Position numbers and translations under genes: made by a program | Shown: positions 1 to 41,682 of the stretch, in pieces | How positions within the stretch are numbered: position 1 is the stretch's first letter | How the letters are laid out: each line of letters starts with the position of its first letter | Notes under the pieces: model-generated | Told to the model about the DNA's origin: nothing | The model's database searches: none | What the model saw: the letters and a program-made list of their open reading frames with translations, nothing else | Assembly: GCA_035517975.1 (NCBI GenBank) | Contig: DATIYD010000239.1 | Span: 1-41,682, forward strand | DNA length: 41,682 nt | Direction of reading: 5' to 3' | From: Thermoleophilia bacterium | Lineage (GTDB): Bacteria > Actinomycetota > Thermoleophilia > UBA2241

Positions 1-926
1 GCGACCTCGAGGTCGATCTCGATGAACATCGGCGAGTTGCTGTGGAACGGCGCAACCGCATGTCCTTCGTCGTCAAGCACGCGGACAGCGGTGATCAGCA
101 GCTCTTCCGGTATGCCGAGCGGCCGCGGAAGGTCGAGCACCGCACCCGAACCAGCCAACTGCTTCGCGATGTACTTGTTCACGATCTCGCCCGGGGGGCC
201 GTCGGCAACGAGCTGGCCACCCTCGATCTCGACAACCCTCGTGCAGAGACCCCGCACGGCACCCATGTTGTGGCTCACCAAGAACACCGTGCGCCCCGAG
301 CCGGCAATGGCGCCCATCTGTCCCAGGCACTTACGCTGGAACGCAACGTCGCCCACGGAGAGCACTTCGTCCACAAGCAGAATCTCCGGCTCGAGGTGGG
401 CAGCGACCGCGAAGGCCAGTCGGACGTACATGCCGGTGGAGTACCGCTTGACCGGCGTGTCCAGGAACTCCGATATCTCCGAGAATTCGACGATATCGTC
501 GAACTTCCGACCGATCTCGGCCCGGGTCATGCCCAGGATGGCCCCGTTCAAGTAGATGTTCTCGCGGCCACTCAGCTCCGCGTGAAAACCTGTGCCGACC
601 TCCAGCAGGCTGCCGACGCGACCGTATATCTCTACCCGGCCCTTTGTCGGCTCGGTGATTCGGGTGAGGATCTTGAGCAGGGTGCTCTTCCCGGCTCCGT
701 TGCGACCGATGATCCCGACCACCTGGCCGGCATCGACGTCGAAGCTGACATCGCGCAGCGCCCAGATGGAACTCACGTTGCCGGTTGACGAACCGAGGTT
801 GCGGAGCCGCCGGATCGGCCGGGTCGCGACTTGGGTGATCGCATCGCGCAGCGTCTGAGCGCGCTGCTGTGCCGCACCGATCATGTACCGCTTGCCGAGC
901 CCGGAGATGCTGACGGCGGTGCTCAT
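1..926 (-). CDS. Polysaccharide-type ABC exporter ATP-binding protein (Wzt/TagH-like); C-terminus runs off the left edge
   Basis: Absent from the ORF track because no stop lies in the window. My minus-strand translation from ATG (924-926) reads MSTAVSISGLGKRYMIG. It contains GIIGRNGAGKSTLLK (Walker A), YSTGMYVRLAFAVA (Wzt/TagH-style signature), ILLVDEVLSVGD (Walker B) and LVSHNMG (H-loop), then continues into an extra C-terminal domain. ATGA overlap with the permease stop. Confidence 0.9.
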   Translation of the reverse strand, partial: MSTAVSISGLGKRYMIGAAQQRAQTLRDAITQVATRPIRRLRNLGSSTGNVSSIWALRDVSFDVDAGQVVGIIGRNGAGKSTLLKILTRITEPTKGRVEIYGRVGSLLEVGTGFHAELSGRENIYLNGAILGMTRAEIGRKFDDIVEFSEISEFLDTPVKRYSTGMYVRLAFAVAAHLEPEILLVDEVLSVGDVAFQRKCLGQMGAIAGSGRTVFLVSHNMGAVRGLCTRVVEIEGGQLVADGPPGEIVNKYIAKQLAGSGAVLDLPRPLGIPEELLITAVRVLDDEGHAVAPFHSNSPMFIEIDLEV

Positions 927-1783
927 ACCACGTCGGCGAACAGCCGTTCCATCCGCCTGAAGTAGTACAGCCCGGTCACGAACACGACGACCACCATCGC
1001 GGCTGAGAGCCAGAACAACGTACCCGGAGCGGTCTCACCCAGGAGGGCCCAGCGGAAGCCGCCGATGACGCCGGTCATCGGGTTGAGGTTGTAGATCACG
1101 CTCGGCCACCCTTTGGGGATCTTGCTCGTGGGATAGGTCACCGGCGACACGAAGAACCACAGCTGCACCAGGAAGGGGATGACGTACTGTACGTCTCGGT
1201 AGAGGACATACAGAGCGCTCAACCAAAGCGCAACGCCGAGCGCCGTGGCCAGAGCCAGCAGGACAAACAGCGGCAAGGTCACGACTTGCCACGGAGGGAC
1301 CACCCCATAGACGGCCATGAGCGCGGCGAGCACGAGCAGGCCGAGCAGGAAGTCCGGTACGGCGCCGAGCACGGCGCTCGCGGGTATGACGAGCCGTGGA
1401 AAGTAGACCTTCGTGATGAGGTTGGCGTTGCCCACGAGGCTCGCACCCGCTGCGGCGAGTGACCCGGAGAAGAGGTTCCAGGGGAGCAGACCGGTGAAGG
1501 CGAACACCGCGTACGGGACGCCGTACGCACCGCTGCCGACTCCCAGGAGCTTGTTGAAAACGACCGTGAACACCACCATCGTCAGGACGGGGTTCAGGAT
1601 CGCCCAGGCGATGCCGAGCACGGCTTGCTTGTACCGGATGAGGATGTTCTTCCATGTGAGGAAGTAGAGGAGCTCGCGATACTGCCAGAGCTCCTTCAGG
1701 CCCAGCCGGGCCCACCCCTTGGAGGGCTCGATGATCGTCGTAAGGCCGACGGGCGCGGGCCCCTGATCGGTCGCCAGCCCCAC
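923..1783 (-). CDS. ABC-2 type polysaccharide exporter permease (Wzm/TagG-like)
   Basis: Tail of ORF 923..1927. It has the LKELWQYRELLYFLTWKNILIRYKQAVLGIAWAILNP motif followed by about 6 hydrophobic helices. The longest ORF starts at 1927. I prefer GTG at 1781-1783, which is preceded by GGGGGAGA and gives a family-typical length. The start is uncertain. Confidence 0.85.
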   Translation of the reverse strand: MGLATDQGPAPVGLTTIIEPSKGWARLGLKELWQYRELLYFLTWKNILIRYKQAVLGIAWAILNPVLTMVVFTVVFNKLLGVGSGAYGVPYAVFAFTGLLPWNLFSGSLAAAGASLVGNANLITKVYFPRLVIPASAVLGAVPDFLLGLLVLAALMAVYGVVPPWQVVTLPLFVLLALATALGVALWLSALYVLYRDVQYVIPFLVQLWFFVSPVTYPTSKIPKGWPSVIYNLNPMTGVIGGFRWALLGETAPGTLFWLSAAMVVVVFVTGLYYFRRMERLFADVV

Positions 1784-2198
1784 CTCTACTGTCTCCCCCG
1801 TTGCCTGCTCGGGCGCCGCCAGCGCACAGTTGCGCAGCCGTGCTTGCTCCCCATGTCTGCCCGCATCGATCCCCCATGTCAGAGGCGTAGGTTCAAGACG
1901 TATAAGAATAGCCATCCGGCGGGCCACCGCACAACCGTGCCGCGTCGCCCGCGCCGACTACAAGAGCGCCGAGAATCGAGCGCAACGAGCCTGCTCACGC
2001 CGGGGTAGTGCAAGCCCTCGACCGATTTGACGGGCGGGCGAGCGTGACCCGCGAAAGGAGGGTGGCGATCGACCGACGGGGCGAGTAGAGTCACGGTCGA
2101 GACGCAGGCCAAGCCGGTCCGGACCTCGTCGGCGCGGCGCGTGCTGGTGTGGGCCTCGAAGAGACGGGACCGCGACTCTGTGGAGCCGCCCGCCGCAC

Positions 2199-2897
2199 AT
2201 GGGACACCTGGAACGCGTGAGATCGATCGGCCGGGACGAGCATCGCAGGCTCGTTGCCGTTGCGCGCTATGAGCGTAGCGTCTTTGTGAGCCGCCTGCTG
2301 GGTCGCCGGACACGTGTCGCTTTGACGATCGACACCGAACTGGGCTGGCACGACGCCGATGCGCTGAACGCGTCGCGCTTGCTGGACGTGCTCGCTGGCG
2401 AGCAGGTCTCGGCGAGCTTCTTCCTCACCGGAGCCTGGGTCAGTGCCAATCCCGATCTGGCCCGGCGGATCACGGCGTCTGGACATCTCGTCGGCAACCA
2501 CACGTTCGACCACCCGCCATTGCGCTCACTGACCGAGGAGGAAATCCGCGACACGGTGCGGCGAGCCGGGGAACTCATCGAGCGTACGATGGGAGTCGAC
2601 CCCCGACCCTGGTTCCGATGCCCTTACGGCGACGGCGCCGACGACCCGCGAGTGCGCCGCGTGCTGGAGACGCTCGGGTACCGACACGTCCCCTGGGACG
2701 TTTCGACCAAGGACTGGCTGGAGGGGCAGGAGCCGGAAGCGGTCGCGAAGACCGCTATTCGGGGAGCGATCGATGTCGGTGACGGCGCCCGCCTCCTGTT
2801 CCACAGCTGGCCAGACGCGACCGTGGGGGCCATGCCACAGGTCATCGCACGCCTGCGCAGGGCGGGTGCGTGCTTCGTCAGACTGGATGAGCTGTGA
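2199..2897 (+). CDS. Polysaccharide deacetylase (CE4 / NodB-homology domain)
   Basis: 232 aa. Contains LTIDTELGW (motif 1 position), GHLVGNHTFDHP (HxxxH metal motif) and RPWFRCPYGDG (motif 3-like RxPY). Confidence 0.8.
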   Translation: MGHLERVRSIGRDEHRRLVAVARYERSVFVSRLLGRRTRVALTIDTELGWHDADALNASRLLDVLAGEQVSASFFLTGAWVSANPDLARRITASGHLVGNHTFDHPPLRSLTEEEIRDTVRRAGELIERTMGVDPRPWFRCPYGDGADDPRVRRVLETLGYRHVPWDVSTKDWLEGQEPEAVAKTAIRGAIDVGDGARLLFHSWPDATVGAMPQVIARLRRAGACFVRLDEL

Positions 2898-2903
2898 GGT
2901 CAC

Positions 2904-2925
2904 CTCGGGTCGCGCCCGACCCGAG
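2904..2925. terminator. Candidate bidirectional hairpin between convergent genes
   Basis: ctcgggtcg / cgcc loop / cgacccgag forms a perfect 9-bp stem, 7 nt after the deacetylase stop. There is no U-tract. Confidence 0.35.
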
Positions 2926-2993
2926 CGCGAGACCCGGGCGAGAGCGCTCATCCGGGCCGCCACCCTCGTGCGCCCACGGGTCGAGCGTGACGC

Positions 2994-5084
2994 TCAGGGA
3001 TCGTAGGGCGACGGTGTGTAGCTGGTCGTGGTCCCCGTCCAGTTCGCCGTGAAGATTGGCGTCGCGGGGCGAGCTCCTGCGTCGAGGGAGCCGCTGACGA
3101 CGTTGCCGTAGTTGCCGGCGAAGACGTAGAAGCCGGTGCCGCAGTAAGTGTCCGTGATCGTGAGGTCCTTGCAGAACTCGGACTGGAAGCATTTGTCGAT
3201 CGGGTGCGTGCTCGTCGACCCCTTGAAGTAGCAACCAGTCACGCTGAAGTCGAGGTTCCAGAATCGATCGGGAATCGCGGCGGCTTGGGACGCGATCGGC
3301 GGATTGGAGCCGGCGACTCCGCCGAAGAACGTGGTCAACGAGTACGAGCGAGCGTAGTCGCAGATGTCCGCCGGGCACCAGAGGCTGTACTCGAAGAGGC
3401 AGTCCTGGAAGGAGTTGTCGTAGAACCCGTGGTCGACCCGCGACCAGTCGAAGTGCATGTTGTTCGCACCGCCGCTCGGCCGCGGGCCGTCCACGGCGTG
3501 CTCGGCGGGGGCCGGCTGGAAGAGCACGGTGCCGCCGAGGCCATAGCCGTCCACGCCACTGTGGTAGCCGTTCTTGACGCCGAAGTGGCACCGGTACCAA
3601 TGGTCGCCGTAGACGCGCCCCCCGCCGGCCCGACAGTCGAGCCAGATGTTCATCACGTTCCCGAGGCTGCCATCTGTCCCATCGACGCTGTTGGTGGACT
3701 GCGGTCGCTCGAACTCACAGTCGTACCAGTCCGTGTCGATCATGTCGTAGGTCTCGACCGGGCCCGACCAACGACCGCTGCCCCAGTTGTCCCCAAGGTC
3801 GATCAGCTGCGCGCCCGTGTCCGAGCCACCCTTGAATCGCACGAAGGAAAAGACACAGTGCTGCGAACCGTTCGCCCGAGTACATGCTCCCGCGGCGCCG
3901 CTGCCACGAGGCACCGGCTTGAAGTTGCATGTCACACCGGGAGTGTTCTGGCCTACGAGCAGGTCCTGGATGGTCGAGTAGCTGCCCCAGTCCATGCCAC
4001 GCGTACACTGCAGCCAGGTGCCGCCACCGCCGGCTACTGAGCTCTGATCCCAGATTCCCTGACCCGAGACGTTGATGTAGTCCGGCACGACAAACGTACC
4101 CGAGTAGGCGAACTTGCCTGCCGGGAACACGACAGTGGTGCCGGGACCGGCCGCGACTGCCTTGGCGACACAAGCATCGATCTGGGCCTTGGTGGCCCCA
4201 CCGGGCACGTCAATCACACCGCCGGCCGGCGCGGGGGGCGGCGTGGGCGGGTCCGACGGCGTGGGACTGACTGTGGGCGGATCCGACGGCGCAGGCGCGA
4301 CGGGATCCGGAGTGGGGGTGGGAGTGGCGTCGTGCTTCTTGCTGTCCTTCCACGCCTGCACGATCACCCCGGCCAAGCCGGCCACGGCCCGCCGGAGGTT
4401 GCGCGCGGCGATGCGCTGGACCGGGGCATCGAACCCATTCCGTGAGTAGTCGAGCACCAGTCTACGGTAGTCCCGATGGGCTAGAACAGCCGACGTCGCG
4501 GCACGCCGCGCGACTGAAGAAGAGATGCCCGAGACGGCGAGCCCCCGGGCCGCGCGGTTGACCCGATTGCCGTGCGCCCTGTTGAGCGCGCGCCTCACGC
4601 TCGCGTCGTATCGCGTCCTGAGCGTCCAGCCACGATGTGTCTTCAACTCGGCTCGGCAGCTGTCGGTGTCGATGGGATTGGACAGGTCGGCGAAGGTGTG
4701 AGCCAATTCACCGAACTTCCAGCTTGCGAGCTGAGTGTCGCCGGCCCGCAGCGCAGCGACCACGTCGGCGTAGTCATCAGCCACACTCTTCGCGGCCGAC
4801 CGCACACGAGCCTTGCTCCATCGCCCAGCCGAGTAGGAGACGTTGTCGGAGCCGAACGCTGCATCGCACCTGTTCGCGCGCGCCGCTGCGATCGGGCGGT
4901 CCAGCCATGTGATGCCCTGGGCCGCGGCGACAGCACTTGCCTTATAGAGTACCCACTGCTGTGCCGTCACTGGGCTGCGTCGTGCAGCGGAGGGCTTGCA
5001 CTGGGCGGTGTCGACAGAGAACGCGACCACAGCGCCGATGATCGCCGGAACCAGAGCGACGAGAATGACCTGCCGACGTGTCAT
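2994..5084 (-). CDS. Secreted/anchored Cys-rich protein: N-terminal signal-anchor, helical domain, Pro/Thr/Ser linker, about 400-aa C-terminal domain (probable parallel beta-helix; unknown family)
   Basis: 696 aa. ATG at 5082-5084 is preceded by AAGGGGTG. The N-terminus MTRRQVILVALVPAIIGAVVAFSV is hydrophobic, and the linker reads TPTPTPDPVAPAPSDPPTVSPTPSDPPTPPPAP. The C-terminal domain is colinear with the product of 6473..7864. Confidence 0.8.
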   Translation of the reverse strand: MTRRQVILVALVPAIIGAVVAFSVDTAQCKPSAARRSPVTAQQWVLYKASAVAAAQGITWLDRPIAAARANRCDAAFGSDNVSYSAGRWSKARVRSAAKSVADDYADVVAALRAGDTQLASWKFGELAHTFADLSNPIDTDSCRAELKTHRGWTLRTRYDASVRRALNRAHGNRVNRAARGLAVSGISSSVARRAATSAVLAHRDYRRLVLDYSRNGFDAPVQRIAARNLRRAVAGLAGVIVQAWKDSKKHDATPTPTPDPVAPAPSDPPTVSPTPSDPPTPPPAPAGGVIDVPGGATKAQIDACVAKAVAAGPGTTVVFPAGKFAYSGTFVVPDYINVSGQGIWDQSSVAGGGGTWLQCTRGMDWGSYSTIQDLLVGQNTPGVTCNFKPVPRGSGAAGACTRANGSQHCVFSFVRFKGGSDTGAQLIDLGDNWGSGRWSGPVETYDMIDTDWYDCEFERPQSTNSVDGTDGSLGNVMNIWLDCRAGGGRVYGDHWYRCHFGVKNGYHSGVDGYGLGGTVLFQPAPAEHAVDGPRPSGGANNMHFDWSRVDHGFYDNSFQDCLFEYSLWCPADICDYARSYSLTTFFGGVAGSNPPIASQAAAIPDRFWNLDFSVTGCYFKGSTSTHPIDKCFQSEFCKDLTITDTYCGTGFYVFAGNYGNVVSGSLDAGARPATPIFTANWTGTTTSYTPSPYDP

Positions 5085-5544
5085 GTCACACCCCTTGCTT
5101 TCGCAGCACCTGTTCGCCTCATCGCGGCGAAGACGCCAGGGCTGGTACCGACATCCCGCTCGGTCGGGCCTCGTCGAACGAGCCCCGGAGCGGCCGGAGT
5201 CGAGGGCTCGACGCGCCTGCTCGCTCTCGGCCCCTCAAACGTCGGCAGCAGGGTTCGGGGGATTAGGGCAGGGCGTCCATATGCGTTGACCATCCTGTAG
5301 ACGACACGGACGGCAGGGCGTGCGCTTGGAGCGGTCCGTGACGGCCGAACCCGTTGACCCGCGGCGCGGCTGGACGAACCTGCGAATGAGCTCTGGGCTC
5401 ACAATCGGGGCGCGTCAGAAGACGTGCGACGCACGCGAGAAGGCGCGGGCAGCTTTCGGGTCCGAAGAGAGGCAGTACCTCAACTCGCTTGCCGGCGGAG
5501 AAGTGGGCATTCCGCCGCCGGCCGCGGTGCGACGGCGGGACCCC

Positions 5545-6315
5545 CTACGGACGTCCGACGAACGGGTGGAGAAGGCGTGCGAGCCGGATGCGCAGCATCG
5601 ACCGCCGGTACGTGGCCGGGTCGGTCAGACGCACTGCCCTGAGATAGGCTCCGTCCTCGCCGAGTGCGGAGAAGATCCTGACCTTCTCACGAAGGTCACC
5701 GGAGGTCAGCCGTTTCGTGACACGGTCCGCGCCTTCGGTGTGGTAGACGCACAAAGCACGGTGAAGGTAGTACCGGCGAGCCCGTAAAGAGATCTTCAGC
5801 CACACCGTCCCTTCGTAGCCCGGCAAGCGCTCGTCAAACCGGAGATCTCCGAGCAGCTCCGTCTTGACGATGCCACAGAACTGGCCGGAACGTCGGACAC
5901 CGCCCGTTACCGGCAACCAGCAGTCGGTCGTCGGTCCGTACCCCGTCCATTCGCCCGTGACCGAATCGACACAGTTCGCGTTGACCGCGGTGGCGCCCGT
6001 CTCGTCGGCGCAGGCGAGCATGGCCTCGAGTGCGTCCGGTACCCACTCGTCGTCGGAGTCGAATGTCGAGAACCACTCCCCCCGGATATGCCCGAGGCCC
6101 GTGTTCTTGGCCGCGGTCACGCCTCGGTTGTGGGGGTGTTTGTATACCAGGATGCGCGGATCGTCGTAGCCCGCCAGTACCTCTGCGGACGCGTCGGTGG
6201 AGCCATCGTCGACGATGATGAGCTCCCAGTCCCGGTGGGTCTGCTTGAGCACGCTGTCGATCGCCCGCGGCAGCGTGTCGGCGCGGTTGTACGTCGCCAT
6301 GACTATGGAGATCAC
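5545..6315 (-). CDS. Family 2 glycosyltransferase
   Basis: ISIVMATYNRADTLPRAIDSVLKQTHRDWELIIVDDGSTD...FDSDDEW shows GT2 signatures, including a DxD-like DSDD. The longest ORF reaches 6420. GTG at 6313-6315 gives the family-typical N-terminus. Confidence 0.85.
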   Translation of the reverse strand: MISIVMATYNRADTLPRAIDSVLKQTHRDWELIIVDDGSTDASAEVLAGYDDPRILVYKHPHNRGVTAAKNTGLGHIRGEWFSTFDSDDEWVPDALEAMLACADETGATAVNANCVDSVTGEWTGYGPTTDCWLPVTGGVRRSGQFCGIVKTELLGDLRFDERLPGYEGTVWLKISLRARRYYLHRALCVYHTEGADRVTKRLTSGDLREKVRIFSALGEDGAYLRAVRLTDPATYRRSMLRIRLARLLHPFVGRP

Positions 6316-6472
6316 CGACCACCTGCCCACGTCTGAGTCGCCTCGGCTCGTGCGAGGCCTGGCGCGACTCCTGAAAGCATAGCAGACGCCTGCGCGCATC
6401 CGCGGACACCACCTCGGCACGCCGCTACCATGCCCGGCCGCGGCCGGGCATGACGAGGACTGCCCGCCTTCT

Positions 6473-7864
6473 CTAGCTGGTCGGGTCGAACGGAGACCGC
6501 GTGTACGACGTGTCGCTGCCGACCCACCCGACTCGGAACAGCGACGTCCTCGGCCTGTCGGCGTTCGAGAACGTGCCGGTCACCGAGTTGCCGTAGTGGC
6601 CGGCGAACACAGTCCAGCCGCCACCCGAGAACGAGTCGACCACCTCGAGATTCCTGCAGATCTCGGATTGCACAGTGCCGTATATCCCCGAGCTGGTGGA
6701 CCCCTTGAAGTAACAATACGCGATGCGCAAGCCGTCGAACCACATGGCCGACGGGATCGCGGCCGCCTGGGCCGTCGTCGGCGGGTTCGACCCGACGACG
6801 CCCCCAAATCGCGTCGTCAGCGAGTACGAGCGCGCGTAGTCGCAGGCATCCATCGGGCACCACAGGCTGTACTCGAAAAGACAACGGGTGAAGGTGACGT
6901 CGGAGAAGCAGTGCTCGACCCGGGACCAGTCAAAGCCCATGTCGACCGCGCGTCCGCTGGGCCGGGGACCATCGTCCGCATGCTCCGCCGGAGCGGGCTG
7001 GAACAGCACCGTGTTGCCGAGGCCGTAACCGTCGACGCCTGAGTGGTAGCCGTTCCTGACGCCGAAGTGGCAGTTGGTGAAACGCAGGTCCTGGACCCGA
7101 CCGCCGCCGCTGCGACAGTCGAGCCAGATATTGAGGATGCAGCCGAGCGCGGTGCTCCGACCCAGTACGGCATTCGTCGCCTGGGGCCGTTCGAACTCGC
7201 AGTTGCTGAACGTCGTGTCGACCATGTCGTATCTGCACACCGGCCCCGACCAACGGCCATTGCCGAAGTTGTTGCCGAGCTCTATCAGACTTGCTCCGGT
7301 GTCGGAGCCGCCTTTGAAACGAACGTAATTGAAGGTGACGTGATGAGACCCATTGATCCTCGTGTTACGACCCGCCGAGGAACTGCCCCGCGGGACGGGC
7401 TGGAAGGTCGACGACACACCGGCGGCGTTCTCGCCGATGAGCAGCTTCGAGACGGTGAGGTCGCTTCCCCAATCCATGCCGCGACATTCGAGCCAGGTAC
7501 CGCCACCGCCACCGGCCACACCCTGCCTCCAGATGCCGGCTCCCCGGACGTTGACGCCGTCCCTGGCCGTGAACCTGGCCTTGTAGACGAACTTCCCCGC
7601 TGGAAAGACGAGCGTGGTTCCCGGTCCATCCGCGACTGCCCGAGCCACCGCATGATTCACCTGCGCCTGAGTGGCGTGCGAGGGAACTCGGACGATCGCC
7701 GCCTTCGCCGAGAAGTCGGCCGTAGAACATGCGACGATCGGGACGGCCAACAGCACGACGAGGGCGGCTCTGATAGCAACCGTTGCGTGCGCCCTCCACG
7801 GGGAAGGGGCTGCCTGGCGGCGCAGGCCCTTCTGGCGTCTGCGTGGTCCCATGACAACCTCCAT
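6473..7864 (-). CDS. Lipoprotein paralog of the C-terminal domain of 2994..5084 (Cys-rich, probable beta-helix)
   Basis: 463 aa. The signal peptide has a lipobox-like LLAVPIVAC. The remainder aligns by eye along its whole length with residues about 290-696 of the 696-aa protein. Shared blocks include PGTTxVFPAGKF, GGGGTWLxC, MDWGS, VRFKGGSDTGA, NIWLDCRxGGGRV, NGYHSGVDGYGLGxTVLFQPAPAEH, CLFEYSLWCP and CDYARSYSLTT. Confidence 0.8.
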   Translation of the reverse strand: MEVVMGPRRRQKGLRRQAAPSPWRAHATVAIRAALVVLLAVPIVACSTADFSAKAAIVRVPSHATQAQVNHAVARAVADGPGTTLVFPAGKFVYKARFTARDGVNVRGAGIWRQGVAGGGGGTWLECRGMDWGSDLTVSKLLIGENAAGVSSTFQPVPRGSSSAGRNTRINGSHHVTFNYVRFKGGSDTGASLIELGNNFGNGRWSGPVCRYDMVDTTFSNCEFERPQATNAVLGRSTALGCILNIWLDCRSGGGRVQDLRFTNCHFGVRNGYHSGVDGYGLGNTVLFQPAPAEHADDGPRPSGRAVDMGFDWSRVEHCFSDVTFTRCLFEYSLWCPMDACDYARSYSLTTRFGGVVGSNPPTTAQAAAIPSAMWFDGLRIAYCYFKGSTSSGIYGTVQSEICRNLEVVDSFSGGGWTVFAGHYGNSVTGTFSNADRPRTSLFRVGWVGSDTSYTRSPFDPTS

Positions 7865-7984
7865 GACTCAGGTCGCGCTCATCGCAGGCGTTTCGAGCCG
7901 AGACGGCGACAAAGGCGAAGCGAGCACAACCGCCGGGCGATCTGGCAGTCACCTCGCCGCCACGCCCGGTCGGCGACCTGAGCC

Positions 7985-9166
7985 TCAGCCGCAGGCGCGA
8001 CAGAGCGGGTTCGTTCCCAGCACCTTGGCTTGCCGGAATTCCCGAAAGGGCTTGCCGAGCCAGACGTCATTGAAGCTCTGCCGGAACACGTTGCCCATGA
8101 CCGCCGCCCTGTCAGAGCCGAACAAGGCATTGCAGGGTGCCACGTCTCCATTGGCTCGCACGAAAATACTCTCCCACGGCTGCGTGCATCGGGGAAGCCC
8201 GATGGCGTTGGACAGTCGGACCAGCGGCCTGGGCCACGATGATCGCGCCAGGCCGGGCACTTCCAGACCCACGGTGGCGGCCAGGTCGAGCAGTTCCTCC
8301 TCTCGGATCGTGGACATCTCCGCTCCGGAGGGGCGCAGAGAGGCAGCAACGTCGTCGACAGCCTCAAGCCCGAGGAACGAAACCCTGTCGAAGCCAAGAC
8401 TTGCCGCCAAGAGGAGAATCTGCGGTATCTCGCTGTAGTTCGCGCTGCTGATCACTGTGCTCATCGACACGCTGAGCGTGCGGGCGCGACGCTGTTTCGC
8501 CTCAGCCACGAGGTCACCGACCAGCTGCTTCCAGCTTTCGAATCGCGCTCCGAGTCGACAGCTCTCGAAGGTCGATTCCGTGGCGCCGTCACAGGAGATG
8601 ATCACACGATGAATGCCATCGCGCGATAGTATTTGTTCACGTGCCTGAGATGTTAGTAATGTGCCATTCGTAATGAAATCGCACGGTATTCCGCGCCCTG
8701 CAAGAATATCGGCTAAAGAAAAGAACTCAGGATTGACCAGTGGCTCACCAACGCCGCTGAGCCTCACGAAGGCCGGAGTGAACGGGAGCCAGTCGACGAT
8801 GGCCCGAACATCGCTGGAGGAGAGATGTTGGCCGGAGCTGGTCTCTCGCGAATGCGAACAGGTCGGGCAACGAAGGTTGCACTTGTTGGTTGCTTCGATC
8901 TGTATCGTAGTAGGAATGCGTCGTGGGCGCCCGGGATCGAGTCGGACCGCCACTCGAAGAGGAATACGGCGCACCTGCCCCGCGCGTGCGCGCAAGAGTG
9001 GCGGCAGCGTCAACCGACGCGTCCTCCACAGTCGAGCCGGGCTGGGCGGGACCCCTCGCTCTTGGCATGCTTCGTTCGGCCCCAGCTCAGCGTGTTCGTC
9101 GCTGGTGCCCGAGCTGGTCGGCTGAGCGACACAGGCGAGGTTCCGCGACTCGTCCATGCCGGACAT
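7985..9166 (-). CDS. Radical SAM enzyme with C-terminal SPASM/twitch-like Cys motifs
   Basis: IEATNKCNLRCPTCSHS carries CxxxCxxC. The C-terminus has CTQPWESIFVRANGDVAPC (GxxxxC) and ends in PLCRACG-stop. The longest ORF starts at 9307. ATG at 9164-9166 (MSGMDESR) or 9155-9157 is more plausible. Confidence 0.8.
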   Translation of the reverse strand: MSGMDESRNLACVAQPTSSGTSDEHAELGPNEACQERGVPPSPARLWRTRRLTLPPLLRARAGQVRRIPLRVAVRLDPGRPRRIPTTIQIEATNKCNLRCPTCSHSRETSSGQHLSSSDVRAIVDWLPFTPAFVRLSGVGEPLVNPEFFSLADILAGRGIPCDFITNGTLLTSQAREQILSRDGIHRVIISCDGATESTFESCRLGARFESWKQLVGDLVAEAKQRRARTLSVSMSTVISSANYSEIPQILLLAASLGFDRVSFLGLEAVDDVAASLRPSGAEMSTIREEELLDLAATVGLEVPGLARSSWPRPLVRLSNAIGLPRCTQPWESIFVRANGDVAPCNALFGSDRAAVMGNVFRQSFNDVWLGKPFREFRQAKVLGTNPLCRACG

Positions 9167-9394
9167 ACTATCGCACGTGCACCGATCCTTGTGACATGCG
9201 CGTAGCCGCCGAGGTAGACGAGACCAGACGGATGCTCGCCGGATGGGGCGACTCGCGCATCGCCGTTCGAGAGCACGTCCACGACAGGGTGCTGGGGCGG
9301 AGTGCAATAACCGATTCGCACCTGAGCGCCGTCAGCCGACAAGGACATCGTCAATCGGGCCGCGGGGCAGCCCCGACGCCCCACGGAGCAGTGG

Positions 9395-10162
9395 TCAGCT
9401 CACCGGATCTGAATGCCCAGGGGCACCTTTGTGGAGGCGGCGGATACCCATGCGCCGCAACCCGTCCGAGAAGAGCGCGACGAAATGCCGTCGCGTACCG
9501 ACGAGCCAGACATAGCCCACCGTGCGGTAGCCGCTTTTCGTCTGTCCACGACGTGATGCGAAGTTGGCGTGGTCTACGAAGCCGAGCAACCCGTGGCTGT
9601 CCGCGCACATGCGGTCCTCCAGGAGCACACGATGCCGATAGGCCTGCAGTCCGAGGCCACGGAACTCGGGCAATGTAAACCCGGCGTAGTTGTAGACGTA
9701 CTGCGCGGGAACGGAGATCACGAAGCCGGGGATGAGTTCGGGACATCCCCGCGTGTGCGCCCACGTGTATCCGGCAAGCTCGCCGTCCGCGTAGCTGAGC
9801 AGACAGGTGTCCCCGGCGAGGAACGCGTCGACCTTGCTGGGTCCGATCCCGAGCAGCGGATCCGCCGCCATCGCGTCCAGGTCGGCACGAGTCGCCGGGC
9901 GTGTGCTGAGACGCGCGCTCCATGTCGGGTCGGGCTCCCCGAGCCGTTCCCGATCCAGCACGATGATGTCCAGCCACGCGAAAAGAATCACCGCGTTCAA
10001 CACGCGGTACGAAGCGTGTTCCAGCGCCGCGATGGTACCGAACCGCCGGCGAATACCCCGCACCGTGTGGACATTCTTGACCACGCGCCTTGTCGCCTCG
10101 GCGCCGCGGACGCGCATGGCCAAACCCTTGATCGTCTCGGGTCCCGCGCGTCTGGATACCAT
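9395..10162 (-). CDS. GNAT-family N-acyltransferase-like protein
   Basis: 255 aa. FTLPEFRGLGLQAYRHRVL matches the acyl-CoA binding motif A (R/QxxGxG/A) in a beta-strand-rich context. The acyl-CoA specificity is unknown. Confidence 0.6.
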   Translation of the reverse strand: MVSRRAGPETIKGLAMRVRGAEATRRVVKNVHTVRGIRRRFGTIAALEHASYRVLNAVILFAWLDIIVLDRERLGEPDPTWSARLSTRPATRADLDAMAADPLLGIGPSKVDAFLAGDTCLLSYADGELAGYTWAHTRGCPELIPGFVISVPAQYVYNYAGFTLPEFRGLGLQAYRHRVLLEDRMCADSHGLLGFVDHANFASRRGQTKSGYRTVGYVWLVGTRRHFVALFSDGLRRMGIRRLHKGAPGHSDPVS

Positions 10163-10183
10163 GTCTCGCCGACCTCCGTCCTG

Positions 10184-10612
10184 CTAGTACAGCCGCGCGA
10201 CCGCGTCGCCGGCCGCGATACCGTCGCCTGCCTCATTGCGCACGTGGAGCTCACAGCGAACGAGACGACTGTCCCCGACAGTCTCGAAACCGACTATCTC
10301 GCCTGTGCAGTGGAGCGCGACCCCGGGCACCGCGCTCCCGCTGACCCTCCAGGACAGCCGGGCGATCTCTCCAGACTCGGCGAGCCAGTCGGTGAGCATC
10401 CGAGCGAGGAAATCGCCCAACAAAGCTCGCTGGACGACCACGTCCGGCAGACCGTCGGCCAGCGCTGCATCTTTGTCGTAGTGGATGCGATGACGGTTCC
10501 AGGTCGCGGCGCTGAACATGAACAGTTGCACGCGGCTCGGGACGACCACCAGTTCGGGTATCAGTGCCGGCAGCCGCTGCCGCGTGCCGTTCTGGTGCGA
10601 GTCCACCGCCAC
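10184..10612 (-). CDS. MaoC-like hot-dog fold (R)-hydratase/dehydratase subunit (C-terminal-type)
   Basis: 142 aa. FSAATWNRHRIHYDKDAALADGLPDVVVQ sits at the hydratase-motif position. The start abuts the stop of the upstream hot-dog gene with no spacer. Confidence 0.7.
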   Translation of the reverse strand: MAVDSHQNGTRQRLPALIPELVVVPSRVQLFMFSAATWNRHRIHYDKDAALADGLPDVVVQRALLGDFLARMLTDWLAESGEIARLSWRVSGSAVPGVALHCTGEIVGFETVGDSRLVRCELHVRNEAGDGIAAGDAVARLY

Positions 10613-11110
10613 TCAGACGCGTTTGATGTAGGTGGCGGCCTCAGAAGCCACCGGTCTGCCGTCGGCATCATCGAAGCGGGTCTCCACCACGATCATCCAC
10701 AGTGGACCACTTCTACCCTGTCTGGTGTAGATGTCACTGATCCGCGACGTGACTGTGATCGTCTCACCTGCCCTTGCTAGCCGGTGAACCGTGTAGTCGC
10801 TGCTGCCTCCCACCGTGCGTTGGGCGGGAAGCGGTAGGTCGAGCTCCGTGGGAGAACCATCCGGCGGAAGCAGATCAGGCGACACGTCGTCATAGGTCAT
10901 GGTCTGGCAGAAGAGTGGCGGCGCGACCACGGATCCGTGACGAGTCGTGCGAGCGTAGTCCTCGTCGAAGTGGATGGCGTCGGTGGCCCCGATCGCCTGG
11001 GCGAAACGCCTGATATCGCGCACCGTCACCTCGTGCCGACGGACGCGCTCGACACCGATCAGGGCGCGCGCCGCAGCGGGAATCTCGTCATGAGAACTCA
11101 CAACGAACAC
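10613..11110 (-). CDS. MaoC_dehydrat_N / FAS1-like dehydratase hot-dog subunit
   Basis: 165 aa. VRDIRRFAQAIGATDAIHFDEDYARTTRHGSVVAPPLF is typical of the N-type half of split MaoC dehydratases, which form HadAB-like heterodimers. Confidence 0.7.
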   Translation of the reverse strand: MFVVSSHDEIPAAARALIGVERVRRHEVTVRDIRRFAQAIGATDAIHFDEDYARTTRHGSVVAPPLFCQTMTYDDVSPDLLPPDGSPTELDLPLPAQRTVGGSSDYTVHRLARAGETITVTSRISDIYTRQGRSGPLWMIVVETRFDDADGRPVASEAATYIKRV

Positions 11111-11219
11111 GATAGCATCGTCGGCTCACGCCGTCACCGCTGCATCCCGGCGGCGTCGAGTCCGCGAGAGTCGCGGATGCTATGATGCAGCACTGCGCAA
11201 GCGATAGGGGAGTCGCCAC

Positions 11220-12464
11220 GTGACGGTACGAACAGTAGGCATCGATGCTATGGCCTTCCACGGGCCTGAGCACTACGTCGACATGGCCGACCTTGCCGCA
11301 GCTCGGGGCGTGGAGCCCGAGAAGTACACCCGTGGCCTGGGACAGCTCGCAATGGCCGTGCCGACGCCCTGTGAGGACACGGTGTCTCTCGCCATCTCCG
11401 CCGGGCGCAAGGTGCTGCAGAAGTTCGACGTCGATCCGGCCGAGATCGGAACACTGGTCGTCGGCACTGAGACAGGCGTGGATCATAGCAAGCCGGTCGC
11501 GACATACGTTCACGAGCACCTTGGTCTGGCGACGAACTGCCGTAGCGTCGAGACCAAGCACGCGTGTCTCGGCGGCTCGGCCGGCCTTAGCCTGGCGATG
11601 GACTGGATCGCCGCAGGCCGTGCGTGCGGCCGCAAGGCGCTCGTAGTGGCCGCCGACATCGCTCGGTACCGGCTCGGTACGCCCGGTGAGCCGACGCAGG
11701 GCGGAGGTGCCGTCGCCTTCGTGGTGAGCGAACGTCCGCGCCTGCTCGAATGCAATCCCGACATCTACGGCGACTACACGCGGCAGGTGATGGATTTCTG
11801 GCGACCACTCTACTCCAAGTACGCCTTCGTCGACGGTCACTACTCCATCGACTGCTACCTCGAAGCGCTGGCGAGTACCTGGGCCGACGCGGCCAGCAAG
11901 CGCGGCGCTGAGCACCAGCTGCCGATCGCCGGGCTCGACGCCTGCTTCTATCACGTGCCGTTCGTGAAGATGGCCAAGAAGGCTCATCATCGCCACTGGG
12001 AGGCGGAGCTCGGCCGAGCGATCGGCCCGGACGACTCATCCGCGCTCGCTGTGATCGACGACTCGTTCGAGCAGCGCGTGAAGCCCTGGCTGGGACTCAA
12101 TGCGACGGTGGGCAACATCTACACCGGGTCGCTGTTTCTGGCGGTCGTCGACTACCTGCGGCGCATCGACTCCCAGCGCGAGGGAAGAGCGGTCAGCCTG
12201 TTCGCCTACGGCAGCGGTTGCGGCGCGTCACTCCTGTTCGCGCGGGTCGCGCGTGATGCCTCGACGCAGACGAGCAAGCTCGACCCGCGGGCCGACCTCG
12301 ATCGCCGCCGGCGGTTGGCTGTCGTGGAGTACGAGGAGCTGACCCGTATGGCCGAGGCTATCGACGTTGACAACGGCGCGACGCTCGATCCCTCGGAGTG
12401 GGGGCTGGAACCGGGCGTGTATTACCTGGGCACACGCGACCACATTCGTCAATACGGCTCGTGA
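11220..12464 (+). CDS. Hydroxymethylglutaryl-CoA synthase family enzyme (MvaS/HCS-like)
   Basis: 414 aa. GTG start is preceded by GGGGAG. The catalytic triad context is present: VVGTETGVDHSKP (Glu), ETKHACLGGSAGL (Cys) and ACFYHVPFVKMAKKA (His). Confidence 0.9.
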   Translation: MTVRTVGIDAMAFHGPEHYVDMADLAAARGVEPEKYTRGLGQLAMAVPTPCEDTVSLAISAGRKVLQKFDVDPAEIGTLVVGTETGVDHSKPVATYVHEHLGLATNCRSVETKHACLGGSAGLSLAMDWIAAGRACGRKALVVAADIARYRLGTPGEPTQGGGAVAFVVSERPRLLECNPDIYGDYTRQVMDFWRPLYSKYAFVDGHYSIDCYLEALASTWADAASKRGAEHQLPIAGLDACFYHVPFVKMAKKAHHRHWEAELGRAIGPDDSSALAVIDDSFEQRVKPWLGLNATVGNIYTGSLFLAVVDYLRRIDSQREGRAVSLFAYGSGCGASLLFARVARDASTQTSKLDPRADLDRRRRLAVVEYEELTRMAEAIDVDNGATLDPSEWGLEPGVYYLGTRDHIRQYGS

Positions 12465-12500
12465 GCTGCCGACGAGGGCACGTCCGGCGAGCTGCCCGGA

Positions 12501-13583
12501 TCAGTCCTCTTTCATGGCCCCGGTTCTCGACCGGCGCCGCGCTTGCAGCCTTCTGATCGCGCCGGCGGAACTGACGATCGCGGGCGAGAAGATGCGCTCA
12601 TGTATCGCGACCGACTTCCTGGGCTCGCCCTTGGGCACGAATCCACGCTTGAACTGGTTGATGCCCCAAAGCCCGTCGCCTGGCCTGGCCGAGAGGCTGT
12701 AGCCGTCAAGATCGAACTCCGTGAACCCTTGCGCCTTGGCCCAGCACATGGCGTCCCAAAGGAGCCGATGGCTGGTCGGGAGATTCCCATGACGTCGCGA
12801 CGACGGCATCATGAGCATGTGGGCGGTGGAGCGGAAGGCCACCACGAGGACCGCCGCCAAGGGCTCTCCGTCGAGGCGCGCCACGAAGATCGTGCCGCCG
12901 GTACCGTCACGACACCAGTCACGGCTCACGGCCTCGATCCACGACGCGTCCGTCGGCTGCGTGCCTGTCCTGGCCGACATCTCCGCATCGAGCGCGGCGA
13001 GCGCGTTCCGGCCGCCTGCTCCATCCTCTTCGGTGACCTCGATGCCCAGTCCGGCCGACTGTCTGATCCTAGAGCGATAGCGCGATCGAAACGACGCCAG
13101 GATATCGTCCTCAGGTCGCTCGAGGTCGACGACGAGGGTCGCCCAGCCGCCCACCGCCCTTCGCCGCACGAAACCATGCGCGTCGAGGATCGTCTCGACC
13201 TCGTCTCCGACCGCGTCCAGACTCATGGCGGGCTGCAGACGCAAGCGTGCCGCCTCGCTGCGCAGCGTCTCGATCAGCCACGGCAGCCACTCGTGCAGGA
13301 CGCTGGGATCGAGCAGCGTAGGACCATGCTCGAACTCCCAGAACACGCGGCGCGGCACCGGCAGCCGGCGCCTCACACCGAGTGCGGTCAGGCAGATGGC
13401 GCCGTCGCGCTCGCACCAGAAGAAGTAGGGGCTGCGAGAGTGCTCCGAGCGACCGCCGCACGCAGCTTCCGCCCACGCCGGATCCTGCGCGAAGTGCGCC
13501 GCCGGCGCGCCGGCATTGAACTCACGCCACAGCTCGGTCCGGCGCTCGTCGAGTCGTTCGTCAACGTACGCCACGATGGCCAC
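12501..13583 (-). CDS. FemAB-like / BioF2-like GNAT-fold transferase
   Basis: 360 aa. GTG start is preceded by GAGGTGA. The tandem GNAT-like layout and a C-terminal block are typical of FemAB-family and EPS-locus acetyltransf_6 proteins: HMLMMPSSRRHGNLPTSHRLLWDAMCWAKAQGFTEFDLDGYS...GINQFKRGF. Confidence 0.7.
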   Translation of the reverse strand: MAIVAYVDERLDERRTELWREFNAGAPAAHFAQDPAWAEAACGGRSEHSRSPYFFWCERDGAICLTALGVRRRLPVPRRVFWEFEHGPTLLDPSVLHEWLPWLIETLRSEAARLRLQPAMSLDAVGDEVETILDAHGFVRRRAVGGWATLVVDLERPEDDILASFRSRYRSRIRQSAGLGIEVTEEDGAGGRNALAALDAEMSARTGTQPTDASWIEAVSRDWCRDGTGGTIFVARLDGEPLAAVLVVAFRSTAHMLMMPSSRRHGNLPTSHRLLWDAMCWAKAQGFTEFDLDGYSLSARPGDGLWGINQFKRGFVPKGEPRKSVAIHERIFSPAIVSSAGAIRRLQARRRSRTGAMKED

Positions 13584-13875
13584 AGGGGTTCACCTCATGA
13601 AGCGCAAGACGCCCGCCCGCAGGCTCACCGGCGTGCCGTCGGGCCGCAGGCTGCCCAAGGTTCGGATCAACGGCCCGGTCGGCGACGACGATACCAGGCG
13701 TCACCGCGACGGCGCGCTTCCCTCATCGCTGTTCGGTGGCTCGCAGTCTAAGCGAAAGTGAACGCTGGGGACAAGCGCGCTCGTCGGGCGAACGTCACGA
13801 CGGCATCCGTGGGGCGCGCTCGAAACCAACCACGTGGCGGTCGGCAGTCTGCGTGCTCGAGATGAAGGCCCGAAA

Positions 13876-13901
13876 ACGACGGGCTCGCGCAAGCCCGTCG
13901 T
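13876..13901 (-). terminator. Strong hairpin with T-run on the minus strand (orphan terminator-like element)
   Basis: acgacgggct / 6-nt loop / agcccgtcgt forms a perfect 10-bp GC-rich stem. On the minus strand it is followed by TTTTCGGG. No called gene ends just upstream of it on that strand. Confidence 0.4.
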
Positions 13902-13949
13902 CTCTTCCACCCGCTCGCAGGCGGCTCCCCTAGCTCATCGTTCGATACG

Positions 13950-14219
13950 ATGATAGCCTCGGTCCCAGAAAGCAGCACCGCGCGGCCGCGATCCCTCGTC
14001 GATGCGGAAGCCGAACTCTATCTTCTCTCGGAGGCGGGATTGATCAGCAACAAGCGAGCCCCGATCGCCACGGCAACGCTCAAGCGGGCCGCGATCCTCG
14101 GACGAGTCATCGAGGGCATCAGTGCACGAGACGACGAGCGCCGCGAGCTCGCCCGCCGCCGTGGGCAGCGGCGAACGCCTGCCAACGCGGCGATCGCGAC
14201 AAAAGACGTGACGGGCTGA
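13950..14219 (+). CDS. Hypothetical small protein (89 aa), doubtful
   Basis: The ORF ends 8 nt before the AsnB-like start. Third-position GC is moderately biased, there is no clear SD, and I recognise no motif. The ATG lies inside a tcatcg/cgatga hairpin (13935-13953). Confidence 0.3.
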   Translation: MIASVPESSTARPRSLVDAEAELYLLSEAGLISNKRAPIATATLKRAAILGRVIEGISARDDERRELARRRGQRRTPANAAIATKDVTG

Positions 14220-14227
14220 GGGGAGTC

Positions 14228-15934
14228 GTGTCCGGCTTCGTCCTCCTCGTCCAACGCCGCGGGCCCTGCCCGCCGCGGATGAACGCCACGCTGGCCCGCC
14301 TGGCCCGGCACCTTAGTCCCGACAACATCACGCCCAACCCGCCGGAGATCGTCGTCGATGGCGGGCTTGCTCGCCTGGTCCTCAACCCAGTCGAAAGCAT
14401 CCAGACGACCGACCACGCCCTCCTCCTCGGCGCGCTCTTCGAGGACGCCGACTGGTCCACCCGCGGCACTCAAGCCCCCGACGGGGCTTTTGCCATCGCT
14501 CGACACGACGCGGACCAGGTGGAGCTGCTCACCGACGTCTATGGCTCGCGTACCATCTGGTACGCCCACCGCGACGAGCTCTTCCTTGCATCCACGTCTC
14601 AGCGTGCCCTCATTGCCCTGCTTGGCGACTACGAACCATGTCCCGAGACGGCCGCGTGGATGACGGCTTCGGGGAACCTCGGACCGGAGCGCGGCTGGGA
14701 CAACCGTCTCGCGCGCGTCACTGCGGCGACCCGCCTGCGTCTCGACCGCCGCACATGGACGATCGCAGTCGACCGCGGAGGGTTCACCTACAGCCCCGTC
14801 ACGCTGCCGTGGAAGACTCATCTGGCGCACATGAAGGAGGGCATCTTCGCGGCGTGCGCGGCCGTCCACTTGGGGCAAGCCCGTGCCGCCCTCGCGCTCT
14901 CGGGGGGGTGTGACAGCCGTTCGCTGCTCGTCGGCCTCGCGCGAGCGGGCCTGCCGCTGACGTGTCTCACCTGGGGGCTGCGGGCATCGCTCACCGACCC
15001 TCGCAGCGATGCCTCCATAGCCCGCCGTCTCGCAAAGCGATTCGGGCAGCCTCACCAGTACCTCCCGCTCGATCAGGGCGACCGGTCCGTGCGAGACTGT
15101 TTCACGCTCTTCTTACGGAGCGGCGAGGGACGCATCGAGGACTACAGCGGCTACACGGACGGGTTCGACGCCTGGCGCCACATCTTCGAGGAGGGCATCT
15201 CGGTCGTGCTGCGAGGAGACTCACCCGGCTGGGGCGTCTACCTCGAGCCGTTCAACTACTCATGGACCCGTTGCGCCCATCACCACGCCACACTGGTCGA
15301 GGACTATTCCGAGGGCGATCTGATCCAGACCCTCGAACTCGCGCGCCAACACCTCCCCGAGTGCTTCTTCCCCACCGAGGGTGAGACCCTCGATCACTAC
15401 CGCGACCGCCTCTACAACGACTACGAGCTGCCCACGTGCATGTCCGCCATGAACGACCCCAAATGCGTCTATGCGGAAGTCGTCAACCCGCTGTTCGCCC
15501 GCGTCCTGGTGTCGACCGTGGCGCAGCTTCCCGACGAAGTGCGCCATCTCCGACGCGGCTTCGAACGCGTCGCGGTGTCATTAGTACCGGACGTGCCCCT
15601 CGCGACTCACCCTGCCGACGAGCCACTCGACCGCTATCTCGCGAGACCGACCGTACGCGCCGAGATCCTGGCCGAGCTCTCGTCCGAGAGTGCGCGGCGG
15701 GTGTTCTCCGCGGCTGCGCTCGGCACCGTGATCGCCGCCGCGGAGCGACCTGCGACGACGACGAGCGGGCGCCTCCGAGACGCCGTCAAGACGCGGGTCC
15801 CCAAGGGCCTCGTGAGCGCTCTCGGCGTGAGACCGCGCCTTCACTCCGAGGCGCCGAGACTTGCGTATCGGATGTACATCGCCTCGCGCATGGAGGCGAT
15901 CGCGCGGGAAGACGCGGCGGCAATGGCGAACTGA
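14228..15934 (+). CDS. Asparagine synthetase (AsnB)-like ATP-dependent amidotransferase/amide synthetase lacking the N-terminal Cys nucleophile
   Basis: 568 aa. GTG is preceded by GGGGAG. The GATase-2-like N-domain contains GAFAIARHD...LLTDVYGSRTIWY...LFLASTSQRAL, and the PP-loop is ALSGGCDSRSLL. The N-terminus is M-S-G rather than M-C-G. Confidence 0.85.
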   Translation: MSGFVLLVQRRGPCPPRMNATLARLARHLSPDNITPNPPEIVVDGGLARLVLNPVESIQTTDHALLLGALFEDADWSTRGTQAPDGAFAIARHDADQVELLTDVYGSRTIWYAHRDELFLASTSQRALIALLGDYEPCPETAAWMTASGNLGPERGWDNRLARVTAATRLRLDRRTWTIAVDRGGFTYSPVTLPWKTHLAHMKEGIFAACAAVHLGQARAALALSGGCDSRSLLVGLARAGLPLTCLTWGLRASLTDPRSDASIARRLAKRFGQPHQYLPLDQGDRSVRDCFTLFLRSGEGRIEDYSGYTDGFDAWRHIFEEGISVVLRGDSPGWGVYLEPFNYSWTRCAHHHATLVEDYSEGDLIQTLELARQHLPECFFPTEGETLDHYRDRLYNDYELPTCMSAMNDPKCVYAEVVNPLFARVLVSTVAQLPDEVRHLRRGFERVAVSLVPDVPLATHPADEPLDRYLARPTVRAEILAELSSESARRVFSAAALGTVIAAAERPATTTSGRLRDAVKTRVPKGLVSALGVRPRLHSEAPRLAYRMYIASRMEAIAREDAAAMAN

Positions 15935-15942
15935 GTCGAATC

Positions 15943-16989
15943 TCAGATCGCCGGCACGGCTGTATCCGCAGGCGCCGGCGCACTCGACTCCCGCAACCAC
16001 TCCGCCTCGCGCCGGAGGCCCTCGTCAAGGGAGACCTGCGGCGCGTAGCCGAGCTCGTCCTGAGCGAGGGTGAGATCGGCCCACGTGTGTTTCACGTCGC
16101 CGGCCTGGATGCCCTCGCCCCTGAGGCGCGCCGTGCAGCCGCTCACGTTCTCGAGACTGTGGATCGCCTCGAGCAGGGTCACGCGCGAGCCGCCGCCAAG
16201 GTTGTAAACAGCGCCACCGCGGCCCTCCATCGCCAGCACGATGCCCTCGACGATGTCGCTGACGAAGGTGAAGTCCCTGGTCTGATTACCCTCGCCGTAC
16301 ATCTCGAGCGGGCGACCCTCGAGTAGGGCGCGCAGAAAGATGTTGAAGGCCATGTCAGGGCGCTGGCGCGGTCCGTAGACCGTGAAGAAGCGCAAGGAGA
16401 CGGCGGGGACACCATGGTTGCGGTGGTAGAGGCGGCAGAGCTGCTCGCCGGCCAGTTTGGTGACCCCGTACGGCGAAACGGGGCGGCAGTTCGCGTCCTC
16501 GCGCATTGGGAGCTGGTCCGTGTCGCCGTAGACCGACGACGACGAAGCGTAAACGAGCTTGGGCACGCCGGCTTGCTTGCAGGCCTCGAGCACGAGCTGG
16601 GTGGCCAGCACGTTGTTGTCGCTATAGGTGCGAAAACTACGACCCCAGCTCGCACGCACGCCGGCCTGGGCGGCGAGGTGCACCACGCAGTCGGTCCCGG
16701 CGAGCAGCGGCGCCAAGCGCGGCCCGCCCAACGAGCCGGCGCCTTCGCGCGCGTCGCCGTCGGCCGCCGCCAGCGCGAGGAGGTTGTCCGTGACCAGCGT
16801 AAACCGTTCACAGGCTCGCGCACCGGTCAAGTTGGCCTCTTTGAGGGGCCTCGGGTAGTAGTCCTCGAACGAGTCGATCCCGACGACCTCGCAGCCGTCG
16901 GCCAGCAAGCGATCGACGAGATGCGACCCGACGAAGCCGGCCGCGCCGGTCACCACGATGCGGCGACGCTCGGTCGGTTTGTCAACCAT
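15943..16989 (-). CDS. NAD-dependent sugar-nucleotide epimerase/dehydratase (extended SDR)
   Basis: IVVTGAAGFVGSHLVDRL carries GxxGxxG, followed by YASSSSVYG and PVSPYGVTKLAGE (YxxxK). ATG at 16987-16989; the track start at 17016 is an upstream GTG. Confidence 0.9.
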   Translation of the reverse strand: MVDKPTERRRIVVTGAAGFVGSHLVDRLLADGCEVVGIDSFEDYYPRPLKEANLTGARACERFTLVTDNLLALAAADGDAREGAGSLGGPRLAPLLAGTDCVVHLAAQAGVRASWGRSFRTYSDNNVLATQLVLEACKQAGVPKLVYASSSSVYGDTDQLPMREDANCRPVSPYGVTKLAGEQLCRLYHRNHGVPAVSLRFFTVYGPRQRPDMAFNIFLRALLEGRPLEMYGEGNQTRDFTFVSDIVEGIVLAMEGRGGAVYNLGGGSRVTLLEAIHSLENVSGCTARLRGEGIQAGDVKHTWADLTLAQDELGYAPQVSLDEGLRREAEWLRESSAPAPADTAVPAI

Positions 16990-17031
16990 CGCTTCCCGCG
17001 CAGATGGCCGTCTCACGCGACCACGTATCCT

Positions 17032-18717
17032 CTAGTAAGCCCCGCGCCGGGCAACGACAGCGGGGATGGTACCGAGCAACAGCTTGATGTCCCAGCTCAG
17101 AGTCCAGCCGGTGACGTACATGTAGTCGAGCTTGACCATCTCGTCGAAGGGCACGTCGTTGCGACCGGTGACCTGCCACAGCCCGGTCATACCGGGCGTG
17201 ATATCGAGCCGCTTCTTGGTCCAGCCACGGCAACGCGCCGCCTCTTCGACCCAGAGCGGTCGCGGCCCCACGAGGCTCATCTCGCCGCGCAACACATTGA
17301 TGATCTGGGGCACCTCGTCGAGGCTCGACTTGCGCAGGAAGCCGCCCAGCCTGGTCGTGCGTGGGTCGTGCTTGATCTTGAACATCGGCCCGGAGTACTC
17401 GTTCTGGTCGGCCAGGTCGTGGCGGCGGTCGGCAGCGTCGACGTGCATAGAGCGCAACTTGTAGATGCGAAACACGCGGCCGCCGCGCCCCATGCGCTCC
17501 TGCCTGAAAAAGACCGGACCGCGCGAGTCGATCTTGATGGCCACCGCGAGCACGGCGAGCAGCGGAAGCGCGACCAGCATCAAGATGCCGCCGACCAGCA
17601 AGTCGAATGTGCGCTTGACGACCATGTTGAACCGCGACAGCTCGACGTGGGCGACTTCGAGCAGCGGTATGCCCTCGACGTCGTCCATCTCGGTCTGAGA
17701 GCTCAGGATCTCGAAGAGACGCGGCACGATGTTCACGCGCACGCCCCGGTTGGCGCAGGCGCGCACGATGTCGAGGATCTGCTGGTGGCGGGCGCGCGAG
17801 AAGGCGATGATGACCCGGGTCACGTCGTAGCAGGCGATGACGTCGTCGAGCTCTTCGAGGCTGCCGATGACCGGCACGGTAAGCGTGCGTCCGCCGAAGG
17901 GCTCGCCGTCGTCGAGATAGCCGACCAGCTGCAGGTTGTACTCGGGGTGCTTGGCGATCTTCTCGCCGAGAAGATGGCCCACGGCGCCGGCCCCCACGAT
18001 CAAGGTGCGCTCCGACAGCCGGGAAGACTGCCAGAAGGCCGCCCGGCCGATCGCGCGGCAGATCGGCACCGTGACGATTTCGGCGCCCCAGAACACCGCG
18101 ATGAACCCGAGTGAATCGGTCGATCCGGACGCCAGCAGCATCAGCACGAGAGCGCTCCAGGCAGCCACCGAGAGCGCGGTCAGACCGCGCAGGCCCTCGG
18201 AGAAGACCCAGCCGCTGATGCTGCGGGCCGAGCTGCGATAGAGGCCGTAGCCGTAGGCGACGAAGACCGTCCAAGGCACCATGAGCGCGGCGACCGGCAG
18301 AGACGGTCTGCGCTCGGCGTACTCGGCCAGCGAGCGTCCGAGGAACGGGACATGCGAGACGGCCGGCAACAGCGTCACGGCCACGACCAGGGCCACAGAG
18401 AGCGCGACGACGTCGCCGGCGAGCGTCACGAGGGCGCGCCGGCTGCCGACGGAGGGCGCCGCGCGGGCGGCGTCTTCGGCGAGCGGGACGACGCCCGCCT
18501 GCAGGACCCCACCGTCGACGGAGCGTGAGCCCGTCGCGTAGGTCTTCTTTACGATGTCGTTGGCCACGACACCGGGCCCCTCTCCGCCCGCCTCTTCGCC
18601 CACATGCACGAACCCACCGTTCCCACGCCGACCCCTGATCATCACCGTCACCCGCCGACGAGGCGGCCCACCGCCGCCAGAGAGTTCATCGGTGCGCGCG
18701 GTGTCGCGCTTGAGCAC
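17032..18717 (-). CDS. Polyprenyl-phosphate glycosyl-1-phosphate transferase (WbaP/EPS priming sugar transferase)
   Basis: Has N-terminal TM helices and a central Rossmann-like segment (TLIVGAGAVGHLL). The C-terminal bacterial sugar transferase domain reads KRTFDLLVGG...GPVFFRQERMGRGGRVFRIYKLRSM...LDEVPQIINVLRGEMSLVGPRP. The true start may lie downstream of 18717. Confidence 0.9.
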   Translation of the reverse strand: MLKRDTARTDELSGGGGPPRRRVTVMIRGRRGNGGFVHVGEEAGGEGPGVVANDIVKKTYATGSRSVDGGVLQAGVVPLAEDAARAAPSVGSRRALVTLAGDVVALSVALVVAVTLLPAVSHVPFLGRSLAEYAERRPSLPVAALMVPWTVFVAYGYGLYRSSARSISGWVFSEGLRGLTALSVAAWSALVLMLLASGSTDSLGFIAVFWGAEIVTVPICRAIGRAAFWQSSRLSERTLIVGAGAVGHLLGEKIAKHPEYNLQLVGYLDDGEPFGGRTLTVPVIGSLEELDDVIACYDVTRVIIAFSRARHQQILDIVRACANRGVRVNIVPRLFEILSSQTEMDDVEGIPLLEVAHVELSRFNMVVKRTFDLLVGGILMLVALPLLAVLAVAIKIDSRGPVFFRQERMGRGGRVFRIYKLRSMHVDAADRRHDLADQNEYSGPMFKIKHDPRTTRLGGFLRKSSLDEVPQIINVLRGEMSLVGPRPLWVEEAARCRGWTKKRLDITPGMTGLWQVTGRNDVPFDEMVKLDYMYVTGWTLSWDIKLLLGTIPAVVARRGAY

Positions 18718-18762
18718 GATCGCACCTGGTCGGCCACCAGTCGCCTCCCCCCGGACCCGGCA

Positions 18763-19536
18763 TCAGCAGCGTCGTTCCAGCCGCTCGATCGCGGTGGCAC
18801 GACCACCCTGGACGGCGACCACGACGGCGTTGATGCGCACGTCGCCCTCGGCCACCTCGAACTGCGCCGGCAGCTCAGAGAGGAAACGGCGCAGGATGAT
18901 CTCGCTGCGCACGCCGATGACCGAATCGCGCGGGCCGCACATGCCGACGTCGGTGATCGCCGCCGTGCCTCGCTCGCTCACGCGCTCGTCGGCGGTCTGC
19001 ACGTGGGTGTGCGTGCCGATGACCGCCGTGACCCGGCCGTCGAGGTACTGCGCCATGGCGACCTTCTCGCTCGTCGCCTCGGCGTGAAAGTCGACGACGA
19101 TGGTCTCCGACAGCGTCTGGGCTTCGTCGACGAGCGCGTCGACGATGCGAAACGGAGAGATGCCGACACCCGTGAAGACCTGTCCCATGAGGTTGACGAC
19201 GGCGATCTCGTCGCCGTCTCTCGTGGCGCGCACGGTCAGGCCACGGCCGGGGCTGGACGGCGGGAAGTTCGCCGGCCGCACGATGCGGTCGCTCGAGTCG
19301 AGGAACGGGTAGACCTCGCGCTGGCGCCAGATGTGGTTGCCCGTGGTGATCACGTCGACGCCGCCGGCAAGCAGCTTCTGGGCCAGCTTCGAGGTGATGC
19401 CGGCGCCGTTGGCGACGTTCTCGCCGTTGGCGATCACGAAATCGACCTCGTGCTCGGCCACGAGCGCGGGCAGCTCTCGCACGACGGCATCGCGGCCGGG
19501 CTGGCCGAACACGTCGCCCAAGAAGAGGATGTTCAC
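18763..19536 (-). CDS. ymdB: YmdB-family metallophosphoesterase (TIGR00282-like)
   Basis: 257 aa. MNILFLGDVFGQPGR...DFVIANGENVANGAGIT...VITTGNHIW...VDFHAEATSEK...GTHTHVQTAD shows the calcineurin-like metal-binding motifs. Confidence 0.85.
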   Translation of the reverse strand: MNILFLGDVFGQPGRDAVVRELPALVAEHEVDFVIANGENVANGAGITSKLAQKLLAGGVDVITTGNHIWRQREVYPFLDSSDRIVRPANFPPSSPGRGLTVRATRDGDEIAVVNLMGQVFTGVGISPFRIVDALVDEAQTLSETIVVDFHAEATSEKVAMAQYLDGRVTAVIGTHTHVQTADERVSERGTAAITDVGMCGPRDSVIGVRSEIILRRFLSELPAQFEVAEGDVRINAVVVAVQGGRATAIERLERRC

Positions 19537-19674
19537 GCTCGGCTCGTTTCCTTTCGCGCCCGTGGGCCGGTTGCCGGTGGCCGTAAGTCTACCCTGCCGG
19601 CAACGATGCGGACCGGCGCCGGGGCACGAGGCGGTGCTCCGCGGACGCCCCCCCCGGGGATACGCCGCGGTGCT

Positions 19675-21198
19675 TCAGGCCCCGAGCAGCAGCCGCACGG
19701 CCCCCTGCGCGGCGGCGATGACGGGTGCCGGGTAGACCCCGACGATCAGCACGCCGAGCACGGTGACCGCGGTCGCGGCCGAGATGCCGGTGTCGGCCGT
19801 GAGCAGCGCGGGCTGCTCGGCCCCCTGCTCGGCCTCGCGGAAGTACAGATACCACACGACGCGCAGGTAGTAGAACGCCGACACCGCGCTCATGATGACG
19901 GCGACGACGGCGAGCCAGGTCAGGTGAGCCGAGACCACGGCCGAGAAGACGAAGAACTTGGCCCAGAAGCCGGCGAGCGGCGGGATGCCGGTGAGCGAGA
20001 GCATGAACAGGGTGAGGGCGAGCGCCGTGAGCGGCATGGAGCGGCCCAGACCGGCCAGTTCGTCGAGCGTGTAGGCGAAGGGCCGGCGGTTGCGGATCAG
20101 CACGAGCACACCGAAGGCGCCGAGGTTCATGAAGGTGTAGGCCGCGAGGTAGAAGAGCACGGCGCCGGCGCCGGCCGAGTCGTGGCTGCGCCCGACGGCG
20201 ACCAGGCCGAGCAGCAGGTAGCCGGCATGAGCGATGCTCGAGTAGGCCAGCATGCGTTTGAGGTTGCGCTGCGGCAGGGCGAGCACGTTGCCGACGACCA
20301 TGGTCAGCACGGCCAGCACGATCAGCACGTTGGACATGCTCTGCGACGCGGGGATCAGCGCGAAGGCGACGAGGCGCAGGAAGCCGGCGAAGGCCCCGGC
20401 CTTGATGCCCACCGACATGAACGCGGTGACCGGCGTGGGGGCGCCTTCGTACACGTCGGGCGCCCAGCCGTGGAACGGCACGGCCGCGATCTTGAAGCCG
20501 AAGCCGGTCGCCACGAGCACGAGCGCGACCAGCAGCATGGCGTTGCGCGGGTCGGTCGCGCGGAGCGCGTGGTGGATCGTCTGGTACCACGTGGCCCCGG
20601 TCGCGCCGTAGACGAGCGCCAGGCCGAACGCCAGCACCGCCGCGGCAAAGGCGCCGTTCAGGAAGTATTTGATGGCGGCCTCGCCCGAGCGCCGGTCGCT
20701 GCGCAGCACGCCGGCCAGCACGTAGCTGGGCAGCGACATGAGCTCGAACGAGACGAGCAGCGCGATCAGGTCGGTCGAGATCGCCATGCCGATCATGCCG
20801 GCGATGATGAGCAGCAGCAGGCCGTAGAACTCGCCGGGCCTGATGCGATGCTGGGCGAGGTAGCCGTCGGAGAGCATGATGGTGATCACGCCGATGCCGC
20901 AGAACAGGACGGTGAAGAACAGGCCGTAGAGGTCGAGCCTCACCATGCCGCTGAAGCCGTACTGGCCCTGGCGCGCGTTCATGGCAAGGCCGCCGTCGAA
21001 CACCCGCCAGAGGGCGGCGCCGCCGGTCCAGGTCGTCCACTGACCGACGGCGACGGCGCCGGCGACGACGAGGCCGCCGGCGGCAAGCCAGGCGATCGGG
21101 CGTGAGCGCTGCCCCACGAACAGGTCGGCGACGAGCACGACGACCGCCGCCACCACCACGATCACGGCCGGCAGGATGAGGAAGATCGAGTTGTTCAT
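19675..21198 (-). CDS. nuoN: NADH-quinone oxidoreductase subunit N
   Basis: 507 aa polytopic antiporter-like protein, last gene of the nuo run. It abuts the nuoM stop with no spacer. Confidence 0.9.
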   Translation of the reverse strand: MNNSIFLILPAVIVVVAAVVVLVADLFVGQRSRPIAWLAAGGLVVAGAVAVGQWTTWTGGAALWRVFDGGLAMNARQGQYGFSGMVRLDLYGLFFTVLFCGIGVITIMLSDGYLAQHRIRPGEFYGLLLLIIAGMIGMAISTDLIALLVSFELMSLPSYVLAGVLRSDRRSGEAAIKYFLNGAFAAAVLAFGLALVYGATGATWYQTIHHALRATDPRNAMLLVALVLVATGFGFKIAAVPFHGWAPDVYEGAPTPVTAFMSVGIKAGAFAGFLRLVAFALIPASQSMSNVLIVLAVLTMVVGNVLALPQRNLKRMLAYSSIAHAGYLLLGLVAVGRSHDSAGAGAVLFYLAAYTFMNLGAFGVLVLIRNRRPFAYTLDELAGLGRSMPLTALALTLFMLSLTGIPPLAGFWAKFFVFSAVVSAHLTWLAVVAVIMSAVSAFYYLRVVWYLYFREAEQGAEQPALLTADTGISAATAVTVLGVLIVGVYPAPVIAAAQGAVRLLLGA

Positions 21199-22787
<1,589 letters not shown>

Positions 22788-22788
<1 letters not shown>

Positions 22789-24683
22789 TAGGCCCCCCAC
22801 ACGTACCGGATGACGATGATGAGCACGAACAGGCCGCCGAAGACGCCGAAGGCATAGCTCTGGGCGCGGCCCGTCTGCAGCGGCCGCAGGGCGCGGCCGA
22901 AGGCGCCCCAGACCCAGGCCAGGCCGTTGACCGCGCCGTCGATGACCTTGACGTCGACGAACGTCCACAGCCACATGGCGAAGCCCATGACCGGGCGGAT
23001 CACGGCCGCGTCGTAGACCTCGTCCATGTAGAACTTGTGGTACGAAGCCTCATAGGCCCACGGCACGCGGGCGGCGGCCCTCGCCGGCACCTCGGGCCGC
23101 CGCAGGTAGGCCACGTAGGCCGTGGAGATGCCCAGCACGACGACGACGAGAGAGACCGCCATGAGGGCGCCGCCGCTGCCGGCCCAGGCGAAGTGCTCGT
23201 TCTCGACGCCGAAGAACACCGGCTGCAGGAACGTGTGCAGCCAGCCGGTGTCGGGCGGCAGACCGATCACCAGACCGAGCACGGCCGCCGGGACGGCCAG
23301 GATCACGAGCGGCACCGTCATGACACGCGGCGACTCGTGGATGTGGTCCTGGACCTCGGCGCTCGCCCGGCTTTCACCCCAGAAGGTGAGGAACATGAGG
23401 CGGAACATGAACAGCGCCGTCACGAAGGCGGTGATGATGCCGATCGCCCAGATGACGTAGTAGTGGGCCGCGAAGTCGCCGCCGAGGATCTCGTCCTTGG
23501 CCCAGAACCCGGCGAACGGGAACAGGCCGACGTTGGCCAGGGCGCCGATCAGCATGGTCCAGAAGGTGATGGGCAGCTTCTTGCGCAGACCGCCCATGCG
23601 CCGCATGTCCTGCTCGCCCGACATCGAGTGGATCACCGAGCCCGAACCCAGGAACAGCAGGCCCTTGAAGAAGCCGTGGGCGAACAGGTAGAAGATGGCG
23701 GCCACCCAGGCCCCGGCGCCCAGGGCCATGAACATGAAGCCGAGCGACGAGATGGTCGAGTAGGCGATCACCTTCTTGATGTCGTTCTGGGTGAGGGCGA
23801 TACAGGCCGCGTAGATGGCCGTGAAGGTGCCCACGCACATGACCACCAGCATGGCGGTGTGGGAGTGGCTCACGAGCGGGTAGCTGCGCGCAATGATGTA
23901 GACGCCGGCGTTGACCATGGTGGCGGCATGGATCAGGGCGCTGACCGGGGTCGGGCCCTCCATGGCGTCGGGCAGCCAGACGTGCAGCGGGAACTGGGCG
24001 CTCTTGCCCACCGCCCCGACGAAGAGCAGCAGGCTGATCCAGGTGACCAGGCCCGGGCTCACGTGCGGCACGGCGGCGAAGACCTTGCCGAACTGCAGCG
24101 AGCCGAAGGTGGTGAACATGAGGAACAGGCCCAGGGTGAAGCCCCAGTCGCCCACCCTGTTGACCAGGAAGGCCTTCTTGCCGGCCTGCGAGGCGCTCTT
24201 CTTCTGGAACCAGAACGAGATCAGCAGGTACGAGCACAGCCCCACGCCCTCCCAGCCCAGGAAGACCAGCAGGTAGTTGTTGGCCAGGATGAGCGTGAAC
24301 ATGGCGAACATGAAGAGGTTGAGGTAGGCGAAGAAGCGGTAGTAGCCCCCGTCGCCGCGCATGTAGCCGATCGAGTAGTAGTGCACGAGCATGCCGATGG
24401 TGCTCACGACGATCAGCATGACGGCGGCCAGCGAGTCGACGAGGTAGCCCCACTGCACGTGGAAGCTGCCGGCCGACACCCAGGTGAAAAGGTTGAAGTC
24501 GATCGTCTTGGTGTGCGCCCCGAAGACGTGGGCCACGACGATCATGCTGAGCACCCACGAGCCGGTCACGGCCACGAGCGAGATGAGCTCGGGCCGTCGC
24601 TTGAGCGGCCCGTTGCCGAGCAGCAGGGTCGCGACGAAGCCGGCCAGCGGCAGCAGCGGGATCAGGGCGATGATGGTGTGCAC
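22788..24683 (-). CDS. nuoL: NADH-quinone oxidoreductase subunit L
   Basis: 631 aa. MHTIIALIPLLPLAGF..., an antiporter-like core plus a long C-terminal amphipathic/TM extension. GTG start at 24681-24683. Confidence 0.92.
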
Positions 24684-24692
24684 GGCCGCCCC

Positions 24693-25001
24693 CTAGCCCT
24701 TCATCTCGCTGAACTCGTCGGCCTGCACCGAGCGGCGGTTGCGGTAGTTGGCGACGATGATGGCGAGCCCGACCGTGACCTCGGCGGCGGCCAGCGTGAT
24801 GATGAAGAGCACGAAGAAGGTGCCGCGCCCGGCCGCGCCCGGGATGAAATCGGCAAAGGCTGCGAGGGCGATGTTGACGGCGTTCAGCATGAGCTCGAGG
24901 CTCATCACGATGAGAATGACGTTGCGCCGCGCGAGCACACCGTAGGCGCCGATGCAGAACAGACCGACGGCGAGGGTCAGATACCAGTCGACGGGGCTCA
25001 C
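24693..25001 (-). CDS. nuoK: NADH-quinone oxidoreductase subunit K
   Basis: About 102 aa: VSPVDWYLTLAVGLFCIGAYGVLARRNVILIVMSLELMLNAVN... The GTG overlaps the nuoJ TGA (GTGA). The track ORF 24693..25460 is over-extended. Confidence 0.9.
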   Translation of the reverse strand: MSPVDWYLTLAVGLFCIGAYGVLARRNVILIVMSLELMLNAVNIALAAFADFIPGAAGRGTFFVLFIITLAAAEVTVGLAIIVANYRNRRSVQADEFSEMKG

Positions 25002-25507
25002 GGCTGATCCTCCCTGCGCGCCAGCACGATGGCGCCGATCATCGCGGCCAGCAGGACGAACGAGACGAGCTCGAACGGAAAGACGTAGCCGTTGAAGAGC
25101 CCGCTGGCGATCGCGGCCAGGGAGACGTTGTGGGCCTGCGAGCCGTTGGGCAGCATCTTCGAGGTCACGAGGACCACGGTGAGCACGACAAACATGGCCA
25201 CCGCCAGCGGCAGGGCGAAGATCGCCTGACGGTTGAAGAAGAAGCCCAGCGGCGCGTGGTGCTGCTCGGTCAGCATGATCGCGAAGAGCACGACCACCGA
25301 GATCGCGCCCACGTAGATCAGGATCTGGATGACGGCGAGCAGACCGGCGGCGAGCAGCACGTAGGCGGCCGCCACGCCGAGGAAGCAGAGCACCATGGCC
25401 ATCGCCGAATGGACGATGTTGCGGAAGGCCACGACGCCGAGCCCGCAGACCAGCACCCACACCGCGACGATCACGAACAGGACCGGATGGAAATCGCCGT
25501 GCGGCAT
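24998..25507 (-). CDS. nuoJ: NADH-quinone oxidoreductase subunit J
   Basis: 169 aa: MPHGDFHPVLFVIVAVWVLVCGLGVVAFRNIVHSAMAMVLCFLGVAAAYVLL... ATG at 25505-25507 overlaps the upstream stop by 1 nt. Confidence 0.9.
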   Translation of the reverse strand: MPHGDFHPVLFVIVAVWVLVCGLGVVAFRNIVHSAMAMVLCFLGVAAAYVLLAAGLLAVIQILIYVGAISVVVLFAIMLTEQHHAPLGFFFNRQAIFALPLAVAMFVVLTVVLVTSKMLPNGSQAHNVSLAAIASGLFNGYVFPFELVSFVLLAAMIGAIVLARREDQP

Positions 25508-27993
25508 CAGAGGTCGCGCTCCATCTCGTCGAGGGAGGCGCCGTCGCCCTTGACCGGCGTCCACTGCCAGCCGCCGCCCTCGACCGTCTCGCGGACGTGA
25601 GGCACGACGTCGGGCACGCACTCGCGGGGGCCGTCGCCGGGCTTGTCGCGGCGCACGAAGAGCGACTCGCCGGCCAGCAGGGTGCGGCTGTAGCCGGCCA
25701 GCTCGAAGAAGCCGGTCTGCTCGAGGGCGTCGTACGGGCAGACCTCGACGCATTCGCCGCAGAAGATGCAGCGGCTCTCGTCTAGGTCGTACCGGTCGAG
25801 GACCCTGCGATTGACGTCGATGGAGCCGGTCGGGCAGGTCTCGGCGCACTTGCCGCACGAGATGCAGCCGACCGTCTGCAGCGGCAGGTTGTCGGGCGTC
25901 GAGACGATCGTGTCCCAGCCGCGGCCGATGGCGTCGTAGCAGCTCGCCCCGACCTCCATGCGACAGACGCGCACGCAGCGCAGGCACATGATGCAGCGAT
26001 TGGGCTCGCGCATGATGAAGTCGTGGCGGAAGTCGGCTGGGTAGTCGTGCGCGGCCTGCCCGTGAAAGCGGTTCTCGAAGACCTCGTACTCGATGCCGTA
26101 GCGCTGCAGCTCGCAGCTGCCGTTGGCGGGACAGTGGCAATCGAGACAGAGCGCCGCGCCCTGCCGGGCCTGGTCTTCTGTCAAGCCGAGCTCGACCTCG
26201 TCGAAGCTCTTGATGCGCTCGCCGGGGGCAAGCGCCGGCATGGTGGCCGGCCCGACCGGCTGCGAGACGTCGGTCGTCATGTCGATGAACACCGGCGCGA
26301 CCTCGGCCAGGCGGGCGACGCCCGGCTCGAGGGCGTCGCGGGCCCGCAGGGCGTCGAGGAACGGTGTGGCGGCGAGGTCGGAGAGCGATCCCGAGACGGC
26401 CCGCATGTCGGCGCCGCGCAGGAAGGCGTCGATGCTCCAGGCCGCCTTCTTGCCCTGAGCGACCGCCTCGATCACGGTCTGGGCCCCGAGCACGACGTCG
26501 CCCCCGGCGAACACCCGGGGGTCGTCGGTCTGGAAGGTGAATCGGTCGACCTCGACGGTCTGTCGCGAGGTGCGCTTGACGCCCTGCGCCTCGCTCGTGC
26601 CGTCGAGCTTCGGGAGCTGGCCCGTGGCGTTGATCACCTGGTCGCAGGCGAGGACGAAGGTCGGCCCGTCGACGGGCTGCGTCCGGCTCTGACCCGAGTC
26701 GCCGGGCGCGACCTCGAGACGCCGCATCTCGATGCCGGTGACCTTGCCCTTGGCGCCGACGACCACGCGCACGGGCTCGACCAGCGTCTCGAGGCGGGCG
26801 CCCTCGCTCACGGTCGCCGCGACCTCGTCGGGCGGAGCCGACTGGGCGCCGGGCGCGCTCGCCGAGAGCAACGTGACCTCGCGCGCGCCCTTGCGCAGCG
26901 CGACGCGGCAGGCTTCGGTGGCGGCGAAACCGTCGCCGACGACGGCTACCTTGCGACCGACGCGCGCCTCGTCGCCGAGCTCGAGTGCGCCGAGGAGCTC
27001 GAGCGCGTCGAGCACGTCGGCGCCGTCGTGCTCGACCGGCAGCGGCGCGGCGGCGAAGGCGCCCAGGCCGAGGAAGACGGCGTCGAAGCGCGCGGTCAAG
27101 GCGTCGAGCTGCTCGTCGTCGCCCAGGCGAGTGTTGCACCGGAGCTCGACGCCCATGCGCCACAACACGTTCAGCTCCTTGTCGATCACGTCGCGCGGCA
27201 GGCGGAAGCTCGGGATGCCGTAGCGCAGCATGCCGCCCGGTTTGGGCAGGGCCTCGAAGATCGTTACGGCGTGGCCCTCGAGCCGGGCGTAGAACGCGCA
27301 GGCGAGGCCCGCCGGACCGGCGCCCACGATGGCGACCGTCTTGCCGCTGTCGGGCTTGGGCTCCCACGGCAGCAGCAGCTCGCCGGTCTGCTCGTCGTCT
27401 AAGCACTGGTCGGCCATGAAGCGGTGCAGCCAGCAGATGGTGATCGCGTCGTCGACGAGGCGGCGCCGGCAGGGCTCCTCGCAGGGCCGCGGACACACGC
27501 GCCCGAGAATGGCCGGGAACGGCAGGTCCTCGCGCAGCTTGCGCACGCCCGACCGATAGTCGCCGTTGGCGACGGCCTCGAGGAACTGCGGGATCTTGAT
27601 GTGCGTCGGGCAGGCGTCGCTGCAGGGCGGCGTGCAGAACGAGTTGTGATCGGACAGCAGGAGCTCGAGGTAGAGGCGCCGCATGCGGCGCACCTTGTCG
27701 GTGTCCGTGAGCACGACGATGCCGTCGGCCGCCATGGTCGAGCAGCTCGAGACGGGTTTGCCCCAGCCCTCGACCTCGACCATGCACAGGCGGCAGGCGG
27801 CAGAGGCCGGCAGGCGCGACTCGTAGCACAGCGTGGGGATGTGGACGCCGACCCGGGCGGCCGCCTGCAGGATGGTCTCACCCTTGTCGCACGTGACCTC
27901 GCGGCCGTCGATGGTGAGCGAGATCTGCTCGGCGCGCGACGCGGCCGCCTGGGGCGCCCCGGCGTTCTTCGACGTGTCGTGGGCGATCGTCAT
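25507..27993 (-). CDS. Chimeric Fe-S flavoprotein: NuoG/HydA-type N-terminal [2Fe-2S] + GltD/NfnB-like FAD/NAD(P)H oxidoreductase + NuoG/HydA-type [4Fe-4S] motifs + C-terminal half of NuoI
   Basis: About 828 aa from ATG 27991-27993, with ATGA overlap with the nuoF stop. The track merges it into a 1429-aa ORF. Motifs in order: ISLTIDGREVTC...TLCYES...CRLCMVEVEG...SSCS; LELLLSDHNSFCTPPCSDACPTHIKIPQF...GRVCPRPCEEPC; KTVAIVGAGPAGLACAFY...PGGMLRYGIP; RKVAVVGDGFAATEA; FAGGDVV; ERIKSFDEVELGLTEDQARQGAALCLDCHCPANGSCELQ; CIMCLRCVRVC...CISCGKCAETCPTGSI; RCIFCGECVEVCPYDALEQTGFFELAGYSRTLL. No molybdopterin-like domain. Confidence 0.85.
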   Translation of the reverse strand: MTIAHDTSKNAGAPQAAASRAEQISLTIDGREVTCDKGETILQAAARVGVHIPTLCYESRLPASAACRLCMVEVEGWGKPVSSCSTMAADGIVVLTDTDKVRRMRRLYLELLLSDHNSFCTPPCSDACPTHIKIPQFLEAVANGDYRSGVRKLREDLPFPAILGRVCPRPCEEPCRRRLVDDAITICWLHRFMADQCLDDEQTGELLLPWEPKPDSGKTVAIVGAGPAGLACAFYARLEGHAVTIFEALPKPGGMLRYGIPSFRLPRDVIDKELNVLWRMGVELRCNTRLGDDEQLDALTARFDAVFLGLGAFAAAPLPVEHDGADVLDALELLGALELGDEARVGRKVAVVGDGFAATEACRVALRKGAREVTLLSASAPGAQSAPPDEVAATVSEGARLETLVEPVRVVVGAKGKVTGIEMRRLEVAPGDSGQSRTQPVDGPTFVLACDQVINATGQLPKLDGTSEAQGVKRTSRQTVEVDRFTFQTDDPRVFAGGDVVLGAQTVIEAVAQGKKAAWSIDAFLRGADMRAVSGSLSDLAATPFLDALRARDALEPGVARLAEVAPVFIDMTTDVSQPVGPATMPALAPGERIKSFDEVELGLTEDQARQGAALCLDCHCPANGSCELQRYGIEYEVFENRFHGQAAHDYPADFRHDFIMREPNRCIMCLRCVRVCRMEVGASCYDAIGRGWDTIVSTPDNLPLQTVGCISCGKCAETCPTGSIDVNRRVLDRYDLDESRCIFCGECVEVCPYDALEQTGFFELAGYSRTLLAGESLFVRRDKPGDGPRECVPDVVPHVRETVEGGGWQWTPVKGDGASLDEMERDL

Positions 27994-29915
27994 GCCTGGG
28001 GCCGCCCTTCGCCGGCCGCCTCGGGCCGCTCGCTGCCGGACCACACCTTGACGGCCTTGAAGTTGCAGACCTGCCGGCAGGTGTCGCACTTGATGCAGAG
28101 GCTCTCGTCGATCACGTGGAGCTGCTTCTTCTCGCCGGTGATCGCCTGGGTCGGGCACTTCTTGGCGCACAGCCCGCAGCCGGTGCAGTCGCCGCCGATG
28201 TAGTAGGTGATGAGCGCCTTGCAGCGGCCGGCTGGGCAGCACTTGTCGTCGACGTGGGCCACGTACTCGTGGCGGAAGTACTGCAGCGTGGAGAGGACGG
28301 GGTTCGGGGCGCTGCCGCCGAGGGCGCACAGTGACCCGTCGATGATGTACTCGGAGAGCTCCTCGAGCAGATCGATGTCGCCGGGACGCCCCTCGCCTTC
28401 GGTGATGCGCACCAGCGTCTCGAGCATGCGTTTGGTGCCCAGGCGGCAGGGCACGCACTTGCCGCAGCTCTCGTCCTGCGTGAACTGCAGGAAGAACTTG
28501 GCGAAGTCGACCATGCAGGTGGTGTCGTCGACCACGACCATGCCGCCGGAACCCATCATGGAGCCGGCGGCGAGCAGGCTCTCGAAGTCGACCGGGGAGT
28601 CGAGCAGGTCGGCCGGCAGGCAGCCGCCCGAGGGGCCGCCGAGCTGGACCGCCTTGAACTCGCGGCCGGGCAGCATGCCCCCGCCGACATCGAAGATGAC
28701 CTCGCGCAGCGTGGCGCCCATCGGCACTTCGACGAGGCCGCCGTTCTTGAGCTTGCCGGTGAGACTGAAGATCTTGGTGCCCTTCGAGGTCTCGGTGCCC
28801 ATCGCCGTGTAGGCGTCGACGCCGTTGTTCACGATCCACGGCACGTTGGCGTAGGTCTCGACGTTGTTCAGGTTGGTGGGCTGACCGTAGAGGCCGTGGG
28901 CCACCGTGCGGATGTGCTTGCCACGCGGCATGCCGCGCTGCCCCTCGATGCTCGCCGTGAGCGCCGTCGATTCGCCGCAGACGAAGGCGCCGGCGCCCTG
29001 GTTCACGCGGATGTCGAAGTCGAACCCCGAGCCCAGGATGTCGTCGCCCAGCAGGCCGCGCTCGCGCGCCTGCACGAGGGCGGCCTCGAGGCGCTGCACG
29101 GCGAACGGGTACTCGGCGCGCACGTACACGTAGCCGTGCACGGGAGCGGCGCCCGAGCCGATGGCGAAGGCCGCGATGATCATGCCCTCGATCACCGAGT
29201 GCGGGTTGCCCTCGAGGACCGAGCGGTCCATGAAAGCGCCGGGGTCGCCTTCGTCGCCGTTGCAGATGACGTACTTGCAGTCGCCCGGGTTGGCCCGGCA
29301 GAAGCGCCACTTCTTGCCGGCGGGAAAGCCGGCGCCGCCGCGACCGCGCAGGCCCGACCTGGTGATCGCGTCGATCACGCTTTCGGGATCGTTCTCGGCC
29401 AGCACCGTGGCGAGGGCGGTGTAGCCGTCCTGGGCGAGGTAGTCGTCGATCGAGTAGGGATCGATCTTGCCGTTCAGATGAAGGACGAGGCGCTTCTGGC
29501 CCGCATAGAAGGGGATGTCGCGCTCGTAAGGCACGGGCTCGCCGCTCGTGGGGTCTCTGTAGAGGCGCTTCTCGTAGACGCCGTCGGCGGCGATGCTGGC
29601 CGCGATGATGCCGGCCACGTCGGTGGCCCGCACCCGCGAGTAGAACAGGCCCTGCGGCTGCAGCACCACGATCGGCCCCTGCTCGCAGAAGCCGTGGCAG
29701 CCGGTCTCGACGACGCGCACCGTGTCGGTCAGGCCCTGCTCGGCGAGCTGGTCGCGGAAGGCGGCGGTGACCGCCGGCCGGCCCGAGGCGTGGCACGCGG
29801 TGCCGGCGCAGATGCGGACCTCGCGGGCACCCTCGTGGGCGATGATCCCGTCGGGATGAAGGGCCCGCTCGAGGGCGGCGCTCACGGCGGCGGCGCGATC
29901 GGTCGTTGCGCTCAT
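27990..29915 (-). CDS. nuoF: NuoF-family FMN/NADH subunit of the HydB/HoxF-like extended type
   Basis: 641 aa. N-terminal thioredoxin-like [2Fe-2S] domain (CAGTAC...CHGFC). Core motifs are GLRGRGGAGFPAGKKW, YVICNGDEGDPGAF and ESCGKCVPCRLG...SLCALG. The C-terminal 2x[4Fe-4S] domain has CTGCGLCAKKCP...CIKCDTCRQVC. Confidence 0.9.
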   Translation of the reverse strand: MSATTDRAAAVSAALERALHPDGIIAHEGAREVRICAGTACHASGRPAVTAAFRDQLAEQGLTDTVRVVETGCHGFCEQGPIVVLQPQGLFYSRVRATDVAGIIAASIAADGVYEKRLYRDPTSGEPVPYERDIPFYAGQKRLVLHLNGKIDPYSIDDYLAQDGYTALATVLAENDPESVIDAITRSGLRGRGGAGFPAGKKWRFCRANPGDCKYVICNGDEGDPGAFMDRSVLEGNPHSVIEGMIIAAFAIGSGAAPVHGYVYVRAEYPFAVQRLEAALVQARERGLLGDDILGSGFDFDIRVNQGAGAFVCGESTALTASIEGQRGMPRGKHIRTVAHGLYGQPTNLNNVETYANVPWIVNNGVDAYTAMGTETSKGTKIFSLTGKLKNGGLVEVPMGATLREVIFDVGGGMLPGREFKAVQLGGPSGGCLPADLLDSPVDFESLLAAGSMMGSGGMVVVDDTTCMVDFAKFFLQFTQDESCGKCVPCRLGTKRMLETLVRITEGEGRPGDIDLLEELSEYIIDGSLCALGGSAPNPVLSTLQYFRHEYVAHVDDKCCPAGRCKALITYYIGGDCTGCGLCAKKCPTQAITGEKKQLHVIDESLCIKCDTCRQVCNFKAVKVWSGSERPEAAGEGRPQA

Positions 29916-29969
29916 CGGACTAGGCGCTCCCCGGAGTCAAGCCAGCCTGAGCGATGCGGACGGAGTCGC

Positions 29970-30731
29970 TCATCGGTCGACCTCGGCGCGGTGACGCAGG
30001 TCGTTCACCAGTGCCCGCGCCTTGTCGGGGCTCATGCGGCCGTGGGTCTCGTCGTCGCCCAGCCTGACGACGGGAGCGAGGGCGCAGGCGCCGACGCAGC
30101 TCACCGTCTGCAGGGTGAAGAGCCGGTCCTTGCTGGTCTTCCCGACCTCGAGGTCGAGCTCGTCGGAGAAGGCTTCGGTGATGAGCGGGGCGCCGGCCAC
30201 GTGGCAGGCCGTGCCGTGACAGACGGTGATCACGAAGCGGCCGACCGGCGAGAGGCGGAACTGGTCGTAGAAGCTCGCCACGCCGTAGAGCTGCGAGAGC
30301 GAGACGCCGGTCTCGACCGCGATCTCCTGCAGGGCGAGCCGGGGCAGGTAGCCGTAGATCTCCTGGGTGTGCTGCAGGACCGCCATGAGGCCGGTGCCGG
30401 TCTCGCGGTAGTGATCGATGACCGGCGTGATCTGGGTGAGGTCGGGGACCGGCTGAGAGTCGGCGCGCACGCGCTGGATCCGGGCCTCGTTGACGGCCGG
30501 CAGCTCATAGCTGGAGTGGTAGTTCACGCGGATGACCTGGACCGGGCAGTTGGTCTCGCACAGCGTGCAGGCGCGGCAGCGCGGCTCGCCCGAAGCCGGG
30601 TCGAGAGCCACCCGGAACAGGCCGCGGCTGCGCTCGGGCAGCTGCTCGCGCTGTTCGGGGTACTGCACCGTGATCTTGCGCTGCGGCAGGTGACCCAGGG
30701 TGGTGCGCATGGCTTTGAGGATGCCGAGCAT
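29970..30731 (-). CDS. Fusion of the N-terminal half of NuoI (first CxxCxxCxxxCP motif) to a NuoE-type thioredoxin-like [2Fe-2S] subunit
   Basis: 253 aa from ATG 30729-30731, with 1-nt overlap with the nuoH stop. It opens with MLGILKAMRTTLGHLPQRKITVQYPEQREQLPERSRGLFRV...EPRCRACTLCETNCPVQVIRV. The NuoE part follows: LMAVLQHTQEIYGYLP...LYGVASFYDQFRL...VCHGTACHVAG...SCVGACALAPV. Confidence 0.85.
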   Translation of the reverse strand: MLGILKAMRTTLGHLPQRKITVQYPEQREQLPERSRGLFRVALDPASGEPRCRACTLCETNCPVQVIRVNYHSSYELPAVNEARIQRVRADSQPVPDLTQITPVIDHYRETGTGLMAVLQHTQEIYGYLPRLALQEIAVETGVSLSQLYGVASFYDQFRLSPVGRFVITVCHGTACHVAGAPLITEAFSDELDLEVGKTSKDRLFTLQTVSCVGACALAPVVRLGDDETHGRMSPDKARALVNDLRHRAEVDR

Positions 30732-31852
30732 CAGGTGAGCACCGCCACGCTCTTGCGCCGCCGCTCGAGGCGCCAGCGCAGCACCCTGTCGAAGAGGCCG
30801 ACGAAGGCGAGCAGGAAGATCCAGCTGTAGATCGCCATGGCGCCCTTCCAGTGCGGCGCCCACAGCATGACGGCGGCCGTCGCGAGGAGGTTGACCAGGC
30901 CGAGCGGGACCAGCACCTTCCAGGCGAAGCCCATGAGCTGGTCGACCTGGAGACGGGGCACCGACAGGCGGATCCAGATAAGGGCGAACACGAGCGCGTA
31001 GACCTTGATCAGGAACCAGAGGAGCGGCACGATCGCGACCCCGTGGATGACGATGGCGTTGGCCAGCGGCCCCTGCCAGCCGCCCAGGAACAGGGTGACC
31101 GTGACCATCGACATGATGGTCATGCCGGCGTACTCGTTCAGGAAGAACATGCCGAAGCGCATGCCGGAGTACTCGGTGCCGTAGCCGGCGACCAGCTCGG
31201 ATTCGGACTCGGGCAGGTCGAACGGCCCGCGGTTGAGCTCGGCGATGGAGGCGATGAAGAACAGCAGGAACGTGAAGGGCATGGTGAAGACGAACCACTG
31301 GTAGCGGCTCTGGGCGGTCACCACGGTGTTCAGGCTGAGCGAGCCGGCCGCCATGGCGACGACGAGCAGGGCGAGGATCATGGGCAGCTCGTAGGAGATC
31401 ATCTGGGCGCCCGAACGCAGCGCGCCGACGAGCGAGTACTTGTTGTGCGAGGCCCAGCCGCCGAGCAGGATGGCAAGCACGGTGAAGCTCGTGATGGCGA
31501 CGATGTAGATGAGGCCGACGTTCAGGTTCTGGTCGGTCCAGCCGCTGGTGTAGGGGATCACGACCTGGATGGCGACGGCGCCGATCATGACCATGATCGG
31601 CGCCAGCGTGAACATCGCCTTGTCGGCCGCAGTCGGCGCGAAGTCCTCTTTGCCCATCATCTTGAAGGAGTCGGCGACGCTCTGCAGGATGCCCTGCCAG
31701 CCGGTACGGTTGGGTCCGAGGCGGTCCTGCAGGAAGGCGAGCATGCGGCGCTCGAAGAGGATGTTCACGAGCGCGGCCGCGAACACGATGCCGTAGGCGA
31801 TGACGACGGCCACGAGCAGGCGCACGACGGCCCAGACGAGATCCCAGCTCAT
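30731..31852 (-). CDS. nuoH: NADH-quinone oxidoreductase subunit H
   Basis: 373 aa: MSWDLVWAVVRLLV...FERRMLAFLQDRLGPNRTGWQGILQSVADSFKMMGKEDF...FDLPESESELVAGYGTEYSGMRFGMFFLNEY. ATGA overlap with the nuoD stop. The track ORF is over-extended to 32737. Confidence 0.92.
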   Translation of the reverse strand: MSWDLVWAVVRLLVAVVIAYGIVFAAALVNILFERRMLAFLQDRLGPNRTGWQGILQSVADSFKMMGKEDFAPTAADKAMFTLAPIMVMIGAVAIQVVIPYTSGWTDQNLNVGLIYIVAITSFTVLAILLGGWASHNKYSLVGALRSGAQMISYELPMILALLVVAMAAGSLSLNTVVTAQSRYQWFVFTMPFTFLLFFIASIAELNRGPFDLPESESELVAGYGTEYSGMRFGMFFLNEYAGMTIMSMVTVTLFLGGWQGPLANAIVIHGVAIVPLLWFLIKVYALVFALIWIRLSVPRLQVDQLMGFAWKVLVPLGLVNLLATAAVMLWAPHWKGAMAIYSWIFLLAFVGLFDRVLRWRLERRRKSVAVLT

Positions 31853-33063
31853 CGGTCGATCCCCCCGAGGACGAGGTCCATGCTGCCCGAGATGGCGACC
31901 GCGTCGGCGATCTTGTTGCCGCGCAGGAGCTTGGGGAAGATCTGCAGGTTCACGAAACAGGGGTCGCGGTACTTCAGGCGGTAGGGGTAGCGCGAGCCGT
32001 CGCTCACGATGTAGGTGCCGTACTCGCCGCGCGGGTTCTCCTGGGCCGTGTAGCAGGCGCCGGGCGGCGGGGTCACGATGTAGGGCGCCCGCAGGGTGCC
32101 GAGCTGCACCGGCCCCGCCGGCAGCATGTCGAGGCACTGCAGCACGATCCTGGCTGATTCGCGGATCTCGTCGACGCGAACCTGGTAGCGGTCGAACACG
32201 TCGCCGTGCTGGCCCAGACAGACCTCGAAGTCGAGCTCGGGATAGACCGAATAGGGCCGCGTACGGCGCAGGTCGTGAGCCACGCCCGAAGCGCGCGCGT
32301 TGGGCCCCGTGATGGCGTAGTCGGCGACGTCTTCCTGGGTCATGACGCCCTTGCCGAGACAGCGCTGCAGAAAGACGGCGTTGTCGTTGACGAGGGCCTC
32401 GTACTCCTTGCACCAGGCGGGTACCTGGAGCATCAGCTCGCGGCAGGTGTCGACCCAGCCGTCGGGCAGGTCGTAGCGCACGCCGCCGAAGCGGAAGTAG
32501 TTGAACATCATGCGGGCGCCGCTGGCCGCCTCGAGCAGGTCGAGGATCTTCTCGCGGTGGCGGAAGGCGTAGAAGACCATGGCGGTACCGAGCGGGGCGA
32601 GATCGGCGGTGAAGGTGCCCACGCCGACCTGGTGGCTGGCGATGCGGTTGAGCTCGGCCATGATCACGCGGATGAACTCGGCGCGACGGGTGGGCTCGAT
32701 GCCGGCGAGCTTCTCGACGGTGCGCACGTAGCCCCACTCGCAGTTCATGCCGGCGACGTACTCGGTGCGGTCGACGATCGGGATGTACTGGTAGTAGGTG
32801 CGCTTCTCGGCGATCTTCTCCTTGCTGCGGTGGAGATAGCCGACGACCGGGATGACGTCTTTGACGAGCTCGCCGTCGAGCGTGACGACCAGGCGCAGCA
32901 CGCCGTGGGTCGACGGGTGCTGGGGGCCCATGTTGACGACCACCTGGTTGAAACCCAGGCCGGCCATCTCGCTGCCCCGGCCGGCCGCCTCGGAATCGGC
33001 GATGCGGCGCAGGGCCAGGGCCATGGCCTCGTCGGGCGCGCTCGTGGCGAACTGGTCAGACAT
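31849..33063 (-). CDS. nuoD: NADH-quinone oxidoreductase subunit D
   Basis: 404 aa. Contains VVNMGPQHPSTHGVLRLVVTLDGE...HRSKEKIAE... and a C-terminal DLVLGGIDR. Confidence 0.92.
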   Translation of the reverse strand: MSDQFATSAPDEAMALALRRIADSEAAGRGSEMAGLGFNQVVVNMGPQHPSTHGVLRLVVTLDGELVKDVIPVVGYLHRSKEKIAEKRTYYQYIPIVDRTEYVAGMNCEWGYVRTVEKLAGIEPTRRAEFIRVIMAELNRIASHQVGVGTFTADLAPLGTAMVFYAFRHREKILDLLEAASGARMMFNYFRFGGVRYDLPDGWVDTCRELMLQVPAWCKEYEALVNDNAVFLQRCLGKGVMTQEDVADYAITGPNARASGVAHDLRRTRPYSVYPELDFEVCLGQHGDVFDRYQVRVDEIRESARIVLQCLDMLPAGPVQLGTLRAPYIVTPPPGACYTAQENPRGEYGTYIVSDGSRYPYRLKYRDPCFVNLQIFPKLLRGNKIADAVAISGSMDLVLGGIDR

Positions 33064-33550
33064 TGGGGTGGTTCTCGATCGTGTCGACGTAGTCCTTGCG
33101 CAGGGGGTGTCCGACCCAGTCGTCGGGCAGCAGGATGCGGCGCGGGTCGGGATGCCCCTCGAAGCGGATGCCCATCATGTCGTACGCCTCGCGCTCGTGC
33201 CAGTCGGCCGCCGGCCACACATCGGACACCGTGTCGACGACCGGCTTGGCGCGCAGCACCGAGACGTGCAGCTCGAGGTAGGTGTTCGAGGCAAAGGAGT
33301 AGAGGTGGTAGACCGTCTCGAAGCTGTCTCCGAGATCGACGGCGGCGATGAAGTTGCACGACTCGTAGGCCAGGTCTTCGAGCGCACGCAGCCGCAGGGC
33401 GACGTCGTGCAGCCGGCTGCGATCGACCACCGCGACCACCGTGTCGGGCTCCTGGACGCGAGGATCGGTGAGGTCGGCCGCGAAGGCCGCGGCCAGTCGC
33501 GCGGCGACGTCGTCGATCGACAGGCCGGCCGAACCGATGGCGGGCAGCAC
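33056..33550 (-). CDS. nuoC: NADH-quinone oxidoreductase subunit C
   Basis: About 164 aa from GTG 33548-33550, 2 nt after the nuoB stop. Contains ...VYHLYSF...VSDVWPAADWHEREAYDMMGIRFEGHPDPRRILLPDDWVGHPLRKDY. Confidence 0.85.
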   Translation of the reverse strand: MLPAIGSAGLSIDDVAARLAAAFAADLTDPRVQEPDTVVAVVDRSRLHDVALRLRALEDLAYESCNFIAAVDLGDSFETVYHLYSFASNTYLELHVSVLRAKPVVDTVSDVWPAADWHEREAYDMMGIRFEGHPDPRRILLPDDWVGHPLRKDYVDTIENHPNV

Positions 33551-33552
33551 GG

Positions 33553-34323
33553 CTACTCCCTCGCCTTCTCGAGATCGTCGCCCGCACCCGTGAGGGCCGC
33601 GGCCGGGCCGGCCGCCGCGACCGGTGCCTCGTCGGACGCGGCCTCGTCGGACGGCGCCGTGTCGGGCGAGGCCTCGCCGGGCGCGGCCTCGCCGGGCGGC
33701 GCGACCGGCAGGTCGGCCGCCGACAGGTCGGCCGCCGACTGCTGCGCCGCCGCCCGGGCACTCGCCGCCGCGGCGGCGTCGTCGGCCGGCAGGGGCGGCA
33801 CGATACGCATGGCCTGGATCTTCTTCTGCAGCTCGAGCAGGCCCTGGAACAGGGCCTCGGGGCGGGGCGGACAGCCGGGGATGTAGACGTCGACCGGCAC
33901 GATCTTGTCGACGCCGTTCACCACGTTGTAGCCGTCGTAGAAGGGTCCGCCGCTCGTGGCGCAGGCGCCCATGGCGATGACCCACTTGGGCTCGGACATC
34001 TGCTCGTAGAGACGCTTGAGGACCGGCGCCATCTTCTCGTTGACGGTGCCGGCCACGATCATGAGGTCGCACTGCCGGGGCGTCGGCCGGAAGACCTCCA
34101 TGCCGTAGCGCGCGACGTCGAAGCGGGCGAAGCCCGAGCTCAGCATCTCGATCGCGCAGCAGGCGAGGCCGTAGGTGAAGGGGAACACCGAGTGCGAGCG
34201 CGCCCAGCTGAAGATGAAGTCGACCGTGGTGGTGACCACGTTCGGCCGCTCGAACTGGCTGATGTTCGGGTAGTGGATACGGTCGGCGAGGGGGCCCAGG
34301 CCGACGCCGTCGATCAGACCCAC
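33553..34323 (-). CDS. nuoB: NADH-quinone oxidoreductase subunit B with an about 85-aa low-complexity C-terminal extension
   Basis: The core contains [12 protein letters not shown]...[15 protein letters not shown]...[16 protein letters not shown]...[15 protein letters not shown]. An Ala/Pro/Asp/Ser-rich tail follows. The GTG at 34321-34323 is inferred and overlaps the nuoA end by 10 nt. Confidence 0.85.
33626..33739. repeat. Three adjacent 15-nt tandem duplications inside the nuoB tail
   Basis: gcctcgtcggacg appears twice (33626-33655), gcctcgccgggcg twice (33671-33700), and aggtcggccgccgac twice in perfect copies (33710-33739). They encode duplicated pentapeptides ([10 protein letters not shown] and similar). 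Confidence 0.8.
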
Positions 34324-34682
34324 TCGAGCGCCCCCTTGCGCCAGGCGTAGAGCAGGCCGACGGCGAGGACGGCGATGAAGACGAGCGCCTCGACGAAACC
34401 CGACGTGCCCAGACGCCGGAACGTGAGCGCCCACGGGAACAGGAAGATCGCTTCGACGTCGAAGACCAGGAACAGCAGCGCGAAGATGTGGTAGCGCACG
34501 GCGAAGGGGTGCCAGGAGTCGCCCACGGGCTCGATGCCGCACTCGTACGTGGAGTATTTCTCGGCCGACGGGTGGATCGGGTAGACGAGCCGCGACATGA
34601 GCAGGATGCCCACGACCATCGCCGCGCCGGCGGCGATGAACACGGCGACGTAGATCCAGTTGGTGAGGAATGCGGTCGTCAT
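34314..34682 (-). CDS. nuoA: NADH-quinone oxidoreductase subunit A
   Basis: 122 aa with three TM helices. Contains [16 protein letters not shown]...[23 protein letters not shown]. Confidence 0.92.
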
Positions 34683-34741
34683 ACTCCGGCGGCGCTGTTC
34701 GTGGGACAGGAAGGCCCGCTTGCGACCCCGTTCACGAATCG

Positions 34742-34771
34742 ACTATAGCAAAGCGTCTCGAAGCCACGCAA
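34742..34771 (-). promoter_or_regulatory. Candidate sigma-70-type promoter for the nuo operon
   Basis: Minus strand reads TTGCGT, 18 nt, TATAGT. The -10 element lies about 60 nt upstream of the nuoA ATG, in the least GC-rich part of the intergenic region. Confidence 0.4.
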
Positions 34772-34912
34772 GCTCGCGAGGGAGCGCCCGAGCGATCGAC
34801 GGTCTACCGTGATTTGCAGGAATTTAGTACGAGCGGCGGCCACCCTGTCCACAGGCCGCCGACCACATTGGACAAGCGGCGGACGCCGGCCGCCCGCCAC
34901 TCACTGCCGCGA

Positions 34913-34941
34913 TTGACGCTCCCGGGTCGGGTGCGTACTCT
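34913..34941 (+). promoter_or_regulatory. Candidate sigma-70-type promoter for tatA-tatC
   Basis: TTGACG, 17 nt, TACTCT, about 50 nt upstream of the tatA GTG. Confidence 0.45.
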
Positions 34942-34991
34942 GTGAGAAGTCCACACGGCTCTCCGCAAACCCACCGAGGCAGGTCGCAGAA

Positions 34992-35555
34992 GTGCCCAAC
35001 ATCGGACTCCCCGAGCTCATCATCGTCCTCGTCATCGCCCTCGTGGTCTTCGGTCCGAAGCGGCTGCCCCAGATGGGCAGGCAGCTCGGCCAGGCTCTGC
35101 GTGAGTTCAAGTCGGCGACCGCCGAGGTCCGCGCGCAGGTCGGCGTCGACGAGATCGCCGACTCGGTCAACGACATCAAGTCGAGCTTCAGCCTGGCCGG
35201 CCCCGACGCGGCCTCGACGGCCGTCGAGGCCGGCGCTCCCTCGGCGCCCGAGGCCGCGACGGCGTCCACCGACGAGCCGGCCGCCACGGCCGAGCCCGGC
35301 GACGTGACGGCCGGCACGGCCGAGCCCGGCGATGTGACGGCCGGCGACGCGACGGCGCCGTCCGGGCCCGACCCGTCCGAGCCGATGGCCGCACCGACGG
35401 CCCCGGAGCCGGTCTCGGCACCGGCGTCGCCGGCGTCGCCGGCGGTCGCCGATCTGCCACCCGAGGTCACCGGCCCGGCCGGTGACGGCGGCATCGAACG
35501 CTTCGGCAAGCTCAAGCGCGGCTCGGCCTCGGCGGCTCGCCCCAGCGCCGACTAA
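34992..35555 (+). CDS. tatA: Twin-arginine translocase subunit TatA/E with a long low-complexity tail
   Basis: [42 protein letters not shown] is the canonical TatA TM plus amphipathic helix. An Ala/Pro/Glu/Thr-rich tail of about 130 aa follows. Confidence 0.9.
35286..35345. repeat. 30-nt tandem duplication inside the tatA tail
   Basis: acggccgagcccggcgaCgtgacggccggc and acggccgagcccggcgaTgtgacggccggc match at 29/30 positions. They encode [10 protein letters not shown] twice. Confidence 0.85.
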
Positions 35556-35563
35556 GGGCCCGC

Positions 35564-36349
35564 GTGGTCGGCTTCGAGGAACGGGTCACCCTCGTCGAAC
35601 ATCTCGACGAGCTGCGCCGCCGCATCGTCATCGCGGTGATCGCGCTGGCCGTCGGGGTGATCGTCGCGGCGGTGTGCAACAACCTCGTCTTCGCCGTGCT
35701 GCAGCACCCGATCATGATCCTGCCGGGGGTGCCCCACCAGATCACGACCTTCAGCCCGGCCGAACCCTTCATGGTGAGCCTCAAGGTCTGGGCGTACTGC
35801 GGCATCGTGCTTGCCTCGCCCATCGTGATCTACGAGTTCTGGGCGTTCATCGGCCCCGCCTTCAGCCCCGTCAGCCGCCGCACCCTCGTCCTCGTCGCCG
35901 CTACCTGCGCGGCGCTCTTCCTGTTCGGCGTCGCCTTCGGCTATCTCATCGTGCTGCCCAAGGGCCTCTCCTGGCTGCTCGGCTTCAACGGCCAGTACTT
36001 CAACACGCAGCTGCGCGCGTCCGAGTACTTCTCGTTCGTGGCCTGGTTCCTGGTCGCCTTCGGGGCGGTGTTCGAGATGCCGGTCATCATCATCGCGGCG
36101 GTGCGCATGGGCATCGTCGAGACCAGGTTCCTGCGCAAGCACTGGCGCTACGCGATCGTGATCAACGCCGTCATCGCCATGGTCGCGACGCCCAGCCAGG
36201 ACGCCTTCTCGTTCATCGCCATGTTCATCCCGCTCGAGATCCTCTACGAGGCGTCACTGGTCGTGGCCAAGGTCGTCGAGAAGCGCCGGGCGGTCGAAAA
36301 GGCACAGGCCGCAAGCGACGAGCAGGGGTCGACGACCGCCCCGGCCTGA
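35564..36349 (+). CDS. tatC: Twin-arginine translocase subunit TatC
   Basis: 261 aa. Contains LVEHLDELRRRIVIAVIALAVG..., six TM segments, and FEMPVIIIAAVRMGIV. Confidence 0.9.
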   Translation: MVGFEERVTLVEHLDELRRRIVIAVIALAVGVIVAAVCNNLVFAVLQHPIMILPGVPHQITTFSPAEPFMVSLKVWAYCGIVLASPIVIYEFWAFIGPAFSPVSRRTLVLVAATCAALFLFGVAFGYLIVLPKGLSWLLGFNGQYFNTQLRASEYFSFVAWFLVAFGAVFEMPVIIIAAVRMGIVETRFLRKHWRYAIVINAVIAMVATPSQDAFSFIAMFIPLEILYEASLVVAKVVEKRRAVEKAQAASDEQGSTTAPA

Positions 36350-36454
36350 AGCGCCGCGGACCGGCCCGCGAGTCGCCCGCGGCGGACCGGTCCGGCTTCA
36401 TCGCTTCCGGGCCCGCCCGACGGGTCGCGGCGGGCACCGACCGCGCACGGCGAC

Positions 36455-36483
36455 GAGACGCAGGGCAGATGAGCCGCTACAAT
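36455..36483 (+). promoter_or_regulatory. Candidate promoter giving a near-leaderless PBP transcript
   Basis: TACAAT at 36478-36483 lies 11 nt before the GTG at 36495. The -35 element is weak (gagacg). Confidence 0.3.
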
Positions 36484-36494
36484 AGGTCCATCCT

Positions 36495-38576
36495 GTGAAG
36501 GACATCGCAGACACCCCCCCGACCAAACGGAGCCGCCAGCGCCGCGCGGCGCGTCGCCCGCGCATGCGCTGGGGACGCCTCGCCGTCTGCGTCGTGATCT
36601 TTGCCGTGATCGCCGTCGTGGGCCTCGCCAGCGGCACCATCGTGGCGATCTCCCACAACCTGCCGAACATCGACGCGATGAAGCGCCAGCGGCTCGGCCA
36701 GGACACGGTGATCTACGATCGCAACGGCCACCGCATCGCCGAGCTCTACGGCGCCGTGAACCGCATGGTGGTGCCCAGCCAGGCTATCCCTGAGGTCATG
36801 AAGAACGCGACCGTGGCCATCGAGGACCGGCGCTTCTACCAGCATCACGGCGTCGATTTCACCGGCATCGCCCGCGCCCTGGTCGACGACGTCACGGCCG
36901 GCCACATCGTCTCGGGCGCCAGCACCATCACCGAGCAGTACGTCAAGAACGCCTACCTGGGCGACGACGTCACCGTGCAGCGCAAGGTGCGCGAGGCGGT
37001 GCTCGCCTGGGAGCTCGAGGACCGCTGGTCCAAGGACAAGATCCTGACCGAGTACCTGAACACGGTCTACTACGGCGCCGGCGCCTACGGCGTGGAGGCG
37101 GCCTCGCTCACCTACTTCCACAAGCCGGTCGGCCAGGTGACCCTCGCCCAGGCGGCGCTGCTCGCCGCCCTGCCGAAGTTCCCCAGCGAGTACTCGCCGA
37201 TCACCGACCCGGGCGTGATCAGGCAGCGCCGCAACCTGGTGCTCGACGACATGCTCACGCAGGGGTACATCTCGCCCGCCCAGGCGGCCAAGGCCGAGGC
37301 CAGCAAGATCAGGGTCTACTCGCGGCCACTCGCGACCACCAGCACGCCGGCCGCCTACTTCGTCGACTACGTCACCCGGCTGCTCGTCAACCGCTACGGC
37401 GCGGCCGAGACCTACGAGGGCGGGCTGAAGGTCTACACCACCATCGACATGCGCATGCAGCGCGCCGCGATCGCCGCCCTCAAGGCCAAGCTGCCGTCCG
37501 GCGGCTACGCCGGCGCTCTCGCCGCGGTCGACCCCACCAACGGCTTCGTGCGCGCCATGGCGTCGAGCACCGACTACAAGACCTACAAGTGGAACCTCAC
37601 CTGGCAGGCCATGCGCCAGCCCGGCTCGACCATGAAGCCGTTCGCCCTGCTCGCCGCGGTCGAGCAGGGCGCCAACCCGGCGTCGACGTTCTACAACTCG
37701 CACCCGCTCGACATCCCCATGCCCGGCGCGGCTCCCTGGATCGTGAACACGGCCGAGAAGTCGGCCGGCGGGCGCATGAACCTCGTCCAGGCCACCCTCG
37801 CCTCCGACAACACCGTCTTCGCCCAGCTCTGCCTCGACGTCGGCCCCGACCAGGTGATGCACGTCGCGAAGGCGATGGGCATCACCACGTCGCTCGAGCC
37901 CGTCCCCTCGATCGTGCTCGGCAGCGAAGCGGTCAACGCGCTCGAGATGGCAAGCGCCTACGCCACCTTCGCCGCCGAGGGTGTGCGTCACGCGCCGCAG
38001 GCGGTCGCCAAGGTCGTGTTCCCGAACGGCAAGGTGCGCAAGGCGCGCGTGCGCGGGGTGCGCGTGGCGCCGGCCGGCGCCTGCTACGTCGTCGACAAGA
38101 TCCTCGAACAGAACACGAGCTACGCCGGCGGCACGGCCGCCTCGATGCCCAACTACTACACCGGCCGCTCGGCCGGCAAGACCGGCACGACCGACAACTA
38201 CGAGGACGCCTGGTTCTGTGGGTTCAACCCGAGGCTGGCCACGGCCGTCTGGATGGGCTACCCGCAAGGCGAGATCGCCATGCCGGGCGTGTTCGGCGCC
38301 ACCTACTCGCTGCCGATCTGGGGCACCTTCTACAGCTCGGTGTTCGGCTCGACGTACATCCCCGACTTCGCCTCACCGGTCATCATGCCGCTCTGGAAGC
38401 CGTGGGAGGGCAAGTACTCGAAGATGGCGCCGTCGCCGTCACCGTCGCCGTCGCCCTCGACGTCGGCCAAGAGCACCGGCAAGCCGCAGCCCAAGCCGAC
38501 GGTGACGATCACGGCCAAACCGCCGACCACACCGCCGCCCACCTCGCCGCCGGCCTCGCCCAAGCCCGCGACGTAG
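36495..38576 (+). CDS. Class A penicillin-binding protein (GT51 transglycosylase + transpeptidase)
   Basis: 693 aa with an N-terminal TM anchor. GT51 motifs are EDRRFYQHHGVD and GASTITEQY. Transpeptidase motifs are GSTMKPF (SxxK), ASDN (SxN) and KTGTT. The C-terminal tail is Pro/Ser/Thr-rich. Confidence 0.92.
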   Translation: MKDIADTPPTKRSRQRRAARRPRMRWGRLAVCVVIFAVIAVVGLASGTIVAISHNLPNIDAMKRQRLGQDTVIYDRNGHRIAELYGAVNRMVVPSQAIPEVMKNATVAIEDRRFYQHHGVDFTGIARALVDDVTAGHIVSGASTITEQYVKNAYLGDDVTVQRKVREAVLAWELEDRWSKDKILTEYLNTVYYGAGAYGVEAASLTYFHKPVGQVTLAQAALLAALPKFPSEYSPITDPGVIRQRRNLVLDDMLTQGYISPAQAAKAEASKIRVYSRPLATTSTPAAYFVDYVTRLLVNRYGAAETYEGGLKVYTTIDMRMQRAAIAALKAKLPSGGYAGALAAVDPTNGFVRAMASSTDYKTYKWNLTWQAMRQPGSTMKPFALLAAVEQGANPASTFYNSHPLDIPMPGAAPWIVNTAEKSAGGRMNLVQATLASDNTVFAQLCLDVGPDQVMHVAKAMGITTSLEPVPSIVLGSEAVNALEMASAYATFAAEGVRHAPQAVAKVVFPNGKVRKARVRGVRVAPAGACYVVDKILEQNTSYAGGTAASMPNYYTGRSAGKTGTTDNYEDAWFCGFNPRLATAVWMGYPQGEIAMPGVFGATYSLPIWGTFYSSVFGSTYIPDFASPVIMPLWKPWEGKYSKMAPSPSPSPSPSTSAKSTGKPQPKPTVTITAKPPTTPPPTSPPASPKPAT

Positions 38577-38649
38577 GCCGGGCAGCAGGGCCTCACCAGC
38601 TCTCGTCGAACCTGCGCGCCCCGGTCAGCTCGACGCGCAGCCCGCGACG

Positions 38650-38683
38650 GGCCAGGCGACGGTGAGGGTCCGTCCCCCTGGCC
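38650..38683. terminator. Candidate hairpin between the convergent PBP and paaK genes
   Basis: ggccagg-c-gacgg / tgagggt loop / ccgtc-cc-cctggcc gives 12 bp with small bulges. It ends 2 nt before the paaK stop. There is no U-tract. Confidence 0.3.
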
Positions 38684-38684
38684 T

Positions 38685-40037
38685 TCAGGACTGCTTGGGG
38701 CGCTTGTCGATGACGCGCACGGCCTTGCCCTCGCTGCGGGCGATCGTGCGGGGCTCCTTGAGCTTCACCTTGACCTGGATGTTGAGCACGCTGTAGAGGC
38801 GCTGCTGCACCCCGCGCTCGAAGGTCTCGAGCTGGCCCATGGTCTCGCCGAAGACGTCCTCGCCGACCTCGATCCAGACCTCGACCATGTCGAGGTGACC
38901 CTTGCGGTCGACCACGATCTGGTAGTGGGGCTCGATCTGCGGGATCGTCATGAGCACTTCTTCGATCTGGCTCGGGAAGACGTTGACACCGCGGATGATG
39001 AGCATGTCGTCGCTGCGCCCGACCGGCTTGGTCATGCGGGCCATGGTGCGGCCGCACTCGCAGGGCTCGTAGATCAGGCTGCAGAGGTCGCGGGTGCGGT
39101 AGCGGATGAGCGGCTGGGCGACGCGGCTGAGCGTCGTCACGACGAGCTCGCCGACCGTGCCCTCGGGCGCCTGCTCGAGCGTGTGCGGATCGACGATCTC
39201 GACCAGGTAATGGTCTTCGTTCACGTGCATGCCGGCCTTGCAGCGGCACTCGAAGGCCACGCCCGGACCGCCCATCTCGGACAGGCCGTAGATGTCGAGG
39301 GCGTCGATGCCGAGGCCCTCCTCGATCTGACGGCGCATCTCGTTGCTCCAGGGCTCGGCGCCGTGGTAGCCCACCCGGATCGGCAGATCGTCGGGTCGCA
39401 GGCCGCGGTCGCGCGCGGCCTCGGCCAGGTAGAGCGCATACGACGGCGTGCACGACAGGGCGGTGACGCCGAAGTCACGCATGAGCTTGAGCTGGCGGTC
39501 GGTGTTGCCGCCCGAGATCGGCAGGATGGTGGCGCCCAGCCGCTCGCAGCCGTAGTGCAGTCCGAGCCCGCCGGTGAAGAGGCCGTAGCCGTAGGCGTTC
39601 TGGAGCATGTCGCCGGGCTTCATGCCGCCCGCCGCCAGGGTGCGCGCGATCAGGTCGGCCCAGAGCGACACGTCGGCCGCGGTGTAACCCACCGTCGTGG
39701 GGTTGCCGGTCGTGCCCGACGAGGCATGCACGCGCACGAGCTCCTCGCGGGGCGCGGCGAACATGCCGAACGGATAGTGGTCGCGCAGGTCGATCTTGGT
39801 GGTGAAGGGCAGGTCGCAGGCATCGCCGTGGCAGGTGAGGTCGTCGGGCGCAAGACCGGCCTCGTCGAGCGCGCGCCGGTAGAAGGGCACCTTGGCAACG
39901 GCGCTGCGCACCGTCGCCCGCAGGCGCTCCATCTGGGTGTCGCGCAGCTCCTCGACCGTCATGGTCTCCGCGGCCTGCTGCCAGAAGTTGCCGCCGGCCC
40001 GGTCGGGCGTGATCGCGCTCACGGTGGCGGCGCTCAT
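38685..40037 (-). CDS. paaK: Phenylacetate-CoA ligase family protein
   Basis: 450 aa with the PaaK-type adenylate-forming layout. Contains VHASSGTTGNPT (P-loop-like), YGLSEMGGPGVA, and a C-terminal ...RSEGKAVRVIDKR. ATGA overlap with the upstream ACT gene. Confidence 0.85.
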   Translation of the reverse strand: MSAATVSAITPDRAGGNFWQQAAETMTVEELRDTQMERLRATVRSAVAKVPFYRRALDEAGLAPDDLTCHGDACDLPFTTKIDLRDHYPFGMFAAPREELVRVHASSGTTGNPTTVGYTAADVSLWADLIARTLAAGGMKPGDMLQNAYGYGLFTGGLGLHYGCERLGATILPISGGNTDRQLKLMRDFGVTALSCTPSYALYLAEAARDRGLRPDDLPIRVGYHGAEPWSNEMRRQIEEGLGIDALDIYGLSEMGGPGVAFECRCKAGMHVNEDHYLVEIVDPHTLEQAPEGTVGELVVTTLSRVAQPLIRYRTRDLCSLIYEPCECGRTMARMTKPVGRSDDMLIIRGVNVFPSQIEEVLMTIPQIEPHYQIVVDRKGHLDMVEVWIEVGEDVFGETMGQLETFERGVQQRLYSVLNIQVKVKLKEPRTIARSEGKAVRVIDKRPKQS

Positions 40038-40447
40038 AGCGTCTTCACCTGCTCGTCGGAGAGCAGCGTGACCTTGCCCTCGAGCAGCTCGACGGCGCGG
40101 TCGACGTCGTGCACCGCGAAGCAGACGTTGTTGAACGAGATGCTGTAGAGGTAGTCGACCGAGATCTTCTGCTCGGCGAGGGCGTCGAGCACGCGGGCCA
40201 GGCCGCCGGGCTCGTCGGGCACGGCCACACAGACGACCTGCGAGAGGTGGGTCGTAAAACCGGCCTCGTGCAGGATCTCGCGCGCGGCCAGCGGGTCGGG
40301 CACGATCAGGCGCACGATGCCGTACTCGGCTGCCTCGGTGGTGGAGAAGCCGCGGATGTTGACGCCGCGCCGGCCGAGGACGTCGGCGATCTCGGCCAGG
40401 CGGCCGCTGCGGTTCTCCAGGAAGACCGTCACTTGAGTGACCTTCAC
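40034..40447 (-). CDS. ACT domain-containing protein
   Basis: 137 aa from GTG 40445-40447, with GTGA overlap with the iorB stop. It has two ACT-like repeats: VTVFLENRSGRLAEIADVLGRRGVNIRG and VCVAVPDEPGGLARVLDALAEQKISV. Confidence 0.75.
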   Translation of the reverse strand: MKVTQVTVFLENRSGRLAEIADVLGRRGVNIRGFSTTEAAEYGIVRLIVPDPLAAREILHEAGFTTHLSQVVCVAVPDEPGGLARVLDALAEQKISVDYLYSISFNNVCFAVHDVDRAVELLEGKVTLLSDEQVKTL

Positions 40448-41037
40448 AGCCCCTCCTCCGTGGGTGCGGCCGCGTCGCGGCCGAGGGCGAAGGCCCGCCG
40501 GTTCAGCTCGAGGATCTTGGGCGGGACCGTCTGTTCGAGGGCGAGATCCCAGGCGCCCGAGCCGAACGGCAGGGCGTGGGTCGCCGCGCCCAGCAGGGCG
40601 ACGTTGGCGGCGCGCACCGAGCCGGCCTCGATGGCCAGGGCCTCGGCGTCGACCGCGATGAGCTGGATCAGGCGCGCCCTGGCTGCGTCGGCCAGGTCGG
40701 TGGGATAGGCGCGCTCGCCGCGCAGCACGCTGCCGGGGGCGATCTCGGTCGTGGCGTAGACCAGCGTCCCCTTGTCGGCCAGCAGGGCCAGGGCGCGGCG
40801 CCCCTCGAGCGTCTCGGTGGCGATCACGAGATCGGCGCGCGGGGAGACCGGCGACCACACCTGTCTGCCGTAGCGCACGGTCGAGACCACGCTGCCGCCG
40901 CGCTGGGCCATGCCTTTGACCTCGCTCGCCTTGACGTCGAAGCCGGCTGCCATGGCGGCCTGGGCCACGATCGCGGCCGCCAGGATGATGCCCTGGCCGC
41001 CCACGCCGGCCAGCGAGACGGTGGTCGTGCCGTTCAC
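40444..41037 (-). CDS. iorB: Indolepyruvate:ferredoxin oxidoreductase beta subunit
   Basis: 197 aa from GTG 41035-41037, with GTGA overlap with the iorA stop. VSLAGVGGQGIILAAAIVAQAAMAAGFDVKASEVKGMAQRGGSV is the POR-gamma-like fold typical of IorB. Confidence 0.8.
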   Translation of the reverse strand: MNGTTTVSLAGVGGQGIILAAAIVAQAAMAAGFDVKASEVKGMAQRGGSVVSTVRYGRQVWSPVSPRADLVIATETLEGRRALALLADKGTLVYATTEIAPGSVLRGERAYPTDLADAARARLIQLIAVDAEALAIEAGSVRAANVALLGAATHALPFGSGAWDLALEQTVPPKILELNRRAFALGRDAAAPTEEGL

Positions 41038-41682
41038 GACTCGTCGCCCCCGGCGTCGGACGGCAGGCTGATCGCGCCACGCGCGCACACCGCCAGGCAG
41101 ACTCCGCAGCCGGTGCAGTCGCTCGTCACCTCGATGGCCTCGTCGCCGGCCACGACCGCCGGACAGCCGAGCTCGAGACACAGGCCGCAGAGGTTACAGC
41201 GGTCGTCGTCGACGACCACGCCCTCGTGGGGTCCGCGATCCATGAGGATGCAGGGGGCGAGGGCCACGAGCACCCGCAGCTCATCGCCCGCCAGCGCCTC
41301 GCGGATGGCGGCGCGCACGGCCTCTTCGTCGAAGGCGTCGACGGTGGCCGCCGGCACGCCGATGCCGCGGCAGAGCGCCTCGATGTCGACCGCCGGACCG
41401 CTCGAGCGGTCGGGATGCAGGCCGGTGCCGGGGTGGCCCTGGTGGCCGGTCATGGCCGTTGTGCGGTTGTCGAGCACGATGACGAGGCCGGGCGTCTGGT
41501 TGTAGCGGGCGTCGATCAGCGGCGTGATGCCGGAGTGGAAGAAGGTCGAGTCGCCGATCACGGCCACGGCGGCGGCGCGTCCCAGGCGGCGGTTGATGCC
41601 GGCCATCATGCCGATGCCGGCGCCCATGCAGACGCAGCTTTCGAGCGAGAGCAGCGGCGGCAGCGCGCCGAGCGTGTAGCAG
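41034..41682 (-). CDS. iorA: Indolepyruvate:ferredoxin oxidoreductase alpha subunit; N-terminus runs off the right edge
   Basis: The frame stays open to the window end: ...CYTLGALPPLLSLESCVCMGAGIGMMAG... The TPP-binding region reads VIGDSTFFHSGITPLIDARYN. The C-terminal ferredoxin domain reads RCNLCGLCLELGCP...CTGCGVCLAVC. Confidence 0.85.
   Translation of the reverse strand, partial: CYTLGALPPLLSLESCVCMGAGIGMMAGINRRLGRAAAVAVIGDSTFFHSGITPLIDARYNQTPGLVIVLDNRTTAMTGHQGHPGTGLHPDRSSGPAVDIEALCRGIGVPAATVDAFDEEAVRAAIREALAGDELRVLVALAPCILMDRGPHEGVVVDDDRCNLCGLCLELGCPAVVAGDEAIEVTSDCTGCGVCLAVCARGAISLPSDAGGDES

What the first reader, a model, noticed from the sequence alone, without database searches (positions are those of the whole stretch)
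25507..27993. NuoG position occupied by a chimera carrying a GltD/NfnB-like FAD/NAD(P)H oxidoreductase and lacking the molybdopterin-like domain
The subunit starts like NuoG/HydA with a [2Fe-2S] domain (TLCYES...CRLCMVEVEG...SSCS). It later has HydA/FdhA-type [4Fe-4S] motifs: CIMCLRCVRVC and a complete CISCGKCAETCPTGSI, not the degenerate second motif of NuoG. Between them sit about 500 aa that read as a glutamate-synthase small-subunit / NfnB-type enzyme. Its motifs are CxxxCxxxCP...IPQF, GRVCPRPCEEPC, the FAD site VAIVGAGPAGLACAF...PGGMLRYGIP, a second dinucleotide fold, and FAGGDVV. The large C-terminal molybdopterin-like domain of NuoG is missing. The chain instead runs straight into the NuoI C-half. 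A second pyridine-nucleotide site wired into complex I could mean NADPH as well as NADH input, or a transhydrogenase/bifurcation-like activity coupled to the proton-pumping module. As I recall, 2Fe-2S plus GltD fusions occur in soluble Sporomusa-type Nfn (StnC-like) enzymes, not in nuo operons.
Basis: partly seen in the sequence, partly recalled or inferred. Interest (0 to 1): 0.8.

Follow-up and report, generated by a model that had tools for sequence, protein, structure and literature searches.

The report
Complex I with split NuoI and Nfn-type module
In this uncultured Thermoleophilia bacterium the respiratory complex I operon has its small iron-sulfur subunit NuoI cut in two, and a three-gene NAD(P)H/ferredoxin-handling module of the "Bfu/Nfn" electron-bifurcating type is stitched between the halves, an undescribed way of plugging an electron-input module into complex I.

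Summary
Window 27993..25507 (minus strand) encodes an 828-aa protein with this order of domains: [2Fe-2S] domain, GltD/NfnB-like FAD flavoprotein with two [4Fe-4S] clusters, three further [4Fe-4S] clusters, then the C-terminal half of NuoI. It has no molybdopterin-like domain.

The operon is nuoA-B-C-D-H-[NuoI N-half::NuoE]-[HydB-type NuoF]-[this protein::NuoI C-half]-J-K-L-M-N. So an 11-subunit-type operon carries an Nfn/Stn-type BfuABC cassette inserted inside nuoI.

About 44-50 species-level Thermoleophilia/Actinomycetota metagenome-assembled genomes (MAGs) keep this arrangement, with all cluster cysteines conserved. The closest solved structures are the soluble bifurcating transhydrogenases NfnABC and StnABC. 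The F-like subunit carries the Bfu signatures.

By homology, NfnA's "dead-end" A2-A4 cluster branch here leads through the reassembled NuoI to cluster N2 and quinone.

One caveat applies to this window. Its own sub-lineage has lost the NADPH-binding YRR signature, and the NADPH subdomain evolves under relaxed constraint, so an NADPH input is doubtful in this organism.

A "Nuo-Bfu" complex I was predicted in 2022, but without GltD, without a split NuoI, and not in Actinomycetota. Verdict: a real feature and a new variant of a known kind; its function is inferred, not shown.

The parts
25507..27993 (-). The target gene: an 828-aa BfuA/NfnA-like subunit fused to the NuoI C-half
27700..27930 (-). 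Residues 22-98: [2Fe-2S] domain (cluster A1; C56, C67, C70, C84)
   Evidence: Pfam Fer2_4, E 1e-19. The cysteines are invariant.
27397..27636 (-). Residues 120-199: GltD/DPD-type domain with two [4Fe-4S] clusters (A6/A7; C120, C124, C128, C167, C171, C175, C187/H190)
   Evidence: Pfam Fer4_20; alignment to 9bov_A. Lys170 of Csac NfnA aligns with His190 here.
26404..27393 (-). Residues 201-530: FAD-binding fold plus second dinucleotide fold (NfnL/GltD-like)
   Evidence: Pyr_redox_2, residues 219-514; TIGR01316. AF2 pLDDT is mostly 80-96 here. Foldseek finds NfnA/StnC first, then NfnI-L, GltD and DPD.
26584..27003 (-). Residues 331-470: NAD(P)H-binding subdomain, with a degenerate 2'-phosphate loop in this window (LLSASAPGAQSA instead of LYRRSRKEMPA)
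25822..26163 (-). Residues 611-724: three [4Fe-4S] clusters. A3 uses C616, C619, C621, C627. A2/A4 use CIMCLRCVRVC and CISCGKCAETCP.
   Evidence: Pfam NADH-G_4Fe-4S_3 and Fer4_Nqo3. Alignment to 9bov_A residues 537-700. Cysteines invariant.
25654..25821 (-). Residues 725-780: NuoI C-half (DVNRRVLDRYDLDESRCIFCGECVEVCPYDALEQTGFFELAGYSR)
   Evidence: TIGR01971 positions 69-113. Alignment to NDUFS8/TYKY. tblastn.
25510..25653 (-). Residues 781-828: C-terminal tail with the conserved motif VPHV..G.GW.W.P
29970..30731 (-). 253-aa fusion. NuoI N-half: residues 1-75, nt 30507-30731, motif CRACTLCETNCP. Linker follows. NuoE/BfuC [2Fe-2S] thioredoxin-like domain: residues 104-253.
   Evidence: Pfam 2Fe-2S_thioredx, residues 104-245, E 1e-42. 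TIGR01971 positions 2-66 on residues 8-74. In 121 sequences C52, C58, C62 and the four NuoE cysteines are in all sequences and C55 is in 99%.
27990..29915 (-). 641-aa BfuB/HydB-type NuoF: N-terminal [2Fe-2S] domain, FMN/NADH site, SLBB, B1 cluster, Zn (B2) site, C-terminal 2x[4Fe-4S]
30731..34682 (-). nuoA (34314-34682), nuoB (33553-34323), nuoC (33056-33556), nuoD (31849-33063), nuoH (30731-31852)
   Evidence: Pfam. NuoB, NuoD and NuoH pass NCBIfam cut-offs.
19675..25507 (-). nuoJ (24998-25507), nuoK (24693-25001), nuoL (22788-24683), nuoM (21199-22788), nuoN (19675-21198)
   Evidence: Pfam for nuoJ and nuoK. NuoL passes the NCBIfam cut-off. nuoM and nuoN are assigned from the called-gene Pfam hits (Proton_antipo_M) in the syntenic locus L001 and from synteny.

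Best explanation
The 828-aa protein is the 'A' subunit of an Nfn/Stn-type BfuABC module that serves as the electron-input module of a complex I with an 11-subunit-type backbone.

At gene level, the cassette (NuoE-like C, HydB-like B, GltD-bearing A) sits inside nuoI, at the hairpin between NuoI's two ferredoxin motifs. The NuoI N-half is fused to the N-terminus of BfuC. The NuoI C-half replaces the Fdh/NuoG-like domain at the C-terminus of BfuA.

The two halves must reassemble into a TYKY-like 2x[4Fe-4S] domain (N6a/N6b), with each cluster ligated from two polypeptides. This both anchors the module and wires it.

Inferred electron paths:
- NADH <-> FMN-B1-A1-A2
- NADPH <-> FAD-A7-A6-A3-A2 (in most family members)
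- ferredoxin <-> B4-B3-(C1)-FMN
- the hub A2 -> A4 -> N6a -> N6b -> N2 -> menaquinone, coupled to proton pumping by NuoH/J/K/A/L/M/N

The branch that is a dead end in soluble NfnA (A2-A4) becomes the exit to the quinone.

Shown: domain content, the split, gene order, conservation, and Bfu signatures. Inferred: physical assembly, the wiring, the substrates, and whether NADH and reduced ferredoxin are confurcated. In this window's own sub-lineage the NADP(H) port appears to be decaying.
For: Split NuoI:
- TIGR01971 positions 2-66 lie on the NuoE fusion and positions 69-113 on the target.
- The concatenated halves align end to end with NDUFS8/TYKY/Nqo9 of solved complex I, E 9e-20.
- There is no other NuoI-like gene in the window.
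- The operon genes are tightly coupled by TGATG/ATGA overlaps.

Conservation:
- The order A-B-C-D-H-[I_N::E]-F-[A::I_C]-J-K-L-M-N is kept in about 44-50 GTDB species genomes.
- The module has diverged to the same degree as the backbone.
- There are more than 120 90%-identity clusters of each fusion protein.
- The I_N part is the best-conserved part of its protein. The 8 NuoI cysteines are conserved: the four in I_C are invariant in 62 homologues, and those in I_N are in 99-100% of 121 sequences.

Bfu type:
- The F-like subunit scores 789 bits against the NiFe-Bfu B subunit (7t2r_B) and 708-731 bits against HydB/NfnB/StnB. T. thermophilus Nqo1 matches far more weakly, E 1.8e-108.
- It has the GAFMD signature and the Zn/B2-site ligands C467, H554, C560, C565 (the features are defined in PMC9304861 and PMC11829005).
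- The ligands of B5, B1, the Zn/B2 site and B3/B4 are kept in 46-52 of 53 orthologues.

The A subunit is closest to NfnA/StnC by both sequence and fold.

Structural rationale from Csac NfnABC cryo-EM (PMC11829005):
- The electron path is FAD-A7-A6-A3-A2-A1-[B1-FMN-C1]-B3-B4.
- A2-A4-A5 is a dead-end branch running into the Fdh-like domain.
- The NfnC N-terminal domain sits against that Fdh-like domain.
- So the end of the A4 domain and the N-terminus of the C subunit both meet at the place where NuoI now lies.
- Only 21 residues separate the last Cys of the A4 motif from the first Cys of NuoI motif 2.

NuoB, NuoD, NuoH and NuoL are bona fide complex I subunits. An IOR-type ferredoxin-reducing enzyme is encoded 9 kb away.
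Against: - There is no structural or biochemical evidence for assembly of the two NuoI halves. AF2 was uninformative for residues 618-828 (pLDDT below 50) and for the concatenated NuoI (pLDDT 31).
- In canonical complex I the exit to NuoI runs through N5 (the A3-equivalent cluster), not A4. The proposed A4 route therefore rests on covalent adjacency and on the NfnA structure only.
- In the window's sub-lineage the NADPH site has lost its YRR signature.
- The A7 ligand Lys is His in this family.
- One contig (L080) carries E-F-A without the I_N part and without nuoA-H upstream.
- I could not check whether the same genomes also hold an intact nuoI or a canonical nuoEFG.
Confidence: 0.6

Rival explanations
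1. The module is a plain NADH dehydrogenase. It merely replaces NuoEFG as a non-bifurcating NADH:quinone input. The GltD domain and the extra BfuB domains (B5, B3/B4) are structural leftovers of the soluble ancestor.
For: The NADPH subdomain is decaying in the window's sub-lineage. Soluble NfnA itself carries vestigial parts: the A4/A5 branch and a pterin-less Fdh domain (PMC11829005). NADH to menaquinone is sufficient to drive a complex I.
Against: In 110 of 120 family clusters the NADPH signature is intact, and the NADPH subdomain is as conserved as the FAD domain, 0.85 versus 0.83-0.87. The B5 and B3/B4 cluster cysteines, the Zn-site ligands and GAFMD are retained across the family. According to PMC9304861, characterised non-bifurcating relatives lack the B2-B5 sites.
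Confidence: 0.22
2. The enzyme works mainly in reverse. Proton-motive force drives electrons from menaquinol uphill through NuoI into the Bfu core and the GltD domain, producing NAD(P)H and/or reduced ferredoxin for biosynthesis.
For: Complex I and Bfu enzymes are reversible (established knowledge; PMC9304861). The same wiring allows flow in either direction. The family occurs in soil, peat and sediment MAGs.
Against: Nothing in the sequence indicates direction. Ferredoxin-producing catabolic enzymes lie next to the operon, which suggests that reductant is available rather than scarce.
Confidence: 0.1
3. The three genes encode a soluble Stn/Nfn-type transhydrogenase that happens to lie in the nuo operon. 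The NuoI fragments would be non-functional remnants of a disrupted gene.
For: The E/F/A proteins are closest to soluble NfnABC/StnABC. L080 shows E-F-A without I_N.
Against: The NuoI halves are among the most conserved parts of both fusion proteins, and all 8 cysteines are conserved. Without NuoI the conserved 11-subunit backbone would have no path to N2. The A subunit has lost the Fdh-like domain that holds NfnC in the soluble enzyme. Start and stop codons overlap throughout.
Confidence: 0.05
4. The arrangement is an assembly, frameshift or binning artefact.
For: The source is a MAG contig. Some related MAGs are long-read assemblies that show frameshifts.
Against: The same architecture appears in dozens of independent assemblies from different projects and in more than 120 protein clusters of each fusion, at 60-97% identity.
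Confidence: 0.01

Closest known systems
Nfn-Bfu / Stn transhydrogenases: C. saccharolyticus NfnABC (PDB 9bov), S. ovata StnABC (8oh5), T. sibiricus NfnABC (9n5u)
   Same: The gene order is the same three genes: NuoE-like, then HydB-like, then the A subunit. The A subunit has the [2Fe-2S] N-terminal domain, the NfnL/GltD-like FAD domain with two [4Fe-4S] clusters, an all-Cys A3 cluster, and the A2/A4 ferredoxin domain. Target residues 23-750 align with these structures at 34-37% identity in the Foldseek alignments. The B subunit has the N-terminal [2Fe-2S]/Zn domain, the Zn site, GAFMD and the C-terminal 2x[4Fe-4S].
   Different: The known enzymes are soluble. Their A subunit is 950-1180 aa and ends in an Fdh/NuoG-like domain with the A5 cluster. 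Here that domain is replaced by the NuoI C-half, and the C subunit carries the NuoI N-half. The genes lie inside a nuo operon. The A7 ligand Lys is His. The NADPH YRR loop is lost in this window.
Nuo-Bfu: predicted 14-subunit complex I with a BfuABC module (Schut et al. 2022, PMC9304861; Geobacter, Deferribacteres, Planctomycetes, Nitrospirae)
   Same: Bfu-type E/F/G genes sit in the middle of a nuo cluster. The predicted function is reduction of menaquinone with NADH plus reduced ferredoxin, coupled to proton pumping.
   Different: As described, Nuo-Bfu has 14 separate subunits (A-N) with BfuABC replacing NuoEFG. No GltD/FAD domain and no split NuoI are mentioned, and no Actinobacteria are in the dataset. 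Nuo-Bfu itself is uncharacterised. I did not inspect its sequences.
Canonical NuoG/Nqo3 and NuoI/Nqo9 of 14-subunit complex I
   Same: The N-terminal [2Fe-2S] and ferredoxin-like cluster domains are homologous to NuoG (E 1e-20 to 1e-26 over residues 13-125). The NuoI halves together match the whole NuoI profile.
   Different: There is no Mo-pterin-like domain. The A4 cluster is retained, whereas NuoG has lost it. A3 is all-Cys, not His-ligated. A 400-aa flavoprotein is inserted. NuoI is on two polypeptides. The module lies between nuoH and nuoJ, not between nuoD and nuoH. TIGR01973 scores 107 bits against a cut-off of 470.
11-subunit complex I-like enzymes (NUO11: cyanobacterial NDH-1, Chlorobium, Desulfitobacterium, Ca. 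Actinomarina)
   Same: The backbone gene order A-B-C-D-H-I-J-K-L-M-N has nothing between nuoD and nuoH. Such operons exist in Actinobacteria (PMC3144371, PMC11238625).
   Different: Those enzymes have an intact NuoI and no encoded NAD(P)H module; their donor is ferredoxin or unknown.
Mbx-like operons with a gltD-related flavoprotein in place of NuoI (Degli Esposti 2015, PMC4758237)
   Same: A GltD-type NAD(P)(H) flavoprotein is attached at the NuoI position of a complex I-related membrane complex.
   Different: There NuoI is substituted rather than split, the backbone is hydrogenase/Mrp-derived, and there is no NuoE/NuoF (Bfu) core. This was not examined here at sequence level.

Membership tests
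Bfu family (BfuABC; PMC9304861) | BfuB with an FMN-binding Nuo51 domain, SLBB, the NuoF 4Fe-4S domain and a C-terminal 4Fe-4S dicluster domain | tested here: met
   Pfam Complex1_51K, SLBB, NADH_4Fe-4S and Fer4 x2, plus an N-terminal 2Fe-2S_thioredx domain. 789 bits against 7t2r_B.
Bfu family (BfuABC; PMC9304861) | The conserved His of the B2/Zn site and the A202/M204 (GAFMD) residues that are absent from non-bifurcating NuoF | tested here: met
   H525 aligns with H554, C438 with C467, C531 with C560, and C536 with C565. GAFMD is present. C476 is Thr. The four Zn/B2-site ligands are kept in 49-52 of 53 orthologues, and GAFMD is conserved in the same alignment.
Bfu family (BfuABC; PMC9304861) | A NuoE-like BfuC with the C1 [2Fe-2S] cluster, and a BfuA with a 2Fe-2S domain plus a 4Fe-4S ferredoxin-type domain | tested here: met
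Bfu family (BfuABC; PMC9304861) | Electron bifurcation/confurcation between NAD(H), ferredoxin and a third substrate | not testable with these tools
   This needs enzyme assays.
Nfn-Bfu / StnC-type A subunit | An NfnL/GltD-like FAD domain with the A6/A7 clusters, inserted after the 2Fe-2S domain | tested here: met
   The A7 cysteines are conserved, but the Lys ligand is His190.
Nfn-Bfu / StnC-type A subunit | An NADPH-binding second Rossmann fold (GGGxxA ... YRR) | tested here: not met
   The window has GDGFAA ... LLSASAPGAQSA. The feature is met in 110 of 120 family clusters. The subdomain is relaxed in the window's sub-lineage.
Nfn-Bfu / StnC-type A subunit | A C-terminal Fdh/NuoG-like (molybdopterin-fold) domain with the A5 cluster | tested here: not met
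   The protein ends 100 aa after A4. There is no Molybdopterin or Molybdop_Fe4S4 hit. PDB relatives continue for another 250-480 aa.
NuoG (TIGR01973) | A full-length match including the Mo-pterin-like domain, above the curated cut-off | tested here: not met
   106.6 bits against a cut-off of 470. The best stretch covers only residues 26-122 (profile positions 1-96 of 606), and there is no molybdopterin-domain hit in the protein or window.
NuoI (TIGR01971) | Both ferredoxin motifs in one polypeptide, above the cut-off | tested here: not met
   Each half scores 51-56 bits against a cut-off of 113. Together the halves cover profile positions 2-113 of 121, and once concatenated they align with TYKY.
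Glutamate synthase small subunit GltD (TIGR01317) | A score above the cut-off | tested here: not met
   213 bits against a cut-off of 447.7. Partnership with GltB was not tested; the annotated neighbours are nuo genes.
Complex I (NADH:quinone oxidoreductase) backbone | NuoA, B, C, D, H, J, K, L, M and N in one operon, with curated-model matches | tested here: met
   Pfam matches for NuoA, B, C, D, H, J and K. NuoB, D, H and L are above NCBIfam cut-offs. NuoM and NuoN are assigned from the called-gene Pfam hits of the syntenic locus L001 and from synteny.
Nuo-Bfu (predicted, PMC9304861) | BfuABC genes inside a nuo cluster, giving 14 separate subunits A-N | tested here: inconclusive
   The Bfu genes are inside the nuo cluster (met). 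However, there are 13 genes, NuoI is split and fused, and the A subunit is of Nfn type. The phylogenetic relation to BfuB clades 38/39 was not tested.

The most novel reading that the evidence does not exclude
This would be a membrane-bound, proton-pumping, four-substrate redox hub. A genuine electron-confurcating/bifurcating Bfu core (NADH plus ferredoxin), with an NADP(H) port in most members, would be covalently stitched to the quinone module of complex I through a NuoI whose two clusters are each shared between two polypeptides.

It would also be an independent, convergent recruitment of an N-module by an 11-subunit ancestor. That makes it a living analogue of the step that created 14-subunit complex I. 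Its wiring would differ from the canonical enzyme, with the exit through A4 rather than N5.
Probability: 0.3. Interest if true: 0.85.

Novelty: new variant of a known kind. Interest (0 to 1): 0.68.

Why it matters
- Origin of the NADH module. How complex I acquired its NADH module is a long-standing question. Here an 11-subunit-type backbone has taken up a different module, at a different place (inside nuoI), by gene fusion. That gives a second, independent example to compare with.
- A test case for coupling. It offers a tractable way to ask whether Bfu-type bifurcating cores can be coupled to a proton pump, which so far is only predicted as 'Nuo-Bfu'.
- A dead-end branch put to use. A cluster branch that is a dead end in soluble NfnABC can be reused as a functional wire.
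- Annotation and metabolic models. The family is widespread in soil, peat, lake and digester Thermoleophilia, a poorly understood but abundant group. Current annotations read 'FAD-dependent oxidoreductase', 'formate dehydrogenase major subunit' and 'NuoE', which hide a complete complex I and would mislead metabolic reconstructions.

Tried and rejected
Structure prediction:
- AF2 on the concatenated NuoI halves as a single sequence gave pLDDT 30.8, which is uninformative.
- AF2 on the full protein with 62 homologues gave a good 2Fe-2S/GltD part but pLDDT below 50 for residues 618-828. It says nothing about how the A4 domain and the NuoI half pack.

Alternative readings considered and rejected:
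- That the A4 motif and the NuoI C-half motif form a self-contained dicluster domain, as the Pfam Fer4_7 hit at residues 710-756 might suggest. Rejected because CIMCLRCVRVC and the I_N motif would be left without partners, and because NfnA pairs the homologous motifs 1 and 2.
- That the protein is glutamate synthase GltD or an authentic NuoG. Rejected on curated cut-offs.
- That the protein is a formate dehydrogenase, which is the JGI name for several homologues. Rejected because there is no Mo-pterin domain.

Searches that did not resolve the question:
- Literature searches for this architecture found nothing beyond the Nuo-Bfu prediction and the Mbx-like/gltD remark. The terms covered Thermoleophilia, split or fused NuoI, Nuo-Bfu, and GltD plus complex I.
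- I could not place BfuB or NuoD in a labelled phylogeny, because no labelled outgroup sequences were available.

Full report
**What is there.** The window has 64-72% G+C. It matches a Thermoleophilia metagenome-assembled genome (MAG) contig of the same length: P0001 is 100% identical and named 'MAG TPA: FAD-dependent oxidoreductase [Thermoleophilia bacterium]'. On the minus strand, 27993..25507 encodes an 828-aa protein.

- Pfam finds Fer2_4 (residues 22-98), Fer4_20 (120-199), Pyr_redox_2 (219-514), a weak NADH-G_4Fe-4S_3 (619-642), Fer4_Nqo3 (659-724) and two Fer4 motifs (710-758).
- NCBIfam finds gltA/GltD-family models over residues 120-530 (E 2e-89 and weaker).
- It also finds the composite PRK12814 architecture over residues 22-678, and NuoI (TIGR01971) profile positions 69-113 on residues 728-772.
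- No molybdopterin-like domain exists in the protein or anywhere in the window.

**The context changes the picture.** All neighbouring genes are on the same strand and are mostly joined by overlapping stop/start codons. The order is:

- nuoA, B, C, D, H
- a 253-aa protein
- a 641-aa NuoF-like protein
- the target
- nuoJ, K, L, M, N (nuoL-N)

The 253-aa protein has NuoI profile positions 2-66 at residues 8-74, including CRACTLCETNCP. A 30-residue linker and a complete NuoE [2Fe-2S] domain follow. NuoI is therefore cut between its two ferredoxin motifs. Its N-half is fused to NuoE, and its C-half is fused to the end of the target.

Joined in silico, the halves align end to end with NDUFS8/TYKY/Nqo9 of solved complex I structures (E 9e-20). 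The break falls in the hairpin between the motifs. Target DVNRRVLDRYDLDESRCIFCGEC corresponds to TYKY [22 protein letters not shown]. A TYKY fragment finds no other NuoI-like gene in the window.

The backbone order, with nuoD directly followed by nuoH, is that of 11-subunit complex I operons. Such operons exist in Actinobacteria. NuoB, D, H and L pass NCBI's curated cut-offs for complex I subunits.

**It is real and conserved.**

- More than 120 90%-identity clusters of full-length homologues exist (64-76% identity, about 825 aa). More than 120 clusters of the 251-253-aa I_N::E fusion also exist.
- A scan of one genome per GTDB species returned 80 loci. tblastn synteny shows A-B-C-D-H-[I_N::E]-F-[A::I_C]-J-K-L-M-N wherever the contig is long enough. 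Both halves were recovered as intact ORFs in 44 loci.
- The genomes are Thermoleophilia/Actinomycetota MAGs from soil, peat, lakes and an anaerobic membrane bioreactor.
- The module has diverged to the same degree as the backbone.
- All cluster cysteines of the target are invariant. In 121 I_N::E sequences the four NuoE cysteines and C52, C58 and C62 are in all sequences and C55 is in 99%; the I_N segment is the best-conserved part of that protein.
- Among 1.84 billion representatives at 50% identity, the whole family collapses into one cluster (1346 bits). The next hit drops to 564 bits and 43% identity. This is a narrow clade of single origin.

**What the module is.** The target's best solved relatives are these A subunits:

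- C. saccharolyticus NfnABC (9bov_A, E 2e-154)
- S. ovata StnABC (8oh5_C, E 9e-137)
- T. sibiricus NfnABC (9n5u_A, E 3e-123)

Classical NfnB/NfnL (E 1e-69), GltD (1e-43) and DPD follow far behind. Foldseek on an AF2 model gives the same ranking; the model has pLDDT 80-96 over most of residues 20-560. The solved relatives align to target residues 23-750 and then continue into a 250-480-aa Fdh/NuoG-like domain that the target lacks.

The 641-aa protein is a BfuB/HydB-type subunit:

- It scores 789 bits against the NiFe-Bfu B subunit and 708-731 bits against HydB/NfnB/StnB. T. thermophilus Nqo1 matches far more weakly, E 1.8e-108.
- It has the N-terminal [2Fe-2S] domain and the C-terminal 2x[4Fe-4S] domain.
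- It has the GAFMD signature and the His/Cys3 site (C467, H554, C560, C565) that PMC9304861 and PMC11829005 describe as typical of bifurcating members.
- These ligands are kept in 46-52 of 53 orthologues.

The cassette is thus an Nfn/Stn-type BfuABC, in the same gene order (C, B, A) as the soluble enzymes.

**Inferred wiring.** In Csac NfnABC the electron path is FAD-A7-A6-A3-A2-A1-[B1-FMN-C1]-B3-B4. A2-A4-A5 is a dead-end branch into the pterin-less Fdh-like domain. The N-terminal domain of NfnC sits in a cleft formed by that Fdh-like domain and NfnB (PMC11829005).

In the target, the last Cys of the A4 motif (CISCGKCAETCP) is followed after 21 residues by the first Cys of NuoI motif 2. The C subunit carries the NuoI N-half at its N-terminus. 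Both attachment points therefore converge on the place that the Fdh-like domain occupies in the soluble enzyme.

The simplest reading is that NuoI takes that place and that A2-A4 now leads to N6a/N6b, N2 and the quinone. The FMN, FAD and ferredoxin branches stay as in NfnABC. This is inference from homology, and it differs from canonical complex I, where the exit to NuoI runs via N5 (the A3 equivalent). PMC9304861 proposes that in some other Bfu types partner modules also connect via A4.

**A caveat specific to this window.**

- 110 of 120 family clusters carry GGGFTA...LYRRSRKEMPA in the second Rossmann fold, the signature shared with NfnA (VVGGGNTAMD...LYRRTREEMPA).
- The window and eight relatives (P0001-4, P0008-12) instead carry GDGFAA plus an Arg-poor loop that differs among them.
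- In that sub-lineage the NADPH subdomain has 0.59 mean pairwise identity, against 0.76-0.91 for the neighbouring domains. In the main clade it is as conserved as the FAD domain, at 0.85.

The 'second pyridine-nucleotide site' is therefore probably functional in the family at large. It is under relaxed constraint, or has changed specificity, in the organism of this window.

**Origin.** The same genomes hold a paralogue that is 53-59% identical over residues 4-746. In it the same cassette is fused to a genuine FdhA domain with an in-frame TGA (selenocysteine), and no NuoE/F lies nearby. Other distant relatives fuse the cassette to a TPP domain or leave it free. The 2Fe2S-GltD-FeS cassette is thus a mobile NAD(P)H entry module, and its fusion to NuoI is one more use of it.

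I could not determine two things: whether the backbone nests within NUO11 enzymes, and whether BfuB is nearer to Nfn-type or to the predicted Nuo-type clades.

**Literature.**

- PMC9304861 predicted a 14-subunit 'Nuo-Bfu' complex I in Geobacter, Deferribacteres, Planctomycetes and Nitrospirae. It proposed that NADH plus reduced ferredoxin jointly drive menaquinone reduction.
- PMC4758237 noted mbx-like operons in which a gltD-related flavoprotein replaces NuoI.
- No paper in the searchable library describes a split NuoI, an Nfn-type A subunit in a nuo operon, or this Thermoleophilia enzyme.

**Function.**

- Most likely (0.6): the module is the physically attached electron-input arm of a menaquinone-reducing, proton-pumping complex I. 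It has an NADH site, a retained ferredoxin branch, and an NADP(H) port in most lineages.
- A plain non-bifurcating NADH module with vestigial domains is the main rival (0.22). A chiefly reverse-running enzyme (0.1) and a merely co-encoded soluble transhydrogenase (0.05) are less likely. An artefact is excluded.

**What failed.** One contig (L080) has E-F-A without I_N and without nuoA-H upstream, and remains unexplained.

**Verdict.** The feature is real and is a new variant of a known kind. It combines an Nfn-type Bfu module, complex I and a split, fused NuoI.

Noticed in passing
L042 8914-13257 (also L040-L051, L061, L072): The same Thermoleophilia genomes carry a paralogue, 53-59% identical over residues 4-746. 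In it the 2Fe2S-GltD-FeS cassette is fused to a full FdhA domain with an in-frame TGA ('..DHCART*HAPTV', a likely selenocysteine). No NuoE/F genes lie within 9 kb. It may be an NADPH-linked formate dehydrogenase.
   Followed up: partly
window 26584-27003 (target residues 331-470): The NADPH-binding subdomain is degenerate in this window and 8 close relatives (GDGFAA, with YRR lost). Mean pairwise identity there is 0.59, against 0.85 in the main clade. This points to lineage-specific relaxation or a change of specificity.
   Followed up: yes
L080 6414-10176 (PKWR01000154.1, MAG labelled Coriobacteriia, palsa_660): An E-F-A cassette 69-77% identical to the window's. Its NuoE lacks the NuoI N-half, and unrelated genes, not nuoA-H, lie upstream. 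The contig ends inside the A gene, and a scaffold gap (NN) lies about 400 bp upstream of that junction. A nearly identical A protein (P0005, L083) is followed by nuoJ-K-L. This is either a mis-join or a lineage where I_N is encoded elsewhere.
   Followed up: partly
window 33553-33780 (NuoB C-terminus): NuoB carries a C-terminal tail of about 75 aa rich in Ala, Pro, Asp and Glu. The NuoB of L001 (184 aa) lacks it. Similar low-complexity tails occur on TatA/B (34992-35555) and on some homologues of the target (P0005, P0009, P0021, P0068, P0116).
   Followed up: no
window 38685-41627 (minus strand): A gene cluster for a PaaK-like AMP-forming ligase, an ACT-pair protein, and IorB/IorA-like 2-oxoacid:ferredoxin oxidoreductase subunits. 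This suggests a ferredoxin-reducing aromatic amino-acid catabolism next to the nuo operon.
   Followed up: partly
target residue 190 (window about 27424-27426): The Lys that ligates the A7 [4Fe-4S] cluster in Csac and S. ovata NfnA (Lys170) aligns with His190 here, which is invariant in the family. Invariant Cys187 lies three residues before it. Mutating that Lys to Cys abolished bifurcating activity in the S. ovata enzyme.
   Followed up: no
P0241 (1049 aa, representative library): This is the nearest protein outside the family (43% identity). It has the same cassette plus an extra ferredoxin motif, fused to a TPP_enzyme_C domain. This is another partner for the NAD(P)H-entry cassette.
   Followed up: no
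window 14228-15934 (+): A 568-aa ORF with no Pfam hit at E <= 1e-5. It lies next to polysaccharide-synthesis genes (an epimerase at 15943-17016 and a sugar transferase at 17032-18717).
   Followed up: no

What the first reader, a model, noticed from the sequence alone, without database searches (positions are those of the whole stretch)
26104..27672. GltD-like module appears inserted within a His-ligated [4Fe-4S] motif, with its own leader segment displaced to the distal junction
HydA/NuoG proteins carry a contiguous motif of the form LELLLSNHPLDCxxCxxNGxCELQ. Here the first half, LYLELLLSDHNSFC (about 27640-27672), runs directly into the GltD-type CxxxCxxxCP...IPQF element. The second half, CLDCHCPANGSCELQRYG (about 26104-26160), lies roughly 1.45 kb further along the gene. 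Immediately before that second half is ERIKSFDEVELGLTEDQARQGAALCLDC. As I recall, this resembles the N-terminal leader of GltD/NfnB proteins (R.K.F.EV...A..EA.RCLxC), yet here it follows the flavoprotein body instead of preceding it. Both junctions therefore look like hybrid cluster-binding motifs. The GltD module appears circularly permuted relative to free GltD/NfnB. This could be a recombination scar, possibly at the shared LDC core, that creates two novel cluster sites.
Basis: partly seen in the sequence, partly recalled or inferred. Interest (0 to 1): 0.6.

Follow-up and report, generated by a model that had tools for sequence, protein, structure and literature searches.

The report
Permuted GltD module spliced into NuoG

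Summary
The gene is window 25507-27993 (-), 828 aa. Its NuoG/HydA-type motif H-x3-C-x2-C-x5-C is split. H116-x3-C120 lies at the proximal junction and C621-x5-C627 lies 1.49 kb downstream.

The roughly 500 residues between them are a GltD/NfnL-type module whose own N-terminal leader plus CxxC (aa 584-619) follows the flavoprotein body. Two reciprocal HMM tests show this. A permuted construct becomes collinear with free GltD. A construct with aa 121-618 excised becomes collinear with canonical NuoG.

This is not a scar in this genome. In 144 of 149 diverse relatives both hybrid motifs occur in the same order. The architecture is solved in StnC (8OH5), Csac NfnA (9BOV) and Tsi NfnA (9N5U). [quoted passage not shown]

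I did not find the circular permutation stated in the papers searched. The same permuted cassette also occurs in other fusion proteins.

Features specific to this lineage:
- His replaces the family's Lys ligand.
- There is no Fdh-like domain.
- A NuoI half is fused at the C-terminus.
- The gene sits in a complex I operon.

Other notes of this scan on this same window already cover the complex I wiring.

The parts
25507..27993 (-). Whole gene, 828 aa. It is an NfnA/StnC-like (Bfu A-type) subunit with a NuoI-like C-terminal half.
   Evidence: Translation and start. Pfam domains. PDB sequence hits 9bov_A, 8oh5_C and 9n5u_A.
27700..27930 (-). N-terminal [2Fe-2S] ferredoxin-like domain, aa 22-98 (Cys 56, 67, 70, 84).
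   Evidence: Pfam Fer2_4, E 1e-19. The four Cys are invariant in 54 homologues.
27583..27675 (-). Proximal hybrid junction, aa 107-137. The NuoG helix plus H116-x3-C120 runs directly into GltD C124-x3-C128-P and ..IPQF.
   Evidence: PF10588 positions 1-17 and PF14691 positions 27-76 on this piece. The NuoG HMM ends here and the GltD HMM starts at aa 121. H116, C120, C124 and C128 are invariant.
27397..27636 (-). Fe-S helical part of the GltD module, aa 120-199. It includes C167-x3-C171-x3-C175 and H190.
   Evidence: Pfam Fer4_20 positions 27-110. The ligands of the FAD-proximal cluster in Csac NfnA (C108, C147, C151, K170) map to C128, C167, C171 and H190 through the alignment.
26407..27339 (-). 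FAD and NAD(P)H-binding Rossmann domains of the GltD module, aa 219-529.
   Evidence: Pfam Pyr_redox_2. Free-GltD HMM nodes 50-467 align to aa 121-529 at 329 bits.
26245..26406 (-). Linker, aa 530-583. It joins the old C-terminus of the GltD module to its old N-terminus.
   Evidence: It lies between the two GltD HMM domains. In the AF2 model it is partly helical with a low-confidence loop at aa 573-581.
26137..26244 (-). Displaced GltD leader plus C616-x2-C619, aa 584-619.
   Evidence: Free-GltD HMM nodes 13-51 align to aa 584-622 (19.5 bits, iE 1.7e-8). The leader-only HMM scores 39.8 bits against a shuffle maximum of 5.3.
26095..26148 (-). Distal hybrid junction, aa 616-633. GltD C616-x2-C619 is followed one residue later by NuoG C621-x5-C627-ELQ.
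   Evidence: PF14691 positions 1-37 and PF10588 positions 16-40 on this piece. The NuoG HMM resumes at aa 617. C616, C619, C621 and C627 are invariant.
25822..26019 (-). NuoG/HydA-type ferredoxin-like domain, aa 659-724 (C667 and C710 motifs).
   Evidence: Pfam Fer4_Nqo3. NuoG HMM nodes 101-208 align to aa 617-726.
25510..25806 (-). NuoI-like C-terminal half, aa 730-828, with the C742 motif. It replaces the Fdh/molybdopterin-like domain of NfnA/StnC.
   Evidence: Fer4_7 positions 30-52 only. There is no separate nuoI gene in the operon.

Best explanation
The gene encodes the A subunit of a Bfu-type (NfnABC/StnABC-like) redox module. A circularly permuted GltD/NfnL flavoprotein cassette is spliced into the two-residue spacer of the NuoG/HydA motif H-x3-C-x2-C-x5-C.

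The cassette's termini lie inside its own CxxC-x4-C-x3-CP loop, so the two motifs are interdigitated with no real linker.
- At the proximal junction, C120 (NuoG) is three residues from C124 (GltD).
- At the distal junction, C619 (GltD) is one residue from C621 (NuoG).

Inferred ligation:
- The His-ligated cluster (N5 / A3 / C5) is bound by H116, C120, C621 and C627.
- The distal GltD cluster (A6 / C6) is bound by C616, C619, C124 and C175.
- The FAD-proximal cluster (A7 / C7) is bound by C128, C167, C171 and H190.

The junctions therefore staple two clusters side by side. They form the wire FAD -> A7 -> A6 -> A3 -> the NuoG-type cluster chain.

This design is ancient and is a hallmark of the family. 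It was not produced by an event in this genome.

Shown: the split of both motifs, the permutation, its conservation, and the shared fold with solved NfnA/StnC. Inferred: which residue binds which cluster, and the direction of electron flow in this organism.
For: Test against free GltD:
- An HMM of 19 free GltD-type proteins hits the native protein in two pieces: nodes 50-467 at aa 121-529 and nodes 13-51 at aa 584-622.
- The construct aa 575-619 + 121-574 gives one collinear domain, nodes 13-467, at 366 bits.

Test against canonical NuoG:
- An HMM of 25 canonical NuoG/HydA N-termini hits aa 20-125 and aa 617-726 separately.
- Excising aa 121-618 gives one collinear domain of 211.5 bits with the canonical H-x3-C-x2-C-x5-C spacing.

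Other evidence:
- Pfam halves on the two junction pieces are complementary.
- The shuffle control supports the leader match.
- All eight junction ligand residues, plus C167, C171, C175 and H190, are invariant in 119 family members.
- Both motifs occur in 144 of 149 diverse representatives.
- PDB sequence hits show the same two-segment alignment to 9bov_A, 8oh5_C and 9n5u_A.
- The AF2 model (pLDDT 87.6) aligns over about 710-720 columns with those chains at TMq 0.66-0.71.

Support for the ligation model:
- The StnC structure paper sets the domain limits at aa 1-101 (NuoG part) and 102-565 (GltD-like, holding C6 and C7).
- With the offsets, these limits fall exactly at window C120|T121 and C619|H620.
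- The A7 ligands of Csac NfnA are given in the text.
- The electron path A7-A6-A3-A2-A1-B1 is given for Tsi NfnA.
Against: - No coordinates of the AF2 model or of the PDB entries could be read, so I did not measure which Cys and His converge.
- pLDDT at the junctions is only about 70-76.
- The ligand sets of A3 and A6 are marked only in a figure of the StnC supplement.
- His190 replaces the Lys described as conserved in all NfnABC enzymes.
- The NADPH-site Arg cluster of the family consensus is missing in this copy, so the entry point of electrons may differ from NfnA.
Confidence: 0.82

Rival explanations
1. Each junction is a self-contained four-ligand site. The distal motif C616-x2-C619-x-C621-x5-C627 binds the N5-like cluster alone, with Cys in place of His. 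The proximal motif H116-x3-C120-x3-C124 plus C175 binds the GltD distal cluster. The half-motifs would then not share clusters across the insertion.
For: - Each junction holds four potential ligands.
- The construct aa 1-115 + 616-828 still scores 200.5 bits against the NuoG HMM.
Against: - The register with C619-H620 as the x2 spacer scores higher, 211.5 bits.
- In an alignment with free GltD, C120 falls on Lys/Arg, not on a Cys.
- The leader up to C619 is homologous to the GltD leader up to its second Cys.
- The published domain limits 101/102 and 565/566 of StnC put H and C(2) in the NuoG part and the CxxC in the GltD part.
- From general knowledge, two Cys separated by one residue rarely bind the same cubane.
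Confidence: 0.12
2. The arrangement is a recent, lineage-specific recombination or an assembly chimera in this metagenome-derived genome, and the junction motifs are accidental.
For: The genome is a fragmented assembly of 521 contigs with 6.6% contamination.
Against: - An identical protein occurs on two contigs, and 119 homologues at 64-76% identity have all junction residues invariant.
- The same order occurs in 144 of 149 distant representatives and in solved structures.
- No DNA repeat links the junctions.
Confidence: 0.01
3. The similarity of aa 592-619 to GltD leaders is convergent: any helix followed by CxxC next to a cluster would look alike. The module would then simply be N-terminally truncated, not permuted.
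For: - The segment is short, about 40 aa.
- Its Pfam E-value taken alone is modest, 3.9e-3.
Against: - It scores 39.8 bits against a shuffle maximum of 5.3.
- A leader domain covering about HMM nodes 5-59 (24-60 in one genome paralogue) is found about 25-50 residues after the body in most permuted proteins tested, at 10-34 bits. These include architectures without any NuoG part.
- The permuted construct gains 37 bits and becomes collinear.
Confidence: 0.05

Closest known systems
NfnA / StnC / NsoC, the A subunit of Nfn-Bfu (NfnABC, StnABC) electron-bifurcating transhydrogenases. Structures: 8OH5/8OH9, 9BOV/9BP5, 9N5U/9N5V.
   Same: - N-terminal [2Fe-2S] domain.
- GltD/NfnL-like FAD module between H-x3-C and C-x5-C of the NuoG motif.
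- The same two hybrid motifs, and the same break node in the GltD profile.
- The NuoG-type ferredoxin domain that follows.
- Neighbouring HydB-like NuoF and NuoE-like genes.

   Different: - Sequence identity is 32-38% in the structural alignments, and bit scores drop steeply outside the family's own 50%-identity cluster.
- There is no Fdh/molybdopterin-like C-terminal domain; a NuoI-like half-ferredoxin tail takes its place.
- His190 stands where 140 of 147 relatives have the Lys ligand.
- The Arg-rich NADPH motif of the family consensus is replaced in this copy.
- The gene lies inside a nuoABCDH...JKLMN operon.
Free GltD / NfnB (NfnL) / SudA and the GltD-like domain of dihydropyrimidine dehydrogenase
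   Same: - The whole module, leader included, is homologous. The permuted construct aligns with nodes 13-467 of a 469-node HMM.
- The fold matches 5jca_L, 4ylf_B and 6s6s_E at TMt about 0.8.
   Different: - The order is circularly permuted, with the break between the second and third Cys of CxxC-x4-C-x3-CP.
- The non-Cys ligand position is Glu in 19 of 19 free proteins and His here.
NuoG / Nqo3 / HydA N-terminal domains (cluster N5 or FS4C, motif H-x3-C-x2-C-x5-C)
   Same: The [2Fe-2S] domain, the helix before the His, the last two Cys with ELQ, and the following ferredoxin-like domain align collinearly once aa 121-618 are removed.
   Different: The motif is interrupted by 498 residues, and there is no molybdopterin-like domain.
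Nuo-Bfu, the complex I predicted to carry a BfuABC input module (Schut et al. 2022, PMC9304861)
   Same: BfuBC-type NuoF and NuoE genes lie in the middle of a nuo operon.
   Different: - The described Nuo-Bfu clades are in Deferribacteres, Proteobacteria, Planctomycetes and Nitrospirae, with 14 subunits A-N. I inferred that their A subunit is NuoG-like.
- Here the A subunit is of the Nfn type with the GltD cassette.
- Here NuoI is split onto two fusion proteins.

Membership tests
Nfn-Bfu A subunit (NfnA/StnC/NsoC) | Two Cys-rich hybrid motifs, HxxxCxxxCxxxCP and CxxCxCxxxxxC, flanking a GltD-like module | tested here: met
   H116-x3-C120-x3-C124-x3-C128-P and C616-x2-C619-x-C621-x5-C627. Both motifs occur in 144 of 149 representatives. 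They are named in Kremp 2020.
Nfn-Bfu A subunit (NfnA/StnC/NsoC) | N-terminal [2Fe-2S] domain and a NuoG-type ferredoxin-like domain after the insert | tested here: met
   Fer2_4 at aa 22-98 and Fer4_Nqo3 at aa 659-724. The NuoG HMM aligns on both sides of the insert.
Nfn-Bfu A subunit (NfnA/StnC/NsoC) | Lys ligand of the FAD-proximal [4Fe-4S] cluster, stated to be conserved in all NfnABC enzymes | tested here: not met
   The position is His190. It is His in 119 of 119 members of this family, Lys in 140 of 147 other representatives and Glu in free GltD.
Nfn-Bfu A subunit (NfnA/StnC/NsoC) | C-terminal Fdh/NuoG molybdopterin-like domain | tested here: not met
   The protein ends at aa 828 with a half-ferredoxin tail. 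Most relatives are 1000-1250 aa long.
Nfn-Bfu A subunit (NfnA/StnC/NsoC) | [quoted passage not shown] | tested here: met
   Pfam on window 27990-29915 and 29970-31298.
Nfn-Bfu A subunit (NfnA/StnC/NsoC) | NADPH site: GxGxxA plus basic residues after the second strand | tested here: inconclusive
   G353-D-G-F-A-A358 keeps GxGxxA. The family consensus YRRSRKEMPA reads SASAPGAQSA in this copy.
Nfn-Bfu A subunit (NfnA/StnC/NsoC) | NADPH-dependent, NAD- and ferredoxin-coupled bifurcating activity | not testable with these tools
   This needs the purified complex.
Free GltD/NfnB/SudA | Collinear order: leader, then CxxC-x4-C-x3-CP, then the flavoprotein body | tested here: not met
   The leader plus CxxC lies after the body.
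NuoG/Nqo3 (complex I 75-kDa subunit) | Contiguous H-x3-C-x2-C-x5-C motif and a molybdopterin-like C-terminal domain | tested here: not met
   The motif is split by 498 aa. No such domain is found by Pfam.

The most novel reading that the evidence does not exclude
The GltD module of all Nfn-Bfu A subunits, and of several unrelated fusion proteins, may be one ancient circular permutant. Its new termini lie inside its own Cys loop, which would make it an insertable redox cassette that can be spliced loop-to-loop into another cluster motif. The other fusion partners seen here are NuoF-C-terminal fusions that end right after the CxxC, an HdrA-like context, and possibly paralogues in this genome with xanthine-dehydrogenase-type FAD domains. 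I did not find this stated in the papers searched. In this Thermoleophilia lineage a variant of the cassette, with His instead of the Lys ligand and an altered NADPH site, would feed a complex I directly.
Probability: 0.45. Interest if true: 0.45.

Novelty: new member of a known kind. Interest (0 to 1): 0.3.

Why it matters
For this finding the value is mainly in settling what the feature is. The odd split motif is the normal wiring of the Nfn-Bfu A subunit, so the junction Cys and His can be annotated as ligands of two adjacent [4Fe-4S] clusters and need not be treated as damage.

Two smaller points go beyond what I found in print.
- The GltD module is a true circular permutant with the same breakpoint in every architecture examined. 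This explains how a flavoprotein could be spliced into a cluster loop without any linker.
- This complex-I-linked clade replaces the conserved Lys ligand with His. That predicts a different potential for the first cluster after FAD.

Tried and rejected
- The first AF2 run, with 54 close homologues, gave pLDDT below 50 at exactly the junctions and the C-terminal third, so I discarded it. A second run with 73 more diverse sequences over aa 20-735 was good.
- Neither model's coordinates reach the scripts, so Cys-Cys distances could not be measured.
- The StnC supplement marks the cluster ligands only in a figure. No supplement is held for the Tsi NfnA paper.
- Searching papers for circular permutation together with GltD, NfnB, glutamate synthase or DPD found nothing relevant. 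The three structure papers and the Fe-S flavoenzyme review contain no 'permut'. This is absence in the papers searched, not proof of absence. The 2008 Nso paper is not held.
- A search for direct DNA repeats linking the two junctions found only GC-rich chance matches.
- In a quick maximum-likelihood tree of 78 GltD cores the permuted modules cluster (3 changes, against 22.6 in shuffles), and a single origin is not rejected (p-AU 0.644). The collinear sample comes from one phylum and the tree is unrooted, so neither direction nor number of events is shown.
Full report
**What is there.** The finding lies in one gene, window 25507-27993 on the minus strand, 828 aa, starting MTIAHDTSK. The 1429-aa ORF that the ORF listing reports is this gene preceded by nuoF read out of frame.

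Pfam finds these domains:
- Fer2_4 at aa 22-98.
- Fer4_20 at aa 120-199, covering only profile positions 27-110.
- Pyr_redox_2 at aa 219-514.
- Fer4_Nqo3 at aa 659-724.
- A ferredoxin-type motif near aa 742.

**The split is real on both sides.** When the two junction pieces are scanned alone, they carry complementary halves of two Pfam profiles.
- aa 102-168 match NADH-G_4Fe-4S_3 positions 1-17 and Fer4_20 positions 27-76.
- aa 582-644 match Fer4_20 positions 1-37 and NADH-G_4Fe-4S_3 positions 16-40.

*Test against free GltD.* An HMM of 19 free, collinear GltD/NfnB-type proteins of the same phylum hits the native protein in two pieces.
- Nodes 50-467 align to aa 121-529 (329 bits).
- Nodes 13-51 align to aa 584-622 (19.5 bits, iE 1.7e-8).
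- The rearranged construct aa 575-619 + 121-574 gives one collinear domain, nodes 13-467, at 366 bits.

*Test against canonical NuoG.* An HMM of 25 canonical NuoG/HydA N-termini hits aa 20-125 and aa 617-726 separately. Removing aa 121-618 gives one collinear domain of 211.5 bits. That construct has exactly the canonical H-x3-C-x2-C-x5-C spacing, with C619-H620 acting as the x2 spacer.

*Control.* A leader-only HMM scores the real segment at 39.8 bits. The maximum over 2000 shuffles is 5.3, and no other window of the protein exceeds 5.9.

So the GltD module is circularly permuted. It is broken between the second and third Cys of its CxxC-x4-C-x3-CP motif, and it sits in the spacer of the His-cluster motif.

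**It is not a local scar.**
- The protein has over a hundred full-length homologues at 64-76% identity. They come mostly from metagenomes, and the few that carry names are Thermoleophilia or Actinobacteria.
- H116, C120, C124, C128, C616, C619, C621 and C627 are invariant in them.
- Among representatives of 50%-identity clusters, 144 of 149 have both motifs in the same order.
- The GltD profile breaks at node 48-52 in every permuted protein examined. In most of them a leader domain follows 25-50 residues after the body.
- The same two-segment alignment appears against three solved enzymes: Caldicellulosiruptor NfnA (9BOV), Sporomusa StnC (8OH5) and Thermococcus NfnA (9N5U).
- A good AF2 model of aa 20-735 (pLDDT 87.6) aligns with these three over about 710-720 columns at TMq 0.66-0.71.
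- No DNA repeat connects the junctions.

**What is already published.**
- Kremp et al. [quoted passage not shown] At that time it was unknown whether the motifs bind clusters.
- The StnC structure paper assigns aa 1-101 to the hydrogenase-like [2Fe-2S] part. It assigns aa 102-565 to the GltD-like fold holding clusters C6 and C7, and it speaks of domain insertion.
- The Tsi NfnA paper gives the electron path A7-A6-A3-A2-A1-B1.
- The Csac paper gives the A7 ligands as C108, C147, C151 and K170.
- None of these texts, nor a full-text search, uses the notion of circular permutation for this module.

**How it most likely works.**
- Mapping with the alignment offsets (-20 at the proximal junction, -54 at the distal one), the published StnC domain limits 101/102 and 565/566 fall exactly at window C120|T121 and C619|H620.
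- The A7 ligands map to C128, C167, C171 and H190.
- Eight invariant residues then remain for two clusters.
- By homology with each parent motif, H116, C120, C621 and C627 bind the His-ligated cluster. This follows the NuoG N5 pattern, which I take from established knowledge of Nqo3 and HydA.
- C616, C619, C124 and C175 bind the distal GltD cluster. This follows the DPD nFeS1 pattern, which I take from my own knowledge of Dobritzsch 2001.
- Neighbouring residues at each junction thus ligate different clusters. This holds the two cubanes together and makes the junctions the wire from FAD into the NuoG-type chain.
- The ligand assignment is inferred. I could not read coordinates, and the ligand figure of the StnC supplement is an image.
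- The rival, in which each junction is a self-contained site, scores lower in the NuoG register test (200.5 against 211.5 bits) and conflicts with the published domain limits.

**Wider distribution of the cassette.** The same permuted module, with the same break node, also occurs outside NfnA.
- It follows a NuoF-C-terminal-like domain in P0304, P0338, P0345 and P0384. P0384 ends nine residues after the CxxC.
- It follows another N-terminal domain in P0346.
- It stands at the very N-terminus of P0353, which continues into further Cys motifs.
- The window's own genome holds four more GltD modules that start at Fer4_20 position 28-31, behind other FAD-type domains.

In a quick tree of 78 cores the permuted modules cluster, and a single origin is not rejected (p-AU 0.644). 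The collinear sample is from one phylum and the tree is unrooted.

**What is particular to this copy.**
- The closest 50%-cluster representative belongs to the protein's own family. The next hit drops from 1346 to 564 bits.
- The family lacks the Fdh-like domain and ends in a half-ferredoxin tail. The matching first half sits at the N-terminus of the NuoE fusion.
- The operon reads nuoA-B-C-D-H, I(N)::E, F (HydB-type), this gene, J-K-L-M-N.
- The ligand position that is Lys in 140 of 147 relatives and Glu in free GltD is His in all 119 family members.
- This copy also lacks the Arg-rich stretch of the family's NADPH site.
- Earlier notes of this scan on this same window already describe the complex I wiring. 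One of them pointed me to the 'Nuo-Bfu' class of Schut 2022, which I read.

**Verdict.** The reading as insertion plus permutation plus hybrid motifs is supported. The reading as a novelty-creating scar is not. The junction architecture is known and structurally solved. The explicit permutation and its modular spread are a modest addition.

Noticed in passing
window 27424-27426 (aa H190): The non-Cys ligand position of the FAD-proximal [4Fe-4S] cluster is His in all 119 members of this complex-I-linked family. It is Lys in 140 of 147 other NfnA/StnC-like representatives and Glu in 19 of 19 free GltD-type proteins. The neighbouring C187 is also invariant in this family only.
   Followed up: partly
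window 26824-26949 (aa 349-390): The NAD(P)H-binding stretch keeps GxGxxA (GDGFAA). The family consensus YRRSRKEMPA reads SASAPGAQSA in this copy, so the basic residues expected for the NADPH 2'-phosphate are missing here although they are conserved in close homologues.
   Followed up: partly
window 29970-30740 (-) and 25510-25806 (-): NuoI appears split. A first-half ferredoxin motif (Fer4_7 positions 1-24) precedes the NuoE thioredoxin-like domain. The second half (Fer4_7 positions 30-52) forms the tail of the finding's gene. No separate nuoI gene is present.
   Followed up: partly
window 27990-29915 (-): NuoF is of the HydB/BfuB type, with an N-terminal thioredoxin-like [2Fe-2S] domain and a C-terminal 2x[4Fe-4S] domain.
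   Followed up: no
L004, L005, L006, L007 (other contigs of the same genome): Four further open frames carry a GltD module that starts at Fer4_20 position 28-31. They lie behind a xanthine-dehydrogenase-type FAD_binding_5 domain (L005) or an extra Rossmann domain (L004, L006, L007). L006 shows a weak leader after the body. The frames are cut by locus ends and gene limits were not checked.
   Followed up: partly
G000 contigs C105, C448, C387: The same genome has three contiguous, canonical NADH-G_4Fe-4S_3 motifs elsewhere, in open frames of 351, 743 and 641 aa. It therefore also encodes ordinary NuoG/HydA/Fdh-type proteins.
   Followed up: no
P0384, P0304, P0338, P0345, P0353 (metagenome proteins): These are permuted GltD modules without a NuoG N-terminus. 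Four follow a NuoF-C-terminal-like domain, and P0384 ends nine residues after the leader-CxxC. P0353 starts directly with xPC-x3-CP. This suggests the permutant exists as a cassette of its own.
   Followed up: partly
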